From contig OZ242021.1 of the NCBI GenBank assembly GCA_965204925.1, positions 2,222,454 to 2,286,453 on the forward strand: a stretch of 64,000 bases of DNA, written 5' to 3'. The number at the start of each line of letters is the position of its first letter. Position 1 is the stretch's first letter. Shown piece by piece: positions 1 to 64,000 of this stretch. The position numbers were made by a program, and so were the translations under genes. This stretch comes from Candidatus Poriferihabitaceae bacterium (GTDB taxonomy: Bacteria; Pseudomonadota; Gammaproteobacteria; Arenicellales; Poriferihabitantaceae). The notes beneath the pieces were generated by a model. It had not been told where the DNA came from and did no database searches. It saw nothing but the letters and a program-made list of their open reading frames with translations.

Positions 1-509
1 GTCTCGTGGCGATGTTCACCGCCGTAATCGGGATTGGTCTGATGTTTCTGGATGGCCTGTTGGGCGGCGGACTGTTCGGTAATCTGCTGGCCTTGTTGCT
101 GGTCTTCATGTTCGCGTCCTACCTGCTACTCGTGCGCTCCAATAAACATATCGACATGGTTCCCGCCACCGCCTTGTCCGGCCTCGTCACCTTTGCGGTC
201 GCGGCCGTGATGGTGGGCGATATCGACATCAGCCTGCATGATCTGGTGATCTGCGTGATGCTGGGTTCTTTCCAGCTTGGTCTGGGATTTTTATTCCTCA
301 CAGTGGGCACGCGCTTTCTTCCCGCGGCCGAGGTTGCGCTGTTTTCATTGAGCGAGTCAATCCTCAATCCGCTGTGGGTGTGGATCGGGGTCAATGAGAT
401 TCCGGGCAGCTATACTCTCTGGGGGAGCGCGATTGTCCTGCTTTCCGTGATTGCATACAGTCTGATCGCGATCCGTAATGAACGCAAACTGACTACGGCC
501 GCGTCATGA
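1..509 (+). CDS. EamA/DMT-family transporter, C-terminal part (5' end lies outside the window)
   Basis: The reading frame is open from base 1. The product is very hydrophobic with multiple TM segments and an EamA-like C-terminal half (…LPAAEVALFSLSESILNPLWVWIGVNEIPG…). Confidence 0.55.
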   Translation, partial: LVAMFTAVIGIGLMFLDGLLGGGLFGNLLALLLVFMFASYLLLVRSNKHIDMVPATALSGLVTFAVAAVMVGDIDISLHDLVICVMLGSFQLGLGFLFLTVGTRFLPAAEVALFSLSESILNPLWVWIGVNEIPGSYTLWGSAIVLLSVIAYSLIAIRNERKLTTAAS

Positions 510-2095
510 GTTCTTTCAAACAACAGTTCCCCTGGCCTTCACAGCGTATGCCGGCCATGGCGCGTAACATGGTGGCGACTTCCCAGCCGCTCGCGGCGCA
601 GGCCGGGTTGCAGGCCATGAAAAGAGGGGGCAACGCGGTAGATGCCGCGTTGGCCGCGGCAATTACCCTGACCGTGGTTGAGCCGACGATGAACGGCATC
701 GGCAGCGACGCTTTCTGCATCGTCCATGACGGAGGACAATTACATGGATTGAACGCATCGGGCAGGAGTCCGATGGCGCTCGACAGGCGGGATTTTGCAG
801 GCTTGCGGGAAATGCCATTGACCGGCTGGGATAGCGTGACCGTACCGGGGGCAGTCAGCGCCTGGGTTACGTTGTCGGAAAAATTTGGCAGCCTTTCTTT
901 CGAGTCTCTGTTTGAGGACGCCATCCATTATGCCGATTACGGATTCCAGGTTACGCCGGTCACGGCGCGATTGTGGTCTTTCGCGCCGCATGAGTTTGCC
1001 TGTTTTCCCGATTTTGCGCCATTTTTGCCAAACGGCAAGGCCCCGCAAGCGGGTGAGCTGTTCCGTTTTCCGGACCAGGCGCGCACTCTTGAGAAGATTG
1101 CGATCAGCAAGGGTGAGGCATTTTATCGCGGTGAACTCGCGCGCAGAATTGTCGCGGCCTCGGCGCGGGACGGTGGAAAATTCACGCTGGCGGACCTGGA
1201 TCACCATGAATGCGAATGGGTGGAACTGATCTCTTACCCCTGGCATGGCTATGAACTCCATGAACTCCCGCCTAATGGCCAGGGTCTTGGCGCCCTGATC
1301 ATGCTGGGTATCCTGTCGCACAGTCCGATAGCGGAGTATGCGGTGGATTCGGTAGATGCCCTGCATTGCCAGATTGAAGCCATGAAGCTGGCTTTTGCCG
1401 ATACCCGGCGCTATGTTTCAGACCCGGATTGTATCGACAGGGCAGCGCTTGATCTGCTGGATGATGACTACCTCAGGTCACGCGCTGCAATGATTGACAG
1501 AAACCGGGCGCAGGACCCGGGATACGGTGTACCGCCGCAGAGCGGTACCGTTTATCTGGCGACTGCCGATCAGTCCGGCATGATGGTTTCCTATATCCAG
1601 AGCAATTATTGCGGCTTCGGCTCAGGAGTTGTGATTCCCGATACCGGGATCAGTCTGCAAAACCGGGGAGCGGGATTTTCCGTTGAGGAGGGCCACCCGA
1701 ACCGGGTGGCGGGCGGCAAGCGTCCCTTTCACACGATTATTCCGACATTCCTGACCCGTGACGGATTAGCGGTCATGAGTTTTGGCGTCATGGGCGGGCA
1801 TATGCAGGCGCAGGGGCATGTACAGATCATACAGCGCGTCTGTGACCAGGGTATGAATCCGCAGGCCGCCAGTGATGCCCCGAGGTGGCAGATAACGCAA
1901 GAAAAACAGGTTTTGCTGGAACAGGGTTATGGCCAGCGTATTCGGGCCGGATTAACAGAACGCGGCCACGATGTCCCTGAGTTCGACAACGAGCAGATTT
2001 TCAGTATGGGCGGGGCGCAGTTGATCAGGAAAACTGAAAATGGCTACGAGGGTGGGTCGGATCATCGCAAGGACGGCATCGCTATTGGATTTTAG
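506..2095 (+). CDS. ggt: gamma-glutamyltransferase family protein
   Basis: 529-aa ORF with a GGT-family core around the autoprocessing Thr (…SGTVYLATADQSGMMVSYIQSNYCGFGSGVVIPDTGISLQNRG…, …MGGHMQAQGH…). Its start overlaps the previous stop (ATGA). Confidence 0.9.
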   Translation: MSSFKQQFPWPSQRMPAMARNMVATSQPLAAQAGLQAMKRGGNAVDAALAAAITLTVVEPTMNGIGSDAFCIVHDGGQLHGLNASGRSPMALDRRDFAGLREMPLTGWDSVTVPGAVSAWVTLSEKFGSLSFESLFEDAIHYADYGFQVTPVTARLWSFAPHEFACFPDFAPFLPNGKAPQAGELFRFPDQARTLEKIAISKGEAFYRGELARRIVAASARDGGKFTLADLDHHECEWVELISYPWHGYELHELPPNGQGLGALIMLGILSHSPIAEYAVDSVDALHCQIEAMKLAFADTRRYVSDPDCIDRAALDLLDDDYLRSRAAMIDRNRAQDPGYGVPPQSGTVYLATADQSGMMVSYIQSNYCGFGSGVVIPDTGISLQNRGAGFSVEEGHPNRVAGGKRPFHTIIPTFLTRDGLAVMSFGVMGGHMQAQGHVQIIQRVCDQGMNPQAASDAPRWQITQEKQVLLEQGYGQRIRAGLTERGHDVPEFDNEQIFSMGGAQLIRKTENGYEGGSDHRKDGIAIGF

Positions 2096-2130
2096 CGGCG
2101 CCCCTGTCTTTTATAACCATTATCGGCCTG

Positions 2131-3603
2131 TTATCCAGCCTTGCGGGCAGCCGCCAGTGATTCTCCGAGGCGAACCGTCTCTGCAATCAGCGTATCGAAA
2201 TCCCGCTGGCGGCTGCGGTGATTGGCGATGGCGACGCGAATACAATAATTGCCGCGCAGAGTCGTAGCGGAAGGCGCGGCGATGCCCTGTTCCTGCAGCT
2301 CGATGAGAAGGTCCCGGTTCAGGACATTCAGGCGCTCAACGTCCATTCCACCCGGATTGAAACGATAACAGACGATGTCCAGGGAAACCGGAGCAACCAG
2401 CTCAAGCCTCTGATCCTTGTTTATCCGTTGTTCCAGATAACGGGCCTGATCCAGATTACGTGAAATCATACGCCCGAGTTTTCTGGCGCCATGTTCTTTT
2501 ATCGTCATCCATATTTTCAATGCGCGGAAGGAGCGGCTCAGCTCGACCCCGTATTCGGAAGGCCAATTGCGGCCGGAGGCAATGCCACGGGTAAATTGTT
2601 GCAGGTATTCCGGAATCAGTGAGAAGGCGCCCTTGTGCGCAGCGGCATCCTTGACCAGTACACAGCCGGCCTCGAACGGAACATGCATCCATTTGTGCAG
2701 GTCCAGGGCAACCGAGTGCGCCCGTTCGATTCCTGCCAATAGCGGCCGGGCCTGATCCGACAGCATGGCGATAGCGCCGATAGCTCCATCGACATGAAAC
2801 CAGATGTTATGGCTCTCGCAAATGTCCGCAATGGCGGGCAGATCATCAACCGCGCCCGTGTTGACAGTCCCCGATGTGGCGATAATGCAGATCGGTTTGA
2901 GACCGTTGGCAATATCACGGTCAAGTCTTGATTGCAGGTCATCAAGATTCATGCTGAAGTCGTCGTTGACGTGAACGCGCCTGAAACAGTCGCTGCCAAG
3001 ACCCAGAAGCTCGGCCGCTTTCTGGTTGCAGCTGTGCACCTCGGTAGAGGCATAGACGGCCAGTTTGCGGTCAACCGATTGCAGTCCTTCCTTTCTCACA
3101 TCAAATCCGGCTACGTCATTGCGTGCGGCAGCCAGTCCCACCAGATTGGCCATTGAGCCGCCGCTGACCAGCAGGCCGCTGGATTCTTGCGGGAACCTCA
3201 TTATTGTTTTCATCCAGTCCAGTACCTGGTTCTCAACGAGGATCGCGGCATGATGCCCACCGCCCAGATTGGAATTCATCGTGGCTGCCATCAGTTCGGC
3301 GAACGCTCCCATTACGGTGCCGTTCCCCATATACCATGCCCAGAATCGTGGATGGATATTGCCCAGGGGCCAGGGCAGTATATTGTTTCTGAATTCCTCA
3401 TATACGGAGACCGGGTCGCCAGGCTCCATGGGGCAGGGTTGCCTGAACGCGGCTGTGACTTCTTCAGGCATGCGCTGCCAGACCGGGCGTTCAGGCGCGG
3501 ATTGCAGCCAGTCGATCGCATCATCAATTATTCTGTGGCCGAGTTCACGCATCTCGTCCCAGTTTTCGGGGTCAAGTGTTTCAAAAACGTCAGGGGCGGT
3601 CAT
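2131..3603 (-). CDS. pyridoxal-phosphate-dependent (group II) amino-acid decarboxylase
   Basis: PLP-lysine motif (…SVALDLHKWMHVPFEAGCVLV…) and group II decarboxylase-like sequence throughout. The start is placed at the ATG at 3603 (MTAPDVFETLDPENW…) because the upstream co-oriented MFS gene ends at 3629. Confidence 0.85.
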   Translation of the reverse strand: MTAPDVFETLDPENWDEMRELGHRIIDDAIDWLQSAPERPVWQRMPEEVTAAFRQPCPMEPGDPVSVYEEFRNNILPWPLGNIHPRFWAWYMGNGTVMGAFAELMAATMNSNLGGGHHAAILVENQVLDWMKTIMRFPQESSGLLVSGGSMANLVGLAAARNDVAGFDVRKEGLQSVDRKLAVYASTEVHSCNQKAAELLGLGSDCFRRVHVNDDFSMNLDDLQSRLDRDIANGLKPICIIATSGTVNTGAVDDLPAIADICESHNIWFHVDGAIGAIAMLSDQARPLLAGIERAHSVALDLHKWMHVPFEAGCVLVKDAAAHKGAFSLIPEYLQQFTRGIASGRNWPSEYGVELSRSFRALKIWMTIKEHGARKLGRMISRNLDQARYLEQRINKDQRLELVAPVSLDIVCYRFNPGGMDVERLNVLNRDLLIELQEQGIAAPSATTLRGNYCIRVAIANHRSRQRDFDTLIAETVRLGESLAAARKAG

Positions 3604-3628
3604 GTCTGTCGCCAATACTGGTATCGGG

Positions 3629-4927
3629 TTATTCGGTGTGAGCGTCCAGCGTCCGGGTTGCCTGAACCGCCTTGTCGACATCCAGGCGCCAGAGCATACA
3701 GCCGCCTCCGACAAAGAGGATGACCAGAACCAGAATGCTGTCGCGGGCGCTGGCGCCTGCGATCATGATCGGTACGAATGCCATCAGGAACGGGCCGAAG
3801 ATACTGGCAAACTTGCCTACCATATTATAGAAACCGAAAAATTCGGCAGTCTTCGCTTGTGGAATCAAACGGGCAAACAGGGAGCGGCTCAGACTTTGCA
3901 CTCCACCCTGAACGAGGCCGATGGTAACGGCCAGCCAGTAGAAATCGGCGGCGGAATCAAGCCATTTCCAGGCATAGATTACGACTGCGGTATAGACCAG
4001 CAAACCGATCAGTATGCCGCGTTTGGGGCCGATTTTCTTGCCCAGCCAGCCAAAGAACAGGGCGGCAGGGAATGATACGAACTGGGTCAGCAACAGCGCC
4101 GTAATAAGGCTTTCCGGCGGCAGGCTCAGGATGCGGTCGGCGAAAAATACCGCTGTCTTGAAGATTGTGCCAACGCCGTCAATGTACAGCCAGTAGCTTA
4201 CCAGGAACAACAGGACATATTTCAGTTTGCGGATTTCCCGAAAGGTTGCGGCCAGGCGCCAAAAGCCTTGTCCGATCGTTTGTGTTTTCGGGGCGGCAGC
4301 CGGTTTTTCCGGTTCTTTGACAATGTATAGTAAAGGCAGCGTAAATACTGTCCACCATATGCCGACAGAGACAAAGGACAGGGACAGGGCGCTGGCCTGA
4401 TCGGGGATGCCGAACCATTCGAAGCGGGTAACCATCATTACGTTGATCAGGAAAAGCAGCCCGCCTCCGATATAGCCGAGGGCGTAGCCGTAGCCGGATA
4501 CGACATCCATATCCTCTTCGGACGATACTTCGACAATCAGCGCATCATAGAAGATCATGGAGCCGGAGAATCCGATCTGCCCGAGGCCGTAGACGATCAG
4601 CGCTATCCACCACATTCCTGCCCCTACCCATGCCAGTCCAACGCACATCAGGATTCCGAGCAGGGAGAAGCATGCCAGGAATTTTTTGCGGGAACCGCCG
4701 GAATCGGCGATAGCCCCCAGAACAGGCGCTGCGATGGCAACCAGGGCGCTGCTTATGGCCAGGGTCATGTTGAACCAGAACTGGGAATCGTTGACGCTCA
4801 GGCCGGATGACAATGCGCTATAGAAAACCGGGAAGAATCCGGCAATGACCGTAGTCGCGAATGCCGAGTTGCCCCAGTCATACAATGCCCAGGCGACCAC
4901 CTTTTTGTCAGTCAGGATTGTGCGCAT
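3629..4927 (-). CDS. MFS transporter, UMF1/Atg22-like family
   Basis: 432 aa with about 12 TM segments and the N-terminal signature MRTILTDKKVVAWALYDWGNSAFATTVIAGFFPVFY typical of Atg22/UMF1 MFS proteins. It lies 25 bp upstream of the decarboxylase, so the two probably form an operon. Confidence 0.8.
   Translation of the reverse strand: MRTILTDKKVVAWALYDWGNSAFATTVIAGFFPVFYSALSSGLSVNDSQFWFNMTLAISSALVAIAAPVLGAIADSGGSRKKFLACFSLLGILMCVGLAWVGAGMWWIALIVYGLGQIGFSGSMIFYDALIVEVSSEEDMDVVSGYGYALGYIGGGLLFLINVMMVTRFEWFGIPDQASALSLSFVSVGIWWTVFTLPLLYIVKEPEKPAAAPKTQTIGQGFWRLAATFREIRKLKYVLLFLVSYWLYIDGVGTIFKTAVFFADRILSLPPESLITALLLTQFVSFPAALFFGWLGKKIGPKRGILIGLLVYTAVVIYAWKWLDSAADFYWLAVTIGLVQGGVQSLSRSLFARLIPQAKTAEFFGFYNMVGKFASIFGPFLMAFVPIMIAGASARDSILVLVILFVGGGCMLWRLDVDKAVQATRTLDAHTE
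4269..4317. repeat. Source copy of a 49-bp patch (MFS interior) that recurs at 6855-6903
   Basis: tgtccgatcgtttgtgttttcggggcggcagccggttttt[c/t]cggttctt is present at both loci, matching at 48 of 49 positions. Confidence 0.9.
4815..4927. repeat. Source copy of a 113-bp direct repeat (first 37 codons of the MFS gene) that recurs at 9778-9890
   Basis: Manual alignment of gcgctatagaaaaccgggaagaatccggcaatgacc…gtcaggattgtgcgcat shows one mismatch (gcgaCcacc vs gcgaTtacc region: C/T). Homology stops exactly at the MFS ATG. Confidence 0.95.
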
Positions 4928-5078
4928 GAAGTGATCCGTGATGGTCTGCAGCGGGGTTCAGCCAATGTGGGTTTCCATGGGCGGAGCATATATTGCGTAA
5001 AGCGATGTTTCAAGGAGGGAACCCCGCACTGAAAATCAGACGAGGACACGACCCACGCAGCCATGTAAAAGAGCCACT

Positions 5079-6699
5079 CTAAAGCGACCGGTAATAATCA
5101 CGAATTTTTCTGGCCATAAGACGCCGGCGCTCTTTCAGGAAGCCGTTGTAGTTATCGACGTCCATCTCTTCCATGTCCTCGGGTATGCAGTGAGCCTGAA
5201 GGTTCGCGCGTAGCTCGTCAGCGTCGGTGATGCCGCCGTATCCGGATTCTCCATTCGCGCATTGGCGCCACAACGCGCTGAAATACGAAGCGGGCGGAGC
5301 ATCGCCGATGGCGATGTTGATCTCGCCTTGCATCACCACATAGTTCGCGATCTGGTTGTAGGCGCCGCGAGCCAGACCGCGCTTCTTCAGATAATTCCGT
5401 GGAAAGACGTGGTGGACCTGGGAGGCGCCTTCCAGCAGAGTCCGAACGGTATGGCCGTTCGACAGGAATCCCTTGTCGTTTCCCTTGACCTGACTCGCCA
5501 GGAACACTTTGAAATAAGAGCTGCTCGCCACTGAGGTGTCCATCTGTTGCGGTAGGCCAGTGTCCCAGAACACATCCGACAGCCTGGCCTGCTCCACCGC
5601 TTCAAGGCAGTCCTGTGCGTTCTGTTCCGTGATGTTGCGGATATCCACACCGAATGCGGTCTCCGGCGAACCCGTGTATCGGCCGGTGAGAACGGACATG
5701 ATGAACCAGCGACGCACCAGTGTCTCGATGAGCGTCGGATGCGTGTCCCGCGCGCGTAACGTCAGATAGACGATATAGGCGAAGTTCACGGCATTCTGCG
5801 ACCGGATCATTGATGCGTTCACGAACCCTGCCGAGCGCAGGATCATCACGAAGCGCTTGAAATTCGTCTCGTTCATGAAACGCAGGAGCGCCGCATCAAG
5901 CCTGCTGAACGCATCCTCGGCGATCACCTCCTCAAACTCGCTGTCGCCAGCGAGTTCGGAATACGCTTCCGGCGCCACGGCGAGGTGGCAGAAATAATCA
6001 ATGCACTTTCGCAGTTGGTGGCCGTTGTACCTTTCGTTCGCCGCCATCTTCGACATGGCGAAGTCTGCCGCATTCAGCGTAACGCCCTGTGAGTTGATAC
6101 GGACGAATATCTCCGAGACGGTTTCCACATTCAGATCGGCATTGAGTTCGATGAGGCCGAGTAAATTGTTGCGGATGCCCCGCAGCCATTCAATCCGTTC
6201 GTAGATCTGGTCTTTGTTTGATTCCGGGTTGCTCTCGCAATAGGCGTCGACCACTCGAAGCAGTCTGGTGTCGGGGGTGAACAGGGTTGCGATGTCGGCA
6301 AGCCATGCCCTGTCGCGCTGGATGGCGGGATTGGCCACCTCGAACCGTTCCTCACCGGGATGGAACGCGACCGTGATACGCACCTTCCGGTAGCTCTTGT
6401 TGACGACCTGCTGCCCGAGCATGGCTGCCATGAGCGCCGTGACACGCTGCTGGCCATCAAGTAAGAGTGCGCTTGCCCGCCGATTTGCTTCCGTCCTTCA
6501 ACCGGACGGAGGGATTACGCCAGGCGATGAGATACCCGACCGGATAGCCGAAATACAGCGAGTCGATGAAATCGCGCGCTTTCGCTGCGTTCCAGACAAA
6601 CGGTCGTTGAATCTCGGGGATTGCAATCTCGTCGGACTTGATCCAGGTGAGCAGCGTCTGGACCGGATGCTGATTGACCGAGTAGCGTTGGATGGTCAT
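5079..6699 (-). pseudogene. GmrSD-like type IV restriction protein (DUF262 N-terminal + DUF1524/His-Me-finger C-terminal), interrupted by a frameshift near 6465-6500
   Basis: The 80-aa ORF 6457-6699 carries the DUF262 start ([34 protein letters not shown]) and stops at 6457. The DGQQR motif (…[17 protein letters not shown]…) continues in a different frame into the 450-aa ORF 5079-6431. That ORF ends with an HNH-like block (HHVFPRNYLKK…NYVVMQGEINIAIGD). Confidence 0.75.
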
Positions 6700-6836
6700 G
6701 GCGGCTCCTGATATGCGATGTCCCGACAGCTTCGAGTTCGTTCTCTTTGTTTTGAAGGGCGCTGCAGGGTTTTTTATTTTTTGATGTCGAAATTCGATAC
6801 TATGGGTGACTGTTTCGAACTACCACAGCAGATCGG

Positions 6837-6845
6837 ATTATAACA
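6837..6845 (-). promoter_or_regulatory. Extended -10 element (TGTTATAAT on the minus strand) upstream of the DUF262 gene
   Basis: The reverse complement of attataaca at 6837-6845 is TGtTATAAT. It lies about 135 nt upstream of the ATG at 6699, which is preceded by the SD caggagcc. Confidence 0.35.
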
Positions 6846-6854
6846 TTTCGGGAG

Positions 6855-6903
6855 TGTCCGATCGTTTGTGTTTTCGGGGCGGCAGCCGGTTTTTTCGGTT
6901 CTT
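6855..6903. repeat. 49-bp patch copied from the MFS gene interior (4269-4317), sitting at the seam between the DUF262 module and the R-M module
   Basis: 48 of 49 positions are identical to 4269-4317, in the same orientation. Confidence 0.9.
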
Positions 6904-7057
6904 CAGGAAATCACGTGGCCAATCGCCGATCTGGCAACCCGCCGGAGGGGTGGCCTTGTCCGCATACTCCTGACGCCTGCGTTTGCATCCGAAAATCCCG
7001 CCGAATCCACCAAGGGATGTCCTTGGCGGGAATTGCTGGGATGGGTTCACCGCAATT

Positions 7058-7085
7058 TTGACATGTGTCCCGTCTAATTTATAAT
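7058..7085 (+). promoter_or_regulatory. Perfect consensus sigma70-type promoter TTGACA-N16-TATAAT pointing toward the methyltransferase
   Basis: ttgaca at 7058-7063, a 16-nt spacer, and tataat at 7080-7085, read directly from the sequence. Confidence 0.5.
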
Positions 7086-7400
7086 CCTCCGACCCGATGC
7101 ATAGTTGATGCTTCTAACATTTGGCCGCCAAGCGATGCTCTCTCAGCCGAAAGTGCTTTCTTTACTAATCCTTAGTCCCGACGAGCTTCAGCTTTCCGTC
7201 TCCTCTAACAGATCAATTACCGTTATGCCCCAAGGCACAATTATGCTAGATTGTCCGCGTTGGTCAAAGTGTTTACTGAAATCGGACGACGCCCCCGACG
7301 TGGCCCAAAACGAATTTCAATTGCTCCAGCGCGCGCCGATGCCTGCTGCACAGCGGTCATCTGGATGCTGTAGCGCGGATTCCCTCTTGCGTGGCGCGGC

Positions 7401-8435
7401 TTGTTTCAAGAGCTACCGCTCTGGCGGTTCACACTCTTTCTTCGGAGCATAGCGCCCTTGACCAGTTCCTCGACACCGAATACCCCTATAGACCAACTGT
7501 TTGGTCGTCAAAGTTCTCCAACGGAGCCAACACAAATTACGATATCCGCAGGCGCCTGCCACTCTCGGAAAAACGCAACAATAATTCACGGTGATTGCCT
7601 GGATGTTCTGCCGGCTCTCCCGAGTAGTTCAGTGGACCTCATTTTTGCAGATCCTCCGTATAACATTGGAAAACAATTCAGGAATTTCAAAGACTCATGG
7701 TCCTCTATCCACGAATACATGGATTGGTGCTACAGGTGGCTTGAACATTGTATCCGAATCTTAAAGCCAACAGGTAGTATGTATGTGATGATGAGTACTC
7801 AGTCGATGCCTTATCTTGATATTTGGCTGAGAGATCGTGTCAATATTTTGTCGAGAATTGTTTGGCACTATGATAGTTCAGGTGTACAAGCGAAATCCTG
7901 CTTTGGTTCCCTTTACGAACCGATACTCCATTGTTCAAAAGATAACAAGCATTACACATTCAATGCCAACGACATCGCTGTCGAAGCAAGAACGGGGGCA
8001 GTTCGGAATCTGATCGACTACCGCAAGGAAGTCCCCACTCCATACAATACAAGGAAGGTTCCTGGTAATACCTGGTATATTCCACGTGTTCGATATCGGA
8101 TGCCAGAGTACGAAGAGCATCCAACGCAAAAGCCTGAAACTCTATTGGAGAGGATAATCAAGGCTAGTTCAAATACTGGGGATATTGTGCTTGATCCATT
8201 CGGTGGTACATTTACAACATGTGCAGTGTCCCAACGTCTAGATAGAACATCAATTGGAATCGAACTTCAGTTAGATTTTGTCAAGATTGGCATTCGCCGA
8301 CTTGGAATTGCTGATCGTTTTAGGGGTGAGCGTCTCCACTCGCCGACTAAATCATACCGTCGCAAGAACAGAAAGAACGTGGATGGCCCTGAGGAAAAGA
8401 GAGTACAAAAGGAGCTTTTCGATGGGACCATTTGA
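7401..8435 (+). CDS. DNA methyltransferase, beta-class N6-adenine/N4-cytosine family (N6_N4_Mtase), DPPY type
   Basis: Motif IV (DLIFADPPYNIG) precedes motif I (DIVLDPFGGTFTTC), which is the beta-class order. The catalytic region starts around 7570 (NATIIHGDCLDVLP). The annotated start is a TTG and the true start is uncertain. Confidence 0.88.
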   Translation: MFQELPLWRFTLFLRSIAPLTSSSTPNTPIDQLFGRQSSPTEPTQITISAGACHSRKNATIIHGDCLDVLPALPSSSVDLIFADPPYNIGKQFRNFKDSWSSIHEYMDWCYRWLEHCIRILKPTGSMYVMMSTQSMPYLDIWLRDRVNILSRIVWHYDSSGVQAKSCFGSLYEPILHCSKDNKHYTFNANDIAVEARTGAVRNLIDYRKEVPTPYNTRKVPGNTWYIPRVRYRMPEYEEHPTQKPETLLERIIKASSNTGDIVLDPFGGTFTTCAVSQRLDRTSIGIELQLDFVKIGIRRLGIADRFRGERLHSPTKSYRRKNRKNVDGPEEKRVQKELFDGTI

Positions 8436-9561
8436 AATCACTCGTCACGACTTCACCCAAACTATTCTGGAGACCCTGGAAGAACATTTCGGCGAAAGCG
8501 CTTCCGACATCTTTTCGAGTAGTCCAATACTCGGGTATCTCAACACAAAAACAAAATCTGCACATCGTGGGTCGAAAGCACGAGGATCGTTCGCCAATCA
8601 CTACGCATTGTATGTTGTCGTGGAAGATTATATTCAAAAAGGATTTCTGGAAAGGACTGCCGGTACGGCTTATGCTCAATATGAAGGCGCTCGATTTTCC
8701 GATCTGTTTCGGCGACAACGAGAATTGCCATTCGGCGCCAAGTTGCAAAATCACGCGCTTAATTCACGTCTCAATGATGAATTTCGAAAATTCTACCCGA
8801 CAGTGGGGAAGTTACCCATTGTTCGTAATTTGGAAACGCAACGCTATTGGGTGCAAGAGGATCTTCTCTTATTGACGATTCGTGATAGTACGGGTAAAGA
8901 TTACACTTACAATATTTCGCAAGCAATCATTGATATCATTGATAAATACGTCCAAACCAAGAGGGCAGCGTTCCAGAAGTTTATTGACACCTGCCGACAA
9001 TTAGCAGAATCAGGAAGCGAGGTTTCCCAGAAGGCTATCAATTTTGTTATAGAGCAGCTTGCGCCTGATGTGGACGCGCGAGTTTTTGAAATCGTGAGCT
9101 ATGCTATTCTGAAGGCGAAATACCGACAAGATAACATTTGGATAGGGGAAACGCGAGAGGACGTTGCGGAGGAGGTTCTGGTTCTGTATAAGACAGGACG
9201 AACAAATGCCAATGATGGAGGTATCGATTTTGTCATGAGGCCGCTGGGTCGATTTTTTCAAGTAACTGAAACCATAGACGCAAACAAGTACTTCTTGGAT
9301 ATTGATAAGATACAAAAGTTTCCAATTACGTTCGTCGTTAAATCTACGCAAAGCGTGGAACAGATAAGAGGGGAAATTCGAGAAAAGGCTGTACAGAAAT
9401 ATAAGATTGGGGCAGTCGTCGAAGCGTACATGGATGCTGTGGAAGAGATTATCAATGTTGAGTGCTTGGTTAATGTCTTCAACGATATCGTCGAATCAGG
9501 AGAATTGGGAAGCGTTATGGAAGAAATTATCTTGCAGAGTAAGGTGGAATTCAATTACTAG
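8422..9561 (+). CDS. Putative restriction endonuclease partner of the methyltransferase
   Basis: The ATG at 8422 is preceded by aaaaggag and overlaps the MTase 3' end by 14 nt, suggesting translational coupling. An Mrr/PD-(D/E)XK-like block is present (…TGRTNANDGGIDFVMRPLGRFFQVTETID…). I did not recognise a named family. Confidence 0.5.
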   Translation: MGPFEITRHDFTQTILETLEEHFGESASDIFSSSPILGYLNTKTKSAHRGSKARGSFANHYALYVVVEDYIQKGFLERTAGTAYAQYEGARFSDLFRRQRELPFGAKLQNHALNSRLNDEFRKFYPTVGKLPIVRNLETQRYWVQEDLLLLTIRDSTGKDYTYNISQAIIDIIDKYVQTKRAAFQKFIDTCRQLAESGSEVSQKAINFVIEQLAPDVDARVFEIVSYAILKAKYRQDNIWIGETREDVAEEVLVLYKTGRTNANDGGIDFVMRPLGRFFQVTETIDANKYFLDIDKIQKFPITFVVKSTQSVEQIRGEIREKAVQKYKIGAVVEAYMDAVEEIINVECLVNVFNDIVESGELGSVMEEIILQSKVEFNY

Positions 9562-9617
9562 ATAGTGTCGCCACAAGAAAGGGCCAGTGTATGGTATGAT
9601 CGACGGATGGGAATTCT

Positions 9618-9778
9618 TTTCAACCCAGCGAAGTGAAGCGCAAGAGAACCCACGGGTTTCGTGAACGTATGCGTAACCCGCGGGGGGCGCGCGATTATCA
9701 ATGCACGCCGAGCCAGGGGGCGCGTCCGTTTAAGCGCTTGACGAAATTGAGTCATGTCGCCGCTCACGGCTGGCCTCG
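9618..9778 (+). pseudogene. Truncated, frameshifted duplicate of rpmH (from codon ~5) plus the first ~8 codons of rnpA
   Basis: Aligns to 12577-12736 with one extra A (gcgtaacccg vs gcgtacccg) and one substitution. It lacks the rpmH start codon and promoter. Confidence 0.9.
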
Positions 9779-9890
9779 CGCTATAGAAAACCGGGAAGAA
9801 TCCGGCAATGACCGTAGTCGCGAATGCCGAGTTGCCCCAGTCATACAATGCCCAGGCGACTACCTTTTTGTCAGTCAGGATTGTGCGCAT
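9778..9890 (-). pseudogene. Duplicate of the first 113 bp of the MFS gene (MRTILTDKKVVAWALYDWGNSAFATTVIAGFFPVFYSA…), fused to the rpmH'/rnpA' fragment
   Basis: Matches 4815-4927 at 112 of 113 positions. The junction with the rnpA' fragment is at 9778 with about 1 nt of shared sequence. Its ATG lies 4 nt after the stop of the AAA-ATPase gene. Confidence 0.9.
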
Positions 9891-9894
9891 CCAG

Positions 9895-11460
9895 TTACCC
9901 CGTCCGCATGGCCGCAAGGTTGCGCTTGTCGCGGTCAAATACAAGGGCAAGCAGATGAATGCGTCGGTTCCCCGTGCGGTACTTGTCGGCATAGCCCTTA
10001 TCTCTTATCTGCACAAGCGCCTGTTCTGCCTTTGCTTCCACCTGCGCTTCATCCGCTACTTTCAATTCCAGTACAAATACCTGATTATCCCGTACCAATA
10101 CCATGTCGGAACGTCCCCGCCAGGTGGAGTCTTCGGGATGAACCTTGACACCCAGTGTGATAAAACAGGCATAGAGCAGGGAAGCGTAATAACCTTCGGA
10201 ATATCCTCCATCCTTGCGGCGTTGCCACTGATACGGAATACCGGCAAAGAACGCCTGCAACTCCCGCTCAAATCCCGCAAAGTCGCTGGCATCCAGCAAG
10301 GCAAGCCAAGTCTTGACGTACCGTGAGGTTTGCACCAAATCCCCGGTAACCGCCTCCAGCAACTGATTGTTCAGGCTCACCTTCACTTCATGGTTGGGAT
10401 AGTCCAGTGTGAAGGAGATTCCGGCAGGACCAGTCTCTTCATCGACAATGGTCAGATAGCCGCACTGGAATAACAGGGCGTTGAGATTGACTTTGCCGAC
10501 CTCGAATGTGGACAGGTCGCTGCGGCGCATGACCAGATTCTCAAGGTCCAGTGTATTGACCTCTCCGCTTGCCATGCGGTCATAGAGGAATGAAGGTGTG
10601 CCGGTCTCATACCACCAGGGGATGAACTCTCGTTTCTGGAGATACAGCAGGATGTCGAACGGGTTATAGACTTTCTCCTGCCCGCGCCAGTGATAGCCGT
10701 TGTACCAGTGGCGGATGTTCTCGCGCTCTTCTTCCGGTATATCTTCCAGTTCCGCGGCGAATACCGTTTCCAGGTCATTCTGGGTATAACCGCACAGCGT
10801 GGCATACTCAGGGTCCAGGCTGATGTCGTTGAGATTGTTCAGCTTCGAGAACAGACTGACCTTGGAGTACATGCTGATACCGGCAACAAAGACGAAGCGA
10901 ATGTAGCGAGCGCAGCCCTTGATCATGCCATAGAAACCGCGCAGAAAGTCGCGGTTCTCTACAGCCAGTTCCTCATTTTCCAGCACATCGAGGATCGGCT
11001 TGTCGTATTCGTCTACGAGAACGACAACCTGCTGCCCGCTCTTGTAATAAAGACGCTCTATGAGGCTGCGAAGGCGGGTCGGACCGGTATCCGCTTCTGT
11101 GTCCGGCTCAAGACCCTGGCGGTACTCTATATTCCTTAACTGCAGCATGACATCCTTTTCGAGCTCCCCTGACTCATTGTATTTGCCGTCAAAACTCAGA
11201 CGTACGACCGGATGGCTGATACTCCAGTCCCAATGTTCATGAATATGAAGTCCGCGGAACAACTCCTCGCTGCCGGCAAACAGTTCATGCAGCGTATCTA
11301 TGAGCAGGCTCTTGCCAAAACGGCGCGGGCGCGACAGGAAGTAATATCCGGGCCTTCTTGTCAAATTCCAGATATGGGGGGTTTTATCCACATAGTAAAA
11401 GTTCCACTTGCGAATGTTGCCAAACGAAGCATCGCCGATCGGTAGTTCCAGTCTGTCCAT
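9895..11460 (-). CDS. AAA-ATPase-like / PD-(D/E)XK nuclease family protein (AAA-ATPase_like + PDDEXK_9, former DUF1703 architecture)
   Basis: The N-terminus (FGNIRKWNFYYVDKTPHIWNL…GYYFLSRPRRFGKSLLIDTLHELF) is characteristic of this family. The C-terminus has a D…ExK block (GRSDMVLVRDNQVFVLELKV). Confidence 0.8.
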   Translation of the reverse strand: MDRLELPIGDASFGNIRKWNFYYVDKTPHIWNLTRRPGYYFLSRPRRFGKSLLIDTLHELFAGSEELFRGLHIHEHWDWSISHPVVRLSFDGKYNESGELEKDVMLQLRNIEYRQGLEPDTEADTGPTRLRSLIERLYYKSGQQVVVLVDEYDKPILDVLENEELAVENRDFLRGFYGMIKGCARYIRFVFVAGISMYSKVSLFSKLNNLNDISLDPEYATLCGYTQNDLETVFAAELEDIPEEERENIRHWYNGYHWRGQEKVYNPFDILLYLQKREFIPWWYETGTPSFLYDRMASGEVNTLDLENLVMRRSDLSTFEVGKVNLNALLFQCGYLTIVDEETGPAGISFTLDYPNHEVKVSLNNQLLEAVTGDLVQTSRYVKTWLALLDASDFAGFERELQAFFAGIPYQWQRRKDGGYSEGYYASLLYACFITLGVKVHPEDSTWRGRSDMVLVRDNQVFVLELKVADEAQVEAKAEQALVQIRDKGYADKYRTGNRRIHLLALVFDRDKRNLAAMRTG

Positions 11461-11814
11461 TGTCGTTTTTTGTCAGGAGAATATCTGCCGATCATAGCAC
11501 AACGCAGACCTCGCATTTCCTGTTACCGATACCCTTCCTTATACATTTACAGAACTGCACCGAAAGCGGCCAGGCGCCCCGGATTTTTAGTAGAAAAAAT
11601 TGTTGGGTTACCGGTTCTCGTGCTACTATTCGTCCCGCACACTTTGGAAGCGCCCCCTTCGGGTCGCCCGTGAAATGAAACAGCCTCTGCGCGACCTCGG
11701 CCCCTGGAACCAAGGTCCGGTGAATACGCGGGAATCCTCAGCGTTCCGCTTCCGATTGTGTGCAACCGGCCCGGCGCCAGATTGCCGGGATTGTCTCACC
11801 TATCGGAAGCATCT

Positions 11815-12205
11815 ATGCTAAAGAACTCACTTGTCTTTGTCGGCGCTCTGGCATCCTTAATCCTTTCCGGCTGTGCAACGATTACCCAGGGCACGGATGA
11901 CAATATCCGTCATGCGCATAGGGACAGAAAGCTCCGGGCTGACGATTGAACAGCCGTTGCGGGCCGAGTCGGGCAGTGGAACATTTCGCGTCGAAAACGG
12001 CTGGATAGAGAACGGCACAAGGCTTTATGACCAGTACCGTATTCCATTGCGCCCCGATGCGCGGGAACTGCGTCTTGCCTTGCGTCATGAACGGCAGGTT
12101 GCCGGCGGCGGTATCGCTGTCGAGGCCAGCCATGCCATGAATGCCGGCTATGTGTCCGGAGAATCGGAGACCGGCATCGGCGTGGCGTACCGCATGACAT
12201 GGTAG
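11815..12205 (+). pseudogene. Possible lipoprotein gene interrupted by a frameshift near 11900
   Basis: MLKNSLVFVGALASLILSGC has a signal peptide and lipobox, and this frame stops at 11949. A 110-aa ORF continues in another frame to 12205. The reading is compatible with a 1-nt indel but is unproven. Confidence 0.3.
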
Positions 12206-12489
12206 CGCGGTATCGCATTTCCTGCTTTGCGCTGGCGTCCGTGGTCGCGTTCGGCGCCGCCTGCCGGGGGGCGCATGAAACACATAGTGTGTCCGTTCCG
12301 GCAGATGCCCTTGTCGAAGATGGCGTTGTCTACACTCCTGTGGCCCGCGGCCCGCAGGGATGTGTACTTTACAACTTCGAGATTCCCGGCGGCTATGCTC
12401 CCGCCGCCCTTGTGTACCGGAGCGTTGAAGGCGAATTCAGCTATGATCGCCCGGACCGATGTGTGCAGAGTCCGGAGACCCGGCCATAG
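12199..12489 (+). CDS. Hypothetical small secreted or lipoprotein
   Basis: 96-aa ORF with an N-terminal hydrophobic signal-like segment (CFALASVVAFGAAC). No recognised family. Confidence 0.3.
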   Translation: MVARYRISCFALASVVAFGAACRGAHETHSVSVPADALVEDGVVYTPVARGPQGCVLYNFEIPGGYAPAALVYRSVEGEFSYDRPDRCVQSPETRP

Positions 12490-12502
12490 CCGTTGTTTTC
12501 TC

Positions 12503-12531
12503 TTGAATTTCGCGGGCAAACCGGGTAAATT
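12503..12531 (+). promoter_or_regulatory. Candidate rpmH promoter (TTGAAT-N17-TAAATT)
   Basis: ttgaat at 12503-12508 and taaatt at 12526-12531, about 35 nt upstream of the rpmH ATG. Confidence 0.35.
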
Positions 12532-12564
12532 GTGCGACCCTTCTGATCGATACCGAACAAAGAT

Positions 12565-12699
12565 ATGAAACGTACATTTCAACCCAGCGAAGTGAAGCGC
12601 AAGAGAACCCACGGGTTTCGTGAACGTATGCGTACCCGCGGGGGGCGCGCGATTATCAATGCACGCCGAGCCAGGGGGCGCGTCCGTTTAAGCGCTTGA
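12565..12699 (+). CDS. rpmH: 50S ribosomal protein L34
   Basis: My own translation gives [44 protein letters not shown] (44 aa), a classic L34 sequence. It is below the ORF-track size cutoff. Confidence 0.95.
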
Positions 12700-12711
12700 C
12701 GAAATTGAGTC

Positions 12712-13101
12712 ATGTCGCCGCTCGCGGCTGGCCTCGGACGACATCAAAAATTGTTGAACGGCGCTCAGTTCAGGGCGGTTTTCAAGCGGAGGATTTCAGT
12801 TCGCGGCCGGTATTTCGTCCTGCATGTCGCCAGCAATGCGCTTTTGCACGCCAGGTTGGGGCTGTCCGTTTCCAGACGGGTCAGCAAAAAAGCGATTGAA
12901 CGCAACCGTATAAAGAGACAGATCAGGGAATCGTTCCGGACCAATCAGTGGATGCTGTCGTTCGCAGATCGTTCGACCGATTGCGTGGTTGTGTCCAGGG
13001 CAGGCGGCGTTGAACAACCCAATCGGATACTGAAGAAAGACCTGGACAGTTTGTGGACCAGAGCGAGGCGAAAATGCGAGAGTTGCCAGGGAAAATCGTG
13101 A
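12712..13101 (+). CDS. rnpA: Ribonuclease P protein component
   Basis: 129 aa immediately after rpmH, with an RnpA-like basic sequence (…FVLHVASN…LGLSVSRRVSKKAIERNRIKRQIRESFR…). Confidence 0.9.
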   Translation: MSPLAAGLGRHQKLLNGAQFRAVFKRRISVRGRYFVLHVASNALLHARLGLSVSRRVSKKAIERNRIKRQIRESFRTNQWMLSFADRSTDCVVVSRAGGVEQPNRILKKDLDSLWTRARRKCESCQGKS

Positions 13102-13358
13102 TTGTCCTGATTCGGATTTACCGGGTGGGGGTCAGCCCGTTTCTGCGGCAAAATTGCCGGTTCCAGCCAAGCTGTTCAGGATATGCGATCGAAGCGATTG
13201 AGCGGCATGGCATCATTTATGGCGGCTGGCTTGCGTTAAGACGGATCGGGCGTTGCCATCCCTGGCATGAGGGGGGGCGCGACCCGGTTCCGGAGAGCCG
13301 ACCGCGCTGCGCCGGATCGATAGTGGACGAGTTCTCCCCAAGAGGCCCAAGAGTTTAA
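13074..13358 (+). CDS. yidD: Membrane protein insertion efficiency factor YidD
   Basis: YidD signature (LIRIYRVGVSPFLRQNCRFQPSCSGYAIEAIERHG…RIGRCHPWHEGGRDPVP). The ATG at 13074 is preferred; a GTG at 13053 is also possible. Confidence 0.85.
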   Translation: MRELPGKIVIVLIRIYRVGVSPFLRQNCRFQPSCSGYAIEAIERHGIIYGGWLALRRIGRCHPWHEGGRDPVPESRPRCAGSIVDEFSPRGPRV

Positions 13359-13362
13359 TAGC

Positions 13363-15066
13363 ATGCCGTTTCAAAAAATGATGCTGTTCGCGGCGCTTGG
13401 CCTGGTTCTGGTCATGATCTGGCAGTCCTGGGTGGAATTCCAGCGAGAAAGGTTGGCGGGAGACGCTCCGGCTACAGAGCGGGGCGAGGGCGCGGGCCGC
13501 GTTGACCGTATCCATTTGAATGAGGATGTTCCGGAAGCCCCCGAGATAACGACCCGTATCAATAATGCCGGAGTGGATGTTCTGGATGAAGGGGGCGGCG
13601 CAGTTGCACAGACGGAGGTTAACGATGGTCGTATTATTCATGTCACGACAGACCTCGTCAAGGCGCAAATCGATACGCGGGGCGGGGATCTGGTGCGGGT
13701 GGAATTGCTCAGGCATCCGGTCAGTGTGGATACGCCCGATATTCCGTTTGTGCTGATGCACAGGAATAATCCGAACCTGTTTGTCGCGCAAAGCGGGCTG
13801 ATTGGACAAGACCGCGAGTATCCCAATCATAATGTCGAGTTTTCCGCGCCGCAGTTCGAGTACCGGTTGGGAGATGACCGCAATCTGGATGTGGTATTGA
13901 ACTGGAGCGCCGCGGACGGGGTGGATTATGCCAGGATATATCGTTTCCAGAGGGACAGCTATCGCATAGGGATTGACTTTCGTATTACCAACAACAGTGA
14001 TCGGCCATGGACGGGCTTCGTCTATGGGCAGTTGAAGCAAACCGAAATCGAGCAGGAAGGGTCACTGGGCTTCCTGGGACGAATCCCGAGTTACAACGGG
14101 GCGGCGATTTATACGGAAGAGGACAAGTACGAAAAAATTGATTATGGCGAGATTCAGGACGGCCCGTTGAACAAGACCACGGCGGATGGATGGGTGGCGA
14201 TGTTGCAGCATTATTTTGTAGCTGCCTGGCTGCCGATGGAGTCCGATTATTACCAGTTGTACTCGGGCGTAAACAACAAGACGCCGAAGCCCGAGTATCG
14301 CATTGGCTACAAGACAACCCGGCCGTTGGTGGTGCCGCCCGGTCAGACCGGGGTAATTCCGACCGCGCTGTTTGTCGGGCCGAAAGAGCAGGCGCGTCTT
14401 GACCGGCAGAACAAGACCGGATTGAAGCTGACCGTCGACTACGGCTGGTTAACCCCGCTCGCCAATCCCCTGTTCTGGTTGCTGAGCAAGATATACGGGG
14501 TAACCCTGAACTGGGGATGGGCTATTATCCTGCTGACCGTTCTGGTCAAGGCGGTTTTCTATCCTCTGTCAGCGGCCAGTTACAAGTCGATGGCGAAGAT
14601 GAAAAAACTTCAGCCGAGAATGGTGACATTGAAGGAGCGGTACAGCGGGGACAAGCAAAAGTTTCAGCAGGAGATGATGAAACTCTACAAGCAGGAAAAA
14701 GTGAATCCGGCGGGCGGCTGTTTGCCCATACTCGTGCAGATCCCGGTATTCATCGCGTTGTACTGGACGCTGCTGGAGAGTGTAGAGTTGCGCCAGGCCA
14801 GTTTCATGTGGTGGCTGAACGACCTTTCGCTGCCCGATCCGTACTTTGTGTTACCGATCATCATGGGGCTTTCCATGCTGGCCCAACACTTCCTCAATCC
14901 TGCCCCGGTCGACCCGATCCAGAAAAAGATCATGCTGGCGCTGCCTTTCGTATTTACTGTATTCTTCCTGTGGTTCCCGGCCGGCCTCGTTCTTTACTGG
15001 GTGGTCAATAACCTGCTTTCCATTGCACAGCAATACTATATTACGCGCAAGTACCAGAGTGTCTGA
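13363..15066 (+). CDS. yidC: Membrane protein insertase YidC
   Basis: 567 aa with a large periplasmic domain and the conserved C-terminal TM core (…WGWAIILLTVLVKAVFYPLSAASYKSMAKMKKLQPRM…). Confidence 0.95.
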   Translation: MPFQKMMLFAALGLVLVMIWQSWVEFQRERLAGDAPATERGEGAGRVDRIHLNEDVPEAPEITTRINNAGVDVLDEGGGAVAQTEVNDGRIIHVTTDLVKAQIDTRGGDLVRVELLRHPVSVDTPDIPFVLMHRNNPNLFVAQSGLIGQDREYPNHNVEFSAPQFEYRLGDDRNLDVVLNWSAADGVDYARIYRFQRDSYRIGIDFRITNNSDRPWTGFVYGQLKQTEIEQEGSLGFLGRIPSYNGAAIYTEEDKYEKIDYGEIQDGPLNKTTADGWVAMLQHYFVAAWLPMESDYYQLYSGVNNKTPKPEYRIGYKTTRPLVVPPGQTGVIPTALFVGPKEQARLDRQNKTGLKLTVDYGWLTPLANPLFWLLSKIYGVTLNWGWAIILLTVLVKAVFYPLSAASYKSMAKMKKLQPRMVTLKERYSGDKQKFQQEMMKLYKQEKVNPAGGCLPILVQIPVFIALYWTLLESVELRQASFMWWLNDLSLPDPYFVLPIIMGLSMLAQHFLNPAPVDPIQKKIMLALPFVFTVFFLWFPAGLVLYWVVNNLLSIAQQYYITRKYQSV

Positions 15067-15106
15067 TCCAGGGGCATGCCCTGAGCCGGAGCCGGAATAC
15101 GCGGTT

Positions 15107-16453
15107 TTGCCTGTTTCTGCAAGCGCCGATACCATTGTCGCTGTTGCCACTCCGCCCGGTCGCGGAGGCATCAGTATTGTTCGTCTGTCGGGGCCGGATG
15201 TTCCCCGTATCGCCAGGCGGCTGGTCGGTATGTGTCCCGCTCCCCGTCATGCCTGTCATACCGATTTCCTGGATCGCGATGGTCTGGCTATTGACAATGG
15301 AATTGTCTTGTATTTTCCGGCCCCGTACAGCTTCACCGGGGAATCGACGCTCGAACTCCAGGCCCATGGCAGTCCTGTGGTGATGCAAATGCTGTTGCAG
15401 AGTTGTCTCGCGTCGGGCGCCAGACTGGCCCAGCCCGGCGAATTCTGCAAACGCGCCTTCCTGAACGGGCGGCTGGATTTGGCCCAGGCGGAGGCGGTTG
15501 CGGATTTGATCGACAGCAGTACACAAGCTGCGGCCAGGTCCGCGCTCAATTCACTGAAGGGCGGCTTTTCGAGGCGGATTCATGAACTGGTGGAGGAGGT
15601 GACCCGCCTGCGGGTTTTTGTCGAAGCGGCCATTGATTTTCCAGACGAGGAGACAGACTTTCTCGAAGACGGCAACGTTGTTGGGCAGCTTGAGCGTTTG
15701 TCGTCGTTGTTCGCATCATTGAAAAGCTCCGGCAAACGGGGAATGCTGTTGCGGGAGGGACTGAAAGTGGTGTTGACCGGTTTGCCGAACGCCGGAAAAT
15801 CAAGCCTGCTCAACTATTTGTGCAATGAACAGCGGGCGATTGTCAGCGCCATTCCCGGCACCACACGGGACGTGCTGGAGCAATTTGTCGATATCGACGG
15901 ACTGCCTGTTGAAATCGTCGATACAGCCGGAATCAGGCCGGCCACCAACGAAATCGAAGCGGAAGGAGTGCGCCGGGCGAAACAACAGCAGAGCCGCGCC
16001 GGGCTCGTGCTTTTAGTGGTTGATGATACGGAAACTTCCGATGCCGGGGCGAATTGCCTCTTGAATGATCCGGATACAGCGGCTCCGGTCTTGCTGGTAC
16101 GAAACAAAATCGATCTGACCGGCCGCCCCGCGCGAGCGATTGAAAACGAGGTATGGGTGTCCGCGCTCACCGGTCAGGGGATTGACATTCTGAAGGAAAA
16201 AATCAGGGACATTGCCGGCTTCCGTGAGGCTGACGATAGTCATTTCCTCGCCAGGGAAAGACATCTTGAGGCGCTGGAGCGGGCCGAGAGGTTCCTGCTC
16301 CATGGACTGGAGCAGCAGAAAACATTCCGCGCCGGTGAGTTGCTTGCTGAAGATTTGCATTGTTGTCAGCGCGCATTGTCCGCGATCACGGGCGAAATCA
16401 GCAGTGATGATCTGCTTGGAATGATCTTCAGTACATTTTGTATCGGCAAGTGA
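15107..16453 (+). CDS. mnmE: tRNA modification GTPase MnmE
   Basis: DTIVAVATPPGRGGISIVRLSG N-terminus, G-domain motifs (GLPNAGKSSLLN, DTAG) and the C-terminal FCIGK. There is no in-frame ATG after the yidC stop, so the start is placed at the TTG at 15107. A GTG at 15059 overlapping yidC is the alternative. Confidence 0.9.
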   Translation: MPVSASADTIVAVATPPGRGGISIVRLSGPDVPRIARRLVGMCPAPRHACHTDFLDRDGLAIDNGIVLYFPAPYSFTGESTLELQAHGSPVVMQMLLQSCLASGARLAQPGEFCKRAFLNGRLDLAQAEAVADLIDSSTQAAARSALNSLKGGFSRRIHELVEEVTRLRVFVEAAIDFPDEETDFLEDGNVVGQLERLSSLFASLKSSGKRGMLLREGLKVVLTGLPNAGKSSLLNYLCNEQRAIVSAIPGTTRDVLEQFVDIDGLPVEIVDTAGIRPATNEIEAEGVRRAKQQQSRAGLVLLVVDDTETSDAGANCLLNDPDTAAPVLLVRNKIDLTGRPARAIENEVWVSALTGQGIDILKEKIRDIAGFREADDSHFLARERHLEALERAERFLLHGLEQQKTFRAGELLAEDLHCCQRALSAITGEISSDDLLGMIFSTFCIGK

Positions 16454-16602
16454 CGATGCGCATGGCTGCCCGGCGGCGATAATGTTTCCATGCGCGGAAA
16501 ATAATTACTTGTATAATCCAGTATATAATATGGTGAAATTCTGGCAACGGCGCCATCGCATGGGCAATCCGGGGCTGACGCGAATGAACCGGGAAAAATA
16601 GA

Positions 16603-17619
16603 ATGATTGAAGCGACCCCACATAACTACACCCGAAGTATTTTGTTGCAAATACTGATTGTTCTGGTAATTTTGACCCTTGCGGCGGTTTGGCAGAGAGA
16701 TATTATCACGCAGATTTATTTCCACAATCAGGTCAATGCAGTAGGCTGGCTGGTCAACGGCGGTATCTTGTTGCTGTTTGTTTGTGGTCTGTTTGAGCTG
16801 ATTAAACGCTTCCTGGAATACCGCACCCAGGAGCAGGCGATCAACCGCTTGCAGTCCAACATTGGCGCAGACCGTGAGCCATTGCTCGGGATTCCCCGAA
16901 AGCTGATGATCTCCGAACGCTTTCTGACCCTCCAGTCACTCAGCCATCGACGTGAGGCGGTCAATCAGAACGCTCTGGCCGCTACTTTGCTGGCTTCGGA
17001 GTCCAGCCGCAACAGCTTTTTGAAATTTGTCCATAATGTACTGATTCTGACCGGAGTATTCGGAACAATTGTCTCCCTGTCGATTTCGTTGCTGGGTGCC
17101 TCCGATATTTTGCAGAGCAGCGGACAGATCAATATTCTTCCGGGCGGCGACCAGGAAAGCGCGAAAGGACTGGGCACGATGATTTTCGGTATGTCGACCG
17201 CGTTGTCGACGACGTTGACAGCAATCCTTGCTTACCTGTTTTTTGGTTATTTCTATATCAAGCTGACCGATACCCAGACTTTCCTGATCAGTAAGGTCGA
17301 AGAAGTGACGGCGACCACTCTGATGCCCTGGCTCCAGAGCAGCCAAAAAGTGGACGCGCTGGATTTTTCCGATATTCAGTCTGCCGGCGAATTGGTTGAG
17401 AGGCTTGGGCAAGCGCAGGAGCGGATAACGCAGAAACTGACGGAATTACTGGAATCCCGGGCGCTGGAAGATAAGGGCAACCAGGATATGCTGACCCTGA
17501 TTCGTGAAATGATTGAAGTGCAGATGTCCACGACTAACCAGAATAATGAAAATCTGAATGAGGTTGTAACCCTGTTGCAACGAGGATTCCGCTTGCGCCC
17601 CGGTGGTCTGGAACCCTAG
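16603..17619 (+). CDS. MotA/TolQ/ExbB-like proton-channel family membrane protein with a ~110-aa C-terminal helical tail
   Basis: 4 predicted TM segments. The TM3-TM4 region resembles the MotA_ExbB core (…VLILTGVFGTIVSLSISL… and …GTMIFGMSTALSTTLTAILAYLFFGYFY…, compare TolQ GLFGTVWGI / AEALIATAIGLFAAIPA). An AT-rich upstream region has two TATAAT hexamers (16512-16517, 16524-16529). Confidence 0.6.
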   Translation: MIEATPHNYTRSILLQILIVLVILTLAAVWQRDIITQIYFHNQVNAVGWLVNGGILLLFVCGLFELIKRFLEYRTQEQAINRLQSNIGADREPLLGIPRKLMISERFLTLQSLSHRREAVNQNALAATLLASESSRNSFLKFVHNVLILTGVFGTIVSLSISLLGASDILQSSGQINILPGGDQESAKGLGTMIFGMSTALSTTLTAILAYLFFGYFYIKLTDTQTFLISKVEEVTATTLMPWLQSSQKVDALDFSDIQSAGELVERLGQAQERITQKLTELLESRALEDKGNQDMLTLIREMIEVQMSTTNQNNENLNEVVTLLQRGFRLRPGGLEP

Positions 17620-17632
17620 CGCGGACTGTATA

Positions 17633-19951
17633 ATGCTGAAAACCAACGGCTTTGTCGATCTTCGGATCGGTCACGGCGCCACAGGCATCGGGGATGAAAG
17701 CGTATGGCCGTCTTTCACCGACATCATGACCGTCGTCGTTATGATATTTCTGATGACGCTGGTCGTCATCATGGTGCGCAATTTTGGATTGAGCAGTGAG
17801 TTGTTGACCAATATCTCGGCCAGGGAGGCGGCGATGTTGGCCAACCAGGATCTGGCGCAAAAAAACACGGAACTGCAAGCCTCCCTGCAAAGCACGGAAA
17901 GCGAACGCTCCTCACTCGCCGTATCGCTGGCGCAAGCGTTTGATCGCATTGCCTTGCTTACCGAGAATCAGCTTGAGCTACAGGCAGACCTGGAGTCAAT
18001 GGCGGCGGTGCGCGAGGAGCTTGAGCAGGCAAATACGCGGCTGCGACAGGCCCAGCTTGAGACATTGACGGAGGTTGAGGTTCTGACTGCCGACACGGAG
18101 AGCCTGGCGCGGCAGAAACTGGAGCTTGAGTCTGCCTTGCAAGGTACGGAAGTTGCGTTACAGGACACGAGAGCCGAGTTGCGGGGTACGGAGGCGGAAC
18201 GGTCTTCGCTGGCGGAGTCGCTTGAGCAGGCGCTTGAGCGGATTGGCGCGCTTGTCGAGAGTGAGCGCGGGTTGCAGGATGAAGTAGCGCTGTTGACGGC
18301 GACGCGGGAAGAGCTTGAGTCTGCCTTGCAAGGTACGGAAGTTGCGTTGCAGGACACGAGAGCCGAGTTGCGGGGTACGGAGGCGGAACGGTCTTCGCTG
18401 GCGGAGTCGCTTGAGCAGGCGCTTGAGCGGATTGGCGCGCTTGTCGAGAGTGAGCGCGGGTTGCAGGATGAAGTAGCGCTGTTGACGGCGACGCGGGAAG
18501 AGCTTGAGTCTGCCTTGCAAGGTACGGAAGTTGCGTTGCAGGACACGAGAGCCGAGTTGCGGGGTACGGAGGCGGAACGGTCTTCGCTGGCGGAGTCGCT
18601 TGAGCAGGCGCTTGAGCGGATTGGCGCGCTTGTCGAGAGTGAGCGCGGGTTGCAGGATGAAGTGGCGTTGTTGACGGCGGCGCGCGAGGAGCTTGAGCAG
18701 GCAAACGCGCGGCTGCGGCAGGCCCGGCTTGAGACATTGACGGAGGTTGAGGTTCTGACTGCCGACACGGAGAGTCTGGCGCGACAGAAGCTGGAGCTTG
18801 AGTCTGCCTTGCAAGGTACGGAAGTTGCGTTACAGGACACGAGAGCCGAGTTGCGGGGTACGGAAGCTGAACGGTCTTCGCTGGCGGAGTCGCTTGAGCA
18901 GGCGCTTGAGCGGATTGGCGCGCTTGTCGAGGGTGAGCGCGGGTTGCAGGATGAAGTGGCGTTGTTGACGGCGGCGCGCGAGGAGCTTGAGCAGGCAAAC
19001 GCGCGGCTGCGGCAGGCCCGGCTTGAGACATTGACGGAGGTTGAGGCTCTGACTGCCGACACGGAGAGTCTGGCGCGGCAGAAGCTGGAGCTTGAGTCTG
19101 CCTTGCAAGGTACGGAAGTTGCGTTACAGGACACGAGAGCCGAGTTGCGGGGTACGGAAGCTGAACGGTCTTCGCTGGCGGAGTCGCTTGAGCAGGCGCT
19201 TGAGCGGATTGGCGCGCTTGTCGAGAGTGAGCGCGGGTTGCAGGATGAGCTTGCCGGGCAGACTGCCAACGAACTGCTTTTAAGCCGAAATATCGGATCG
19301 CTCAATGAAACGTTGGCCGAGTTGGAGATACAGTCCGAATCTCGCATCTCTTCTCTCATTGAAGAAAGAGCCACATTGGAGGAGCGCATCCATAGCCTGT
19401 CCCGGCAACTTGAGCATTTGCAGCGGTTATTGGCCCGATCCACTCTTGAGAATCGGTTGCTGAGTGAGGAAATGGCGCAAGTGGAAAGAATCAATGAAAG
19501 CGCGTCGGAACGATATGCCCGCGTGGCTGATGAGATTTTGTCACTGCAAGAATTGATCGGGCAAAGAGAAGCGGAAATTGCCGCTTTGCAGGCAAGTGTG
19601 GATACGTCCGCCCGGCAATACCGCTCCCTGCAGGAGGAGTACGAAAGTCTTGATGCCCAGTATCGCAGGCTGGTTCGTCCCGCGAGAAGCCCGGCCGGGA
19701 AAACAGTGGCTGAAATCAGGGTCGGGAAAAACGCCGGGGCCTGGTCATATGAGATCAAGCAACCGGGCGACATCCAATGGACGCAGGTTTCCCGAGGCCA
19801 GATGGATTCAACCTTGCAGAAACTGAAAAACCGGCTGGGTACATCGCTGTATACGAAAATCGTCATTCCTGACGACAGCAACCTTACTTTTAATGAGGCT
19901 TGGGGTTTTACCTGGGAGATCCTGCAAAAGTATGATTATTATTACCAATAG
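17633..19951 (+). CDS. MotB/ExbD-like single-TM anchor protein with a long tandem-repeat coiled coil and an unknown C-terminal domain (no OmpA-like domain seen)
   Basis: The N-terminus (…[24 protein letters not shown]) mirrors the MotB TM with its conserved Asp (E. coli YADFMTAMMAFFLVMW). About 650 aa of heptad-like E/L/A/Q/R-rich sequence follows, ending in a ~110-aa non-repetitive C-terminus. The ATG at 17633 is preferred; a GTG at 17603 would overlap the upstream gene by 17 nt. Confidence 0.55.
18023..19250 (+). repeat. In-frame tandem repeat array: five 189-bp units (63 aa) and three 105-bp linker units (35 aa), also readable as 294-bp higher-order repeats
   Basis: The unit start gagtctgccttgcaaggtacgg occurs at 18128, 18317, 18506, 18800 and 19094, giving spacings of 189, 189, 294 and 294. 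The linker gagcaggcaaa[t/c]gcgcggctgcg… occurs at 18023, 18695 and 18989. Copies differ by only a few nucleotides. Confidence 0.95.
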
Positions 19952-19980
19952 TCGTTGACTGCAAGCGATACGCCGCGGTC

Positions 19981-21861
19981 ATGAAGTATCCGGAAAAATT
20001 CGACATAGTCGTTATCGGCGGCGGCCATGCCGGCGTGGAAGCGGGACTGGCGGCTGCTCGCATGAATTGCCGAACGTTGCTGGTTACGCACAATATTGAA
20101 ACGATCGGGCAGATGTCGTGCAATCCGGCGATTGGCGGAATCGGCAAGGGCCATATTGTCAAGGAGATTGACGCTCTTGGCGGCATTATGGCGCAGGCGA
20201 TCGATCAGTCCGGCATTCATTTTCGTATACTGAACTCCCGCAAAGGCGCGGCGGTACAGGCGACGCGGGCCCAGGCAGACCGGGCGTTATACAAAATTGC
20301 GGTTCGACGAATGGTCGATGATCAGCCCGGCCTGACCGTATTCCAGCAATCGGTTGATGACCTGATGCTGCAGGGAGACCGGGTGACCGGGGTTAAAACC
20401 GGGTCGGGAGTGGAGATTGAAGCGCCGGTCGTGGTGCTGACGGCCGGGACTTTTCTTAACGGCAAGATTCATGTCGGAATGAACAATTTGCAAGGAGGGC
20501 GGGCGGGCGATCCTCCATCCATCGCACTGGCGGAGCGGTTACGTGAGCTGCCGTTTCGCGTTGGCCGGCTGAAGACCGGAACCCCACCGCGAATTGACGG
20601 AAAAACGATCGATTACAGTGAGCTGGAAAAACAACCGGGTGATCGACCGGTACCCGTGTTCTCATTTTTCGGGAGCGCCGAACATCATCCTGCCCAGGTC
20701 TGTTGCCACATTACGCATACCAATGACTCTACTCATGAAATTATCCGCGAATCCTTGCACCGATCACCGCTTTACGGCGGTGAAATCGAAGGGGTGGGGC
20801 CGCGATACTGTCCCTCGATCGAGGACAAGGTAGTGCGTTTCAGCGACCACAACAGTCATCAGATTTTCATTGAGCCCGAGGGACTGAATACAACGGAAGT
20901 GTATCCAAACGGTATTTCCACCAGTCTGCCGTTCGATGTACAACATTCCTTCATCAGAACGATAAAAGGCTTTGAACGAGCCTTGATTACCCGCCCCGGC
21001 TATGCCATCGAATATGATTTTTTCGATCCGCGCGGCCTGAACAGCTCGCTGGAAACCAAATCGATCGGCGGATTGTTCTTTGCCGGACAGATTAACGGCA
21101 CGACCGGTTATGAGGAAGCGGCGGGTCAGGGGTTGATTGCAGGCATCAATGCCGCGCTCAGGGTGCAGCAAAAGGAACCCTGGCGCCCGGCCCGAAATGA
21201 GGCTTATATCGGGGTGATGATTGATGATCTGGTTACTCGCGGCACCGCCGAGCCTTATCGGATGTTTACTTCCCGGGCAGAATATCGACTACAGCTTCGT
21301 GAAGACAATGCCGATTTGCGATTGACCGAGAAGGGTTTTCAACTGGGGGTAGTGGATCATGAGCGCATCGCCGCCTTCAAACTGAAAAGAGATCGGATCG
21401 ACAGGGAAAGAGGGCGTCTGGAGAGAACCCGGGTGCACCCGGACAAGACCGATGTCGAGCGGATTCAGAAAATTCTCGGACAGCCATTGCAACGTGAAAC
21501 CAGCTTGTTCGACCTGCTCAGGCGGCCGGAGACGGACTACGATGACGTGATTGCCCTGGCGGGGCTGGATTCCCCGCTTGACGACCCGGAAAGCATTCGT
21601 CAACTCGAGATTCAGGCCCGCTACAGCGGCTATATCGAACGCCAGACGATCGAAATAGAGCGTCAGAAAAACAGCGACAGGCTGACGATCCCGCAGTCCG
21701 TCGATTATGCCGGGGTGAGAGGGCTGTCTGCCGAGGTACAGCAGAAATTGACCGAAATCCGCCCGCAGACAATCGGCCAGGCTGCCCGTATTGCGGGCGT
21801 GACTCCGGCCGCCGTTTCCCTGCTGCTCGTCCACCTGAAAAAACTCCGACGCGCTGCCTGA
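19981..21861 (+). CDS. mnmG: tRNA uridine 5-carboxymethylaminomethyl modification enzyme MnmG (GidA)
   Basis: [62 protein letters not shown] is a textbook GidA N-terminus. Length is 626 aa. Confidence 0.97.
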
Positions 21862-21912
21862 TCAACGTTGCGGGGCAGGTTATTTGTCGTATGAGCCCGC
21901 CCGCGCTGTGTC

Positions 21913-24372
21913 TCACCCCCGCATTCTTTTTGCGGCCGGATCATACATTGCGGACAGACTAGCGCGGGCCGGAACGGTGCGACCGGCCACATCAATGGCA
22001 AACGTCCCGGAAGTGATATAGTCCGTATCCACTCCGTCCTGTTCGTAGACATACCCCATTCCGACCGCTCCTCCCAGGGTATGGCCATAGTTGCCCGACG
22101 TTAAATGTCCGACCAGCTTGCCGTCTCGCAGGATCGGCTCGTGGTGATACAGCGTCTCTTCCGGATCCTCAAGCAGAAATTGCACCATGCGTTTCTTTTT
22201 CCAGCTTTCGTTCTGTTTTTGCCGGAGCATGGCATCGCGGCCAATGAACGGGATGTCCTTTTCATAATCGCAGACAAAGCCAAGCCCGCATTCCAGTGGC
22301 GTATCGGTATCGGCCACATCGTGCCCGAAGTGAACGAATTTCTTCTCGATCCGGCCACTGTCCAGCGCATGCAGTCCGGCCATTACGAGACCGTATTTTT
22401 CGCCGGCCTGCCACAGCTGATCGAACCCGTGACGCGCCATATCCACCGGGATATACAGTTCCCATCCCAATTCCCCTACATAGGAGACCCGGGCCGCCCG
22501 TCCGACTGCGCATCCTATTTCGACCGGTTTGGACATTCCGAACGGGAATGCAGGCGTGCTCATGTCGATGCCGAGAACATCGCTGAGCAATGCCCGGCTG
22601 TTCGGACCCATTACGCCCAGCACCGCCAGGCTGCTGGTGATGTCGGTAACCGTACAAAAAGCGTCATCGGGGATGTTGCGCTCCAGCCAATCGAGGTCCC
22701 TGTGGGTCACTGCCGCGGCGCTCACTACCAGAAACCGGTTTTCGTCAAGCCGCGTCACTGTCAGGTCCGCCTCGATGCCGCCTCGCTGGTTGAGCCAATG
22801 AGTGTATACGAGCCTGCCGGGCGGGACATCGACATTGGCGCTACAGATCCTCTGCAATACGCGGCAACTGTCCCTGCCCTGCACCAGATATTTCGAAAAG
22901 CTGCTCTGATCGAACAGCGCCACGTTGTCACGAAACGCCTTGTGCTCCGCGGCCGAATAGTTGAACCAGTTCTGCTTGCCGAAGCTGTATTCATATTTCG
23001 GTTCGATGCCTCGCGGAGCAAACCAGTTCGGGCGCTCCCAGCCGGCCGCTTCTCCGAAACAGGCATTGTGTTCAACCAGTTTTTCGTGGATCGGGGAGTG
23101 ACGCACATTCCTTGATGTCTCCATTTGCCGGTATGGCCAGTGGTGCCCATACAACAACCCGAGAGTCTCGCTGACCCGGTTCCGAAGATACCGGCGGGTT
23201 CCCTGAAATGAATACATGCGGCGAATATCCACGCTCCACAAGTCCAGCGGAGCATGCCCCTGATCGATCCATTCCGACAGCGCCTTGCCAATGCCTCCAG
23301 AACTCTGGATGCCGATCGAATTCAAACCCGCCGCTACGAAAAAATTTCGCACTCCGGGAGCTTCTCCGATATGGAACTGGTCGTCCGGGGTAAATGATTC
23401 CGGTCCACAGAAGAACTTGCGCCAGCCAGCTTGCTGCAATATCGGTACCCGTTCCATCGACTTTTCAAGCACGGGCATCATCTGTTCTTCGAAATGGCCG
23501 TCAATTTCATCGAAACTGAAATCCTCGGGGATACCGTCCTGCCCCCACGGTATCGCATTCGGCTCAAATTGCCCGACCAGCAGGCTGCCCGCATCCTGTT
23601 TGTAATAAGCGCTATTGTCATGATCCCGCATTACAGGCAAATCGGGAGGCAGCGAATCGATCTTTTCAGTTACCGCATAGTAATGCTCTGCCGCATGGAG
23701 CGGGATGTTTACTCCGGCCATGCCGCCGACTTCCCGCGCCCACATTCCGGCGCAGTTGACGACGAATTCGGCCTGGATATCTCCCTGACTGGTATTGACC
23801 CCGCAAACCCGGCCGTTCTCAACCACGATGCCCGTTACTTTCACTCCTTCCAGGCACAAGGCGCCGCGGTTACGGGCGCTTTTGATAAAGGCGGCCGTTA
23901 CATCTACCGGACTGGCGTAGCCATCCTGAGCAACCCAGCTTCCACCCAGCAAATCCTCTGTCTTAAGGTAAGGATAAAGCTCCTTGATCTCTTGCGGCGT
24001 AATAATATCGACGCGGGTTACTCCAAAAGCGTTATTCATCGCCGCGACCCGTTTCAGCTCTTCAAACCGCCCTTCACTGTGTGCGATGCTGATTGAACCT
24101 ACTTGTCTGAACCCGGTTGACTGCCCGCTTTCTTTCTCTATTTCCGACAGAACCGACATCGAATACTGGGCCATTTTGGCGTGACTCTCATTGGCGCGCA
24201 TGGTGCCGATCAGCCCGGCGGCATGCCAGGTGGCGCCGCAACTGAACTGGCTGCGTTCAAGCAGCACAACGCCGCTCCAGCCGATTTTAGCCAGATGCCA
24301 GGCTACGCTGGAGCCGATAACGCCGCCGCCTATAATGACTGCGCTTGCTTTTCCCGGAAGTTTCGGAGGCAT
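21913..24372 (-). CDS. FAD-dependent oxidoreductase fused to a GcvT-type folate-binding domain (dimethylglycine/sarcosine dehydrogenase family)
   Basis: N-terminal dinucleotide fold (SAVIIGGGVIGSSVAWHLAK) and a C-terminal aminomethyltransferase-like region (…SYVGELGWELYIP…). About 820 aa, typical of DMGDH/SARDH-like enzymes. The ATG at 24372 is preferred over the TTG at 24390. Confidence 0.85.
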   Translation of the reverse strand: MPPKLPGKASAVIIGGGVIGSSVAWHLAKIGWSGVVLLERSQFSCGATWHAAGLIGTMRANESHAKMAQYSMSVLSEIEKESGQSTGFRQVGSISIAHSEGRFEELKRVAAMNNAFGVTRVDIITPQEIKELYPYLKTEDLLGGSWVAQDGYASPVDVTAAFIKSARNRGALCLEGVKVTGIVVENGRVCGVNTSQGDIQAEFVVNCAGMWAREVGGMAGVNIPLHAAEHYYAVTEKIDSLPPDLPVMRDHDNSAYYKQDAGSLLVGQFEPNAIPWGQDGIPEDFSFDEIDGHFEEQMMPVLEKSMERVPILQQAGWRKFFCGPESFTPDDQFHIGEAPGVRNFFVAAGLNSIGIQSSGGIGKALSEWIDQGHAPLDLWSVDIRRMYSFQGTRRYLRNRVSETLGLLYGHHWPYRQMETSRNVRHSPIHEKLVEHNACFGEAAGWERPNWFAPRGIEPKYEYSFGKQNWFNYSAAEHKAFRDNVALFDQSSFSKYLVQGRDSCRVLQRICSANVDVPPGRLVYTHWLNQRGGIEADLTVTRLDENRFLVVSAAAVTHRDLDWLERNIPDDAFCTVTDITSSLAVLGVMGPNSRALLSDVLGIDMSTPAFPFGMSKPVEIGCAVGRAARVSYVGELGWELYIPVDMARHGFDQLWQAGEKYGLVMAGLHALDSGRIEKKFVHFGHDVADTDTPLECGLGFVCDYEKDIPFIGRDAMLRQKQNESWKKKRMVQFLLEDPEETLYHHEPILRDGKLVGHLTSGNYGHTLGGAVGMGYVYEQDGVDTDYITSGTFAIDVAGRTVPARASLSAMYDPAAKRMRG

Positions 24373-24431
24373 GGTAAGTTCTCTCTGCAAGTAAAAGGAT
24401 GGTGACGAGGTTGGGCTGGCAGGCGTTGCCG

Positions 24432-26621
24432 TCAGTTTCGTTTTTTGACGCCTCGGGTTCTCACCGATTTCTTGCGGCGCCTCGTTTGCAGCCGGGTCTG
24501 GGCGTATTCAATCAGCTGGTGCTGGCAACCGACGGCGCCCGGTGATTTACAGACTCGCTTGATGTAGGAGCCGTCAGACTGCATTTCCCAGGCATCGACA
24601 TCGTCGTTGAGCAATGTGTCCAGAATCAGGTTGAGTTCATGCTTCAATGATTTCCCGTTGATCGGGGTCACGACCTCAACCCGGCTTTCGAGGTTCCTCT
24701 TCATGAGGTCGGCGGAGCCGATCAAATATTCTTCTGCGCCCTTGTTCCAGAAATAAAACACCCGGCTGTGCTCGAGGAAGCGGCCAACTATACTGATTAC
24801 GGTCACATTTTCGGATAGTCCTTTTATCCCCGGGCGCAATCGGCAGGTATCCCGAATAATCAGATCGACTTTTACTCCTGCGGCCGAAGCGCGGTACAGG
24901 GCTTCCACAATATCGCGGTCTTCAAGGGCATTCGACTTGATGCGGATCAGCCCTTTGCCGCCCTCGGCAGCCTGGGCGATTTCCCGCCTGATTTTTTCGA
25001 TCAGCTCTTTTTTCAGTTGTTTTGGAGAAACGAGGAGTTGTTTGAAAGATCGTTTCCTCAAATGGCCTGTAGTAAGGTAGTTGAACAGCTCGGTGGTGTC
25101 GTTGCCGATATAATCGTCGCAGGTCAATAATCCGAGATCGGTATATTGTCTGGCCGTGCCGCCATGATAGTTGCCGGTGCCGATATGTACATAACGTCTG
25201 AGTTTATCAACATCCTTGCGCACCACCATCAATACCTTGCAATGGGTTTTCAGTCCGATCACTCCGTAAGTGACATGGATGCCGGCGCGTTCCATGCGCT
25301 CGGCCCATTTGATGTTGGCAGCCTCATCGAATTTTGCCTTTAATTCAACGACTACCGCGACTTGTTTCCTGTTATTCGCGGCCTCGATCAGCAAATCGAC
25401 AATACGTGTTTCTTCGTCCGTGCGATAGAGTGACATCTTGATCGCCCGAACCTGTTCGTCACGGGCGGCCTCTCTCAGGAAGCGGACGACGGACGTATCG
25501 AATGATTCATAAGGGTGCTGCAACAGTATCGAACGGGCTTCCCGAATGGAGTGGAAAATACTGCGCTGCCCGTCCTGCAGCCTGTGATGGTTGATCGGCA
25601 GATGCAATGGATAGTGAAGTTCCGGGCGCGGCAACGATACCAGCTCGAACAGGTCCTTCTGGGCGAGCAGGCTTGCGGATTCGAATACATCCGTTTCCAC
25701 ATTCAGGCCAAGCTGCTCCGCCAGCATTTTCTTTCTGTCATCGCTCATACCCCGATTGACGGTAATACGCACGATCGGGGCGATTCGCCGGTCGCGCAGT
25801 TCGGACTCGATCATTGCCAGCAGGTCGCTGACACCGGATTCCTGTCTTTCCGCCGCCGCATTCCTTGAAATATAAAAATAGTCGAATTCGAAGTCCTGTT
25901 CGCCAGGGAAAAGCAGGTTCAGATTGTGGGCAATGATTTGTTCCAGAGGGACGAAATGGCCGGACTCGGCAAGCTGGACAAAGCGCGGTACGCCAGCCCC
26001 GACCGGGACTTTTACCCTGGCCAGGAACGAGTCCTCGTCATTGATCGACGGCAGGGTCACCAGTATGTTCAGTGACAAGTTGGAAATGAACGGGAAAGGA
26101 TGGGCCGGGTCGAAGATCTGGGGTGTGACGAGAGGGAAAATATTCTCGAAATAGTGGTGCCGCAAAGCGTCCCGCTGATTCCGGTCCAGTTCGTCATAGT
26201 CCAGAATGCGGATGTCCCTGGCGGCCAGCTCAGCCAGAAGTTCGGGCAGCGCATCGTCATTAATCGCTTCGAGTTCCTTTACCAGCGCCCGGCATTCGCT
26301 CAGTTGTTGTTGTGGATTGCGTCCGTCCACGCTCAGTTCGACAACGCCGGCCATCTCCTGAAGTTTCAAACCGCCAATGCGTTTCATAAAAAACTCATCA
26401 ATATTCGAGGCAAAGATGGCGAAGAATTTGAGGCGTTCCAGCAAAGGGTTGCCATTGTCCATCGCTTCGCACAATACCCGGCGGTTGAACTGGAGCCAAG
26501 TGATTTCCCGGTTCAGATAAAGATCACAGGCGGTCAGATCATGGTCAATGACGTTCGCGGCTGCCGGTTTGTCGTTCGGCATCCGGGCTGACGCGGGTTT
26601 TTCGACTGAATTCAATGACAT
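24432..26621 (-). CDS. ppk: Polyphosphate kinase 1
   Basis: LYLNREITWLQFNRRVLCEA N-terminal signature and two PLD-like HKD-type regions (…KTHCKVLMVVR…, …GRFLEHSRVFYF…). Length is 729 aa. Confidence 0.95.
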   Translation of the reverse strand: MSLNSVEKPASARMPNDKPAAANVIDHDLTACDLYLNREITWLQFNRRVLCEAMDNGNPLLERLKFFAIFASNIDEFFMKRIGGLKLQEMAGVVELSVDGRNPQQQLSECRALVKELEAINDDALPELLAELAARDIRILDYDELDRNQRDALRHHYFENIFPLVTPQIFDPAHPFPFISNLSLNILVTLPSINDEDSFLARVKVPVGAGVPRFVQLAESGHFVPLEQIIAHNLNLLFPGEQDFEFDYFYISRNAAAERQESGVSDLLAMIESELRDRRIAPIVRITVNRGMSDDRKKMLAEQLGLNVETDVFESASLLAQKDLFELVSLPRPELHYPLHLPINHHRLQDGQRSIFHSIREARSILLQHPYESFDTSVVRFLREAARDEQVRAIKMSLYRTDEETRIVDLLIEAANNRKQVAVVVELKAKFDEAANIKWAERMERAGIHVTYGVIGLKTHCKVLMVVRKDVDKLRRYVHIGTGNYHGGTARQYTDLGLLTCDDYIGNDTTELFNYLTTGHLRKRSFKQLLVSPKQLKKELIEKIRREIAQAAEGGKGLIRIKSNALEDRDIVEALYRASAAGVKVDLIIRDTCRLRPGIKGLSENVTVISIVGRFLEHSRVFYFWNKGAEEYLIGSADLMKRNLESRVEVVTPINGKSLKHELNLILDTLLNDDVDAWEMQSDGSYIKRVCKSPGAVGCQHQLIEYAQTRLQTRRRKKSVRTRGVKKRN

Positions 26622-26697
26622 TTGTCATACCATGGGAAAAGTGTCATGTGAATTATACAATTTTAATTGAAATTCATGTCATATTCGGTCATATTCC
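26622..26697. promoter_or_regulatory. Cluster of Pho-box-like TGTCAT half-sites in the ppk / CNNM divergent intergenic region
   Basis: TGTCAT at 26623, 26642 and 26677, and GGTCAT at 26687. GTCATATTC is directly repeated at 26678-26686 and 26688-26696, giving a period of 10 rather than the canonical 11. Confidence 0.3.
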
Positions 26698-26770
26698 CAA
26701 GCCGTTCAATCTTGAGGAGCATGCCTTTACATGTCCGAACACCCCCCCAGTCCGTTAGTAACCGAAAATC

Positions 26771-28285
26771 TTGATGGAACAGTTTCTGCATATCCTGAAC
26801 CAGCGCTGGCTGGCTGTAGTCGAATACTTCGCATTCGACCCGGGCGCGCTTGCACAGCCGGACATGATCGTCCGGCTTGGGGTGCAGTTTTTCCTGCTGG
26901 TCTGTTCGGCGTTTTTCTCCAGCTCTGAAATCGCGTTATTCTCTCTCTCCAGACTTGACCTGCAGCAGCTTCGCCGCGAACGGAACCCCCAATCAAAAAC
27001 CATTCATGAGTTGCTGGATCAGCCTCGCCGGCTGATTATTTCCATCCTGAGCGGGAACGAACTCGTCAATATCGCCGCTACCGCCAACATGGCGTTCATA
27101 TTGATCGCTCTTTATGATGTCGATCAGGTCATGGCGATCAACTTGCTGGTCATGGTGCCGTTGATGCTGTTGCTCGGTGAAGTGACACCAAAAACTATTG
27201 CCGTCGGCAATCCGGTCCGTTACAGCACCCGTGTCGTGGCGCGCCCGCTGGCATTATGGATTAAGGTCATTGCGCCGGTTCGCTGGGTTATCCGCGGCAT
27301 TGCCGACCGGATTACGACCCTTTTCGTCGGTGAATCCAAGACTGCCGACAACATTCTGCAGGTAGATGAATTCCTGACCCTCGTTGAGCAGGTTTCCAAA
27401 GAAGGCGCCCTCGGAGACACCGAGCGCGCCCTGATCTATAACTTGCTGGAGGCCAACGAGACTGAGATCGTTGAGGTCATGACGCCGCGCACGCAGATGG
27501 CGTTTTTGAATATCGAGATGAGCGTTCCGGAAATGGTGGAGAAGTTTATTTCCTATCGCCACCCCCGCGTGCCGGTATTCAAGACCCACCGGGATAACCT
27601 GGTCGGTTTCATCCATGCCGAACATGTTTTGCGTCTGGTGCTGGACAACGAAGACCTTGAAGCACTCAGGCCGGAAGATATCATGCACCCCCCTGTAGTC
27701 GTGCCGTTGACCAAAAAAGTCGATGAGATGTTCGATTTCTTTCAGTCGAACCAGGTTCGGGCAGCGGCCTGCCTGAACGAATTCGGAGGGGTTGAGGGTT
27801 TCATCACCATGCGCGGCGTGTTGAACTTCATTTTCGGTGACATCAGTGGAGGGTCGAAAGCGACCGCGGGGCTTTATGCGGAAAAAGACTACAATATCTA
27901 CGAAGTGCCCGGAGACATGAAGCTCAATGATTTCAATAACCTGACAAATTTCGGGATTGAAGACCCGCGCATGACGACGATCGGAGGGTATGCTTTTCGC
28001 TTGCTGGACCGGCTGCCTCGGGAAGGGGATCAGGTGGAAAGCGAAGATATCCTGATCCGGATCGTCGAGATGGATGATCACCGTATTGCGAGGGTGCGCG
28101 TTGCCAAGGGCATGGACGAACATGAATTTGTCGATGCACAGGAGCGGGCGCCGACAGAAGAAGACGCCGTTGCCGGTTCAAGCGGGGGAGAGAGAGCCGA
28201 ATCCGGGGAAATTCCGGGAAATGTTGAAGAAACAGTCGGCGACAGGTCTGTAGATGAACCGGATTTGACAGAGAAAGCGCCATGA
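26771..28285 (+). CDS. CNNM/CorC-HlyC family transporter (DUF21 + CBS pair + CorC_HlyC)
   Basis: DUF21 start (…FFLLVCSAFFSSSEIALFSLS…), a CBS region, and a C-terminal transporter-associated domain (…IGGYAFRLLDRLPREGDQVE…IVEMDDHRIARVRV). The start is uncertain: TTG at 26771, ATG at 26774, or ATG at 26864 just before TM1. Confidence 0.8.
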   Translation: MMEQFLHILNQRWLAVVEYFAFDPGALAQPDMIVRLGVQFFLLVCSAFFSSSEIALFSLSRLDLQQLRRERNPQSKTIHELLDQPRRLIISILSGNELVNIAATANMAFILIALYDVDQVMAINLLVMVPLMLLLGEVTPKTIAVGNPVRYSTRVVARPLALWIKVIAPVRWVIRGIADRITTLFVGESKTADNILQVDEFLTLVEQVSKEGALGDTERALIYNLLEANETEIVEVMTPRTQMAFLNIEMSVPEMVEKFISYRHPRVPVFKTHRDNLVGFIHAEHVLRLVLDNEDLEALRPEDIMHPPVVVPLTKKVDEMFDFFQSNQVRAAACLNEFGGVEGFITMRGVLNFIFGDISGGSKATAGLYAEKDYNIYEVPGDMKLNDFNNLTNFGIEDPRMTTIGGYAFRLLDRLPREGDQVESEDILIRIVEMDDHRIARVRVAKGMDEHEFVDAQERAPTEEDAVAGSSGGERAESGEIPGNVEETVGDRSVDEPDLTEKAP

Positions 28286-29544
28286 CCGGAGTTGTATTGA
28301 TACTTGCCATTATTGTCCTGTTGCTGTTGAAGGGTTTTTTTTCCGGATCTGAAATTGCCCTTGTCAATTCGGACAAAGTGAAACTGACGGCGAGGGCCAA
28401 TCAGGGTAACCGCGGCGCCAACGAAGCGCTCAAGCTGTTCAAATCTCCCGATGTAATGCTGGGTACAACCCTCGTCGGCACCAATGTGGCAACGGTGGCG
28501 CTGACCACACTCGGAACCCTGCTGTTCATTGACGAGTTTGGCGACAAGGGGGATCTGTACGCGTTCCTCGTTCTTACCCCGCTTCTCCTGATTCTCGGTG
28601 AGATTGTCCCGAAGAGCATCTTCCAGCAAAAGTCGGACGAGATCGTTCCGATCGCCATTTATCCGATCAAGATATTTTCCCTTGTCTTTTATCCGGTGAT
28701 CTTCATTTTTTCACGCATTGCCCGCCTGATTGCCAGACTGGCGGGCAGCGGCAAGGTCGAGCAGAACCTGTTCATGACCCGTGAACAGATCCGGCTGGTC
28801 GTTGATATGACGGAGAAAACCTCTTCTGTGGATGCCTTCGACCGCGGGCGGATTCGACGGGTAATCCGCTTCGGGGAAACCACGGTGGGAGAGGCGATGA
28901 TTCCTGTTGCCGAAGTAACGGCGATCAGCGAGACGCGCAATATTCTGCGCGCCATAGCCACTGTCAGACGTAAAGGCTATAACCGGTTGCCGGTCTACAA
29001 AGGCAATACCAGCAATGTCATCGGCATCGCAACCCTGACCACCTGGGACCTGATGGACCCGGATATTTCCCGAAAGTCCCTTGATGACTTTATCAAACCG
29101 GCGCGGTATGTCCTGCCATTTCAAACGATCGATCATTTGTTGCCCATTCTGCGGCAACGCGACGATCACATGGCCGTAGTCGTGGATGAGTTCGGGTCCG
29201 CAATCGGTATCATTACGATGGAGGATATTGTCGAAGAAGTGGTCGGAGACATTGACGTCGGCTATGATTTCGAGGAGTATCTGCCGCGGCGAAAACGCTT
29301 TTTCCAGAAATTGCAGGAAAATCAATATCTGGTCGATTCAAGACAGCCGGTGTCGGGAGTCAATGAAATTCTGGAAATAAACCTCAATACCCGGGTGGCG
29401 CACACGATCGGCGGACTGGTTATGTCGCAGTTGGGACATATTCCGGAACAGGGTGAATACCTCGTTGAGCAGGGATACCGCTTCATTGTCGAAGAGCGCA
29501 CAGAAAAAGCCATTGTCAGTTTGAGAATAGAGCGCTTGCCGTGA
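28282..29544 (+). CDS. CNNM/CorC-HlyC family transporter, second tandem paralog
   Basis: LLLLKGFFSGSEIALVNSD (DUF21), a CBS pair, and …IGGLVMSQLGHIPEQGEYL…FIVEERTEKAIVSLRI. The start overlaps the upstream stop (ATGA). Confidence 0.85.
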   Translation: MTGVVLILAIIVLLLLKGFFSGSEIALVNSDKVKLTARANQGNRGANEALKLFKSPDVMLGTTLVGTNVATVALTTLGTLLFIDEFGDKGDLYAFLVLTPLLLILGEIVPKSIFQQKSDEIVPIAIYPIKIFSLVFYPVIFIFSRIARLIARLAGSGKVEQNLFMTREQIRLVVDMTEKTSSVDAFDRGRIRRVIRFGETTVGEAMIPVAEVTAISETRNILRAIATVRRKGYNRLPVYKGNTSNVIGIATLTTWDLMDPDISRKSLDDFIKPARYVLPFQTIDHLLPILRQRDDHMAVVVDEFGSAIGIITMEDIVEEVVGDIDVGYDFEEYLPRRKRFFQKLQENQYLVDSRQPVSGVNEILEINLNTRVAHTIGGLVMSQLGHIPEQGEYLVEQGYRFIVEERTEKAIVSLRIERLP

Positions 29545-30131
29545 TGCCGGAAATTGCATCTGGCGGCCTGATCCTTCCTGCGCTCGTGCATTGCTCCGAT
29601 TCAGGGCTGGTACACGATATCCGCTTTATTCCTTCGCCCAATTTCGATGACCGCCCCGACCGTCCGGATGTGTCCGTTCTCGTTATTCATGCGATCAGCC
29701 TGCCTCCCGGTTGTTATGACAATCACTATGTCGAAGACCTGTTCACCAACTGTCTTGATGTGCAAGCGCACCCTTATTTCAAAAATATAGCAGGGCTGGC
29801 GCTTTCCTCGCATTTCTATATCAGAAGGACGGGACGCCTGATCCAGTTTGTGTCGACCCATGACCGCGCATGGCATGCTGGTGAATCGATGTTCCAGGGG
29901 CGCTCCCGGGTCAATGACTTTTCGATCGGGATCGAACTGGAAGGCTGCGATCATGACGAATTCGAATCCGCTCAGTACAACAACCTTGCGCGGCTGACCC
30001 GTTGCCTGTTGTCGGCATATCCGAAAATCACCGTCGACCATATCGTTGGTCACAGCGATATTGCTCCCGGCCGCAAGACAGACCCCGGCCCGCGCTTCGA
30101 CTGGGAGCGATACCGGGAGTTTCTGGTTTGA
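29541..30131 (+). CDS. ampD: 1,6-anhydro-N-acetylmuramyl-L-alanine amidase AmpD
   Basis: AmpD-like sequence (…SPNFDDRPD…VLVIHAISLPPG…RAWHAGES…NDFSIGIELEG…VGHSDIAPGRKTDPGP.FDW). Confidence 0.85.
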   Translation: MMPEIASGGLILPALVHCSDSGLVHDIRFIPSPNFDDRPDRPDVSVLVIHAISLPPGCYDNHYVEDLFTNCLDVQAHPYFKNIAGLALSSHFYIRRTGRLIQFVSTHDRAWHAGESMFQGRSRVNDFSIGIELEGCDHDEFESAQYNNLARLTRCLLSAYPKITVDHIVGHSDIAPGRKTDPGPRFDWERYREFLV

Positions 30132-30190
30132 TCGAATCGCTTGACTAATACGTCATCGTGTTTTTTAATGCCCGCTCATTCGTTTGAAAT

Positions 30191-30266
30191 GGCCAGGTAG
30201 CTCAGTCGGTAGAGCAGTGGACTGAAAATCCTCGTGTCGGCAGTTCGATTCTGTCCCTGGCCACCA
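30191..30266 (+). tRNA. tRNA-Phe (anticodon GAA), with encoded CCA
   Basis: ggccaggtagctcagtcggtagagcagtggactGAAaatcctcgtgtcggcagttcgattctgtccctggccacca is 76 nt with a cloverleaf and a T-loop (GTTCGATTC). It closely resembles E. coli tRNA-Phe. Confidence 0.9.
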
Positions 30267-30283
30267 GTCATCCGGCAAAAGAT

Positions 30284-31258
30284 TCAGACGGCGGGGTTGC
30301 CCAGTCTGCGCATCCGCTTTTTGACCAGCGCCCTGCCTGCGCCGCCGCCGTCGTGCCAACTGTCCATCAGTTTGTCGACTGGCGTCGGGGTATTGCCGTA
30401 GTTGACATGGAAATAGCGATGATGGAGATGGTGGAAATAATCTCCGATCGGTACTTCGAACCCGCCTGGCAGTTTGAGGCGATTGAACCCCGAGTGGGAT
30501 ACGGCCGGGCTGACGCCCTGGTAAAGTCCGGTCATGATCAGCAGTACAGGATGTATCGGCACTACCCACCACAGGAAAAACAGGCTGAAGTAGATCAGGT
30601 GTTCCAGCGGGTGCATGGAAATCCCGCTCCAGGGACCAGTATTGGAGTTACGGTGATGCAGGTCGTGGGCGATGTTGAAAAGCGGGCGCCAATGGAGCAG
30701 TCGATGATTGAGATAAAAGTGGAAAGTCGACCAGAACAATACGCCGAAAGCCATGAGCGCGACATAGATCGGGGCTTCGTGAAAATCGACCCACTTCATG
30801 TGGCCGGAGGCATACCACCACCAGGTCAGGCACTCGTACAACGTCCAGACCGTGACACCACTGGCGAGACTCCAGAACATGTTGTCCCTGACCTGATCGT
30901 TGAATGTGAAACGCGCGTCCTTCCGTGCCATCCAGGCGGTATTGAATTTGTAATCGTTTCCCTGGCGGCGGCGGATGTAGAGCCACCAGTGGAGGCCTCC
31001 GGCGAACAGGGTGAGTACTGCGGCGTTGCGCAGCCAGATCAGCGCCATCCAGTCCGGGGAAAGCGCGGCCATCGTTTCCATGGACGGGGTTAGCCATAGC
31101 CACAGAATCACGGACAGGGCCGCAAAAATATATCCCCAGGGATACATCATGCCGATGAACAGATAGCGCAGCGCCTCCAGGGGCTTCGGCGGCCACGCGT
31201 ACAGGGGTGGAACGGGGATTGGTTCTTCGGGGCGGTAGCCGGAGGGGTCTGGTTTCAT
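30284..31258 (-). CDS. Fatty acid hydroxylase / sterol desaturase family membrane protein
   Basis: Histidine boxes (HFYLNHRLLH, HDLHHRNSN, HHLHHRYFHVNYG) in a multi-TM protein. Confidence 0.8.
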   Translation of the reverse strand: MKPDPSGYRPEEPIPVPPLYAWPPKPLEALRYLFIGMMYPWGYIFAALSVILWLWLTPSMETMAALSPDWMALIWLRNAAVLTLFAGGLHWWLYIRRRQGNDYKFNTAWMARKDARFTFNDQVRDNMFWSLASGVTVWTLYECLTWWWYASGHMKWVDFHEAPIYVALMAFGVLFWSTFHFYLNHRLLHWRPLFNIAHDLHHRNSNTGPWSGISMHPLEHLIYFSLFFLWWVVPIHPVLLIMTGLYQGVSPAVSHSGFNRLKLPGGFEVPIGDYFHHLHHRYFHVNYGNTPTPVDKLMDSWHDGGGAGRALVKKRMRRLGNPAV

Positions 31259-31468
31259 GAGAAGGACTCCTGTATTACAGACGAGTTTTGACCATTACCG
31301 TAATCAAGGCTATTATCCGATGAAACCCTGTTTGTTGCAATCTTGCCATTTATGTCCAGTTTCCTGAAATTCACCCGATCGGCCGCGCGAACTCCGGTTC
31401 CGTCAGGGTCGGCGGGTACGGCATCATTGTAAAGCTGTGTTCAGAGGCTGAATCGGGCAAGAGGCAAC

Positions 31469-33265
31469 GTGTTCGCATATGGGCAAAAGTCGATTCGGCG
31501 TCGAGTTTCCGTCTGCCGTCTTGACGATGACGGGAATACGGGGGAGCCGCGGATAACGCCTCTATTAAGGAGGGTACTGGAGAACAGGAGCATCGATCAT
31601 GTATCCGATCTGAGTCATTCCCTGGACGGTTTGTGCAGACCGGACTCGTTGAAGGACGGGGAGGTTGCCGCCGCTCTGGCCTGTGACGCGGTCGAGACAG
31701 GCAAGCGTGTTCTGGTTATCGGAGATTATGACACGGATGGCGCCGCCGCTGTCGCCCTGGCGTTGTGCGGACTGAAAGCCATGGGGCTTGCGCATGTAGA
31801 TTACTTTGTGCCTGATCGTTTTGAACACGGCTACGGGTTATCGCCGGAAATTGCTGAAGCCGTCTTGCAGAAAAACCCCGATATGGTGATTACCGTGGAT
31901 AACGGCATCAGCAGTGTGGAAGGGACTGCCCTGTTGAAGAGTAACGGGGTAAGTGTCATCATTACCGACCACCACCTTCCGGTAGGGAAAATGCCGGTTG
32001 CGGACGCGATACTGAACCCCAATCAGCCCGGCTGCGAATTTCCCAGCAAGGTCATTGCGGGTGTTGGCGTGATGTTTTGCCTGTTGTTATTGATACGGGC
32101 GAAATTCAGGTCGACCGGCTGGTTTGAAAAGGCGGGACTTGCCGTTCCCAACCTGGGCGCCCTCGTTGATCTCGTTGCTCTGGGTACGGTCGCGGATATG
32201 GTGCCGCTGGACCGTAATAACCGGATTCTCGTTGCCAACGGGGTTCGCAGAATCCGCTCCGGTAAATGCTGCCCGGGGATACTGGCGCTACTGGAAGCCG
32301 GAGGCCGGGACCCTGGTGATATGGTTGCTTCCGATTTCGGATTCGTGATTGCCCCGAGGTTGAACGCCTCTGGACGTCTGGACAATATTTCGACAGGGGT
32401 CGAATGTCTGCTGGCAAGAGACGCTGCCGTGGCGCGTGAATATGCTGATCAACTCGACCGGATCAATGAAAAAAGGAAAGGGATTGAGCGAGACATGCAA
32501 AACAGGGCGCTGGAAATCGTAAGGAAACTGGCGGCAAAACAAGTCGAATGCGGCCTTTTTGACGATCGACGACCCAAGGGATTCTGTCTTTATGACGCAG
32601 ACTGGCATCAGGGGGTGAGTGGGCTGGTCGCTTCACGCATAAGGGAAAGAACCGGACAGCCCGTGATTGTCTTTGCGAAAACCCGCAGTGGAAATTTGAC
32701 CGGCTCAGCCCGGTCGGTGGCCGGGCTGCATATGAAGGATCTGCTGGAGGGCATCGCCATGGAAAATAGCGGACTGATCGAGCGGTTTGGCGGACATGCG
32801 ATGGCGGCGGGGCTGACTATCCGGTCATCCGCTTATGAACAGTTTCGGCAAAGATTCCACGAAAAAATAGCCGGCTATTATGAGTGGGCCGGTATCAGCA
32901 ATACGATCGATACGGACGGCGAACTGCCCGCGCAGGAAATCAATCTTGCCAATGCGGAACTGATTCGCAATACTATGCCATGGGGCCAGGGGGTTCCTGC
33001 GCCCTGCTTCGATGGTGAGTTTGTCGTTCTGGATTGTCAGGTTATCGGACAGATTCATTTGCGTATGACATTACAGCCGGTAAACTGGACCACGCAACTC
33101 CCGGCAATCGCCTTCAGGGCGCTTGAACCGGACCAGGTTGTGCCCGACCTTGAAAGGGTGCGTGTCGTTTATCAACTGGACATCCGGAATTTCCGGGGGA
33201 GGAAATCCCTGCAACTGGTCATCGAATATCTTGAACCGATCACGGTGGAGCAGGGCGGGCGCTGA
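31469..33265 (+). CDS. recJ: Single-stranded-DNA-specific exonuclease RecJ
   Basis: DHH motifs (VLVIGDYDTDGAAAVA, ITVDNGISS, IITDHH) and a DHHA1 region (…GGHAMAAGLT…). GTG start. Confidence 0.9.
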   Translation: MFAYGQKSIRRRVSVCRLDDDGNTGEPRITPLLRRVLENRSIDHVSDLSHSLDGLCRPDSLKDGEVAAALACDAVETGKRVLVIGDYDTDGAAAVALALCGLKAMGLAHVDYFVPDRFEHGYGLSPEIAEAVLQKNPDMVITVDNGISSVEGTALLKSNGVSVIITDHHLPVGKMPVADAILNPNQPGCEFPSKVIAGVGVMFCLLLLIRAKFRSTGWFEKAGLAVPNLGALVDLVALGTVADMVPLDRNNRILVANGVRRIRSGKCCPGILALLEAGGRDPGDMVASDFGFVIAPRLNASGRLDNISTGVECLLARDAAVAREYADQLDRINEKRKGIERDMQNRALEIVRKLAAKQVECGLFDDRRPKGFCLYDADWHQGVSGLVASRIRERTGQPVIVFAKTRSGNLTGSARSVAGLHMKDLLEGIAMENSGLIERFGGHAMAAGLTIRSSAYEQFRQRFHEKIAGYYEWAGISNTIDTDGELPAQEINLANAELIRNTMPWGQGVPAPCFDGEFVVLDCQVIGQIHLRMTLQPVNWTTQLPAIAFRALEPDQVVPDLERVRVVYQLDIRNFRGRKSLQLVIEYLEPITVEQGGR

Positions 33266-33852
33266 TGGGCGACAGGGTGGATGTGGACAGGGCTCTCGTT
33301 GAGCGCGTACGCGAGGGGGACAAGAGGGCTTTTGACTTGCTTGTGCGCAAGTATCAGTACCGTATCCGCAAGCTGGTCAGCCGATTCGTAAAAAACATAT
33401 CGGAACAGGAGGATATTGTACAGGAATCGTTTATCAAGGCTTATCGGGCGATCGGAAAATTTCGTGGGGAAAGTACATTTTATACGTGGTTGTACCGCAT
33501 CACCGTTAATGTATCGAAAAACTATCTGTCTTCCTCCGTGCGGCATCCTTCCCTGCAAGGATCAGATATTGATAATCTGTCATACGGACAGGCCGGGGAG
33601 CATTTAATCGAGACCAATACCCCTGAGCGGATACTGGAAAATGACGAACTGGCGGCAGCCATAAGGAAAGCCGTCAATAATCTGTCAGATGAATTGAGAG
33701 AAGCGATCCTGTTGCGGGAAATGGATGGGCTGAGCTATGAAGACATCGCTTTTGTCATGCGTTGCCCAGTCGGAACAGTACGCTCAAGGATATTCCGGGC
33801 GCGTGAGACGATCGAAAAATCAATCTCCCATCTTGTCGATCGGGGCAGATAA
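33265..33852 (+). CDS. rpoE: RNA polymerase sigma-E (ECF sigma-24) factor
   Basis: ALVERVREGDKRAFDLLVRKYQYRI…ESTFYTWLYRITVN…LSYEDIAFVMRCPVGTVRSRIFRARE matches RpoE regions 2 and 4. Confidence 0.9.
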   Translation: MGDRVDVDRALVERVREGDKRAFDLLVRKYQYRIRKLVSRFVKNISEQEDIVQESFIKAYRAIGKFRGESTFYTWLYRITVNVSKNYLSSSVRHPSLQGSDIDNLSYGQAGEHLIETNTPERILENDELAAAIRKAVNNLSDELREAILLREMDGLSYEDIAFVMRCPVGTVRSRIFRARETIEKSISHLVDRGR

Positions 33853-33943
33853 AAATGTGGCATAATGTGAGAAACTGGTGTGAACTTGCTGCGCCCGGGT
33901 CGTTCTAACCAAGTGATCGAAGGGCTTGCCGGAACCCCGAAAA

Positions 33944-34465
33944 ATGAATGAAACAATTTCACAGCTGATTGACCGGGAACTGGATGTTGACCAGCAGAGT
34001 TCGGCTATCGAAAAAATACTTGGTAATGATTCGGCGGGCAGGACATGGCAGAGTTATCAACTGATCGGGGATATTATGCGCGGCGATGTGGATCGGGTTG
34101 GCCCCGATCTGGCGGACAGGATCAGTGAATGTATAAAGGCGGAGCCGACTGTACTGATTCCGCGTCGGCCGGCGCCGCGAAATCATGGCGCCGATACCGC
34201 TATCCGGAAACCGGCCGGGCTGTTCGCGCTGGCTGCATCGGTCGTTGTCGCAGTGGTCATTGCATTGGGGCCGGTCGACGATTCAGCGCAACGTGGCAGG
34301 GCTACCACCGTTGAACAGCCCGGCCCGGAGTCATCCGGCATGGAATTCAACGAGATGTTGTCCGGGCACGGAGAATTTACCTCGTCCCCAGCCTTTAATG
34401 GCTTGCTTTCCTATATGGTTTTGGCAAGCAGCCAGACACCGGTCCGACCCGTTTCCAATCCATGA
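33944..34465 (+). CDS. rseA: Anti-sigma-E factor RseA
   Basis: The N-terminus MNETISQLIDRELD…WQSYQLIGDIMRGD is RseA-like, and the gene sits directly after rpoE. The ATG at 33944 is preferred to the TTG at 33926. Confidence 0.75.
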   Translation: MNETISQLIDRELDVDQQSSAIEKILGNDSAGRTWQSYQLIGDIMRGDVDRVGPDLADRISECIKAEPTVLIPRRPAPRNHGADTAIRKPAGLFALAASVVVAVVIALGPVDDSAQRGRATTVEQPGPESSGMEFNEMLSGHGEFTSSPAFNGLLSYMVLASSQTPVRPVSNP

Positions 34466-34485
34466 CGTAATGCAGGCAACGTGAC

Positions 34486-35448
34486 GTGGGTTTTGTTCGC
34501 CGGATAGTGGTTGCTCTGGCAGTCGGAGTTTTTCCGCCCCTTGCTGTGGCGGATGCAGCCGACTGGATCATGAAAATCAGCGAAGCGGCGACAGGCGCCA
34601 GTTTTTCCGGCACACTGATTTATGCCAGTGATGGCGAAATCAGGGTCATGGATGTCGCGCGCAGGGTTGAGAACGGTTTGATCCGGGAACGTATCTATTC
34701 GCTTGACGGAGAGCCCAGGGAGATCGTCCGCAACGAGAACAGGATCTGGTGCTATATGCCCGACCAGAACATGGTTGTCCAGGATTACTGGCGGGCTGAA
34801 GAAAGCGGATTTCCGGGGATACTTCCCGGTGATCTGAATCGACTCAGGAGGAATTACGACATCGAGGAGGGCGGCGAAGGGCGTATTGCCGGAAGGACGA
34901 CGATCATGATAAAGGTGAGCCCCGGAGACATCTGGCGTTATGGATATACGTTGTGGGCGGACAAGCAGTCCGGGCTGCTTTTACGTTCCGACCTGGTCGC
35001 TCGGGACGGCGAGGTTGTCGGACAATACCTGTTTGCCGATATCGAAATAAACGGGTTGATCGAAGACGCCCGACTCACTCCGGTCACCAATATGGACAAG
35101 CTGGAGCTATTCAATAATCTGGATCCGATATCCGAATCTTCCGAAGCCTCTCGCTGGTTATTTACAGAAATTCCGGACGGCTATCAATTGAGCAGCTATT
35201 TTCGCAGGATGTCGCCGATGGGAAAGGAGGAAACGGAACACTTTGTTTATTCCGACGGGTTGTCATCGCTCTCGGTGTTCATCAAGGAAAGCAGCCAGGG
35301 TCAAAACGTCATGATGGGAGCGAGCCGTATGGGCGCCGTACATGCTTACCGCGCGCGCAGCGGAAATCATCTGGTTACCGTAATGGGAGAGGTTCCTGCA
35401 GAAACGGTGAAGGTGATTGCGCAAGGCGTTCGGTTCGGCGCGGGCTGA
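34486..35448 (+). CDS. rseB: Sigma-E regulatory protein RseB (MucB/RseB family)
   Basis: 320 aa with a signal peptide and MucB/RseB-like sequence, positioned after rseA. Confidence 0.85.
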   Translation: MGFVRRIVVALAVGVFPPLAVADAADWIMKISEAATGASFSGTLIYASDGEIRVMDVARRVENGLIRERIYSLDGEPREIVRNENRIWCYMPDQNMVVQDYWRAEESGFPGILPGDLNRLRRNYDIEEGGEGRIAGRTTIMIKVSPGDIWRYGYTLWADKQSGLLLRSDLVARDGEVVGQYLFADIEINGLIEDARLTPVTNMDKLELFNNLDPISESSEASRWLFTEIPDGYQLSSYFRRMSPMGKEETEHFVYSDGLSSLSVFIKESSQGQNVMMGASRMGAVHAYRARSGNHLVTVMGEVPAETVKVIAQGVRFGAG

Positions 35449-35492
35449 TACTGGTTCGATCACTCCCTCTTGAGGGGGTTGGCAAGTCAAGG

Positions 35493-35510
35493 CCGCCGGC
35501 GCGCCGGCGG
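35493..35510. repeat. Perfect 18-bp GC palindrome downstream of rseB (possible hairpin; no U-tract)
   Basis: ccgccggcgcgccggcgg equals its own reverse complement. Confidence 0.6.
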
Positions 35511-35604
35511 GAGGATTGGAGAGGGGATGACCGCACACATACACAATGACGGCGGGAGCGGCTCGGGGTATGATAGCCGCTGGTCATTCCTGGACGCGTC
35601 TTGA

Positions 35605-36585
35605 ATGGGAAAAAAGAGATTTGTCTGTGCAATCGATCTGGGATCGAACAGCTTTCATATGGTGATTGCCGATGTGGGGGAGCGCGGCAGTATAAAAATC
35701 ATGGACCAGATGAGAGAAATGGTGCGCTTGAATGCCGGTCTCGACTCGCAGGGGACCTTGTCGGGAGAAGCCCAGGACAGGGCGTTGCAATGCTTGCGAA
35801 GATTCCGCCAATGGCTGGATAACATTCCCGCCCACCGCATACGCGCAGTCGGCACCAATACCCTGCGTAATGCACGGAACAGTGAGGTCTTCCTGAAGCG
35901 CGCTGAAGCCGCTCTCGGCCATCCGATTTCCGTCGTTTCAGGACATGAGGAAGCGCGGCTGATTTATCTTGGCGCGGCGTTCGGTCTGTCCACCCGCGGC
36001 AAACAAAGGCTGGTCGTCGATATTGGCGGCGGCAGTACCGAACTGATTGTCGGAAAAAGCCATAGGCCGTTGCACATGGACAGCCTTGAAATCGGCTGTG
36101 TCAGTCTGACCCGCAGGGTTTTTGGCGATGGATGTATCACCGGGTCACGCTTCAGGAAGGCTCGTAATCTCGTCTCAATCGAGTTGCAGCCCGTCATCGG
36201 CGCTTACCGCAAGTTGAAATGGCAGGAGGTGGTCGGTACATCGGGAACGATAAAAGCGGTAGACCGGGCTGCAAGGGAATTGGGTATGGAACAGGACTGG
36301 CTTTCTGCAAAAAGCATGGCGGAAGTGAAGAAGTGGCTCCTGGCCTCAAAAAACAGCCAGTCACTCGGTTATGTTTCCGACCAGCGAAAGCCGGTATTCG
36401 CAGCCGGTTTCGTAATCCTTGCGACAATCTTCAGAGAACTTGGTATCAATCGCATGGATATATCCCAGGGCGCCCTGAGAGAGGGAGTCGCTTATGATCT
36501 GATTGGCCGGTTGCACCCGGCAGGTCATTGTTCTATTGCCGGAGGACTGGAGCCGGACGCATCCCCTCACCGTATTCGATCTTGA
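35605..36585 (+). CDS. Ppx/GppA-family phosphatase, short form (no HD-type C-terminal half)
   Basis: FVCAIDLGSNSFHMVIADV…VDIGGGSTELIV… is the actin-like Ppx-GppA fold. The ORF ends at 326 aa, about 90 bp before the convergent apgM-like gene. Confidence 0.8.
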   Translation: MGKKRFVCAIDLGSNSFHMVIADVGERGSIKIMDQMREMVRLNAGLDSQGTLSGEAQDRALQCLRRFRQWLDNIPAHRIRAVGTNTLRNARNSEVFLKRAEAALGHPISVVSGHEEARLIYLGAAFGLSTRGKQRLVVDIGGGSTELIVGKSHRPLHMDSLEIGCVSLTRRVFGDGCITGSRFRKARNLVSIELQPVIGAYRKLKWQEVVGTSGTIKAVDRAARELGMEQDWLSAKSMAEVKKWLLASKNSQSLGYVSDQRKPVFAAGFVILATIFRELGINRMDISQGALREGVAYDLIGRLHPAGHCSIAGGLEPDASPHRIRS

Positions 36586-36673
36586 AAATGAAAAAACAGT
36601 CTTCGAGTCGCTGGGTTATGGACTGGAGGTTGCGATCAAACCGCCGTCGGGGCGGATTGCGGTTAATCGATGA

Positions 36674-37948
36674 TTATTGGTACAGGCCGGCTTCAGCAGG
36701 TTTGAAACTGGACAGGGCGCCCATGGCATCCAGTACCGAGAGCAAAAAGCCATGTGCCGTTATTCTGCCGAGAGAACCTGCGATACAGTCGGTTTCATTA
36801 TATTTTTCGACCCGGTCTCTTCTTCCTGCGGGGTTGTGGATAATGACGGGCACCGGGTCGCCGGTATGTTCTCCTGAACGGGAATCGGTCGAATGGTCGG
36901 CGCAGACCCCGACTACGAGACCGCCGGTATCGATTCTTGCAAGCGCCGTATCGAAGCGTGAAATGAGGGCTGCCTTTGCCTTCGGGTCGCGGTCGTGGGC
37001 AGCGATATCCATACCCTTGATATGAATGTATACAAGGTCGCGGGTTTGCAGCGCTTCCATGGCCAATTCGAATTTCCTGTCGAGATCGGTATCGGGCAGG
37101 GAGGTGAATGCGGGGTCGGTTATTGTCGAGAATCCGAGCAGTTTGCCTAATCCGGTAATGGTGCGCTCACCGGCGACGACTGTCACGGACAGACGCAGGC
37201 AGGCAGGCAGCCGGCTCCAGTTCCGGTGCATGCCGGCGCCGCGGGCAATGATCGCATTGGCGGGCAGTTCTCCTTTTTCGACCAGCTGCCGGTTGAGCGA
37301 GTGGTCGTCGAGGATGCGGCAGGATAATCGGGTAAAGCGGTTGACGGCCTGCGCGGTGCGCACAGCGTCCTTGTCTGTGGCTGTGTTGGCGCGACATTCG
37401 AGAACTCTCCGGTCAGCGCTTTTTCCGCCCGGATCAGTATCGCTGATACGGGCACAAAGAGCGGAACCTCTCAACCTGAGCACACAGCGATGCTGGGTGG
37501 CGGGGCGCAATGACGCGGTGATGCCGTCTCCGACCTCAACGTTGCGCAGGGGAGCGCACAGTGCATCGACTTGCTGGCTGATTCTGCCGGCGCGCCTGTC
37601 AACAATGTGGTACTGATCGCCGCGTTTTTCAACGGTAGCGAGATTGCAGCGCAGCATCAGGTCTCCCGTTCTCGAGTCCATACCGATTCCGCATGCCTCG
37701 ATCGGTCCGCGGCACAGATTGACCGCTTCGCGCGGAGGCAATCCGAACAGTACGCCGACGCCGGTATGGGTCTCCACCGGCAAGCCCGGCAGCAACGGGT
37801 CCATCAATCCTGACTGTCCGTTTTTTGCCAACTGATCGAGTGTCGGGGTGCGGGCATATTCAAGCGGAGTCAGCCCGCCGAGATATGGATTCGGGCGATC
37901 GCCCAACCCGTCGAGAATGACGACCAGGCCTTTCAGGCGATTTTGCAT
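36674..37948 (-). CDS. Archaeal-type cofactor-independent phosphoglycerate mutase-like metalloenzyme (ApgM family; bacterial members have been proposed as alternative homoserine kinases)
   Basis: LVVILDGLGDRP…TPLEYARTPTLDQLAKNGQSGLMDP… is the N-terminal PhosphMutase/metalloenzyme signature. The C-terminus has …GVCADHSTDSRSGEHTGDPVPV. Confidence 0.75.
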   Translation of the reverse strand: MQNRLKGLVVILDGLGDRPNPYLGGLTPLEYARTPTLDQLAKNGQSGLMDPLLPGLPVETHTGVGVLFGLPPREAVNLCRGPIEACGIGMDSRTGDLMLRCNLATVEKRGDQYHIVDRRAGRISQQVDALCAPLRNVEVGDGITASLRPATQHRCVLRLRGSALCARISDTDPGGKSADRRVLECRANTATDKDAVRTAQAVNRFTRLSCRILDDHSLNRQLVEKGELPANAIIARGAGMHRNWSRLPACLRLSVTVVAGERTITGLGKLLGFSTITDPAFTSLPDTDLDRKFELAMEALQTRDLVYIHIKGMDIAAHDRDPKAKAALISRFDTALARIDTGGLVVGVCADHSTDSRSGEHTGDPVPVIIHNPAGRRDRVEKYNETDCIAGSLGRITAHGFLLSVLDAMGALSSFKPAEAGLYQ

Positions 37949-37976
37949 TTATAAATCCCGAAGCGTATGTTCGCGT

Positions 37977-39167
37977 TCATGTGTACTGCTCCCTCAGCGA
38001 TTTGATTTCCTCCTGGTATCTGGTCGATATCGTTTGGATAATGACTTTTATGATATCGAGCGAAGTTTCTGCAATGTCATGATTGTCGAGAATTTCGATA
38101 TCCTCGTTGTCCGCCTCGGAAAGCAGTACCGTTTGCAGATGCCAGATTTTGTCGAGGTTCTGCAGATACCGTTTTGCCCGGCGTTGCTTGTTTTCGGACG
38201 AACGGCCTTTTATAAACCTCTCCAGTCTGTTCTTGTCGAGAACAGCGAGACATACGGGTACGACCAGCATGTTCTCTCCGCAATCAATTCGGGCAAGTAA
38301 TGAGGGGCGAACATGTACGCCTTCCATGATCATTGATACGTTTTCGTTGAATGCCCGCTGTATGACCGCTTCGCAGGCGACTTCTACCATTTCCGACTGG
38401 ATCTGGAATCCGTACAAGAGATGGTCGTCGGTATTGGCGCCGGCCTCGGGAATGTGTATCACTTTTCCGGCCTTGAACGTGGAGGTATGCAGCGCCGGAG
38501 AGATTTTTTCCGGAATCGTGATTCGCATAACCTCTCTTAACATGTCTGTGGACTGGGTTCGCACAATGCCGAGCCGGTTTGCGACTGCCGTTGCGATCGT
38601 GCTTTTACCGCTGCCGGGCGCCCCTCCGATCAGCAGAAGTAACGGATAGCCATTCTGCAGGAAGAATCTCCACAGCAGGTAGTAATCGGCATGCTTCTGA
38701 TCGACACGCTGCCGGATCGCAGAGTAGGTCAGGCCGGTCAGATCCTGTGTCGAGATTTTACGTGTTTTATTGCTGACCAGATGGCTGTGGATATAGCGAG
38801 TGATGGCATTGCATTTTGTGATGTCGATGGCGCAGCTTTGCAGTCTTTGAACATGAACTCCCCTGGAAAAGGAATCCGAGCTGCCATCTTCGCTGATAAC
38901 ACGGATATTTTCTTTGGTAATGTCTTCCTTTTTATATCTGGAGAGTATGGCGCCGGGATAGTCCTCTTTCAGAATTTCCACGATGCGTTCCCTTAATTCG
39001 ATAGTACTTACTTCGCCGTCATCCTCGAACTCGTCTCTTATATCGCTGGCTACACTGTAGGCATCAATGAACTCAAGGCCCGCCTGATGCAGGGATTTGG
39101 TCAGCATACCGCGCAAAAAGGGCACTCGTGTTTCATCTTTCGCGTTGACGACAACCAGTTTCGACAT
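37977..39167 (-). CDS. ATP-cone domain + P-loop kinase resembling archaeal 2-phosphoglycerate kinase
   Basis: N-terminal ATP-cone-like region (VVVNAKDETRVPFLRGMLTKSL…) and a Walker A motif (LLIGGAPGSGKSTIATAVANRLG…QSTDMLREVMR), as in the 2-PGK family. The ATG at 39167 is chosen because prc ends at 39175. Confidence 0.65.
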   Translation of the reverse strand: MSKLVVVNAKDETRVPFLRGMLTKSLHQAGLEFIDAYSVASDIRDEFEDDGEVSTIELRERIVEILKEDYPGAILSRYKKEDITKENIRVISEDGSSDSFSRGVHVQRLQSCAIDITKCNAITRYIHSHLVSNKTRKISTQDLTGLTYSAIRQRVDQKHADYYLLWRFFLQNGYPLLLLIGGAPGSGKSTIATAVANRLGIVRTQSTDMLREVMRITIPEKISPALHTSTFKAGKVIHIPEAGANTDDHLLYGFQIQSEMVEVACEAVIQRAFNENVSMIMEGVHVRPSLLARIDCGENMLVVPVCLAVLDKNRLERFIKGRSSENKQRRAKRYLQNLDKIWHLQTVLLSEADNEDIEILDNHDIAETSLDIIKVIIQTISTRYQEEIKSLREQYT

Positions 39168-39174
39168 TTTTTTG

Positions 39175-41310
39175 TTATCCGCCGGACAGGGAGTTGCCGT
39201 TTTCGGACAGCTTCGTGTAGCGTTCAAAATCAAGCAATATCCTTGCGCCTTCGATCAGGAACGGGTCCGGCTGATCTCCGGAGGCGAGGGTTGCAAAGCC
39301 GTTGTCCGGTTCCATGTCGGCGTCATCAAGCGATTCAATCGTTGGCAATGCCTCTTTGCCTGATCCGGCACGTCTGGCATTTTCCGCTTCAAGGCGCTTG
39401 CGGTCCCATGCCGCTCTCAGTTGCCGGCGCTTTTCCTGAGACAGGGTAACCGTTTTCATTTGCCGGATACTGCGGTTGATTGTGTTTATTTCCCGGAAAT
39501 AAGTAAATTCGGGGTTGTCCTGTGCCCGCTTGTGGTGCTCGGAGACGATCCGCTCGAGCAAACGGGAATCCGGTTTGCGCTGAAAAGGCTCGAAGGCAAC
39601 GGCTCCAATGCGGCGCCAGGGAATGGCGTTATCATTACCGCGTTCCCCGGTTTCGTCGTCGATCTCACTTGAGTTCCAGACAATATCGGGAATGACGCCG
39701 CGATACTGGGTGCTGTCGCCGTTGACCCGGAAGAACTGGGCGATCGTCAGCTTCAGTTGTCCGAGGTCAACATCCGAATCATGGTGGTGGTTCAGATCGA
39801 TCAGTGTCTGGACGGTGCCCTTGCCAAACGTTGGTTCGCCGAGGATCAGTCCGCGATTGTAATCCTGGATCGCTCCGGCAAAAATTTCAGAAGCGCTGGC
39901 GCTATGACGATCAACGAGTACTGCAAGAGGACCATCGTATGCGATGTCAGGGTCCGGGTCGCGGTCTATGCTGGCGCCTTTTCTGAACTTGACCTGGACG
40001 ACCGGGCCTTTGCGAATGAACAATCCGGTCAATGCGACCGCTTCGTCAAACGCGCCTCCGCCATTGCCCCGTAAATCCATGATCAGGCCGTCCGTGTTTT
40101 CATGCTCCAGGCTGGCCAGAAGTTTCCTGACATCCCGTGTGGTACTTCGGTAATCGGGGTCGTCGACATTTTTTCCCTCGAAATCGGTATAGAACGAGGG
40201 CAGTTGAATGACGCCGACCCTGGAAGTACCGCTATCAGTGGCAATGTCGATGACCTTGCTGCTTGCGGCCTGTTCTTCCAGTTTTATTTTGTCCCTGATG
40301 ATAGCGACTGTTTGCGGTTCGCTGTCCGGGCCTTTTTCAGCAGGAAGGATTTCCAGGACAACGGTCGACTCTTTCGGTCCCCGAATCAATGCTACGACAT
40401 CATCAAGACGCCAGCCGATGACATCCACGATATCTTCATTCCCCTGTCCGACTCCGATGATGCGATCACCGGAGCCAAGCCTGCCGGAGCGCTCTGCGGG
40501 TCCGCCGGGAATGACTCTGATGATTTCGGTAAATTCGTTGTCGCTACGCAGGACTGCGCCGATTCCTTCGAGCGAGAGGCGCATCTGGATATTGAAATTT
40601 TCGGCCCTCCTCGGAGAGCGGTAAAGGGTATAGGGTTCGATCCCCGAAAGCCAGGAGTTGATGAACCCCCCGAAAACATCTTCGCTTTTCAGTTGCCCGG
40701 TTCTCCGTGCGATATGAATGTATCGGCTGCTCAGGGTGTCCTTGATCTCATCTTCCGTTTTTTTCGACAGACGCAGGCTGCTTATGTCGTTTTTGATGCG
40801 CTTGCGCCAATTGTCATCCAGCTCGTCAATATCTCGCGCCCAACGGACATGTTCGGGGTCGAGCAGGTAATGTTCGTCAATGGTGAAATCGAAGGGTTGG
40901 TTCAGTCTTTCAACGGCAAATTCAATCCGCTGGTTCACCCGCTCCCGGAATATTCTGAAAATTGCATAGGCCGGGTTCGGAAAGCTGTTTTTGATATAAT
41001 CATCAAATTCATGTTTCATCAGGCCTTCGATCCGGCTGATATCCTCCTGCAGGAAATAACTCTTTGTCGGGTCCAGCCCCTCAATGTAGTTCTTGAGAAT
41101 TCTCTCGGAAAACCGGTCATCAAGAGGAGTCTGGTGAAAATGGCGGGATTTGACGATGGCGTTGATCAGGGTCGTTATCGTTACTTGCGTGGACAGGTCT
41201 TCCGGAAATTCGGCCTGTTTGAGTTCATCCAGCACGGAAGCGGGTGAATTGGCGCTGAGCAGGCATGCGAGGGTTGATGCCAGCAGTATGTTAAAATATC
41301 TGGAGGTCAT
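39175..41310 (-). CDS. prc: Tail-specific (C-terminal processing) protease Prc, S41 family
   Basis: Signal peptide, PDZ domain (…IRVIPGGPAERSGRLGSGDRIIGV…) and an S41 core (…LAVLVDRHSASASEIFAGAIQDYNRGLILGEPTFGKGTVQ…). Length is 711 aa. Confidence 0.9.
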   Translation of the reverse strand: MTSRYFNILLASTLACLLSANSPASVLDELKQAEFPEDLSTQVTITTLINAIVKSRHFHQTPLDDRFSERILKNYIEGLDPTKSYFLQEDISRIEGLMKHEFDDYIKNSFPNPAYAIFRIFRERVNQRIEFAVERLNQPFDFTIDEHYLLDPEHVRWARDIDELDDNWRKRIKNDISSLRLSKKTEDEIKDTLSSRYIHIARRTGQLKSEDVFGGFINSWLSGIEPYTLYRSPRRAENFNIQMRLSLEGIGAVLRSDNEFTEIIRVIPGGPAERSGRLGSGDRIIGVGQGNEDIVDVIGWRLDDVVALIRGPKESTVVLEILPAEKGPDSEPQTVAIIRDKIKLEEQAASSKVIDIATDSGTSRVGVIQLPSFYTDFEGKNVDDPDYRSTTRDVRKLLASLEHENTDGLIMDLRGNGGGAFDEAVALTGLFIRKGPVVQVKFRKGASIDRDPDPDIAYDGPLAVLVDRHSASASEIFAGAIQDYNRGLILGEPTFGKGTVQTLIDLNHHHDSDVDLGQLKLTIAQFFRVNGDSTQYRGVIPDIVWNSSEIDDETGERGNDNAIPWRRIGAVAFEPFQRKPDSRLLERIVSEHHKRAQDNPEFTYFREINTINRSIRQMKTVTLSQEKRRQLRAAWDRKRLEAENARRAGSGKEALPTIESLDDADMEPDNGFATLASGDQPDPFLIEGARILLDFERYTKLSENGNSLSGG

Positions 41311-41491
41311 TTTCGGGCGTTGCAGTCAGAGCTATAACCCGATCATATCATTGTTTCGCTATCGGCTGACGTTGTGTACCGATCCGGTTCGGAGCGCATT
41401 TGTAACAATACCGTAATGTCGGAGTCATATCCCGGATACAGTAAATTCCCGGACTGGCCCCATCAGATTAACTGTATTTGAGGAATGTTCC

Positions 41492-42535
41492 ATGCTGAAA
41501 ATAAAAAATATTGCCCCGGTTGCCCTGGTGGCGCTTGTCGCAAGTACGGGTTCTGCCCAGGCCCGTGATTATATCCAGATTGTCGGGTCGTCGACAGTTT
41601 ATCCATTTGCTACGGTGGTGGCAGAAAAATTCGGTAGAACGAGCGGCTTCAGGACGCCGGTCATCGAATCGACCGGCTCCGGCGGCGGTATGAAACTGTT
41701 TTGTGCCGGAGTTGGAGAATCGCATCCCGATATCACCAACGCTTCGCGTCGAATCAAGTCCTCGGAATTCGAGAAATGTCAGGCCAACGGAGTGAAAGAC
41801 GTGATCGAAGTCAAGGTCGGGTACGATGGTATTGTCCTGGGTAACTCCAGCGAAGCCGAGCAACTGCAACTGACACGAAGGGACATTTTCCTGGCGCTTG
41901 CCAAAGATGTTCCGAACCCCGATGGCAGTGAATCCACGATTCCCAATCCTTACTCTACGTGGAAAGAGGTCAATGCCGCTCTGCCGGATACAAAAATCGA
42001 AGTACTGGGACCGCCTCCCACTTCGGGTACCCGGGATGCCTTCGTCGAGCTTGTTCTTGAAGGCGGCTGCAAGTCGTTCGACTGGCTCAATGCCATCGGA
42101 AAGAAAGACAAGAATGCCTACAAGGTGCTTTGCCATACCGTTCGCGAGGACGGAGCGTACGTGGAGGTCGGCGAAAACGACAACCTGATCGTGCAAAAAC
42201 TGCGCAAAAACGAAAAGGCGCTTGGCGTATTCGGTTTCAGCTTCCTCGACCAGAATTCGGATGTGATCCAGGGTTCGCTCATTGAAGGCGTCCCGCCTGA
42301 ATTCGAAGCCATTGCCGATGGTTCCTATCCGGTTTCACGCCCGCTTTATTTCTACGCCAAGAAAGCGCATGTCGGTGTAATCCCGGGCATTGCCGAGTTC
42401 ATGGCGGAGTTTACCGATGAGGCGACTTTTGGTGAAGAAGGCTATCTCGTTGACAAAGGCCTGATCCCGATGCCGGACAGCGAAAGAAACAAATTCCGTT
42501 CGGATACTGCCAGCCTGACTCCACTTTCGATGTGA
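41492..42535 (+). CDS. pstS: Phosphate ABC transporter substrate-binding protein (PstS family)
   Basis: Signal peptide followed by IQIVGSSTVYPFATVVAEKF…SGGGMKLF…; it precedes pstCAB. Confidence 0.9.
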   Translation: MLKIKNIAPVALVALVASTGSAQARDYIQIVGSSTVYPFATVVAEKFGRTSGFRTPVIESTGSGGGMKLFCAGVGESHPDITNASRRIKSSEFEKCQANGVKDVIEVKVGYDGIVLGNSSEAEQLQLTRRDIFLALAKDVPNPDGSESTIPNPYSTWKEVNAALPDTKIEVLGPPPTSGTRDAFVELVLEGGCKSFDWLNAIGKKDKNAYKVLCHTVREDGAYVEVGENDNLIVQKLRKNEKALGVFGFSFLDQNSDVIQGSLIEGVPPEFEAIADGSYPVSRPLYFYAKKAHVGVIPGIAEFMAEFTDEATFGEEGYLVDKGLIPMPDSERNKFRSDTASLTPLSM

Positions 42536-42560
42536 GTTGTATCCGCACTCATGTAATAAT

Positions 42561-42594
42561 GCGGCCGCCGTATTGACGGCGGCCGCTTTTTTTT
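42561..42594 (+). terminator. Rho-independent terminator/attenuator after pstS
   Basis: A 10-bp GC stem (gcggccgccg at 42561-70 pairing with cggcggccgc at 42577-86), a 6-nt loop, then T8 at 42587-94. Confidence 0.8.
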
Positions 42595-42618
42595 GAGAAA
42601 CGGAGCAAACGCAGGTAA

Positions 42619-43623
42619 ATGAGCATTCTGTCGCTGCTTTTTGTGTTTTTTATTCTGGCCCCCTGCCTGATGCTTGGCGCATTGAGTCTGAGCAAGAAAA
42701 ACCGGGTGTTGAGAAACCGGGTTGAAAAGGTTATCAGGACTTTTCTCATTGCCTGTACCAGTATTGCCATACTGACAACGGTCGGTATCGTGCTGTCGGT
42801 GCTGTTTGAATCGATCCGGTTCTTCAATGTCATTCCGGTAACGGATTTTCTGTTCGGGCTGGAATGGTCCCCCCAGACCGCCATTCGTTCCGACCAGGCA
42901 GGGTCGTCCGGTTCGTTCGGGGCCGTGCCCCTGTTCGCGGGGACATTCCTGATCACGCTCATCGCCATGTTTATTTCCGTGCCATTCGGGCTGATGTCTG
43001 CCATTTACCTGTCGGAGTATGCCAACCGGCACATAAGGACATTCGGCAAGCCCTTGCTTGAGATACTCGCCGGTATTCCAACTGTGGTATACGGATTTTT
43101 TGCCGCCTTGACCGTTGCGCCGTTGATCCGGGGGTCACTGGAATCCTTTGGTTTGAGTGTCTCCAGCGAAAGCGCCCTGGCGGCGGGGGTGGTAATGGGC
43201 GTCATGATTCTGCCCTTTGTTTCGTCGCTGTCCGATGATGTAATCAACGCCGTGCCCCAGTCATTGCGCGATGGTTCCTATGGACTCGGCGCGACCCGCT
43301 CGGAGACGATTCGCAGGGTGATTCTTCCGGCGGCTTTGCCCGGCATCGTCGGCAGTATTTTGCTGGCGGTCTCGCGCGCAATCGGTGAAACGATGATCGT
43401 GGTCATGGCGGCCGGGCTGGCGGCAAACCTGACGGCCAACCCGTTTGAATCGGTGACGACCGTTACCGTGCAGATCGTCACCCTGCTGGTCGGCGACCAG
43501 GAATTCGATAGCCCGAAAACACTGGCGGCGTTTGCTTTGGGGCTGACGCTGTTCGCCATTACCCTGATCCTCAATGTCATCGCATTGAAGACTGTGCAGA
43601 AATACAAGGAACAATACGAATGA
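42619..43623 (+). CDS. pstC: Phosphate ABC transporter permease PstC
   Basis: Multi-TM permease with EAA-like loop context (…LRDGSYGLGATRSETIRRVILPAALPGI…). Confidence 0.9.
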   Translation: MSILSLLFVFFILAPCLMLGALSLSKKNRVLRNRVEKVIRTFLIACTSIAILTTVGIVLSVLFESIRFFNVIPVTDFLFGLEWSPQTAIRSDQAGSSGSFGAVPLFAGTFLITLIAMFISVPFGLMSAIYLSEYANRHIRTFGKPLLEILAGIPTVVYGFFAALTVAPLIRGSLESFGLSVSSESALAAGVVMGVMILPFVSSLSDDVINAVPQSLRDGSYGLGATRSETIRRVILPAALPGIVGSILLAVSRAIGETMIVVMAAGLAANLTANPFESVTTVTVQIVTLLVGDQEFDSPKTLAAFALGLTLFAITLILNVIALKTVQKYKEQYE

Positions 43624-44888
43624 CCCGGGTCGACAGGATCAAGGCGGGACTTGCCAAACGTTATGCGCGGGAAAAGCGATTCCGTATGTACGGGCTGTCG
43701 TCCATTATTTGCGGGCTGGCTTTTCTCCTGTTTTTGCTCTATACCACGATTTCCAACGGATACAGCGCATTATTGCAGACGTATATAGGGCTGGATATTA
43801 CTCTCGTTGCCGAGGATTTCGGGGGAGATTTAAGCCGGGAGTCTTTGTCGGGCGCCGATTATTCCGGATTCATAAAGGAGGCGCTGCGCCAGACGTTCCC
43901 GCAAGTAACCGAACGCAAGGAGAAAAAGGCGCTCTACGCGATGATCAGTGGCGGGGCGCAATATCAGTTGCGTGAAAAGGTCATCGCGGATCCGTCTCTG
44001 ATCGGCGGGCCGGTTATGTACTGGCTGCTGGCCGATGACGAGGTGGATGTTTTTGTAAAGGGAAGAATTGACCGCGACACGCCCGAGAAGAATCGGCGGA
44101 TCAAGGACCATACCATTGCATGGGTAGACCAGTTGTCGGAAAACGGCCGTGTGAAAAAACGTTTCAATATCCCGTTTTTCACTGCGGGCGATTCACGCGA
44201 GCCGGAGCAGGCCGGGATATTTGGCGCTACAATGGGGTCCATTTTCATGATGCTGGTGACCATGCTGCTGGCGTTTCCCATTGGCGTTGCGGCCGCCATT
44301 TATCTGCAGGAGTTTGCCCCGAAGAACCGGATAACGGACTTGCTTGAGGTCAATATCAATAATCTGGCAGCGGTTCCGTCAATCATATTCGGTCTGCTCG
44401 GCCTCGCCATCTTTATCAATGCCTTCGGTCTGCCGCGCTCGGCGCCTCTGGTAGGCGGCATGGTACTTGCGTTGATGACGCTGCCGACGATCATCATATC
44501 CAGCCGCGCCGCTCTCGGGGCAGTGCCGCCCAGTATTCGGGAGGCCGCGCTTGGATTGGGCGCTTCGCCCTTGCAGACCGTTCTGCATCATGTGGCGCCG
44601 CTGGCAATGCCCGGCATGCTGACCGGAACGATTATTGGCCTGGCCCAGGCGCTGGGGGAATCGGCGCCCCTGCTGGTTATCGGGATGGTGGCGTTTATCG
44701 TCGATGTTCCCGCAGACCCGTTTGATCCGGCTACGGCGCTGCCGGTGCAGATATACCTGTGGTCAGACAGCCCGGAACGCGCATTCGTTGAACGCACATC
44801 GGCCGCGATCATGATTCTGCTCCTGTTTCTCGTTGTCGTCAACGGTCTTATTGTCCTGCTCAGGAAGAAATTTGAACGCCGTTGGTAA
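43620..44888 (+). CDS. pstA: Phosphate ABC transporter permease PstA (long form)
   Basis: …[31 protein letters not shown]…; its start overlaps the pstC stop. Confidence 0.9.
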
Positions 44889-44911
44889 ACTCCGCCTGCG
44901 GAATGATATTC

Positions 44912-45802
44912 ATGAATACAATTACCGATCGAATGAACGACACAACGAATCTGGCGCCGGGGCGGCAACGGGCCGTTGTTGACTCGAACCTTGACGATCC
45001 GACCCTGCACCCGGATTTCAGGACATTCGGCGACATTCATGTCGATGATCCGGCAATGACCAGCCGCAATGTTGATGTCTCCTATGGAGACAAGCAGGCT
45101 ATTTTCAATGTGTCTCTCGATATTGCGAAGAATGAAGTGATTGCCATGATCGGTCCGTCCGGGTGCGGTAAATCAACGTTCTTGCGTTGTTTTAACCGCA
45201 TGAATGACACGATTGACGCCTGCAAGGTGTCCGGCAGCATCAAGTTGCACGGTGAGGATATCTACAGTAAGGATATGGACGTGGTTCTGTTGCGCGCCCG
45301 AGTGGGCATTGTCTTCCAGAAACCCAACCCGTTTCCCAAGTCACTGTATGAAAACATCGCCTACGGAGTGAAGTTGCACGGGCTGGCAAGCAGCAAATCC
45401 GAACTGGACGATATTGTGGAGAGCAGTCTGCGCAGGGCGGATCTGTGGAGAGAAGTGGCCGACAGGCTGGACAAGCCCGGCACCGGCCTGTCCGGTGGCC
45501 AGCAACAAAGGCTGTGCATTGCCCGCGCCATTGCCATCAGTCCCGAGATCATACTCATGGATGAACCCTGTTCCGCTCTTGACCCCATCGCTACGGCAGC
45601 GATCGAGGAATTGATAGACGAGTTGAGAAAACAATATTCGATCTGCATTGTGACTCATTCCATGCAACAGGCGGCCCGGGTTTCACAGAGGACAGCCTAT
45701 TTCCATCTGGGCAGGCTGGTAGAGGTCGGTCCCACCAGCGTCATTTTCACCAATCCCCGGCACCGGTTGACGGAGGGGTATATTTCCGGACGTTTTGGCT
45801 GA
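44912..45802 (+). CDS. pstB: Phosphate ABC transporter ATP-binding protein PstB
   Basis: Walker A ([19 protein letters not shown]), signature motif ([14 protein letters not shown]) and Walker B (ILMDEP). An ATG at 44903 or 44912 is possible. Confidence 0.9.
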
Positions 45803-45842
45803 CCGGATTCGGATTCAATCGTTCATCAGCAGGATATTCATT

Positions 45843-46583
45843 ATGAACATTCAGGGGGACAGTCATATTTTCAAGCGTTTTGACCAGGAAATGCAGTATC
45901 TGCATGATTTGGTCGTACAAATGGGCGAGCTTGCGGTCAATCAGCTTGAGGATGCTCTGGGCACCTTGAAAAACGAGAATCCGGGGAAAGCCCGGGAGGT
46001 CATCAGAAACGATAAAAAACTGAACGATCTCGATGTGCAGGCGGATAATGAAATCATCCGTCTGATCGCATTGCGCCAGCCCGTCGCCAGGGATTTGAGA
46101 GCGCTGATCTCGATCGGGAAAATTGTTGCGGAACTGGAACGCGCCGGTGATGAAGCCAGGAAAATTGCCGGCTTGACCATTCGTTTTTTCGAGGCCGGTC
46201 AAAACCCGCCGAGCGAAGAAATATTGCGGGATATCCATTCTCTTTCCGTCTGTGTGATCAACATGCTGGAAATGTCCATGCAGGCATTCGATGGTCTGAA
46301 TCTTGATCTGGCGGCAGATGTTCTGATCGAAAGCGCGCAGCTGGATAATCAGTTGAAATCAATACTGCGGCGGCTTGGTGCATTCATCATGGAGGATTCC
46401 GGAAATGTCGATCATTTTGTAGACATTGTGCTTGGCATTCGCGCGCTCGAACGGTTTGGCGGGCACAGCAGCAATATCGCCGGGCATATCGTATTTATCG
46501 AAAAGGGGATAGATGTGCGCCACACGGACGACAGAACCATTTTGCGCAATATCGGGGATGTATATCGGGGATGTATATATTGA
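45843..46583 (+). CDS. phoU: Phosphate signalling complex protein PhoU
   Basis: FDQEMQYLHDLVVQMG…NDLD…IRLIALRQPVARDLR…ELERAGDEA… shows a duplicated PhoU repeat. The ATG at 45843 is chosen. Confidence 0.9.
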   Translation: MNIQGDSHIFKRFDQEMQYLHDLVVQMGELAVNQLEDALGTLKNENPGKAREVIRNDKKLNDLDVQADNEIIRLIALRQPVARDLRALISIGKIVAELERAGDEARKIAGLTIRFFEAGQNPPSEEILRDIHSLSVCVINMLEMSMQAFDGLNLDLAADVLIESAQLDNQLKSILRRLGAFIMEDSGNVDHFVDIVLGIRALERFGGHSSNIAGHIVFIEKGIDVRHTDDRTILRNIGDVYRGCIY

Positions 46584-46732
46584 GGAATTCGACGCCGCTC
46601 GCGGCGAAGAAACTCCTGTGCACGGTAGCGGCGAAGAAGATAAGTAAACGGGCATACTCAAGAACCCGGAAGGGCGCCTCCTGCGGTCGCCCGCGTTCCA
46701 TCCAGGGATATTGGACTGGCGCCTGATGCGCT

Positions 46733-49045
46733 TCAATTGCGCAGGGCTTTCCCGAAATCCAGCATATTGTCGATTCTTGCCCGTGTGCCGTCCGTGTTGA
46801 CCAGCGCCAGGAACGAGCGGCGTTCTGCGTCCAGCAAATCCTGCTCCGACCAGATTGTCCCCGCTGCAATTTCCCCGCCGGATACGATGCGAGCAATTTC
46901 CGTGCCGACTGTGACGTCATGCGGCATCAACAGGCCGTCCCGGCGGGATTTGTCCAGCCATCTTGCCATTTCTTCAAAAACAGGTTTGCCGGGCATGCCC
47001 AGGGGCGGACGCTCGAACGATTGTCGGCTGGCATTGTCATCAAGCGCCCGCATTGCGGAGTGGTAGATACGATCGCGGTTCATTTCGTATCGATCATTGT
47101 TCCGGGTCATGCCCAGGGCTGCTGCCTGCGCCGGAGAGGTCGCGGTTTTCCCGAACCCGATATTCATGAACGCCTTCCAGCTTGCCGCCTGTATGTCCTC
47201 TCCGCATTGCAGTTTGTCAATCCAGCGGTATAACATTTCCTTGCATCCTCCGCCGGAAGGAACGACACCGACCCGGGATTCGACCAGTCCCATTACCGAA
47301 TTGGCATGCGCGATGACTTGTTTTGTATGCAGAACGACCTCGAAACCACCACCGAGCGACAGACCCGCCGGCGCCGACACAACCGGGAAATCGCAGCGGC
47401 TCATGGTGACGACAGTTTGCTGAAACTGGTGCAGAAACTCGCCCAGTTCGTCCGCATCATCCCGCTCATAATACTTCCTGACGGCGCCGAGATTGACACC
47501 ACAGGAAAAGTGCTGGGCATCATTATGCACCACCAGCCCCCGCAAACGTCTGCTCGCAACCTGCTCCAGGGCATCTGTCAGGATAGCCATCGAATCGGCA
47601 TCCAGCGCATTCGCCTTGCTGTGGAACTCCACAAGGGCGGCATCACCGGTGATATACCAGCTCGCCATTTCGTTGGAGTTTTGCGCAGACAGTGTTCGCT
47701 TTTTCTCATTGAACCGTACGACTCCCGGTGGCCTCGTGATCGGTTTCCACTGGCCGCTACAGGTTCTCGCGCAAAGTTTCCTGTCTGCCACCCGATAAAA
47801 GCCGGATTCTTTGCCTCGGTAAAGATATGCGGGAATATGGCGCTGTTCCGGGACGAGCCGATCAATCATGTAATCCACGCCAATCCGGTCCATCATTTCG
47901 AATGGTCCCGAGGTCCAGTTGTAGCCCAGCTTCATCGCATCATCAATGCCGACCGGGTTATCGCCCACTTCAGGAATCAGGGAGGCCGCATAACACAGTG
48001 TTTTTGACAATACCCGCCAGGCAAATTCCCCATACACCGAGTTGTCTTCCAGCAAGCGCCGGATACCGTTTCTCTCCGCGTCCGCGATAACCGGTATGTT
48101 CAGTCTTGCAAACTTTTCGTATTCCCCGGTCTTCAGATTGAGCACAAACCGTTCAGTCGAATTTTCTTGCTGCCAATAAAACCCTTTCCCTCGCTTGTTG
48201 CCGGTTTGCCCGTTTTTGATCATGCGGGTTATCAGCGGGCTTTCACGGGATTCAAGATGGAAAACATCGTTCGCCGGCAGGATGTTGACCATACTTTTCA
48301 CGACATCCGCCATCAGATCGATTCCGATCAGATCATACAGTCCGAATACGCCGGTCTTCGGAATACCCAGCGGGCGTCCGAAAACAGCATCGGCCTGTGT
48401 CGGCGCCAATCCGAGCTCGAATGCCGAGTGCAGTGCGCACTGAATTGCATAGACTCCAACCCGGTTTCCCAGAAAACCGGGGGTATCAAGGCATCGAACC
48501 ACGCCCTTGCCCAGTTGCCGTTCGCAAAACCGGTCCAGCCGTTCAACCACTTCAGGCTCGGTCGAGTCGCCGCGGACCAGTTCCAGCAGGCGCATGAATC
48601 GCACCGGATTGAAAAAATGGGTAATGGCGAAGCGCTTGCGGAAGGATTCCGGCATATCCTCAACCAGTAACCGGATCGGTATGGTCGACGTATTGGAAGT
48701 AATGATCGTGTCGCGGCTACGGATTCGATCCAGGCGTTTATACAGATCTTTTTTGACATCCAGGCGCTCAACTACTGCTTCTGCAATCCAGTCGCAACCA
48801 GCCAGCTTGTCAAAATCGTCCCGGGTATTGCCCAGCGTTATCCGTTCTCCCGCCTGTTTGCTCATCAATCCGGGTTGTTCCGGCTCCAGCAGCCGTTGAT
48901 AACCCCGCTCGGCCAATTCGTTGACCCGTGCGCCGTTCGCGGGCAAATCAAGCAGCAACACCTCCACTCCGGCATTGGCTACCTGCCCCGCGATACCCGC
49001 GCCCATCGTACCTGCGCCTATTACTGCCACTTTCCTGAAACTCAT
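46733..49045 (-). CDS. 3-hydroxyacyl-CoA dehydrogenase / enoyl-CoA hydratase bifunctional protein (dehydrogenase domain N-terminal)
   Basis: MSFRKVAVIGAGTMGAGIAGQVANAGVEVLLLD (NAD fold) and a C-terminal crotonase-like region (…VVHNDAQHFSCGVNLG…). The start at 49045 is preceded by aggagc. Confidence 0.85.
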   Translation of the reverse strand: MSFRKVAVIGAGTMGAGIAGQVANAGVEVLLLDLPANGARVNELAERGYQRLLEPEQPGLMSKQAGERITLGNTRDDFDKLAGCDWIAEAVVERLDVKKDLYKRLDRIRSRDTIITSNTSTIPIRLLVEDMPESFRKRFAITHFFNPVRFMRLLELVRGDSTEPEVVERLDRFCERQLGKGVVRCLDTPGFLGNRVGVYAIQCALHSAFELGLAPTQADAVFGRPLGIPKTGVFGLYDLIGIDLMADVVKSMVNILPANDVFHLESRESPLITRMIKNGQTGNKRGKGFYWQQENSTERFVLNLKTGEYEKFARLNIPVIADAERNGIRRLLEDNSVYGEFAWRVLSKTLCYAASLIPEVGDNPVGIDDAMKLGYNWTSGPFEMMDRIGVDYMIDRLVPEQRHIPAYLYRGKESGFYRVADRKLCARTCSGQWKPITRPPGVVRFNEKKRTLSAQNSNEMASWYITGDAALVEFHSKANALDADSMAILTDALEQVASRRLRGLVVHNDAQHFSCGVNLGAVRKYYERDDADELGEFLHQFQQTVVTMSRCDFPVVSAPAGLSLGGGFEVVLHTKQVIAHANSVMGLVESRVGVVPSGGGCKEMLYRWIDKLQCGEDIQAASWKAFMNIGFGKTATSPAQAAALGMTRNNDRYEMNRDRIYHSAMRALDDNASRQSFERPPLGMPGKPVFEEMARWLDKSRRDGLLMPHDVTVGTEIARIVSGGEIAAGTIWSEQDLLDAERRSFLALVNTDGTRARIDNMLDFGKALRN

Positions 49046-49251
49046 AATACCTGCTCCTGTCCTTTCGGTTTTTGCCGATTGTATGGGAAATCGGGAGCGG
49101 TTTGAACCGGAGCGGGGTATCGCGCGGCAATTCCTGTTCGGCAAGAAGGGCGCCAGCCCTGCGGCAAGCCGTCGGCGCCGGAGGAATGGTGAAGTCCCGG
49201 GTATCGGTAACGATGGGGGCAATTTACATGATTTTGTAGTATCGTTCAACT

Positions 49252-50835
49252 GTGATCGAACAGCGTAAAAAAACCGGACCCGGGTACATGCCGCGGTGTG
49301 ACAAGCGGGCGGATATCGTAAGTATCCTGCATCTCTCCAGGCATTTCGGCGGGTTGAAAGTGATTGACGATGTTTCGCTCAGCATCCCCCGGGGTTCCAT
49401 TACCGGGCTGATAGGTCCCAATGGCGCCGGGAAAACCACGTTATTCAATACAATCGCAGGTCTGTATGCGCCCACGTCCGGAACCGTGCTGCTTGATGGT
49501 GAGGATATTACCGGCCTGAAACCCCACCAGCTCTTTGCCAAAGGAGTGCTGCGCACCTTTCAGATTGCGCATGAATATTCCCGAATGTCGGTCATTGAAA
49601 ATCTGATGATGGTTCCTGCGGGGCAATCCGGAGAAGGCCTGCTTCAGGCATGGTTCCGCCGCGACCGGGTCGCACGGGAAGAAAAGGCGATTTACCGCAA
49701 GGCGCGGGAGGTGGTTGATTTCCTCAACCTCGGGGCGGTAGCTGACGAGCTTGCGGGTAATATCTCGGGGGGGCAGAAAAAATTGCTGGAACTGGGGCGT
49801 ACCATGATGGTGGATGCCAGGATCGTATTGCTGGATGAGGTCGGCGCTGGGGTTAACCGCACCCTGCTGCGCGATATTGGCGACGCCCTGATCAAACTCA
49901 ACCGCGAGAAAGGGTATACCTTTTGCATGATTGAGCACGATATGGAATTTATCCGTCGCCTGTGCGACCCGGTTATCTGTATGGCCGAAGGGGCGGTGCT
50001 GGCTGCGGGCAGTGCGCAAGAAGTGCAGAATAACGAAGCAGTCATAGAAGCCTACCTGGGGCGCGGTCTCAAAAGCAAAGCCGTATTCGAATCCCCGCGC
50101 AAGCGCAGTGCGGCAAAACCTGAGCGGGAGAACGGCGCCCTGGCCGGCGAGAAAATGGTTGGCGGTTACGGTGGCAGTGATATTCTCAAGGGCTGTACGG
50201 TGAATGTTGATGAAGGAGAAATTGCGGTCATTGTCGGTCCCAATGGAGCCGGCAAATCAACTGCCATGAAGGCTTTGTTGGGAATGCTGAAATTGAGAGC
50301 CGGCAGTGTCCGCCTGCAGGGGAAGGAGATATCGCATCTGCCGGTTCAGGATAGAATCGCGAGAGGTATTGCCTTCAAGCCGCAGACCGGCAATGTCTTT
50401 CTGTCCATGAGTGTGCGGGAGAATCTTGAGATGGGGGCGTTTTTACGGGAGGATGACCCGGGTGAGACGTTGCAGCAGGTTTATCGGCTGTTTCCGGCTC
50501 TTGCCTCTATTCAGGATCAACTGGTGGGGGAGTTGTCCGGTGGACAGCGCCAGCAGGTCGCGGTTGGACGTTCACTGATGTCGCGTCCTTCGGTATTGCT
50601 GCTTGATGAGCCGACGGCGGGAGTTTCACCGATTGTTATGGATGAACTGTTGGCGCGTATCCTCGAAGTGCGAAAAGCCGGCATCCCGGTCCTTATGGTC
50701 GAACAGAATGCCCGCCAGTCTCTCGCTGTCGCCGATATCGGATTTGTGCTGGTAATGGGTGAAAACCGTCATACCGATACCGGTCAGGCGTTGTTGGCCG
50801 ACCCCGAAGTACGCCGATCATTTCTGGGAGGGTAG
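49252..50835 (+). CDS. Fused branched-chain-amino-acid-type ABC transporter ATPase (LivG-like N-terminal half + LivF-like C-terminal half)
   Basis: Two complete ABC cassettes lie in one ORF (GLIGPNGAGKTTLFN…ISGGQKKLLELGR…; VIVGPNGAGKSTAMK…LSGGQRQQVAVGRSL…), joined by a ~35-aa linker after …EAYLGRG. An ATG at 49288 is an alternative start. Confidence 0.85.
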   Translation: MIEQRKKTGPGYMPRCDKRADIVSILHLSRHFGGLKVIDDVSLSIPRGSITGLIGPNGAGKTTLFNTIAGLYAPTSGTVLLDGEDITGLKPHQLFAKGVLRTFQIAHEYSRMSVIENLMMVPAGQSGEGLLQAWFRRDRVAREEKAIYRKAREVVDFLNLGAVADELAGNISGGQKKLLELGRTMMVDARIVLLDEVGAGVNRTLLRDIGDALIKLNREKGYTFCMIEHDMEFIRRLCDPVICMAEGAVLAAGSAQEVQNNEAVIEAYLGRGLKSKAVFESPRKRSAAKPERENGALAGEKMVGGYGGSDILKGCTVNVDEGEIAVIVGPNGAGKSTAMKALLGMLKLRAGSVRLQGKEISHLPVQDRIARGIAFKPQTGNVFLSMSVRENLEMGAFLREDDPGETLQQVYRLFPALASIQDQLVGELSGGQRQQVAVGRSLMSRPSVLLLDEPTAGVSPIVMDELLARILEVRKAGIPVLMVEQNARQSLAVADIGFVLVMGENRHTDTGQALLADPEVRRSFLGG

Positions 50836-51858
50836 ATGCAGGCGCTTGTCGACGCTCTCAACGCGATCATATTATTGTTGAACTTCGTCATTGTGCCGGG
50901 GCTGGCTTACGGATCACAGCTTGCGCTCGGCGCTCTGGGGATCACGCTGGTGTTCGGTATCCTGCGCTTTGCCAATTTCGCCCACGGCGATACGATGGCC
51001 TTCGGCGCCATGGTAACGATTCTGGCGACGTGGTGGTTGCAGTCGGTCGGGGTCAGTGCGGGGCCGTTGCCGACCGCATTACTCGCGCTGCCGGCCGGCA
51101 TCCTGGCAACGGCCGCCATGGTGATCATTACGGACAAACTGGTCTACCGCTACTACCGCCATCAAAAGGCCGCGCCGGTGACGCTCATGATCGCGTCGGT
51201 TGGCGTGATGTTCATGATGAACGGTATCGTGCGTTTCGTGATCGGCCCGCAGGACCGGAATTTCCTCGACGGACAACGTTTTATTATTCATGCCCGTGAT
51301 TTCAAAGCGTGGAGCGGACTGAATGAGGGATTGAGTGTCAAGGTCTCCCAGGGGCTGACAGTCGCGGTCATGCTGGTTTGTGTCGCCGGACTTTTCTGGA
51401 TCTTGCACAAGACCCGCACCGGCAAGGCCATGCGCGCGTATTCCGACAACGAAGACCTCGCCCTGTTATCCGGCGTCGATCCGGATCGGGTGGTGCGGGT
51501 CACGTGGATACTGGCTGCCATTCTGGCGACTATAGCCGGTACGCTTTACGGCCTTGACAAGAGTTTCAAGCCGTTTACCTACATGCAACTTTTGCTGCCC
51601 ATGTTCGCCGCAGCCATCGTCGGGGGTATCGGCAGTCCGCTCGGCGCCATCGCCGGGGGATTTGTCATTGCGTTTTCTGAAGTGGTCGTCACCTATGCCT
51701 ACAGGAAAGCGCTGATCTACCTGTTGCCGCAAAGCCTTGAGCCGCAGGGGCTGATGCAATTGCTGTCTACCGATTACAAATTTGCGGTATCGTTCGTGAT
51801 CCTGACGCTGGTATTGCTGATCAAGCCGACCGGCATTGTCAAGGGCAAGACACTATGA
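50836..51858 (+). CDS. Branched-chain amino acid-type ABC transporter permease (LivH-like)
   Basis: 340 aa, multi-TM, LivH-like (…GALGITLVFGILRFANFAHGD…). Confidence 0.85.
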   Translation: MQALVDALNAIILLLNFVIVPGLAYGSQLALGALGITLVFGILRFANFAHGDTMAFGAMVTILATWWLQSVGVSAGPLPTALLALPAGILATAAMVIITDKLVYRYYRHQKAAPVTLMIASVGVMFMMNGIVRFVIGPQDRNFLDGQRFIIHARDFKAWSGLNEGLSVKVSQGLTVAVMLVCVAGLFWILHKTRTGKAMRAYSDNEDLALLSGVDPDRVVRVTWILAAILATIAGTLYGLDKSFKPFTYMQLLLPMFAAAIVGGIGSPLGAIAGGFVIAFSEVVVTYAYRKALIYLLPQSLEPQGLMQLLSTDYKFAVSFVILTLVLLIKPTGIVKGKTL

Positions 51859-53246
51859 AAGGTCTGAGCGGTATGGGAAATACACAAAAAGCCTGCTGGT
51901 CATTTGCCTTCATTGGTGTTTTATTCCTGATTATCGGTTTTGTCCAATCCTGGTCGGTAGCGCTCGGTATTTTCAATCTGTGCCTGATTTCCGCAGTGAT
52001 GGCGCTTGGTGTCAATATGCAATGGGGTTACGCGGGGTTGCTGAATATCGGGGTAATGGGCTTTGCCGCGTTGGGAGGATTGAGTGTGGTTCTGGTATCC
52101 CGAGCGCCTGTCCCTGCCGCCTGGCAGGCGGGAGCGGCAGACCTGTTGCTGGCGTTGGTCTGCTTCGTCATTACCGTCCTGTTGGCGTGGTTTCTGTATG
52201 GACGGTTGCCGCGCGGCGCGGCGCGCGCCTGGGCGCTGGCGGCGGTACTCACTGGCGGCCTGTTCACCGTGCGTTATTTTCTGGATCCGGCGGTTCAGTC
52301 GATTGAGGCGGTCGAGCCGGCAAAAACGGGTTTCCTCGGTGGCATGGGGTTGCCGGTTCTGCTTTCCTGGGTTGCCGGCGGATTGCTCGCCGCAGGAGCC
52401 GCCTGGCTGATTGGCAGGGTTGCCCTCGGGCTGCGTGCGGACTATCTGGCCATTGCCACTCTGGGGATTTCGGAAATCGTTGTCGCGATCCTGAAAAACG
52501 AGGACTGGCTGACCCGGGGGGTAAAGAATGTCACCGGTCTGGCGCGACCCGTTCCCTATGAAATCGAGTTGCAGAACAGCGTCCGGTTTACAGATTTGAT
52601 TGCCCGCTGGAACGCCGGTGCATTGTCTTCATTGAATGATGGGGCGGAGCGTGCGGCTGCGTTGAAACAATATGTTATTGATGGTTCCGGTATATTCGTA
52701 AAGCTCTGTTACAGTGGGTTGTTCGCCTCGGTGCTCGTCATTATCTTATGGCTCAGTGTGAGGGCGTTGAATTCGCCCTGGGGACGCATGATGCGCGCTA
52801 TCCGTGATAATGAAGTGGCGGCGGGCGCCATGGGGAAGAATGTGACGCGGCGCCATCTTCAGATATTCGTTATTGGCTCTGCCGTAATCGGTATTGCCGG
52901 CGCCATGCTGACCACCCTCGACGGGCAGTTCACTCCCACTACTTACAATCCCCTGCGCTATACCTTCCTGATCTGGGTCATGGTCATTGTCGGCGGCTCC
53001 GGGAATAACATGGGGGCGGTTCTCGGCGGGTTCCTGATCTGGCTGGTGTGGATAGAGGCGGAACCGGTCGGGGTCTGGTTGATGGAAACGGCGACCGGGT
53101 GGATGGAAGACGACAATCCGGTGCGCGAGCATCTGATCGGAAACGCACAACATATGCGCCTGTTTTTCATGGGATTTGTGTTGTTGCTGGTGTTGCGCTA
53201 CAGCCCCGGGGGGATATTACCGGAACAGACGCCCAAAAAAGCCTGA
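51855..53246 (+). CDS. Branched-chain amino acid-type ABC transporter permease (LivM-like)
   Basis: 463 aa, multi-TM, LivM-like (…NMQWGYAGLLNIGVMGFAALG…). Its start overlaps the upstream stop. Confidence 0.85.
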   Translation: MKGLSGMGNTQKACWSFAFIGVLFLIIGFVQSWSVALGIFNLCLISAVMALGVNMQWGYAGLLNIGVMGFAALGGLSVVLVSRAPVPAAWQAGAADLLLALVCFVITVLLAWFLYGRLPRGAARAWALAAVLTGGLFTVRYFLDPAVQSIEAVEPAKTGFLGGMGLPVLLSWVAGGLLAAGAAWLIGRVALGLRADYLAIATLGISEIVVAILKNEDWLTRGVKNVTGLARPVPYEIELQNSVRFTDLIARWNAGALSSLNDGAERAAALKQYVIDGSGIFVKLCYSGLFASVLVIILWLSVRALNSPWGRMMRAIRDNEVAAGAMGKNVTRRHLQIFVIGSAVIGIAGAMLTTLDGQFTPTTYNPLRYTFLIWVMVIVGGSGNNMGAVLGGFLIWLVWIEAEPVGVWLMETATGWMEDDNPVREHLIGNAQHMRLFFMGFVLLLVLRYSPGGILPEQTPKKA

Positions 53247-53378
53247 TGTTTCTGACAAGCAGGCGCAGGCGGTTGGTTTTTACGGACGAGCCGGTTTATA
53301 CTTGCCGGTAGCGGGCTGTTGCGCCCGTGTGCCGGTATTTTGCAATTATCCATGTCTTCTGCTGGAGTTAAAAACACG

Positions 53379-54572
53379 ATGAAAAAGATGAAAAAGACCC
53401 TGGTTGTATCCGCATTATTGACTGTTTTTTCTGCTCCGGTACTGGCCGAGGAAATCAGGATAGGCGTTATCCTCGGTTATACCGGGCCGATCGAATCGCT
53501 GACCCCGGATATGGCGAGCGCCGCTGATCTCGCCTTTGCCGAAGCCTCGGAGTCGGGGAAACTGCTGGGCGGTAAAACCGTTATCGGTGTACGCGGTGAT
53601 TCCACCTGTATTGATGCCGCGGCCGCTTCTTCGGCTGCCGAACGGCTGATCACCGCTGACGCCGTTGTTGCCATCATGGGAGCTGATTGCTCGGGGGTGA
53701 CGACCGCCATCGCAAACAATGTGGCTATTCCCAATGGCGTGGTCATGATTTCTCCGTCCGCTACGTCACCGGCGCTGTCGACTATAGATGACAATGGCTT
53801 CTTCTTCCGAACGGCGCCGTCGGATGCCCGTCAGGGACAGGTGCTGGCCGATGTACTGATGAAGGAACGGGGTATTGAGGAAGTGGCTATTACCTATACC
53901 AATAACGATTATGGCAAGGGGCTTGCCCAATCATTCGGCAATGCGTTCAGGGCTAATGGCGGCAGGGTCGCGATTTCTGCGGCGCACGAGGACGGCAAGG
54001 CCGATTACTCTGCTGAAGTCGGCGCTCTTTCCGCTTCTGGCGCCGAACATCTGGTTGTATTCGGGTATATTGACCAGGGCGGCAAGGGCATCATTCAGGC
54101 CGCGGTTGATGCTGATGCGTTCAGCAATTTTGTCATGGGCGATGGAATGGTCGGTGAATCGCTGATAGAAGCGATCGGTTCTGCTCTCGACGGTTCGGTC
54201 GCGACCCTGCCCGGCGGCGCCTCCGGGGCGGATGCGTTTGTACAGTACGCCAACTCGAAAGGCGTCAAGGCGGACGGCGCGTTCGTACCCGAGGCGTATG
54301 ATGCGTCCGCTCTCCTTGTTCTCGCCATTCAGGCGGCGGGATCAGCCGACCGCGCCGCCATTCAGGGCAGCGTCATGGCCGTGGCCAATGCTCCGGGTCA
54401 GGAAATCGGTCCCGGCGAACTGGCAAAGGCATTGCAGATTCTGGCTGACGGTGGGGAGATCAACTATCAGGGCGCTACCAATGTCGAGCTCAACGATGCA
54501 GGTGAGGTGTTTGGCACCTATAAAGAGCTTGAGATGAGTAATGGGGAATGGCAGACCGTCCACATACATTGA
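53379..54572 (+). CDS. ABC transporter periplasmic substrate-binding protein (LivK/type I PBP-like)
   Basis: MKKMKKTLVVSALLTVFSAPVLA signal peptide followed by EEIRIGVILGYTGPIESL…, a Leu/Ile/Val-binding-protein-like fold signature. Confidence 0.85.
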   Translation: MKKMKKTLVVSALLTVFSAPVLAEEIRIGVILGYTGPIESLTPDMASAADLAFAEASESGKLLGGKTVIGVRGDSTCIDAAAASSAAERLITADAVVAIMGADCSGVTTAIANNVAIPNGVVMISPSATSPALSTIDDNGFFFRTAPSDARQGQVLADVLMKERGIEEVAITYTNNDYGKGLAQSFGNAFRANGGRVAISAAHEDGKADYSAEVGALSASGAEHLVVFGYIDQGGKGIIQAAVDADAFSNFVMGDGMVGESLIEAIGSALDGSVATLPGGASGADAFVQYANSKGVKADGAFVPEAYDASALLVLAIQAAGSADRAAIQGSVMAVANAPGQEIGPGELAKALQILADGGEINYQGATNVELNDAGEVFGTYKELEMSNGEWQTVHIH

Positions 54573-54739
54573 CCTGTTACGGGCAGGGGGTTTTACAACG
54601 CTCTGCCCGTAGCCGATGGCCGGCGATGTTGCGGCGTCGGGATTAACGGGTGCGCACCGGCAAGAGGCGCGAAGGGGGGCGTCGTGCCCGCAGAACGAAA
54701 AGACAGGCGCAAACCGCATCACGGGCAGTTTGGCCCGGT

Positions 54740-56188
54740 ATGCAGGGAGGCAGCTATAAACCGCTTGGCGAACAGGATATGGAGCGGGTGCATCAGGCGG
54801 CTCTTGAGATTCTGGCAACGATAGGTATCAAGGATGCGACGCGGGACTTGCTGGATGCGGTTTTGCCCGGGGGCGCCCGGCTCAATGAACACAACCGGCT
54901 GTGCTTCCCGAAAGCCCTGATGGAAGACATTATCGCGGGGGCTGCCCGTCACTTCGTAGTGCACGCAAGAGGCTCAAGAAAAGGGGCGGGTGATATTGAA
55001 TGCAGCGGTTCGAAAGTCTATTTCGCGACCTCGGGGTCCGCCGTTACTACATTTGAGGCGGAAACGAGGAGCTACCGCCCGTCGACCCTGCGGGATGTCT
55101 ATGATTTCACGCGGCTGACCGACAGGCTCGACAACATCCACATGGTTGGCGATACTGTCGTTCCGACCGATGTCACGGACGATTTCGAGCATGACATCAA
55201 TATCCCGTATGCGATGATGCTGGCCACCGAGAAGCCTCTCTGCTTTGCTTTTCGCAGTTCCGGCAGCGTTCGCCCGGCGGTTGAAATGTTCGATATGGTT
55301 CTGGGTGGAGAAGGCCGCTTCCGCAAGGAGCCATTTGCCATTTTCGGGGGGTGTCCGATCGTTTCACCGCTCAGGTTCGGAGTGGAAAACCTGCAAGTGA
55401 TGATGGAAGCCAGCCGGCTCGGCCTGACCAGTGACCTTGCGGTAGCGCCCCAGAGCGGGGCCACGGCTCCGGCGCCGCTGGCGGGTATCCTGGCGCAGGT
55501 GATTGCAGAAACGCTGGCTTGTCTTGCCGTCGTCAATCTGATTAACCCCGGTTGTCCGATGGCCTTCGCTGCGTGGCCTTTTATTACCGACTTGCGTACC
55601 GGTTCATTTTCCGGAGGCAGCGCCGAGGAGGCGTTGCTGTCAGCTGCCGCTGTGCAAATGGGGCGTTTTTATGATCTTCCCAATTCTGTCGCAGCCGGTA
55701 TGACGGACTCGAAAATTCCTGACGTGCAGCACGGATTTGAAAAAGGGGTTTCACTGGCGTTGTCTGCCATGGCGGGCGCCAACCGGGTCTGTGAAGCGGC
55801 GGGTATGATGGGCAGCCTGATGGGTTGCAGCTTCGAGTCCCTGGTTATCGATAATGAGATTCTGGGGCTGGTTTTGCGCGCGGCGCGCGGTATTGAAGTT
55901 AACGATGAAACATTGTCGATAGAGGTTATCCGCGAATCGGTTATCCACCCCGGCCATTTCCTGGGGCATAGCCAGACCCTGAGCTATATAGAAACAGAGT
56001 ACCTGTACCCGGAGTTATCGGACCGAACTCCCGCTGATGCCTGGGAGCAGGCGGGTTCCAATGATCTTTATACGCGCAGCCGGCAAGTTGCGCGGGAGAT
56101 TCTTGACTACCATTGGCCCTGTTATATAGACAGCGCTTGCGACCGCCGCATCCGCGATCAATTCCCGATTCTGTTGCAGAAACAATAG
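54740..56188 (+). CDS. Trimethylamine methyltransferase (MttB) superfamily protein, non-pyrrolysine type
   Basis: …MERVHQAALEILATIGIKD…CFPKALMEDIIAGAARHFVVHARG… and MttB-like sequence throughout, with no in-frame TAG. The ATG at 54740 is preferred to the upstream start of the ORF track. Confidence 0.8.
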   Translation: MQGGSYKPLGEQDMERVHQAALEILATIGIKDATRDLLDAVLPGGARLNEHNRLCFPKALMEDIIAGAARHFVVHARGSRKGAGDIECSGSKVYFATSGSAVTTFEAETRSYRPSTLRDVYDFTRLTDRLDNIHMVGDTVVPTDVTDDFEHDINIPYAMMLATEKPLCFAFRSSGSVRPAVEMFDMVLGGEGRFRKEPFAIFGGCPIVSPLRFGVENLQVMMEASRLGLTSDLAVAPQSGATAPAPLAGILAQVIAETLACLAVVNLINPGCPMAFAAWPFITDLRTGSFSGGSAEEALLSAAAVQMGRFYDLPNSVAAGMTDSKIPDVQHGFEKGVSLALSAMAGANRVCEAAGMMGSLMGCSFESLVIDNEILGLVLRAARGIEVNDETLSIEVIRESVIHPGHFLGHSQTLSYIETEYLYPELSDRTPADAWEQAGSNDLYTRSRQVAREILDYHWPCYIDSACDRRIRDQFPILLQKQ

Positions 56189-56239
56189 CCGGGTACTGGC
56201 TGTTATCGCTATCCCGTGCTGTAACAACGGAGTGGCCGT

Positions 56240-57229
56240 TCAGTCACCGGGGATCGCGTAAGGCATCCTCATCTGTTCGAGCGCCCCTCCGGCAGCCGAA
56301 CCAACGGCCAATGCGCCGTGTCCGACAGCGGTTGCGGGCGCCATGGCGGAGACCAGCCAGGTCCGGTTATCAAGCGCAACCGAGTCGACGATCGCTCCGG
56401 CTTTCGAACCGGGTTTGCCACTGGCGTAGATTGCATCGCCCGGGGCAACGGGATCGGAGGAATCGATTCTGGCGACAATCAGTCTTTTTTTTGATTTGCC
56501 AAGATATTTCAGTCTTGCCACAATCTCCTGTCCCGGATAGCAGCCTTTTCTGAAGCTGACCCCGTCCACCAGTTCGAGGTTGATATGCTGCGGGATGAAT
56601 GTCTCGGTTGTGGCCGCGTAGACCTGGGGGATGGCGGCAAGAATGTCGAGCGCCCGCCAGTAATCGCCTGGCAAGAGCGCGGAACCGGCGTTGCCCGCGA
56701 TCTTGCCAATGCGCTCGCGGTTGCCGATCAGGAGGTATCGTGAACGGGTTTCATCGACACAATAGACGCGGCAACCGCATTCGGCGAAACCCTGTATAGC
56801 CGCATTGTCCGCGCCGGCCACTGCCAGACAGCGATATCCGGATTCGGTTTCAATCGTCACTTTGGCGCGCATCACAAATATTTTCAGGCGCTTTGTGATC
56901 GAGGCTTCCAGATCACCGGGGAGCAATGCCCGGAAACCATTTTTGCTGCGCATGACTCTAAGGATGGCGAGCGCCCGCCCCTTGGGGTTGCACCAGGCGT
57001 GCAGCTGGGCCCGCGCCAACCCCAGTTGCGAAATATCGTTGCTCAACTGTCCTTGTAAAAAGGATTCGGCATCCTCCCCCTGTATGTGAAGCAGGGCCAG
57101 CGGTTGCATGTCAATGTACCGCAGGGCAGTGTTGCGGATGTCCTGCAAGGCATCCAGTTGTGCTTTTGCTATCGGGTTCGTTTTCCCGGACAGGGAAGGT
57201 TCGGCGGGCGGGATTTCGGTTGTCATCAA
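56240..57229 (-). CDS. ygfZ: Folate-binding tRNA-modification/Fe-S repair protein YgfZ (GcvT-like)
   Basis: The C-terminal signature …SFRKGCYPGQEIVARLKYLGK… (KGCYxGQE motif). Length is 329 aa. Confidence 0.8.
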   Translation of the reverse strand: MMTTEIPPAEPSLSGKTNPIAKAQLDALQDIRNTALRYIDMQPLALLHIQGEDAESFLQGQLSNDISQLGLARAQLHAWCNPKGRALAILRVMRSKNGFRALLPGDLEASITKRLKIFVMRAKVTIETESGYRCLAVAGADNAAIQGFAECGCRVYCVDETRSRYLLIGNRERIGKIAGNAGSALLPGDYWRALDILAAIPQVYAATTETFIPQHINLELVDGVSFRKGCYPGQEIVARLKYLGKSKKRLIVARIDSSDPVAPGDAIYASGKPGSKAGAIVDSVALDNRTWLVSAMAPATAVGHGALAVGSAAGGALEQMRMPYAIPGD

Positions 57230-57323
57230 GTTACAGGAACGCTTGCGATGGTTTCGGGAATTTTGTGGTGGCAGGCAATAAGATCAGGAATAATATGGCG
57301 CGTTTATCAGTTAAAATCAAGTC

Positions 57324-57707
57324 ATGAACGTAACAGCTAACGGGCGTCGGCGCCCGCTTTCTCCACATTTGCAGATTTACCGGCCTCAGCTCACGTCGGT
57401 TTTGTCCATTCTTCACCGGGCGACCGGGGTCGTCATTGCCATCGGCGCTGTGGCGATCGCATTGTGGTTACTGGGGGCAGCCCTCGGACGAGAGGTTTAT
57501 GAGTGTTTTCGACAGGGATTGGGTTCCCCGGCGGGAAAAGGATTGCTGGTGGTCTGGACGGCCTGTACCAGTTATCATTTGTGTAACGGTATTCGCCATT
57601 TGTTCTGGGATTTCGGTTATGGTTTCGAGCTTTCCGGAGTATATCTTTCCGGGAAGATTATGGTAGCGGCAGCGATTCTGTTGACCGCAGGGGTCTGGTT
57701 GGTATGA
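57324..57707 (+). CDS. sdhC: Succinate dehydrogenase cytochrome b556 subunit
   Basis: RPLSPHLQIYRPQLTSVLSILHRATGV signature; first gene of sdhCDAB. Confidence 0.9.
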   Translation: MNVTANGRRRPLSPHLQIYRPQLTSVLSILHRATGVVIAIGAVAIALWLLGAALGREVYECFRQGLGSPAGKGLLVVWTACTSYHLCNGIRHLFWDFGYGFELSGVYLSGKIMVAAAILLTAGVWLV

Positions 57708-58036
57708 CTTCCCGCGGTTCCCTGCACTGGAAGTGGCAGCGAATAACGGCAATGCTGCTCGTTCCGCTTACGATCTGGTTCATGTTTTCGATCGTCCACT
57801 ATACGGATAGTGAGTTTGACGTATTGGCTGCCTGGATTGCACGTCCGTGGGTGGCTGTGTCGCTGGTCCTGTATCTCGCCGCGATGTTCTGGCATGCCTG
57901 GCTCGGAGTGCAGGTAGTGATCGAAGACTATATTCACAGTCCGCGGCTGAATAGTGTCAGCCTCCTGTTGAGTAAGGGAGTCCTGTTGTTGTCTGCGCTG
58001 GTATCCTGTTTTGCGGTGCTGGGGATAGCCCTGTGA
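57704..58036 (+). CDS. sdhD: Succinate dehydrogenase hydrophobic membrane anchor subunit
   Basis: 110 aa with 3 TM segments, positioned between sdhC and sdhA with overlapping start/stop codons. Confidence 0.85.
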
Positions 58037-59829
58037 GCGCAACAGCTACCTATAAAATTGTCGACCATCAGTATGATGTGGTGGTGGTAGGCGCTGGCGG
58101 GGCCGGGCTGCGCGCCACGTTCGGTATGGCGCTGGAAGGGTTGAGCACGGCGTGCATCACCAAGCTTTTCCCGACCCGCAGCCACACTGTTGCCGCCCAG
58201 GGCGGGATGAGCGCCGCGCTTGGCAACATGGGGGAAGATGACTGGCGCTGGCACATGTATGATACGGTCAAGGGATCCGACTGGCTGGGTGACCAGGACG
58301 CGATCGAGTACATGTGCAAGGAGGCCCCCAATGCGGTGATTGAACTGGAGCGTTACGGCGTCCCCTTTTCGCGCACTCCCGAAAACCGCATTTATCAGCG
58401 TGCTTTCGGTGGCATGACGACACATTATGGTGAAGGACAGGCCCAGCGCACCTGCGCGGCGGCAGACCGCACCGGTCACGCGATCCTGCATACACTCTAC
58501 CAGCAGTCGCTCAAACACCGCGCCGAATTTTTCATCGAGTATTTTGCCCTTGATCTGATCATGCAGGACGACCAGTGCCAGGGCGTTATGGCATGGAACC
58601 TGGAACGGGGAGAACTGCACCGGTTCGCGGCAAAGCTCGTTGTGCTGGCTACCGGCGGATATGGGCGGGTGTATTTTTCCGCAACGTCGGCGCATAGCTG
58701 CACCGGCGATGGCGGAGGGATGGCGCTGCGCGCCGGACTGCCGCTTCAGGATATGGAATTCGTGCAGTTTCATCCTACCGGAATTTATGGCTCAGGCTGT
58801 CTGATTACCGAGGGCGCCCGCGGTGAAGGAGGATATCTGACCAATTCCAAAGGGGAGCGGTTCATGGAGCGCTATGCTCCGAACGCAAAGGATCTGGCAT
58901 CGCGCGATGTGGTCAGCCGCTCCATGACGCTGGAGATCCGTAACGGACTGGGTGTAGGTGAGGAAAAAGACCATATCCATCTGCATCTGGAGCATCTTGG
59001 GCCGGAAGTGCTGGCTGAACGGTTGCCCGGTATTTCCGAGTCTGCCCGCATATTCGGCGGGGTTGACGTGACCCGCGAACCGATTCCCGTATTGCCTACC
59101 GTGCACTATAATATGGGCGGCATACAAACCAATATCCATGGACAGGTGGTCACTCTGAAAGACGGTGATCCCGAATATATTGTGCCCGGCCTGATGGCGA
59201 TTGGAGAGGCTGCCTGTGTGTCGGTGCATGGCGCTAACCGGCTCGGTTCCAACTCGCTTCTCGATATTGTGGTTTTCGGGCGGGCTTCCGCTCAGCGTGC
59301 CGGAGACATTATCGACGCGGGCGGCGCGGGGCCGAGTCTGGCGAAAAATAGCGGGGAAGAGATTGTTGAACGGTTCGACAGGCTGCGTTATGCCAATGGA
59401 GGTTCCACGACCGCCGATATTCGACTGGAAATGCAGAAAGTCATGCAGAATTATTGTGCGGTATTCCGTACGGAGGAGGTCATGCAGGAGGGGATCGAGA
59501 AGATGGCGCAGGTTTGCCAGCGGTTTTCCGATGTCAGGGTCACGGACCGCTCCATGATCTGGAACACGGACCTCGTCGAAACCCTGGAACTCGACAACTT
59601 GCTTCGCCAGGCCAGGGTCTCCATACATTCTGCAATCAATCGCAAGGAGAGCCGCGGCGCTCATGCCAGGGAAGACTATCCACAGCGGGACGACGGGAAC
59701 TGGATGAAACATACGCTGGTCTGGCAAACCACGATCGACAGCATCCCGGTCATTGATTATCGACCCGTACATGATTATACGCTGACTGATGAGGTTGAAT
59801 ACATCAGACCCAGGGAGAGAGTGTACTGA
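58033..59829 (+). CDS. sdhA: Succinate dehydrogenase flavoprotein subunit
   Basis: [15 protein letters not shown]…[10 protein letters not shown]…HPTG…; 598 aa. Confidence 0.97.
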
Positions 59830-60602
59830 TGGCCGAGTTCAGGCTGCCTGCCCATTCCCGTATAGGAAAAGGAAAGCGGTTCACTGATACGAGTGATCGT
59901 GAGTTGCGCCGGGTGCATGTCTATCGCTGGGACCCGGATAGCGGGGAGAACCCCAGGATCGATACCTATGAAGTGGATGTCAAGGCCTGTGGGCCGATGG
60001 CGTTGGATATCCTGATCCGGATCAAGAACCATATAGACAGCACCCTGACTTTCCGGCGCTCCTGCCGCGAGGGGATATGCGGCTCCTGTTCAATGAACAT
60101 CAATGGAGTCAATACGCTCGCCTGCATTTGTTCAGCCGCCGAAATCAACGGGGATATCAGGATATACCCGTTGCCTCACATGTCCGTGATCAAGGACCTT
60201 GTTTGCGACCTCAGTAATTTTTACAGTCAGTATGCGTCGATCAAACCCTGGCTGCAGGCCGGAGACGAGACGTCCGGCCACGAACGTCTGCAGTCGGAAC
60301 AGGAACGCATGAAACTCGATGGTTTGTATGAATGTATCCTGTGCGCCTGTTGTTCGACAGCTTGTCCGAGCTACTGGTGGAACAGTGACCGCTATCTCGG
60401 ACCGGCAGCCCTGTTGCAGGCTTACCGGTGGATTGCAGACAGCCGCGATCAGGCTACCGACGAAAGACTTGACGAGTTGGATGATACGTTCCGGTTGTAC
60501 CGTTGCCATACGATCATGAATTGCACCAATACCTGCCCCAAAGGCCTCAATCCCGCCAAAGCGATCGGAGAAATCAAGTCGGCGATCCTGCGCCGGAAAT
60601 AA
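59829..60602 (+). CDS. sdhB: Succinate dehydrogenase iron-sulfur subunit
   Basis: Cys clusters [28 protein letters not shown] and [17 protein letters not shown]. Confidence 0.95.
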
Positions 60603-60655
60603 TCGGTGACGACAAAGCGGTACGGCATGAACAGCGAAATTTCGGCGAAGTCCCT

Positions 60656-60961
60656 ATGCAACACGGGTACGATGAACTGAAACGGATTTTGTGGAAATGC
60701 CGGCGGGGGACCCGGGAACTCGATCTGACCCTGGAAAAGTTTGTCAGATTCCATTATCAGGGATTGCCCGAACAAGCCAGGATGGAGTTTCGGTCGTTGC
60801 TGGAATACGACGATTCACTGTTGATCGACTGGCTTTGTTATGGAAGAGAACCGGATATCGCGCAGGTCAGGGGAATTGTTTTCCGCATATGGTCCGCCAG
60901 CTCCGCCTTGCGTCCGGCAAAGGCGGAATTTCCACGGACGCATGAACAGATGGAAAAATAA
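60656..60961 (+). CDS. sdhE: FAD assembly factor SdhE (YgfY family)
   Basis: …LKRILWKCRRGTRELDLTLEKFV…FRSLLEYDDSLLIDWL… carries the RGxxE SdhE motif. The 3' end overlaps the convergent RND gene. Confidence 0.75.
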   Translation: MQHGYDELKRILWKCRRGTRELDLTLEKFVRFHYQGLPEQARMEFRSLLEYDDSLLIDWLCYGREPDIAQVRGIVFRIWSASSALRPAKAEFPRTHEQMEK

Positions 60962-63900
60962 CGGGATATAAAATAATGTAAGGGGGGTGGAGAGGGTCAG
61001 CCCCCAGACCATGGAGGCGGCTACCGGACCCCACAGGAGTGATTTTCCGCCAAGTCCGGTGGCGAGCGAAAACAGGCCGGCGATCGTGGTCAGGGAGGTA
61101 ATCAAAATCGGGATAACCCGGCGGCGGGAGGCGTAGATAATCGCATTGGTGACGCTCATGCCCGAATGCAGTCTGGCGTTGGCGGTCGATATCAGGACGA
61201 TCGCCGCATTTACTGCAATGCCTGCCAGGGCTACGATGCCGTAGAGGCTGAACAGGCTCAATGGATATTGATTGACCAGCAAGCCGAGTACGACTCCGGT
61301 TGCGGCCATGGGGATGGTCAGGATGATAAGAAACGGTTGAAAATAGCTGCGGAACTGGGCGCCCAGTATCAGGTAGATCAATCCCAGACCCATGAGGAAA
61401 GATAATCCGATGGCGTTGAGGCTCTCTTGGATATCATCAATGATTCCACTGAAATCAAGGTCTATATTGGGATAACGATGGCGAATAGACTCCCAGAACT
61501 CCCGTATTCTTTGATTGGCTTTGAGCTCATCTGTCATTTCTTTGTAAATATCCGCCTCGATCGTGATATTGCGGCGATAGTTGAAGTGGCGAATGGTGTC
61601 CGGGCTATTGGTATAGACGGTATCAACCAGTTGACTGAGAGCGACTAGTTTTCCGTCCTTTGCCGGCAGCCGGTATTGAAGGATTTCCCCGATCTGACTC
61701 AAGTCGTTTTCCGCTATCAGGCGGATGTTGATTTTTTCGCCCAGATAGCGCAAGCTGGTGACGATTTCACCGTCAACGAGGAGCCGGAGTGTTTTGCCAA
61801 TAGTGTTCGGAGCAATGCCGGTGCGTTGCACTGCGGCGCTGTTGATTTGCAGGTTGAGAGTCTTTTGACCGGGAAGGTTCGTGTCCGAGATGTCACGAAA
61901 GATCGGCTCTCTCTCCATGAATTGCCTGATTTCTGCGGAGGCGTCGATCAGTTTGTCGAGGTCGTTGCCGCGTACCTTGACACTGATTGCCCTGGTAACG
62001 GGAGGCCCTCCGGACAGACGCAGGAAAGAAAGCGTCTCTATGCCGGGAACCTCGGCCAGTTTCCCTTGCAGGGAGTCGATCAACTCATCCATGGAGCGGT
62101 TGGCTTCGTCTTTCGGTTTCAGGGAGACCAGGATTTGCCCGTATTGTTTGCTGAACATGATTTCGGTGTCGGTCAGCAGTTGTCCGGCATAGCTTACTAC
62201 CGAACGGATTTCCCCGGGCTTGATTTCCCCTTTCACGATCTGCTCGACCTGTAAAACCTTGTCCATGGTTGTGTGCAGTTCCGTTCCTGCCGGCATTTCG
62301 ATACTGATGTAGAACAACCGGATCGGGTCGCTGACAAAGAAGTCAACCTTGATTTTTTCGTAATAGACCGCGCCCAGAGCGGCGCAAAACAGGGTGAACA
62401 GGGCAAGGAGGGCGATGATCGGGTGTCTGAGGACCCGGATCAAGGTTCGGACATAAACATGTCTCAGAGAATATTGCATCTTCTCCCTGACCTGATGGAG
62501 CCTGGAATACCGCCTGAAATTTACTTTCGCCGCTATGATGTGCGCGGGCAGAAGCCAGTAGGCTTCGATCAGGCTGATAATGAGAGCGGTGATCACGACT
62601 ACAGGGATGACACGCAGGAATTGACCCAGTATTCCGGGCAGTAACGCGAGCGGCAAAAAAGCTGCAATCGTAGTCAGGACGGAAGTGGTCACAGGCCGGA
62701 TTACTTCCTGCAGGCCCTCAATGGCGGCCTGTAATGTAGCGGCGCCGCGTTGCAGGCGGTAGTAGATCGCTTCGACTACGACCACGGCATCATCGACCAG
62801 CATACCGAGACTGATCACGATACCGAGCAGCACGGTGACATTCAGCGTTTGCCCGATACTGTTCAGGACCCAGAATACGCCTGCCAGTATGAACGGGATC
62901 GCGATACCGGTGAGCAGAGCTATCGGAGCGCCCAGAAAAATCCAGGTCACGGCCAGCACCATGATCAAGCCCAGTGTCGCATTGGCCTGCATGGTACTGA
63001 TCGCATCGCGGGTGATCTGTGTCTGGTCGTCGACCAGAGTTACGGTGACACCGGTGTTTTTGAACAGTACCCGGTTGTCGTCAATGTACGTTGAAATCCG
63101 ATCGACCAGTTGCAGTATGTTTTGTTTTTCCCGTTTGTTGATCGTGAACAACACGGAGGGTTGCCCGTTGAATCTGACCAGCTGTGTGGCGGGTTCCCTG
63201 GCTTGTATGACATCGGCGACTTCTTTCAGCAGAACTTCTCCCTGCAATGTGATGATCGGTAAATTATTCAGGTAATCAAGGTCGTAACGGCTGCCGGAAA
63301 TGCGGATTGCCCAATTGCTTTGCGCTACATCCAGCGTGCCTGCGGAGATATTCCTGAAGTAAAGCCGGATCGTGTCTGCAATGTCAGCGGGTCCGAGAGC
63401 GAACTGTTCGAGCAACTCCGGTTTGAATACGATGTGTATCTCAGGGTCGGACAATCCGTTTTGAAATACATTGCTGACCCCTTTCAGCTGTTCCAGGTCC
63501 TGCCTGATCAGGGCTGATTGGCGTCTCAGGTTCTCGTCATCGGCAACTGAACTGACGACAACGGTGGCCGTGGGCAGGGCGTTGTCGGACGTAATTTCAA
63601 ATATGAACGGGTCGAATGCGGTTTCAGGCAACTCGCCCCTGATGCCCTCGATTTCCCGTCTCAGGTCGGAGACTCTTTTTTCAAACGTTCTCCCGGAAAT
63701 CTCGTGAAAGCGGATCAGCAAGCTGGAAACGCCTTCCCGGCTGGCGCTGGAGACGAACTCGATGTCGGAAACCTTGCGTACCGCATCTTCAATGACATTG
63801 GTTATTTGCTTCTCGACATCCGGGGTTGAGGCGCCCGGCCAAATCGTGTTTATATTGATCCAGTTGAAATTTATCGATGGATCCTGCGCTCTGGGGATGA

Positions 63901-63985
63901 TCAGATATGAAGCGGTTCCCAGGACCAGAACGAGGGCAAACATCAGGTTTGCCAGAACATGATTTTGCAAAATACGCTGGAACAT
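60815..63985 (-). CDS. Efflux RND transporter permease (AcrB/AcrD/AcrF family)
   Basis: 1056 aa with 12 TM segments and two large loops; N-terminus MFQRILQNHVLANLMFALVLVLGTASYLIIPRAQDPSINF… Its partner genes would lie beyond the window end. Confidence 0.9.
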   Translation of the reverse strand: MFQRILQNHVLANLMFALVLVLGTASYLIIPRAQDPSINFNWININTIWPGASTPDVEKQITNVIEDAVRKVSDIEFVSSASREGVSSLLIRFHEISGRTFEKRVSDLRREIEGIRGELPETAFDPFIFEITSDNALPTATVVVSSVADDENLRRQSALIRQDLEQLKGVSNVFQNGLSDPEIHIVFKPELLEQFALGPADIADTIRLYFRNISAGTLDVAQSNWAIRISGSRYDLDYLNNLPIITLQGEVLLKEVADVIQAREPATQLVRFNGQPSVLFTINKREKQNILQLVDRISTYIDDNRVLFKNTGVTVTLVDDQTQITRDAISTMQANATLGLIMVLAVTWIFLGAPIALLTGIAIPFILAGVFWVLNSIGQTLNVTVLLGIVISLGMLVDDAVVVVEAIYYRLQRGAATLQAAIEGLQEVIRPVTTSVLTTIAAFLPLALLPGILGQFLRVIPVVVITALIISLIEAYWLLPAHIIAAKVNFRRYSRLHQVREKMQYSLRHVYVRTLIRVLRHPIIALLALFTLFCAALGAVYYEKIKVDFFVSDPIRLFYISIEMPAGTELHTTMDKVLQVEQIVKGEIKPGEIRSVVSYAGQLLTDTEIMFSKQYGQILVSLKPKDEANRSMDELIDSLQGKLAEVPGIETLSFLRLSGGPPVTRAISVKVRGNDLDKLIDASAEIRQFMEREPIFRDISDTNLPGQKTLNLQINSAAVQRTGIAPNTIGKTLRLLVDGEIVTSLRYLGEKINIRLIAENDLSQIGEILQYRLPAKDGKLVALSQLVDTVYTNSPDTIRHFNYRRNITIEADIYKEMTDELKANQRIREFWESIRHRYPNIDLDFSGIIDDIQESLNAIGLSFLMGLGLIYLILGAQFRSYFQPFLIILTIPMAATGVVLGLLVNQYPLSLFSLYGIVALAGIAVNAAIVLISTANARLHSGMSVTNAIIYASRRRVIPILITSLTTIAGLFSLATGLGGKSLLWGPVAASMVWGLTLSTPLTLFYIPLFFHLFMRPWKFRLCRTQGGAGGPYAENNSPDLRDIRFSSITKPVDQQ

Positions 63986-64000
63986 GACCCGTAAGAGGTA

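Follow-up and report, generated by a model that had tools for sequence, protein, structure and literature searches.

A mode of integration of restriction-modification (R-M) genes termed 'insertion with long target duplication' was reportedly described by Nobusato et al. in 2000. R-M insertions flanked by long target duplications have been reported (Furuta, Abe & Kobayashi 2010, PMC2853133); the criteria of that study were R and M genes located between repeats, an insert of less than 20 kb devoid of other mobile-element genes, and a direct repeat of more than 30 bp matching single-copy sequence in an insert-less genome. A second type of footprint is left by the accretion of modules via homology-facilitated illegitimate recombination, which produces orphaned gene pieces in the effector-immunity arrays of the Vibrio cholerae T6SS and in Rhs/CDI orphan arrays (PMC5361080). 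Here, we analysed a stretch of 64,000 nt (the window) of Candidatus Poriferihabitaceae bacterium (GCA_965204925.1 OZ242021.1:2222454-2286453), in which an accessory region between two core loci contains near-identical patches of the core genes that flank it on either side.

A previous sequence-only reading of the window had reported three such host-derived patches, and a self-BLAST of the 64 kb recovered all of them as repeat pairs of 98-99% identity. The first pair, 4815-4927 and 9778-9890, spans 113 bp with one mismatch (E = 1e-52); the second, 12577-12736 and 9618-9778, covers 161 alignment columns with one mismatch and a 1-nt insertion (E = 5e-77); the third, 4269-4317 and 6855-6903, measures 49 bp with one mismatch (E = 5e-17). 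A tandem array at 18000-19248 is the only other repeat in the window, so the three pairs are far above chance. The MFS gene is the source of the 49-bp patch (from its interior) and of the 113-bp patch (from its 5' end), while the 160-bp patch stems from rpmH-rnpA; the native orientation is kept in all three. As the patches are much closer to the genes of their own genome (98-99% identity) than to the orthologues of relatives (82-91%), they originated in the same lineage. Polarised against these relatives, three of the four differences between patches and sources are derived in the patch, two of them in the copy at 9618-9778, namely one inserted A that shifts the frame of rpmH' by +1 and a G>A exchange (Ala>Thr) in rnpA'. 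The sole change in a source gene is synonymous, and this distribution fits dead copies decaying in situ. The patches are non-functional copies of both flanking core genes and mark either seam of the R-M module. The 49-bp patch, previously taken for a special seam between divergently promoted modules, is simply the left seam of the R-M module, as the rnpA'|MFS' patch is its right seam.

At 9778, rnpA' is fused directly to MFS', and the shared sequence amounts to a single base pair (G); microhomology at the patch joins is 0-1 bp throughout. The fusion, an illegitimate junction of head-to-tail type, connects rnpA codon 8 to MFS codon 38 in the same orientation, a topology which the sequence-only reading had recognised correctly. 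The MFS' copy is included in a chimeric ORF of 110 codons (9561-9890, minus strand). It stops at the start codon, beyond which follows not the MFS upstream region but, 4 nt further on, the stop codon of an AAA-ATPase gene.

Table 1. Features of the MFS-rpmH region, in window coordinates.
Feature	Position	Strand	Remarks
Intact MFS (Atg22/UMF1-like) transporter gene	3629-4927	-	Pfam ATG22 5.9e-65, MFS_1
MFS-proximal spacer half	4928-5016	-	single copy; alignable with the L161, L162 and L168 spacers as far as 5016
Module 1, GmrSD/DUF262-type (HEC-05-like) nuclease gene and upstream region	5017-6854	-	Pfam GmrSD_N
49-bp copy of MFS interior (4269-4317)	6855-6903	native orientation	left seam of R-M; one derived substitution
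Stretch between 49-bp patch and R-M	6904-7098	+	predicted sigma-70 consensus promoter
Module 2, Type II R-M pair	7099-9561	+	MTase ORF 7401-8435, REase 8422-9561
56-bp spacer, REase stop codon to rpmH' patch	9562-9617
Dead copy, rpmH codon 5 to rnpA codon 8	9618-9778	+	no promoter, lacks codons 1-4
Dead copy of first 37-38 MFS codons	9778-9890	-	terminates exactly at ATG
Module 3, AAA-ATPase gene and lipoprotein-like ORFs	9891-12498	- and +	absent from relatives
rpmH-proximal spacer half	12499-12564	+	single copy; relatives align from 12499 on
rpmH	12565-12699	+	Pfam Ribosomal_L34 5.2e-22; predicted functional
rnpA	12712-13101	+	Pfam Ribonuclease_P 9.4e-27; predicted functional

The MFS gene directly adjoins rpmH in all five syntenic relatives (L002, L161, L162, L168 and L169), at a distance of about 130-165 bp, and none of the island genes was found at the MFS|rpmH locus of these five. 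Since both genes lie back to back there, the segment from about 5017 to 12498 is an insertion. One of the two unduplicated states predicted by the sequence-only reading, MFS next to rpmH, does therefore exist. The sequence of the 113-bp repeat is single-copy in each of L002, L161, L162 and L168. At the amino acid level, MFS orthologues of the relatives are 82-88% identical, with the nearest at 88%, and a metagenome scan yielded at most 66%. In the ancestral spacer, the two halves listed in Table 1 abut within about 7-8 bp. A promoter-like site upstream of MFS (TTGAAA at 5013-5008, 17 nt, TATGCT at 4990-4985) and a conserved putative rpmH promoter (TTGAAT at 12503-12508, 17 nt, TAAATT at 12526-12531) put the insertion point into the gap of about 15 bp between their divergent -35 boxes, each island edge being located about 3 bp from the nearest box. 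Edges hugging both -35 boxes are expected if the DNA entered an unduplicated spacer in which both promoters were indispensable.

Judged by its gene content, the inserted DNA of about 7.5 kb represents an accessory, defence-type island. It consists of three unrelated modules, all of which are foreign to the locus, and the gene identities assigned by the sequence-only reading (MFS, rpmH, rnpA, GmrSD_N/DUF262, N6_N4 MTase, AAA-ATPase_like+PDDEXK_9) agree with Pfam. Module 1 resembles the host in GC content; its GmrSD/DUF262 gene is frameshifted into ORFs 5079-6431 and 6457-6699, which are in different frames and both carry GmrSD_N. Both match the PADLOC model HEC-05 (5.6e-13 and 1.4e-11), and the clustering of defence genes is completed by the Type II R-M pair (PADLOC MTase_II 5.6e-125, REase_II 1.1e-152; NCBIfam PRK11524 6.5e-133). 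With a GC content of 0.43-0.47 compared to about 0.56 in the host, and with its closest homologues sitting among IS elements and transposases, the R-M pair is probably horizontally mobile. R-M loci in the IS-rich contigs L165-L167 share 82-87% nucleotide identity with it, over 7099/7202-9561 only. The adjacent stretch 6904-7098, in which a perfect sigma-70 consensus (TTGACA-16-TATAAT, 7058-7085) faces the methylase gene, resembled neither the host flanks nor other R-M loci, and the spacer at 9562-9617 did not significantly match the promoter region of rpmH. In module 3, the AAA-ATPase_like+PDDEXK_9 gene (9895-11460, minus strand; Pfam 3.8e-57 and 5.3e-20), for which no PADLOC match was obtained, is accompanied by lipoprotein-like ORFs on the plus strand (11758-11949, continued in another frame as 11873-12205, and 12199-12489). 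The AAA gene has at least 14 paralogues of 62-75% identity on the source contig, with the likeness confined to the coding sequence; as the best of them reaches 75%, compared to about 99% for the patches, the module was not recently copied within the genome. Integrase or transposase domains, tRNA genes, Rfam RNAs and terminal inverted repeats were not found in 4.7-12.8 kb. An integrase-mediated genomic island with att repeats was considered and rejected, as none of the ORFs in 4.9-12.6 kb contains a recombinase domain.

But, how did pieces of both flanking genes come to lie inside the island? With roughly even confidence, we suggest that the island came first. Copies of the locus that already carried it would then have undergone illegitimate recombination of a duplication type, which left the patches as scars, and redundant parts would subsequently have been lost. 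We infer the order and number of the events as follows. Foreign DNA would already have been present in the MFS|rpmH spacer when two copies of the locus recombined head to tail without homology, linking rnpA codon 8 of the first to MFS codon 38 of the second. The latter copy could have resided on a sister chromosome or have arrived as an almost identical allele, anchored via MFS homology as in homology-facilitated illegitimate recombination. As a result of this exchange, the AAA segment would have come to lie in tandem with the GmrSD/R-M segment. Afterwards, the left side would have lost the rpmH promoter together with codons 1-4 and the right side the half-spacer with the MFS promoter, while the 49-bp patch may be what trimming left of a similar join made earlier. 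The native orientation of all patches is automatic under unequal exchange; the illegitimate join bears its 1 bp of microhomology, and a homologous crossover within MFS would be invisible in the sequence. Several points count against this explanation: it requires at least three events (the exchange and two deletions that trimmed its product), with further ones needed to produce the 49-bp patch, no intermediate state was found among relatives whose nearest MFS is 88% identical, and microhomology in reported cases of homology-facilitated illegitimate recombination is typically longer than the 0-1 bp found here. In addition, the end of MFS' at its start codon, so close to the AAA stop codon, has to be a coincidence unless an allele with an AAA-MFS operon once existed. 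Both core genes would retain their native promoters in the resulting arrangement. Through RecA, the 113-bp repeats should allow the 4.96-kb GmrSD/R-M unit to be lost or excised. If the 160-bp repeats recombined, rpmH would be deprived of its start codon and promoter, an outcome that should thus be counter-selected.

As both ends of the R-M module are flanked by patches, a model with a single event is more economical. The R-M fragment (6904-9617) could have been captured at a break between older GmrSD and AAA modules, its ends being bridged by core-gene DNA, with a 49-bp piece of MFS at the left end and, at the right end, a 160-bp piece of rpmH-rnpA followed by 113 bp from the MFS 5' end. The filler would have been templated or ligated from the nearby chromosome, either in a series of template switches or through end joining of multiple fragments. 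One event would account for all three patches, which diverge by about 1% from their sources and sit exactly at both ends of the R-M pair, the most obviously foreign part of the island; the spacer halves are single-copy, and nothing else is duplicated or visibly missing. We nevertheless regard this course of events as rather unlikely. The five joins it requires show only 0-1 bp of microhomology, the model does not call for the common native orientation of the three patches (a chance of 1 in 8), and no common restriction-site-like motif was apparent at the patch ends when read by eye. Moreover, the extra stretches 6904-7098 (195 bp) and 9562-9617 (56 bp) imply that the R-M fragment already had other flanks and, to our knowledge, long multi-piece templated filler is not established for bacterial illegitimate integration. 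If true, the single event would constitute a bacterial horizontal-transfer counterpart of the eukaryotic templated-insertion junctions, which are ascribed to FoSTeS/MMBIR.

The sequence-only reading had proposed the reverse order, a tandem duplication of the segment from the MFS 5' end to the rnpA 5' end that was filled later. In such a case, about 440 bp (MFS 5' end, spacer, rpmH and rnpA 5' end) would have been duplicated, and foreign genes would have entered each redundant 'safe harbour' copy thereafter. The head-to-tail junction, the unduplicated MFS|rpmH state of the relatives and a number of events similar to that of island-first recombination are in its favour, and still we consider it improbable. 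Of the proposed duplication, the junction stands, but the segment between its end points is not wholly duplicated: only 113 + 160 bp are present twice, which led us to reject a simple tandem duplication, and neither the spacer halves nor the island genes occur more than once. The single spacer halves and the position of the island edges beside both -35 boxes speak against a duplication that preceded the filling, as two fills would have had to end near the same ancestral position by -35 boxes that were redundant at that time, for which our rough estimate, assuming uniform end points, is a joint chance of about 10^-3. The AAA-ATPase and lipoprotein genes, supposed to be content kept by the right copy, are not ancestral, since all five relatives lack them and the AAA family is multi-copy. 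Finally, the GmrSD gene has a GC content like that of the host and has already decayed, whereas the patches differ by only about 1%. The patches are no proof that an empty, duplicated 'safe harbour' preceded the island, and the idea of such a harbour is speculative.

Following an argumentation based on the R-M 'life cycle' of Kobayashi's group, the patches might be functional, with rnpA'|MFS' marking where the R-M island closes into a circle. This circular form would be excised via the 113-bp repeats and would use the patches as portable homology arms for RecA-dependent re-entry at two conserved core genes of related genomes. The units are indeed bracketed by direct repeats of 113 and 160 bp, the patches are still 82-91% identical to the relatives' orthologues, and invasion, amplification and release via long repeats have been hypothesised (PMC2853133). 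We find such a function very doubtful, as the sites in all five relatives are empty without a sign of spread, the patches are decaying, with one already frameshifted, and excision via the 113-bp repeats would strip MFS of its promoter. An assembly artefact, in which two strain alleles were stitched head to tail, is highly improbable despite the metagenome-assembled source contig (2.62 Mb) and a layout resembling two tandem alleles, because the 1 bp shared by rnpA' and MFS' offers an overlap or graph assembler no edge without real reads, the frameshift and substitutions distinguish patches from sources, and the patches lack the neighbouring promoter halves that simple concatenation of alleles would carry.

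Several known systems share traits with the locus. Tyrosine-recombinase islands at tRNA genes or gene ends are likewise bounded by direct repeats of host-gene fragments, but here both integrase and tRNA are absent and the repeats comprise the 5' ends of genes and the junction of two genes instead of a restored 3' end. A tandem duplication or a Campbell-type integration of a circle (F-prime, specialised transducing element) would also join rnpA codon 8 to MFS codon 38 and bracket each unit by direct repeats; in contrast, only 273 bp occur twice here, and the 'copies' hold different genes, each without one half of the spacer. The T6SS, Rhs and CDI arrays have in common with our case that foreign modules were added beside a conserved anchor gene, with its orphaned fragments in between and without a dedicated recombinase. 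They differ in that the scars found here derive from both flanks, are fused together and display minimal junction microhomology, and a population series of intermediates is not part of the present case. Compared to R-M insertions with long target duplication, the locus departs from the simple target-insert-target layout of Furuta et al.: the unit opens with the native spacer (4928-5016) and closes with rpmH-rnpA' (9618-9778), the AAA gene instead of the native continuation lies beyond the right repeat, and a third patch occupies the other seam. On the other hand, R and M genes (7401-9561) lie between the 113-bp repeats, which are 4.85 kb apart with no integrase or transposase in between, the repeat is host sequence of 99% identity that is single-copy in relatives with an empty site, and the insert is low in GC. 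The patches are a largely known kind of footprint, with the R-M 'insertion with long target duplication' as the closest case.

Comparison of the entire 64-kb window with itself confirmed three pairs of near-identical repeats at the coordinates proposed in the sequence-only reading, and besides these pairs the sole repeat was a tandem array at 18000-19248. The 5' end of the MFS gene (4815-4927, 113 bp) recurs at 9778-9890 with one mismatch, the rpmH-rnpA segment 12577-12736 recurs at 9618-9778 with a 1-nt insertion and one mismatch, and 49 bp of the MFS interior (4269-4317) recur at 6855-6903 with one mismatch. All three copies, here called patches, retain the orientation of their source. The rnpA' fragment is joined to the MFS' fragment at 9778, where one G is common to both, and the head-to-tail topology previously assigned to this join is correct. 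The rnpA'|MFS' patch forms the right seam of the R-M module and the 49-bp patch its left seam. Inspection by eye revealed no restriction-site motif at the patch ends.

Genes in and around the insert between MFS and rpmH
Feature	Position	Strand	Matches
PLP decarboxylase	2131-3714	-	
MFS/Atg22-like transporter	3629-4927	-	
GmrSD/DUF262-type gene, frameshift-split	5079-6431 + 6457-6699	-	PADLOC HEC-05
Type II methylase	7401-8435	+	MTase_II 5.6e-125; PRK11524 6.5e-133
Type II restriction enzyme	8422-9561	+	REase_II 1.1e-152
AAA-ATPase_like + PDDEXK_9	9895-11460	-	
Small lipoprotein-like ORFs	11758-12489	+	
rpmH	12565-12699	+	
rnpA	12712-13101	+	
yidD, yidC, mnmE (downstream)		+	

The patches are 98-99% identical to the genes of their own genome, compared to only 82-91% for the genes of relatives. 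For three of the four differences between patch and source, the derived state lies in the patch: rpmH' has a +1 frameshift, rnpA' an Ala to Thr exchange and the 49-mer a single substitution. The remaining difference is a synonymous change of the functional MFS gene. The patches are local copies that are decaying in place, and their divergence of approximately 1% suggests that they did not arise very recently. Neither the promoter nor codons 1-4 are present in the rpmH' copy, and the MFS' copy stops at its own ATG, 4 nt from the stop codon of the AAA gene. When 9562-9617 was searched for remnants of the rpmH promoter region, and 6904-7098 and 6700-6854 for those of the host flanks, the scores did not exceed those of shuffled controls. 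The MFS' copy also opens a chimeric ORF of 110 codons (9561-9890, minus strand), composed of 37 N-terminal MFS residues including the first transmembrane helix and, after these, 73 residues encoded antisense to rnpA'/rpmH'. As it starts 4 nt past the AAA stop codon, this ORF could be co-transcribed with the AAA gene.

The closest genomes are MAGs of sponge-associated Arenicellales / Ca. Poriferihabitaceae, whose MFS proteins are 82-88% identical to that of the window; a metagenome scan with MFS yielded no relative above 66% identity. In all five relatives sharing the downstream synteny (loci L002, L161, L162, L168 and L169), MFS and rpmH are divergent neighbours approximately 130-165 bp apart, and none carries island genes at this locus. 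The unduplicated state that had been predicted, with MFS next to rpmH, thus exists. Positions 4928-5016 match the half of the spacer that borders MFS in the relatives, and 12499-12564 the half that borders rpmH; both are present once, and in the ancestral sequence they abut to within about 7-8 bp. Since the two halves match the relatives, abut and each occur once, 5017-12498 is entirely insert. Its left edge lies about 3 bp from an MFS -35-like hexamer (5013-5008) and its right edge about 3 bp from a conserved rpmH -35-like hexamer (12503-12508). A role of the spacer as recurrent integration hotspot is unsupported, as it is empty in all five syntenic relatives.

Rearrangements were also seen elsewhere in the clade. 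Two further relatives, L001 (5289-9878) and L005 (2999-9733), carry an MFS gene of 83-85% identity in a different synteny, with an oligopeptide ABC transporter operon or thrS/pheST upstream. Given that rpmH is absent from this position, the MFS-decarboxylase block has moved relative to the rpmH region. In L162, an inserted block contains a Y1-transposase gene and a repeat of 110-138 bp in three copies (12770-12907, 13616-13750 and 15947-16058). Beyond this block lie degraded fragments of the 3' end of the decarboxylase gene (16698-16985, 80-84% identity), another core-gene-fragment scar beside accessory DNA. The tandem array of the window, near-perfect at 18122-19248 (periods of 189 and 294 nt, 98% identity), lies inside an ORF of 782 aa (17603-19951, plus strand) between mnmE and mnmG. 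In relatives its orthologues are shorter, at 541-604 aa, and have internal repeats of their own; the gene therefore grows and shrinks with the number of repeats.

The modules of the island differ in character. GC content is 0.43-0.47 in the R-M pair versus about 0.56 elsewhere; the GmrSD-type gene is host-like in GC and frameshifted. Only across 7099/7202-9561 is the R-M pair similar (82-87% nucleotide identity) to R-M loci among transposase genes on other contigs; the adjoining stretches 6904-7098 and 9562-9617 fall outside this similarity. The former stretch holds a perfect sigma-70 consensus promoter (7058-7085, plus strand; TTGACA, 16 nt, TATAAT) just upstream of the start of this similarity. 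The closest R-M homologue, on contig L165 (REase 90% identical at the amino acid level), has an IS-rich, mobile context: two 1.4-kb IS copies (DDE_Tnp_1; 161-1573 and 3054-4466, 99.8% identical, direct orientation) lie directly upstream of the methylase gene (4449-6014), and more transposase genes follow downstream of the REase gene. A plasmid search with 5017-9617 returned only distant matches of 67-72% (DUF262 and yhdJ-type methylase genes) without common context. Integrase and transposase genes, tRNAs, Rfam RNAs and terminal inverted repeats were not found in the region, where inverted repeats occur at chance level only. The GmrSD/DUF262-type gene (5079-6699, minus strand) consists of two ORFs in different frames and the lipoprotein-like ORF 11758-12205 (plus strand) seems to run on in another frame; both are either pseudogenes or the result of assembly homopolymer errors.

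The AAA/PDDEXK_9 gene, which had no PADLOC match, is a member of a massively expanded family. The 2.62-Mb source contig carries at least 14 paralogues (62-75% identity), and related sponge-symbiont genomes carry dozens; the genes are arranged in tandem triplets with a spacing of about 95 bp and dispersed between core genes. Further members were seen on contigs L163 (4077-9262) and L164 (1-2794 and 6001-7590), where no stubs of flank genes surround them. A transposable unit with conserved ends was rejected for now, since paralogue similarity ends at the coding region.

We favour a multi-event history in which the island preceded the duplication, albeit with evenly balanced confidence only, because several events are needed and no intermediate state was found. 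Foreign modules would have built up in the gap between the MFS and rpmH promoters. Two copies of the locus that bore the island, either sister chromosomes or a near-identical incoming allele anchored by MFS homology, would then have undergone a non-homologous head-to-tail exchange that created the rnpA'|MFS' junction, with later loss of redundant parts; the 49-bp patch would be the trimmed remnant of a similar, earlier join. Such an order explains why the insert lies exactly in the inter-promoter gap, as an unduplicated spacer needs both promoters.

The main rival, a single complex capture in which both ends of an R-M fragment received templated or ligated filler, would fit the position of both patches at the borders of the R-M module and their similar age. 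Yet, we regard it as unlikely: microhomology at the joins is only 0-1 bp, the model does not demand the native orientation seen in all three patches and, to our knowledge, such filler capture lacks an established bacterial precedent. The order proposed in the sequence-only reading, in which an ancestral segment of about 440 bp was duplicated first and filled with foreign genes later, is less likely still. Its topology and unduplicated state hold, but the sequence of events fits poorly: each copy would begin with a full spacer, and two independent fills would each have to end a few bp from a then-redundant -35 box (joint chance approximately 10^-3 by our own estimate, assuming uniform end points). 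Moreover, the AAA and lipoprotein genes do not represent ancestral content kept by the right copy, as they are absent in relatives and the AAA gene is part of a multi-copy accessory family. Patches functioning as a 'portable homology arm' and an assembly artefact are likewise less likely explanations.

With the island inserted between them, MFS and rpmH-rnpA probably retain their native promoters, and the R-M pair is predicted to have a strong promoter of its own. RecA-dependent recombination at the 113-bp repeats would delete or excise a unit of 4.96 kb that runs from the spacer half to rpmH-rnpA', and MFS would then lie behind the AAA gene, deprived of its own promoter. Recombination at the 160-bp repeats would cost rpmH its start and promoter and is therefore expected to be counter-selected. 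Should the R-M pair be active, post-segregational killing would contribute to the stability of the arrangement. The locus can be regarded as the record of a recombinase-less defence island built beside the essential rpmH-rnpA genes with both core promoters undamaged, in which flanking core-gene fragments at module seams are readable as recombination scars. If strain-level intermediates are found, it could tell apart unequal exchange, one-sided homology capture and templated filler as three routes by which R-M systems reach chromosomes independently of mobile-element machinery.

Neither a plain tandem duplication, as only 273 bp are doubled, nor an integrase-type island, as recombinase domains were not found, fits the locus. 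Module accretion in T6SS and Rhs arrays, where homology-facilitated illegitimate recombination adds modules and leaves orphaned gene pieces (PMC5361080), is similar in that such pieces remain. The closest described phenomenon is the R-M 'insertion with long target duplication' (Furuta et al. 2010, PMC2853133). As in these cases, the R and M genes lie inside repeats, the insert is smaller than 20 kb and free of mobile-element genes, and the repeat exceeds 30 bp and is single-copy in empty-site genomes; in contrast, the simple target-insert-target layout fails here. Rather than revealing a new system, the locus extends the documented phenomenon of R-M insertions with long target duplications.

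Follow-up and report, generated by a model that had tools for sequence, protein, structure and literature searches.

A decaying composite islet of defence-type genes in the MFS-rpmH spacer of a sponge symbiont

Introduction

Between a transporter gene of the MFS type and rpmH, a sponge-symbiont gammaproteobacterium (known from a metagenome-derived 2.62-Mb contig) carries genes of the defence type with no mobility gene beside them. How did they come to lie there, and do they form a single element? A preliminary description of the window, i.e., the whole stretch of 64,000 nucleotides analysed here, had taken positions 4928–9617 for one AT-richer defence island dependent on host recombination for its mobility. 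We have compared this interval with that of relatives, and its parts with their homologs elsewhere. The features discussed are given in Table 1, with coordinates counted from the first nucleotide of the window.

Table 1. Features at the MFS-rpmH locus of the window.
Feature	Position	Strand	Remarks
Composite islet	5018–12498		7,481 bp (7.48 kb); extent from empty-site comparison
Functional MFS (Atg22-like) transporter gene	3629–4927	-	
mid, MFS interior segment	4269–4317	-	Source of mid′
a, MFS codons 1–38	4815–4927	-	Source of a′; 112/113 identical to 9778–9890
Native left half of MFS-rpmH spacer	4928–5017		Outside islet; BLAST HSP to L091 spans MFS gene up to 5016
Promoter-like site for MFS	5013–4985	-	In left spacer half
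GmrSD/BrxU-like DUF262 pseudogene	unit 5021–6701, coding 5079–6699	-	From Pfam and homolog comparison
Joint DNA	6702–6854		153 nt
mid′, copy of mid	6855–6903	-	49 nt, 48/49, same orientation; between GmrSD and R-M modules
DNA with perfect sigma-70 consensus promoter	6904–7098	+	195 nt
Promoter TTGACA-16-TATAAT	7058–7085	+	Faces R-M genes
ATGCAT site	7097–7102		At R-M leader
Leader of R-M cassette, non-coding	7099–7530	+	Conserved with L081, L082, L087/88
Beta-class N6-adenine DNA methyltransferase, YhdJ-like	7458–8435	+	Start predicted
Candidate Type II restriction endonuclease	8422–9561	+	379 aa; overlaps methyltransferase gene by 14 nt
Joint DNA	9562–9617		56 nt
b′ (rpmH′), rpmH pseudogene fragment	9618–9778	+	Codon 5 to 37 nt beyond stop; copy of 12577–12736
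a′ (MFS′), copy of MFS codons 1–38	9778–9890	-	Terminates exactly at ATG
AAA-ATPase_like + PDDEXK_9 gene	9895–11460	-	521 aa, intact
Two small lipoprotein-like ORFs (11815-; 12199–12489)	within 11461–12498	+	
Native right spacer half with rpmH promoter (CTTGAATTT ... TAAATT)	12499–12564	+	
Functional rpmH (L34)	12565–12699	+	Followed by rnpA (12712-), yidD, yidC

Results and Discussion

Site and extent of the islet

In three relatives (L002, L091, and L092, all other species, with an MFS identity of 82–88%) the locus has the gene order PLP-decarboxylase, MFS, spacer, rpmH-rnpA-yidD-yidC-mnmE. Since MFS and rpmH are split in these genomes only by a short spacer of ~135–170 bp, the true insertion is 5018–12498, and solely the excision of this segment recovers the empty site. 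Positions 4928–5016 and 12499–12564 align to the two halves of the relatives' spacer; the islet was inserted at a single site in the ~160-bp spacer between the divergent genes, with a loss of at most 11 nt. The comparison agrees with the preliminary description in that the island genes are not core to the locus. Its boundaries, however, had to be moved: the first 90 bp (4928–5017) are native intergenic spacer, the alignment to L091 running to 5016, and the right edge is not 9617 but 12498.

Instead of one unit of 4.7 kb, the insertion is a composite of three "naked" modules, namely a GmrSD/BrxU-like gene, a Type II restriction-modification (R-M) cassette, and an AAA-ATPase_like/PDDEXK_9 gene together with two small ORFs, which have separate homologs on unrelated contigs. 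The modules number at least three, were acquired separately, and differ in composition. The evidence supports horizontally acquired genes of the defence type, missing at the MFS-rpmH locus of the three relatives; one of the two described as defence genes is dead (see below).

Sliding-window and k-mer calculations show that the composition is not uniform, the deviation being confined to the R-M unit among the islet modules. Its coding region (7531–9561) has 43.9% GC against 55.3±1.8% in host segments of equal length (z = -6.4), with a tetranucleotide distance of z = 5.6, and windows of 500 nt have 43–46% GC inside 7501–9750 and 50–59% to either side. The AT-richness ascribed to the island is found in this module, but not in the GmrSD-like part, which is host-like (57.3% GC, z = +1.1).

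The GmrSD/BrxU-like gene

This module had been described as a DUF262/DUF1524 type IV-like nuclease gene, of which the DUF262 half stands. Pfam PF03235 (DUF262, GmrSD_N) matches both ORF pieces on the minus strand (1.6e-10 and 9e-5) and the intact homolog P0121 (1.4e-28), and the profile matches BrxU (7p9k) at 3.3e-8. DUF1524 (PF07510) found no Pfam match at E ≤ 0.1 even in P0121, for which DUF262 is the only family given. The likeness to the Type IV enzymes GmrSD/BrxU (DUF262-DUF1524; PDB 7p9k), and to the PADLOC candidate HEC-05, lies in the N-terminal DUF262 with its IPxIQRxFVW and DGQQR motifs, and perhaps in a C-terminal H-H…N…N segment (HVHHVFP…NQIANY…EIN) that is collinear with residues 471–539 of the BrxU nuclease region in an alignment below threshold. 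An AF2 model of P0121 was unusable (pLDDT 47).

In contrast to these enzymes, the frame of the copy described here is not intact. There is a +1 frameshift inside 6457–6499, where dropping one nucleotide at any point gives one ORF, and an in-frame deletion of 174 nt at 5934–5941, flanked by AACTCGC repeats; the product has a gap of 58 aa relative to its homologs, all of 597 aa. The gene also stands without its usual partners, two upstream genes present in L086 having been lost here. The unit has a DNA identity of 86–89% to L086, whose context is unrelated. Judged by its reading frame, this is a dead pseudogene with no predicted present function.

The restriction-modification cassette

Divergently from the pseudogene there is, as previously stated, a DPPY methyltransferase of the beta class, with a downstream ORF overlapping its 3′ end. 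The motif order is that of the class, with IFADPPYNIGK located 5′ of DPFGGTFTT (DPPY before FxGxG), and the protein matches Pfam N6_N4_Mtase (5e-54), PADLOC MTase_II (5.6e-125), and NCBIfam PRK11524 with 442 bits, above the equivalog cutoff of 292; its PDB relatives are CcrM, M.RsrI, and M.MboIIA. E. coli YhdJ methylates ATGCA*T (PMC9239280), and because the islet enzyme is 58% identical to YhdJ of E. coli K-12, its target is probably ATGCAT too (as ATGCA*T). This motif occurs once in the host DNA of the window against 6.4 expected, and seven times in the relatives against 11.2, both small counts. The ATG used as start by the family (about 7527) is ACG here, and translation may begin instead at TTG 7458 (with GGAG 10 nt upstream) or TTG 7401.

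The candidate endonuclease begins with an ATG inside the methyltransferase gene, preceded by the Shine-Dalgarno sequence AAAGGAG, and the same 14-nt overlap is common to five other cassettes. It matches PADLOC REase_II PDLC03455 (1.1e-152) over positions 3–367 of 382. NCBI gives the name "restriction endonuclease" to some of its homologs, those on plasmids adjoin a yhdJ-type methyltransferase gene in every case, and only one private change is seen at columns conserved at ≥95%. No sequence match was found in Pfam, NCBIfam, or PDB. The AF2 model has a mean pLDDT of 79.9, falling below 50 at residues 238–267 around an invariant NDGGIDF motif (a putative catalytic loop). In a Foldseek comparison its best match in the PDB was Kpn2I, at E = 0.22.

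The R-M pair is widespread as a low-GC cassette. The unit (7099–9561) has 73–87% identity to five unrelated contigs, where the homologous cassettes too have 42–46% GC inside flanks of 51–66% GC. The pair looks intact and functional, a predicted Type II system that is probably live. It would act in the ordinary way, the methyltransferase producing ATGCA*T and the endonuclease cutting unmodified sites. The pair resembles YhdJ of E. coli/Salmonella and the NsiI/AvaIII-type Type II systems in its beta-class methyltransferase, its identity to YhdJ, and the scarcity of ATGCAT in host DNA; YhdJ, however, is an orphan, whereas the gene of the islet enzyme has an overlapping endonuclease gene as its partner and has lost the family start codon.

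The AAA-ATPase/PDDEXK_9 module

The AAA-ATPase_like/PDDEXK_9 gene has no entry in PADLOC, and it is missing in L002, L091, and L092. No family match was found for the two lipoprotein-like ORFs beside it, the first of which may be frameshifted.

Fragments of the flanking genes inside the islet

Pieces of the host genes on either side are found internal to the islet and not at its flanks. Between the second and third modules lies a chimera of 273 nt (b′-a′), which starts at rpmH codon 5, continues to 37 nt beyond the stop, and then goes from MFS codon 38 back to the ATG, the two parts sharing a single G. It is the MFS-5′…rpmH interval joined head-to-tail, as a tandem duplication or a circle would produce. 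Compared with its source, b′ has one additional A and one substitution, both derived, and the single difference between mid and mid′ is derived in mid′. Between species the conservation of the mid region is only ~70%, whereas its two copies in this genome are 98% identical; hence the fragments come from this lineage. The joint copies (mid′ and b′-a′) are ~99% identical to this genome's own flanking genes. Outgroup comparison places most of the derived states in the fragments, while at the one between a and a′ the ancestral base is found in a′ and the derived one in the functional MFS gene. The joint DNA at 6702–6854 has no match within the window or in the compared loci.

Sponge symbionts often occur as mixtures of strains and the contig is metagenome-derived, and one could think that the assembler had joined the locus of two strains in tandem. 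Such an artefact is extremely improbable: the joint of the rpmH end with MFS codon 38 is a novel sequence that the assembly graph of two bubble alleles could not produce, and the repeat copies are not identical but differ by substitutions and an indel.

Another reading is suggested by the 113-bp repeat formed by a and a′, with 4,850 bp between the copies. Insertions of R-M gene complexes with long target duplication were reportedly described by Nobusato and colleagues in 2000, and positions 4928–9778 could be a self-contained defence island that entered the MFS 5′ end in this manner. The published screen for such cases (Furuta, Abe & Kobayashi, 2010, PMC2853133) looks for R and M genes inside an insert of <20 kb, a repeat of >30 bp, and no mobility genes, a formal description that also fits the Type II pair found here between direct repeats of host sequence, and at their empty locus the relatives have only one copy of the repeat. 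However, native spacer (90 bp) opens the DNA between the repeats and the rpmH fragment closes it, and beyond the second repeat comes a further insertion (the AAA gene) instead of native spacer; besides, the GmrSD part is unlike the R-M part in composition, and their homologs are found apart. We regard this origin as quite unlikely, and the MFS duplication is not the simple flanking target duplication it was taken for, its true-MFS copy running into the native spacer and its second copy being fused, in mid-islet, to a gene fragment from the opposite side.

Absence of an element-encoded recombinase

No recombinase or transposase ORF is present at the islet, the nearest and only tRNA of the window is tRNA-Phe at 30191, no inverted repeat exceeds 21 nt and none is found at the islet ends, and there is no target duplication between 5017/5018 and 12498/12499. 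The lack of a recombinase, a tRNA site, and terminal inverted repeats had been correctly noted before. The modules could still have been brought by integrases or transposases (in IS-composite or integrative elements) whose genes and ends were deleted afterwards, given that in L081, L087, and L090 the R-M cassette has DDE transposases, rve, Transposase_mut, and integrase fragments as neighbours, the GmrSD homolog of L086 is near resolvase and integrase fragments, and distant relatives of the endonuclease are found on seven IMG/VR viral contigs. But the cassette of L082 has no such neighbour, and none of the ten islet joints has a transposase or integrase remnant, a terminal inverted repeat, or a short target duplication, which makes this delivery very unlikely. 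The junctions have 0–1 nt of microhomology, and therefore host or illegitimate recombination is a reasonable agent of the assembly, in line with the mobility by host recombination proposed before.

Assembly of the islet

The final order, a-X1-b′|a′-X2-b, is exactly that of two alleles in tandem, and two conspecific alleles (GmrSD plus R-M in one, the AAA gene in the other) might have merged head-to-tail by Campbell-type circle integration, homology-facilitated illegitimate recombination, or unequal exchange. The merged form would have been kept since a chromosomal R-M system resists an R-M-free allele. Passages of PMC3874152 on Handa et al. (2001) and Sadykov et al. (2003) describe such resistance to allelic replacement, with survivors holding both alleles in duplications, and the ancestral base in a′ fits as well. 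What the islet shares with the cases related in those passages is a head-to-tail joint of the locus that separates R-M from DNA free of it. Those were experiments employing homologous recombination and either IS3 or engineered long repeats, whereas microhomology at the islet joint amounts to 1 nt and little of the duplicate has survived. Furthermore, the R-M allele alone would be without the rpmH promoter and codons 1–4, and both alleles would need insertions at the same point of ≤11 nt in the spacer, with a deletion on one side in either case. A merger of alleles seems unlikely.

The reading we lean towards, with modest confidence, is that modules accreted without a recombinase, the interval was then duplicated in tandem, and deletions left the present composite islet with its R-M pair live and its GmrSD-like gene dead. 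Firstly, modules would accrete in the spacer through illegitimate insertion, independently of any recombinase. Secondly, the whole MFS-5′…rpmH interval would duplicate in tandem. Finally, deletions would strip the redundant halves, leaving one copy per module and the duplication joint, while the mid′ patch would be the stub of an earlier, similar event. A search for a conspecific genome found none, so both the succession of steps and the route through duplication and deletion are inferred from a single sequence; multi-step template switching gives the same final order.

Conclusion

Our verdict is that the islet is a decaying composite, built via recombinase-independent recombination. Its surviving repeat pairs would be locked in: an exchange between a and a′ would cost the cell the R-M pair (with post-segregational killing) and the MFS promoter, and one between b′ and b the rpmH promoter together with the first four rpmH codons. 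As a type the islet is ordinary; it is the pattern of its scars that is instructive.

Extent and Composition of the Islet

The host of the islet is a sponge symbiont of the Arenicellales / Ca. Poriferihabitaceae type. In three relatives with an empty site (L002, L091, and L092), to which the window MFS gene is 82, 87, and 88% identical, respectively, a PLP-decarboxylase-MFS block lies divergently from an rpmH-rnpA-yidD-yidC-mnmE block, with a spacer of 135-170 bp between them. Positions 4928-5016 of the window align with the MFS-proximal half of this spacer and positions 12499-12564 with its rpmH-proximal half, promoter included, with ~11 nt missing between the two. Since both halves match the relatives, the intervening 5018-12498 (7,481 bp) is, judging from this alignment, an insertion at a single spacer point.

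Features of the islet and its MFS border, in window coordinates
Feature	Position	Strand	Remarks
MFS transporter, Atg22-like	3629-4927	-	
GmrSD-like ORF piece	5079-6431	-	Pfam GmrSD_N/DUF262; PADLOC candidate HEC-05
GmrSD-like ORF piece	6457-6699	-	Pfam GmrSD_N/DUF262; PADLOC candidate HEC-05
mid', copy of MFS interior	6855-6903		Source 4269-4317; 48/49 identity
R-M leader	7099-7530		Counterparts in other contigs: L081 8675-9100; L082 8757-9118; L087 6772-7100
Beta-class methyltransferase (MTase)	ORF end 8435	+	IFADPPYNIGK upstream of DPFGGTFTT; Pfam N6_N4_Mtase 5e-54
Candidate endonuclease, 379 aa	8422-9561	+	Starts 14 nt before MTase stop, AAAGGAG ahead
b', copy of rpmH region	9618-9778		Source 12577-12736, rpmH codon 5 to 37 nt past stop, into rnpA; one extra A and one substitution
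a', copy of MFS 5' end	9778-9890		Source 4815-4927, MFS codon 38 back to ATG; 112/113 identity
AAA-ATPase_like/PDDEXK_9 gene, intact	9895-11460		Inside the insertion

Besides these genes, the insertion holds two small lipoprotein-like ORFs, and in 16 relatives none of the islet genes was found near the MFS gene. The AAA-ATPase_like/PDDEXK_9 gene had no PADLOC match. Neither Pfam on the small ORFs of the joints and of 11.8-12.5 kb, nor Rfam on 4700-12800, nor blast of 6702-7098, 9562-9617, 11461-12498, and the AAA gene against every retrieved locus gave any match. One ORF with a lipoprotein signal (LILSGC lipobox, 11815-12205) stops after 44 codons and seems to be resumed in another frame (11873-12205), so that it may be a further frameshifted gene within the islet.

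The preliminary description had seen here an AT-richer defence island (4928-9617) with a DUF262 nuclease gene, a DPPY methyltransferase, and a coupled putative endonuclease. This gene content is real, as attested by Pfam, NCBIfam, and PADLOC matches and by the ORF overlap, but the composition is not uniform. In sliding windows GC drops to 43-46% only at ~7500-9750. The R-M coding region has 43.9% GC compared to 55.3±1.8% in equally long host segments (z = -6.4; tetranucleotide z = 5.6), and is the only part that can be called AT-rich, whereas the GmrSD-like unit reaches 57.3% (z = +1.1); the AAA gene has 52.9% and the 11.5-12.5 kb stretch 57.9%.

The Restriction-Modification Cassette

The MTase scores 442 bits with NCBIfam PRK11524 (cutoff 292), and the endonuclease ORF, which gave no match in Pfam or NCBIfam, matches the PADLOC profile REase_II PDLC03455 at 1e-152. 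The endonuclease belongs to a family with >6,000 matches, the best 120 of them all at least 68% identical, and its homologs on plasmids of Leptospira, Lactiplantibacillus, Acetobacter, Escherichia, Klebsiella, and Enterobacter adjoin methyltransferase genes annotated as 'yhdJ'. Distant relatives are present in seven IMG/VR viral contigs; the phage record collection yielded no homolog, and a model of the protein found no significant fold match in the PDB.

Cassette homologs are carried by five other contigs (L081, L082, L087, L089, and L090), in every one of which the DNA homology runs as far as the endonuclease stop codon (9557-9562) and no further, from a start that varies (7099, 7137, 7202, 7464, or 7572). 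In these contigs the cassette has a GC content of 42-46% versus 51-66% in the flanks, and in each of its six high-GC contexts its composition marks it as foreign. Three of the contigs have transposases or integrase fragments next to it, and one has neither. The cassette appears to move as bare genes.

A perfect sigma-70 consensus promoter (TTGACA-16-TATAAT, 7058-7085) points toward the R-M genes. The 64-kb window has just two ATGCAT sites, and one of them is located 12 nt downstream of this promoter, near the expected transcription start; it has no conserved counterpart in L081 or L082. The ~430-nt leader upstream of the MTase is 75-87% conserved among R-M cassettes of unrelated contigs and had no Rfam match. 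A 521-aa call in L087 and a 233-aa upstream ORF in L090 had raised the suspicion that it is coding. However, its indels are not multiples of three, for which reason we regard it as non-coding, and its translation is of low complexity, so that both a lost third gene and an N-terminal extension were rejected; the L090 ORF is unrelated.

The MTase is full-length, although the ATG start of its family reads ACG here (7524-7532, ATT ACG ATA versus ATC ATG ACA). Its frame is open upstream to TTG 7458, with a GGAG 10 nt upstream, and to TTG 7401, either of which may be the start codon in use. The endonuclease has a single private change at columns at least 95% conserved, while the 32 other family members compared carry 0-9. 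Since so well-conserved an endonuclease would be lethal without its MTase, we consider the R-M pair to be probably alive.

Over 253 residues, central region included, the MTase shares 58% identity with YhdJ of E. coli K-12, an enzyme that methylates ATGCA*T (PMC9239280); a DNA search with the MTase against E. coli genomes gave no match. ATGCAT occurs once in the host part of the window compared to 6.4 expected, and seven times in ~106 kb from relatives, with 11.2 expected. We infer ATGCAT (NsiI/AvaIII-type) as the probable specificity, which predicts m6A at ATGCA*T in the methylome of this symbiont. The HindIII site, AAGCTT, is rarer still, with one occurrence versus 10.2 expected in the window, but was rejected as the target: it is equally depleted in relatives without the cassette (5 versus 20.5 in L001, L002, L005, L091, and L092), and its rarity is therefore unrelated to this cassette. 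The avoidance of AAGCTT points to lineage-wide exposure to another R-M specificity.

The GmrSD-Like Gene

The two GmrSD-like ORF pieces lie in different frames of the minus strand, and removing any one base within 6457-6499 joins them in a single ORF of 539 aa. Nearly all of the best 120 homologs have 597 aa, and against one intact homolog (P0121, 80% identity) the window copy is without one block of 58 residues. At the DNA level, 5021-6701 is 86-89% identical to L086, a contig with an intact gene, apart from a 174-nt gap bounded in the intact gene by AACTCGC direct repeats. From its sequence, the window copy is to be read as a pseudogene. L086 (7209-9794) carries three overlapping genes, coding for a DUF6884 protein, a 197-aa protein, and lastly the intact 597-aa DUF262 GmrSD-like protein. 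The homology in the window ends 2 nt before the GmrSD-like ATG, and thus both partner genes are gone. The three may form one system, in which case the window has retained just its last gene. Regarding function, Pfam found DUF262 alone in P0121, with no other domain. The family profile significantly matches BrxU (7p9k) in the N-terminal domain, and the BrxU nuclease region has a collinear counterpart in a HVHHVFP…N…N segment, at a match below threshold. The AF2 model of a homolog (pLDDT 47) was too low for use.

Repeat Scars and Joints

Comparing the window with itself gave three repeat pairs, all direct, in which islet copies (mid', b', and a') correspond to host segments from the MFS interior (mid), the rpmH region (b), and the MFS 5' end (a). 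Along the window, mid and a are followed by the left spacer half and the GmrSD-like pseudogene, then by mid', the R-M genes, b' joined to a' (one common G), the AAA gene, the small ORFs, the right spacer half, and finally b. From this order, the MFS' and rpmH' pieces are internal to the islet. Polarisation with outgroups placed the derived state in b' and mid' for their changes and in the functional copy for the sole difference between a and a'. Between species, the mid region is conserved to only ~70%, so the fragments were copied from the lineage's own DNA. None of the ten joints has microhomology >1 nt, a target duplication, or an inverted repeat.

A 144-aa ORF (9558-9992, minus strand) arises where MFS codons 1-38 run into the rpmH fragment in antisense; it is almost certainly spurious and could be mis-annotated as a gene. 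Elsewhere in the window, a 772-aa ORF (17633-19951) between mnmE and mnmG contains repeats in tandem, 189 and 294 nt long and 84-99% identical (17894-19285); its homologs in relatives vary in length from 565 to 772 aa.

Assembly of the Islet

The islet is a composite insertion at a single site, with illegitimate joints and host-derived patches and without a recombinase. Its proposed assembly without an element-encoded recombinase is supported, while neither a single AT-rich island nor a simple target duplication as the origin of the MFS repeat is, the latter being rejected by alignment to the empty sites. The nearest described phenomenon is 'insertion with long target duplication' (PMC2853133), whose screen would pick up the islet, although the defining geometry of a purely foreign insert between repeats is absent from it.

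The joint of the b end to the a start is the product of a tandem duplication, or of a circle, of the a…b interval. In our preferred history, modules would have accreted in the MFS-rpmH spacer, the a…b interval, by then ~8 kb, would have been duplicated in tandem, and two deletions would then have stripped the left copy of its AAA half and the right copy of its GmrSD/R-M half. The mid' stub could likewise go back to a still earlier duplication, beginning at 4269, of which the second copy was almost entirely deleted. No insertion hot spot is required on this route, and the single spacer insertion point is retained. In the search for a conspecific genome, exact-protein look-ups of the endonuclease, L34, and MFS gave no match, a metagenome scan with the MFS-5' pattern retrieved only relatives at 78-85%, and the best non-self match of the MFS homolog search was 88%; with a single genome and so distant a nearest match, we infer the order of events.

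The main rival is a merger of two alleles. It matches experiments, cited in PMC3874152, in which R-M systems on the chromosome withstand allelic replacement and persist inside duplications, but requires two independent insertions at one point of at most 11 nt and a free-standing R-M allele whose rpmH was decapitated.

By whichever route they arose, selection probably stabilises the repeats now present. Collapse between a and a' would remove the R-M pair and the MFS promoter and, through the R-M loss, trigger post-segregational killing, while collapse between b' and b would remove the rpmH promoter and codons 1-4. A bolder reading, which we think rather improbable, is that the rpmH'/MFS' joint is a natural fossil of R-M 'resisting replacement', in which an R-M-free allele or sister copy could be fixed only in tandem with the R-M-bearing one, in an arrangement held because either homologous collapse is harmful. 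If true, this would be a wild case of a selfish R-M system shaping the chromosome beside an important gene for a ribosomal protein, with neither IS elements nor long repeats involved.

Overall, the islet is a decaying composite, built without element-encoded recombinases, in which one Type II R-M cassette looks functional; the preliminary description was confirmed in part of its observations and supported in part of its interpretation. A 'defence island' recognised from sequence alone can be a mosaic, here with one module apparently alive, one dead, and one without known defence role, and an apparent target duplication can really be the scar of an internal rearrangement. Current understanding of R-M or GmrSD biology is unchanged by the islet, and its main value is as a worked example and a modest lead on R-M-linked rearrangement scars. 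A low-GC R-M cassette appears to have settled here without any recombinase, leaving head-to-tail and patch scars of local host sequence.

What the first reader, a model, noticed from the sequence alone, without database searches (positions are those of the whole stretch)
18023..19250. Near-identical in-frame 189-bp / 105-bp (294-bp higher-order) tandem repeats build the coiled coil
- Five 63-aa units ([58 protein letters not shown][T/A]REEL) and three 35-aa linkers (EQAN[T/A]RLRQA[Q/R]LETLTEVE[V/A][15 protein letters not shown]) are arranged L-U-U-U-L-U-L-U.
- Copies differ by only a handful of nucleotides, which implies very recent expansion or ongoing gene conversion.
- All unit lengths are multiples of 3, so gaining or losing a copy would change the rod length in discrete steps (63 or 98 aa) without breaking the frame. 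That would act as a potential 'molecular ruler' or phase-variable length.
- Such arrays are also prone to collapse or expansion in short-read assemblies, so the true copy number is uncertain.
Basis: seen in the sequence. Interest (0 to 1): 0.55.

Follow-up and report, generated by a model that had tools for sequence, protein, structure and literature searches.

The report
Repeat-lengthened stalk of a membrane motor
The near-identical repeats are real and recently lengthened the coiled-coil stalk of the MotB/ExbD-like subunit of an uncharacterised two-gene, probably ion-driven, membrane motor; across hundreds of species this stalk grows and shrinks almost only in whole seven-residue steps.

Summary
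Window 18017-19248 holds the array L1-U1-U2-U3-L2-U4-L3-U5, with U = 189 bp and L = 105 bp. Copies are 93-99.5% identical. U5 is truncated, and an old diverged copy (U0) lies upstream.

The array sits in a 772-aa protein, B (17633-19951):
- B has an N-terminal MotB/ZorB/ExbD-type transmembrane helix with an invariant Asp.
- About 630 residues of coiled coil follow.
- B ends in a roughly 90-aa alpha/beta head with no detectable relatives of known structure or family.

The gene directly upstream, A (16603-17619), is a divergent MotA/ExbB/TolQ-fold protein. The A-B pair occurs in at least 538 species genomes.

All unit lengths are multiples of 21 nt, so one heptad register runs unbroken for about 530 residues. 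Family-wide, the distance from the membrane helix to the head ranges from 184 to 723 residues. It falls almost only in classes 7n+2 and 7n+6. Fourteen other species carry their own tandem duplications in this stalk.

Differences between copies are mostly synonymous, so the copies are translated and under selection.

The most likely origin is recombination or slippage that expanded a parallel dimeric periplasmic stalk, filtered for coiled-coil continuity. A role as a ruler or phase-variable length is untested. The motor's function is unknown.

The parts
16603..17619 (+). Gene A (338 aa). It is a divergent MotA/ExbB/TolQ-type membrane subunit with four predicted TM helices and a roughly 110-aa helical C-terminal tail. 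It is the obligate upstream partner of B.
   Evidence: - 41 of 44 family members give weak PF01618 MotA_ExbB matches (best E 3.8e-6). The window protein itself scores 10.6 bits against a cut-off of 22.9.
- Foldseek searches of the AF2 model (pLDDT 68) return ExbB, TolQ, ZorA or MotA chains for 49 of the top 50 PDB hits (prob about 1.0, TM-score up to 0.61).
- An A homolog lies directly upstream of B in 77 of 78 loci.
- 2114 homologs were found.
17633..19951 (+). Gene B (772 aa plus stop). It encodes a MotB/ZorB/ExbD-type transmembrane helix, a very long coiled coil and a small C-terminal head.
   Evidence: - Translation.
- Orthologs start at the same [11 protein letters not shown].
- Family searches.
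17705..17776 (+). Transmembrane ('transpore') helix of B, residues 25-48 ([24 protein letters not shown]). The invariant Asp30 is encoded at 17720-17722.
   Evidence: - W25, P26, F28, T29, D30 and M32 are invariant in 23 sequences.
- The profile hits ZorB chains 8vvn_B (E 5e-7), 8vvi_A (5e-5) and 8qyd_F (1e-3), then ExbD and TolR, with the Asp aligned.
- PADLOC ZorB3 matches at 3e-5.
17828..18016 (+). U0, an old diverged copy of the 189-bp unit (residues 66-128).
   Evidence: 58% nt identity and 25/63 aa identity to U3.
18017..18121 (+). L1, a 105-bp linker unit (35 aa = 5 heptads).
   Evidence: It differs by 7 nt from L2 and from L3.
18122..18688 (+). U1, U2 and U3: three head-to-tail 189-bp units (63 aa = 9 heptads each), starting at 18122, 18311 and 18500.
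   Evidence: U1 and U2 differ by 1 nt; U2 and U3 by 5 nt.
18689..18793 (+). L2, a 105-bp linker unit.
   Evidence: It differs by 2 nt from L3.
18794..18982 (+). U4, a 189-bp unit.
   Evidence: It differs by 4 nt from U3.
18983..19087 (+). L3, a 105-bp linker unit.
19088..19248 (+). U5, a truncated unit (about 160 of 189 nt) that merges into unique coiled-coil sequence.
19249..19675 (+). Non-repeated distal coiled coil (residues 540-681). It contains the register shifts (stutters).
   Evidence: The register changes from class 0 to class 4 at about residue 560-590 and alternates after that. This part is conserved in orthologs.
19676..19690 (+). Conserved RPARS motif at the junction of coil and head (residues 682-686).
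   Evidence: R682, A684, R685 and S686 are invariant or nearly so. I used this motif as the distal anchor for length counting.
19691..19948 (+). C-terminal alpha/beta head (residues 687-772), ending in YDYYYQ.
   Evidence: - AF2 predicts strand-strand-strand-helix-strand-helix with pLDDT 86-94.
- No Pfam family matches.
- No PDB match by sequence or by fold (best Foldseek E 0.04).
- The family has 383 clusters among 1.84 billion representatives, and the domain lies at or within about 22 residues of the C terminus in the 150 best-scoring hits listed.

Best explanation
**What it is.** The array is a recent, in-frame and in-heptad-phase tandem expansion of the stalk of protein B.
- B is the MotB/ExbD/TolR-type partner of a divergent MotA/ExbB/TolQ-type protein A, encoded directly upstream.
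- By homology with the 5:2 ion-driven motors, two B chains would sit with their Asp-bearing helices inside a ring of five A chains. Their periplasmic parts would then pair as a parallel, in-register dimeric coiled coil that carries the small C-terminal head.

**How the array arises.** The 189-bp and 294-bp units are long enough for unequal homologous recombination or replication slippage. The 9-bp GAGCTTGAG shared by all unit starts could give U-U junctions by loss of an L unit.

**Why it is tolerated.** In a parallel homodimer, any insertion is matched in the partner chain. Only the continuity of the hydrophobic seam has to be kept. That explains why nearly all length changes in this family are whole heptads, or heptads plus a 4-residue stutter.

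**Consequence here.** This genome has one of the longest stalks of the family. About 630 residues would be about 93 nm if straight, roughly three times the modal stalk.

**Shown:**
- the repeat anatomy
- heptad continuity
- purifying selection on the copies
- A-B gene coupling
- the MotB/ZorB-like helix with its Asp
- the ExbB/TolQ-like fold of A
- family-wide quantised stalk length
- recurrent independent duplications

**Inferred:**
- 5:2 stoichiometry
- periplasmic location
- parallel dimer
- recombination as the mechanism
- transmission of force or rotation by the stalk to a periplasmic or outer-membrane partner
For: **Repeat anatomy.**

**Heptad structure.** Units are 63, 35 and 98 aa, which is 9, 5 and 14 heptads. 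One register holds from about residue 52 to about 585, across all junctions. Position d is mostly Leu, and position a is Leu/Ile/Val with Asn, Arg and Lys.

**Selection on the copies.** 12 of the 17 variable sites among copies are synonymous, against 26% expected (binomial p = 1e-4).

**B is MotB/ZorB/ExbD-like.**
- The N-terminal profile hits ZorB chains at E 5e-7, 5e-5 and 1e-3, then ExbD and TolR, with the Asp aligned.
- PADLOC ZorB models and NCBIfam PRK09039 hit the same segment.

**A is MotA/ExbB/TolQ-like.**
- 41 of 44 relatives hit PF01618 weakly.
- 49 of the top 50 Foldseek PDB hits are ExbB, TolQ, ZorA or MotA.
- A lies directly upstream of B in 77 of 78 loci.

**Stalk length across the family.**
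- At least 538 species genomes encode a relative.
- The distance from WPSFTD to RPARS is 184-723 residues in 78 distinct proteins. Modulo 7 it equals 6 (40 proteins), 2 (27), 3 (7), 0 (3) and 4 (1), and never 1 or 5.
- With a second anchor and 188 proteins, two classes hold 140 of 188. A chi-square test on distinct lengths gives p = 1e-11.
- The nine closest orthologs (520-772 aa) all differ by exact multiples of 7.

**Independent duplications elsewhere.** Other species have arrays with periods of 168, 252, 231, 294, 126, 84, 63 and 42 nt. Three arrays (369, 276 and 117 nt) are equivalent to 4, 1 and 4 residues mod 7.

**Precedent.** B-like subunits fused directly to a periplasmic transducer have been proposed before: the 'TPH-vWA' proteins in PMC12204202.
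Against: - No multimer model or experiment supports the 5:2 assembly, the parallel dimer or the periplasmic location. All three rest on homology.
- The window's A scores below the Pfam cut-off (10.6 against 22.9 bits). Its family profiles find no ExbB, TolQ or MotA chain by sequence in the PDB. Foldseek E-values are only 1e-3 to 1e-1 on a model of mean pLDDT 68.
- A straight stalk of about 93 nm is about three times the usual distance between inner and outer membrane (my own knowledge: roughly 25-30 nm). The stalk must therefore bend, tilt, lie along the envelope or fold back, and none of these was tested.
- The head has no recognisable fold or partner, so the output of the machine is unknown.
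- Gene conversion could produce the same near-identity as recent duplication.
Confidence: 0.7

Rival explanations
1. Adaptive length switch or ruler. Copy number changes at appreciable frequency within populations, and stalk length is tuned to an envelope dimension or target distance, for example in sponge-associated cells. On this reading the repeats exist because variability is selected.
For: - Units of 189 and 294 bp at 93-99.5% identity are good recombination substrates.
- Length changes are clean heptad multiples.
- Stalks are often long in the Arenicellales / Ca. Poriferihabitaceae clade, and several members have young arrays.
- Changing a periplasmic coiled coil by 2-3 heptads changes envelope spacing and signalling in E. 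coli (Lpp; PMC5736177).
Against: - There are no population data, and one exact-match scan of metagenome contigs found nothing.
- Most orthologs, including the longest (801-841 aa), have no recent repeats. Long stalks are therefore stably inherited rather than switching.
- The four-fold length range has no evident relation to lineage, which argues against a tight ruler.
Confidence: 0.15
2. Assembly artefact. The true gene has fewer or more units, and the assembler expanded, collapsed or mis-joined a repeat.
For: - Near-identical tandem units are a classic source of assembly error.
- The exact 772-aa product is not in the protein collection, although the neighbouring A protein is, at 100% identity.
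Against: - Copies carry a structured, copy-specific pattern of 17 differences, biased towards synonymous changes.
- The reading frame and heptad phase are intact over the whole array.
- The identical A protein is on record on a 2.62-Mb contig. MAGs of this family from sponges come from PacBio HiFi reads that span 1.2 kb easily (PMC12859430).
- Relatives assembled independently show comparable arrays.
Confidence: 0.1
3. The protein is a cytoplasmic, SMC-like or chromosome-related coiled-coil protein. This reading is suggested by its position between mnmE and mnmG near the replication-origin gene cluster and by a source annotation of 'chromosome segregation ATPase'.
For: - NCBIfam SMC models match at E 5e-17.
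- JGI names one homolog 'chromosome segregation ATPase'.
- The order yidC-mnmE-A-B-mnmG is conserved in the Arenicellales-like clade.
Against: - The SMC matches score 61 bits against cut-offs of 567-729 and cover only coiled coil. There is no ATPase head.
- The N terminus is a MotB/ZorB-type membrane helix, and the partner is an ExbB/TolQ-fold membrane protein.
- Outside that clade the A-B pair sits among unrelated housekeeping genes, so the origin-proximal position is lineage history.
Confidence: 0.03
4. It is a Zorya-type anti-phage system, because the nearest solved relatives of the B helix are ZorB chains.
For: The best PDB hits of the B N-terminal profile are ZorB. PADLOC ZorB1-3 models match weakly. 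ZorA is among the fold hits of A.
Against: - A has no PADLOC match.
- In Zorya the long coiled coil is the cytoplasmic tail of ZorA and ZorB carries a peptidoglycan-binding domain (established knowledge). Here the long coil is on B, and no OmpA-like domain is found.
- The pair is a vertically inherited core locus with conserved flanks.
Confidence: 0.02

Closest known systems
5:2 ion-driven motors ExbB-ExbD(-TonB) and TolQ-TolR(-TolA)
   Same: - Gene order is A then B.
- The A fold matches ExbB and TolQ chains.
- B has a single N-terminal helix with the proton-binding Asp near its cytoplasmic end.
- The modal anchor-to-anchor spacing here (184-212 residues) is close to the median TolA domain II length of 192 residues reported in PMC12204202.
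   Different: - There is no separate TonB- or TolA-like transducer; the long spacer is part of B itself.
- The C-terminal head is not detectably an ExbD/TolR periplasmic domain.
- A has four predicted TM helices and an extra helical tail of about 110 aa.
- The stalk reaches 723 residues, against a maximum of 335 for TolA domain II.
'TPH-vWA' proteins paired with TolQ-like genes (PMC12204202), and GldL-GldM of gliding motility / type IX secretion
   Same: The concept is shared: the dimeric B-type subunit carries both the Asp-bearing transpore helix and the periplasm-crossing output element, so the axle and the shaft are one protein (GldLM from established knowledge and PMC9389320, listed).
   Different: The output element here is a heptad coiled coil plus a novel 90-aa head, not a vWA domain or the GldM domains. 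No sequence relationship was found beyond the helix.
MotB / ZorB (stator and Zorya B subunits); NCBIfam PRK09039 'peptidoglycan-binding protein' (MotB-like helix + coiled coil + OmpA domain)
   Same: These give the best sequence matches to the B helix. The PRK09039 match covers B residues 24-201, that is the helix and the adjoining coiled coil; its full helix + coiled coil + OmpA layout is from my own knowledge.
   Different: No OmpA-like peptidoglycan-binding domain is present. The PRK09039 score is 23 bits against a cut-off of 305. Nothing links the locus to flagella or defence.
Repeat-built coiled-coil rods whose length changes by in-frame unit gain or loss (streptococcal M proteins, stalks of trimeric autotransporter adhesins; engineered Lpp+14/+21)
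   Same: Near-identical in-frame tandem units lie within a coiled coil, and length changes in whole heptads. Lpp shows that heptad insertions in a periplasmic coiled coil have physiological consequences (PMC5736177). The M-protein and adhesin examples are from my own knowledge.
   Different: Those are surface or outer-membrane proteins, and variation is linked to immune or adhesive selection. This one is the inner-membrane-anchored subunit of a motor-like complex with a conserved partner gene.

Membership tests
MotA/TolQ/ExbB proton-channel family (Pfam PF01618), for protein A | Match to the family profile at the curated score | tested here: not met
   The window's A scores 10.6 bits (E 0.5) against a cut-off of 22.9. 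However, 41 of 44 relatives match weakly, best E 3.8e-6, and three relatives carry a precomputed PF01618 hit.
MotA/TolQ/ExbB proton-channel family, for protein A | Fold of the A subunit: helical membrane hairpins with a cytoplasmic helical domain | tested here: met
   49 of the top 50 Foldseek PDB hits are ExbB, TolQ, ZorA or MotA chains. Probability is about 1.0, TM-score (target-normalised) up to 0.61 and E 1e-3 to 8e-2, on a model of mean pLDDT 68.
MotA/TolQ/ExbB proton-channel family, for protein A | Sequence-level match to solved members | tested here: not met
   Profiles of the whole A family and of its TM3-TM4 region find no ExbB, TolQ or MotA chain. The second alignment was shallow, at 70-86% identity.
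5:2 motors (A5B2) | A and B genes adjacent, B directly downstream of A | tested here: met
   True in 77 of 78 loci. The one exception has no upstream sequence.
5:2 motors (A5B2) | Pentamer of A around a dimer of B; ion-driven rotation | not testable with these tools
   No multimer prediction or experiment was available.
MotB/ExbD/TolR/ZorB-type B subunits | Single N-terminal transmembrane helix with a conserved Asp near its cytoplasmic end | tested here: met
   Asp30 is invariant. The profile hits ZorB at 5e-7, 5e-5 and 1e-3, ExbD at 0.02-0.2 and TolR at 0.26, with the Asp aligned.
MotB / ZorB | C-terminal OmpA-like peptidoglycan-binding domain | tested here: not met
   No OmpA-family match for the whole protein or for the C-terminal domain of 20 members.
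ExbD/TolR (Pfam PF02472) | ExbD/TolR periplasmic domain | tested here: not met
Zorya defence system | A ZorA match for A, and ZorC/ZorD-type partner genes next to the pair | tested here: not met
   A has no PADLOC match. No partner gene is seen in the ORF lists beside the pair, and the flanking genes that were typed are housekeeping.
SMC / Rad50-type chromosome proteins | ATPase head domains flanking the coiled coil; curated score | tested here: not met
   Scores of 61 and 59 bits against cut-offs of 567 and 729, with matches confined to the coiled coil.
Canonical heptad coiled coil | Continuous a/d hydrophobic register | tested here: met
   One register holds from about residue 52 to about 585 and then shifts by 4. 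The family-wide spacing is 7n+4k+2.

The most novel reading that the evidence does not exclude
A-B is a previously undescribed class of ion-driven rotary machine. The B dimer is both axle and a long coiled-coil drive shaft, up to about 100 nm, that works along or across the envelope. Its length is tuned in heptad steps by repeat gain and loss as an adaptive trait, for example in sponge-associated bacteria.
Probability: 0.15. Interest if true: 0.8.

Novelty: new variant of a known kind. Interest (0 to 1): 0.55.

Why it matters
The repeat array on its own is an ordinary kind of event: in-frame duplication in a coiled coil. Its host is what matters.

- **An unstudied motor family.** The host is a widespread two-gene relative of the Ton, Tol, Mot and Zorya motors, found in at least 538 species genomes. 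In it the force-transmitting spacer is fused to the B subunit.
- **A natural experiment on stalk length.** Evolution has already varied the stalk from 184 to 723 residues, almost always in whole heptads. This makes one question directly testable: does the length or the phase of the shaft matter for a 5:2 motor?
- **Cultured organisms to test it in.** Cultured carriers with short and long stalks exist: Thiothrix caldifontis DSM 21228 (301 aa) and Cocleimonas flava DSM 24830 (578 aa).
- **A caution for annotation.** Hits to SMC and names such as 'chromosome segregation ATPase' for these proteins are coiled-coil noise.

Tried and rejected
- **ExbD/TolR-like head.** By eye the C-terminal head looked like an ExbD/TolR periplasmic domain. 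It has no Pfam hit, no PDB sequence hit and no Foldseek hit (best E 0.04, unrelated proteins), so I dropped the idea.
- **Sequence link from A to solved structures.** The whole-family A profile hit only designed helical proteins through its tail. The TM3-TM4 sub-profile gave 0 hits.
- **Third homolog search.** A search with the 121-aa C-terminal piece collected only 10 candidates. The exhaustive representative search replaced it.
- **Source contig and other samples.**
  - The exact B product is not in the collection.
  - The look-up of the identical A protein's contig failed.
  - An exact 31-mer scan of metagenome contigs found nothing.
  - Population-level copy number therefore could not be examined.
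- **Rejected readings.**
  - SMC-like: scores are far below the cut-offs and there is no ATPase head.
  - Zorya: no ZorA match and a housekeeping context.
  - Functional link to mnmE/mnmG: the adjacency is clade-specific.
- **Antisense ORFs.** The 637-aa and 357-aa ORFs on the minus strand across the array are by-products of the repetitive Glu/Leu/Ala codon content. Conservation and the excess of synonymous differences support the plus-strand frame.
Full report
**1. The observation**

Tandem Repeats Finder reports two overlapping arrays:
- a 189-bp period with 3.0 copies at 18122-18697, 98% matches;
- a 294-bp period with 2.5 copies at 18500-19248, 98% matches.

The repeat finder independently gives five copies with spacing 189, 189, 294, 294.

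Every unit starts with GAGCTTGAG, so I used that as the boundary. The map is L1 18017, U1 18122, U2 18311, U3 18500, L2 18689, U4 18794, L3 18983, U5 19088.

Copy differences are small:
- U1 and U2 differ by 1 nt.
- U3 and U4 differ by 4 nt.
- L2 and L3 differ by 2 nt.
- L1 differs from L2 and L3 by 7 nt.

- U5 matches for only about 160 nt and then runs into unique sequence.
- The 189 nt before L1 are an old copy, U0, with 58% nt identity to U3.
- This is the only sizeable tandem array in the 64-kb window.

**2. The host gene and its partner**

The array lies in an ORF whose orthologs all start at the ATG at 17633. This gives a 772-aa protein, B.

*The N terminus is a MotB-type membrane helix.*
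- Residues 25-48 read [10 protein letters not shown]... and form a transmembrane helix.
- A profile of this segment from 23 family members hits ZorB chains in the PDB at E 5e-7, 5e-5 and 1e-3. ExbD and TolR follow.
- The invariant Asp30 aligns with their ion-binding Asp.
- PADLOC ZorB models and NCBIfam PRK09039 hit the same segment.

*The middle is coiled coil.* The apparent SMC, Rad50 and JetC matches are coiled-coil noise. They score 61 bits against cut-offs above 560.

*The C terminus is a novel head.* The last roughly 90 residues are predicted with pLDDT 86-94 as a strand-strand-strand-helix-strand-helix domain. I found no relative of it in Pfam, in PDB sequences or in PDB folds.

*The upstream gene is ExbB/TolQ-like.* Gene A (16603-17619, 338 aa) has no Pfam hit at threshold.
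- 41 of 44 relatives match PF01618 MotA_ExbB weakly.
- 49 of the top 50 Foldseek PDB hits to its AF2 model are ExbB, TolQ, ZorA or MotA chains.

**3. Distribution and context**

- At least 538 species genomes encode a B relative. Carriers include Arenicellales (with Ca. Poriferihabitaceae and Ca. Spongiihabitans), Thiothrix, Cocleimonas, Sedimenticolaceae and Ca. Thiodiazotropha.
- An A homolog lies directly upstream of B in 77 of 78 loci.
- The order yidC-mnmE-A-B-mnmG seen in the window is kept in the Arenicellales-like clade. Elsewhere the pair sits among unrelated housekeeping genes. The origin-proximal position is therefore lineage history, and the unit of function is the A-B pair.
- Nothing at these loci suggests a defence island or a mobile element.
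- The head-domain family is small, with 383 clusters among 1.84 billion representatives. In the 150 best-scoring hits listed the domain lies at or within about 22 residues of the C terminus.

**4. What the repeats do to the protein**

The units are 63, 35 and 98 aa, which is 9, 5 and 14 heptads. A register scan shows one unbroken a/d register from about residue 52 to about 585, across every junction. Shifts of 4 residues (stutters) come only after that.

The same rule holds for the whole family:
- In 78 distinct proteins the distance from WPSFTD to the RPARS motif ranges from 184 to 723 residues.
- Modulo 7 that distance is 6 (40 proteins), 2 (27), 3 (7), 0 (3) or 4 (1). It is never 1 or 5, so it fits 7n+4k+2.
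- A second anchor and 188 proteins give the same picture. A chi-square test on distinct lengths gives p = 1e-11. The window protein is the third longest of the 188, at 730 residues against a median of 336.
- The nine closest orthologs are 520, 520, 534, 541, 590, 597, 604, 625 and 772 aa. Every difference is a multiple of 7.

**5. The stalk is a recurrent site of duplication**

Fourteen other species have their own tandem arrays in this gene.
- Eleven have periods of 168, 252, 231, 168, 294, 126, 84, 63, 42, 42 and 42 nt. All are multiples of 21.
- Three have periods of 369, 276 and 117 nt. These equal 123, 92 and 39 aa, or 4, 1 and 4 mod 7, the classic stutter and skip.
- The 123-aa unit explains the rarer length classes: 265, 388 and 511 residues correspond to one, two and three copies.
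- Most orthologs, including the longest (801-841 aa), have no recent repeats. Long stalks are therefore also stably inherited.

**6. Are the copies real and expressed?**

Of 17 variable sites among the copies, 12 are synonymous, where 26% would be expected (p = 1e-4). The copies have therefore evolved as translated sequence.

The differences form a mosaic. U3 has the head of U1/U2 and the tail of U4. This fits a 294-bp duplication overlaid on a 189-bp one.

An A protein identical to the window's is on record on a 2.62-Mb contig. Sponge-associated MAGs of this family were produced from PacBio HiFi reads (PMC12859430). I could not obtain reads.

One point remains unexplained. The exact B product is absent from the protein collection, although A is present.

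**7. Mechanism**

*Shown:* the anatomy, the phase, selection on the copies, the family-wide quantisation of length, and the A-B coupling.

*Inferred from homology with 5:2 motors* (reviewed in PMC9389320; see also PMC12505986 and PMC12204202): two B helices sit inside an A pentamer, and their periplasmic parts form a parallel in-register dimer.
- In such a dimer any insertion is matched in the partner chain. Only seam continuity is selected, which explains the 7n / 7n+4 rule.
- An antiparallel hairpin would not tolerate one-sided duplications so easily.

*Origin of the array.* Recombination or slippage between 189- and 294-bp units is the simplest origin. Gene conversion could also maintain the identity between copies.

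*Geometry.* At 0.148 nm per residue (established value) the modal stalk is about 23-27 nm, close to an envelope-spanning length (my own knowledge of periplasm width). The window's stalk would be about 93 nm, so it cannot stand straight across a normal periplasm. How it is accommodated is unknown.

**8. Comparison with known systems and verdict**

The pair works most like the motors whose B-type subunit is itself the periplasmic transducer. These are GldLM and the proposed TPH-vWA proteins (PMC12204202).

It is not a member of several families it superficially resembles:
- MotB or ZorB: no OmpA domain.
- ExbD or TolR: no such periplasmic domain detected.
- Zorya: no ZorA match, and no partner gene seen in the ORF lists beside the pair.
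- SMC: no ATPase head.

I rate it a new variant of a known kind. The 'ruler / phase-variable' reading is untested, and the wide length range among orthologs argues against a strict ruler.

Noticed in passing
window 8001-11460: This is the lowest-GC stretch of the window (GC 0.47 at 8-10 kb against about 0.55 elsewhere). It holds a 427-aa ORF with no Pfam match (8278-9561 +) and a minus-strand gene with AAA-ATPase_like (PF09820) and PDDEXK_9 (PF08011) domains (9895-11460). It may be an acquired island.
   Followed up: partly
window 17958-19881, minus strand: Very long antisense ORFs (357 and 637 aa) run through the repeat array. I take them as by-products of the repetitive Glu/Leu/Ala codon content. 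Conservation and the excess of synonymous differences support the plus-strand frame.
   Followed up: partly
L009 6227-7328 (B gene positions 227-1328; gene at 6001-7881; Arenicellales MAG OY730442.1): The ortholog carries three perfect (100% identical) copies of a 369-bp / 123-aa unit. This is not a whole number of heptads (4 mod 7). Relatives L012 and L013 carry two copies of a 123-aa unit. The copy numbers account for the rarer length classes 3 and 0 mod 7.
   Followed up: partly
window 17633-19951 versus the protein collection: The A protein of this genome is in the protein collection at 100% identity, on a 2,623,764-bp contig. The adjacent B protein is not there, either as an exact sequence or as a close hit (the best hits are 55-68% identical). 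This is unexplained.
   Followed up: partly
P0145 (Candidatus Magnetoovum chiemensis); L067 (MAG titled Parasphingorhabdus sp.): Relatives of the head domain or of the whole B protein are also recorded outside Gammaproteobacteria: in a record named for a Nitrospirota bacterium and in a MAG named for an alphaproteobacterium. This could be transfer, binning error or a wider distribution.
   Followed up: no
L070 about 6860-7170 (MAG UBA5680): A run of N or masked bases falls inside the stalk-coding part of the B gene. It shows up as about 100 identical unknown residues in the self-comparison. This protein is the only one in length class 4 mod 7, so that class is unreliable.
   Followed up: no
window 16465-16604: A weak terminator-like hairpin lies after mnmE (16465-16477) and a promoter-like site just before gene A (16575-16604). 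No terminator-like site lies between B and mnmG, where the gap is 29 nt. These are consensus matches only.
   Followed up: no
window 46549-46578: A small perfect tandem repeat with a 13-nt period and 2.3 copies. It is the only other TRF hit in the window.
   Followed up: no
window 17291-17619 (A residues about 230-338): Protein A has a helical C-terminal tail of about 110 aa, ending in the conserved motif LLQRGFRLR (G328, F329 and R330 invariant). The tail has no counterpart in the aligned ExbB and TolQ chains and is predicted with low confidence. It produced the spurious matches to designed helical proteins.
   Followed up: partly
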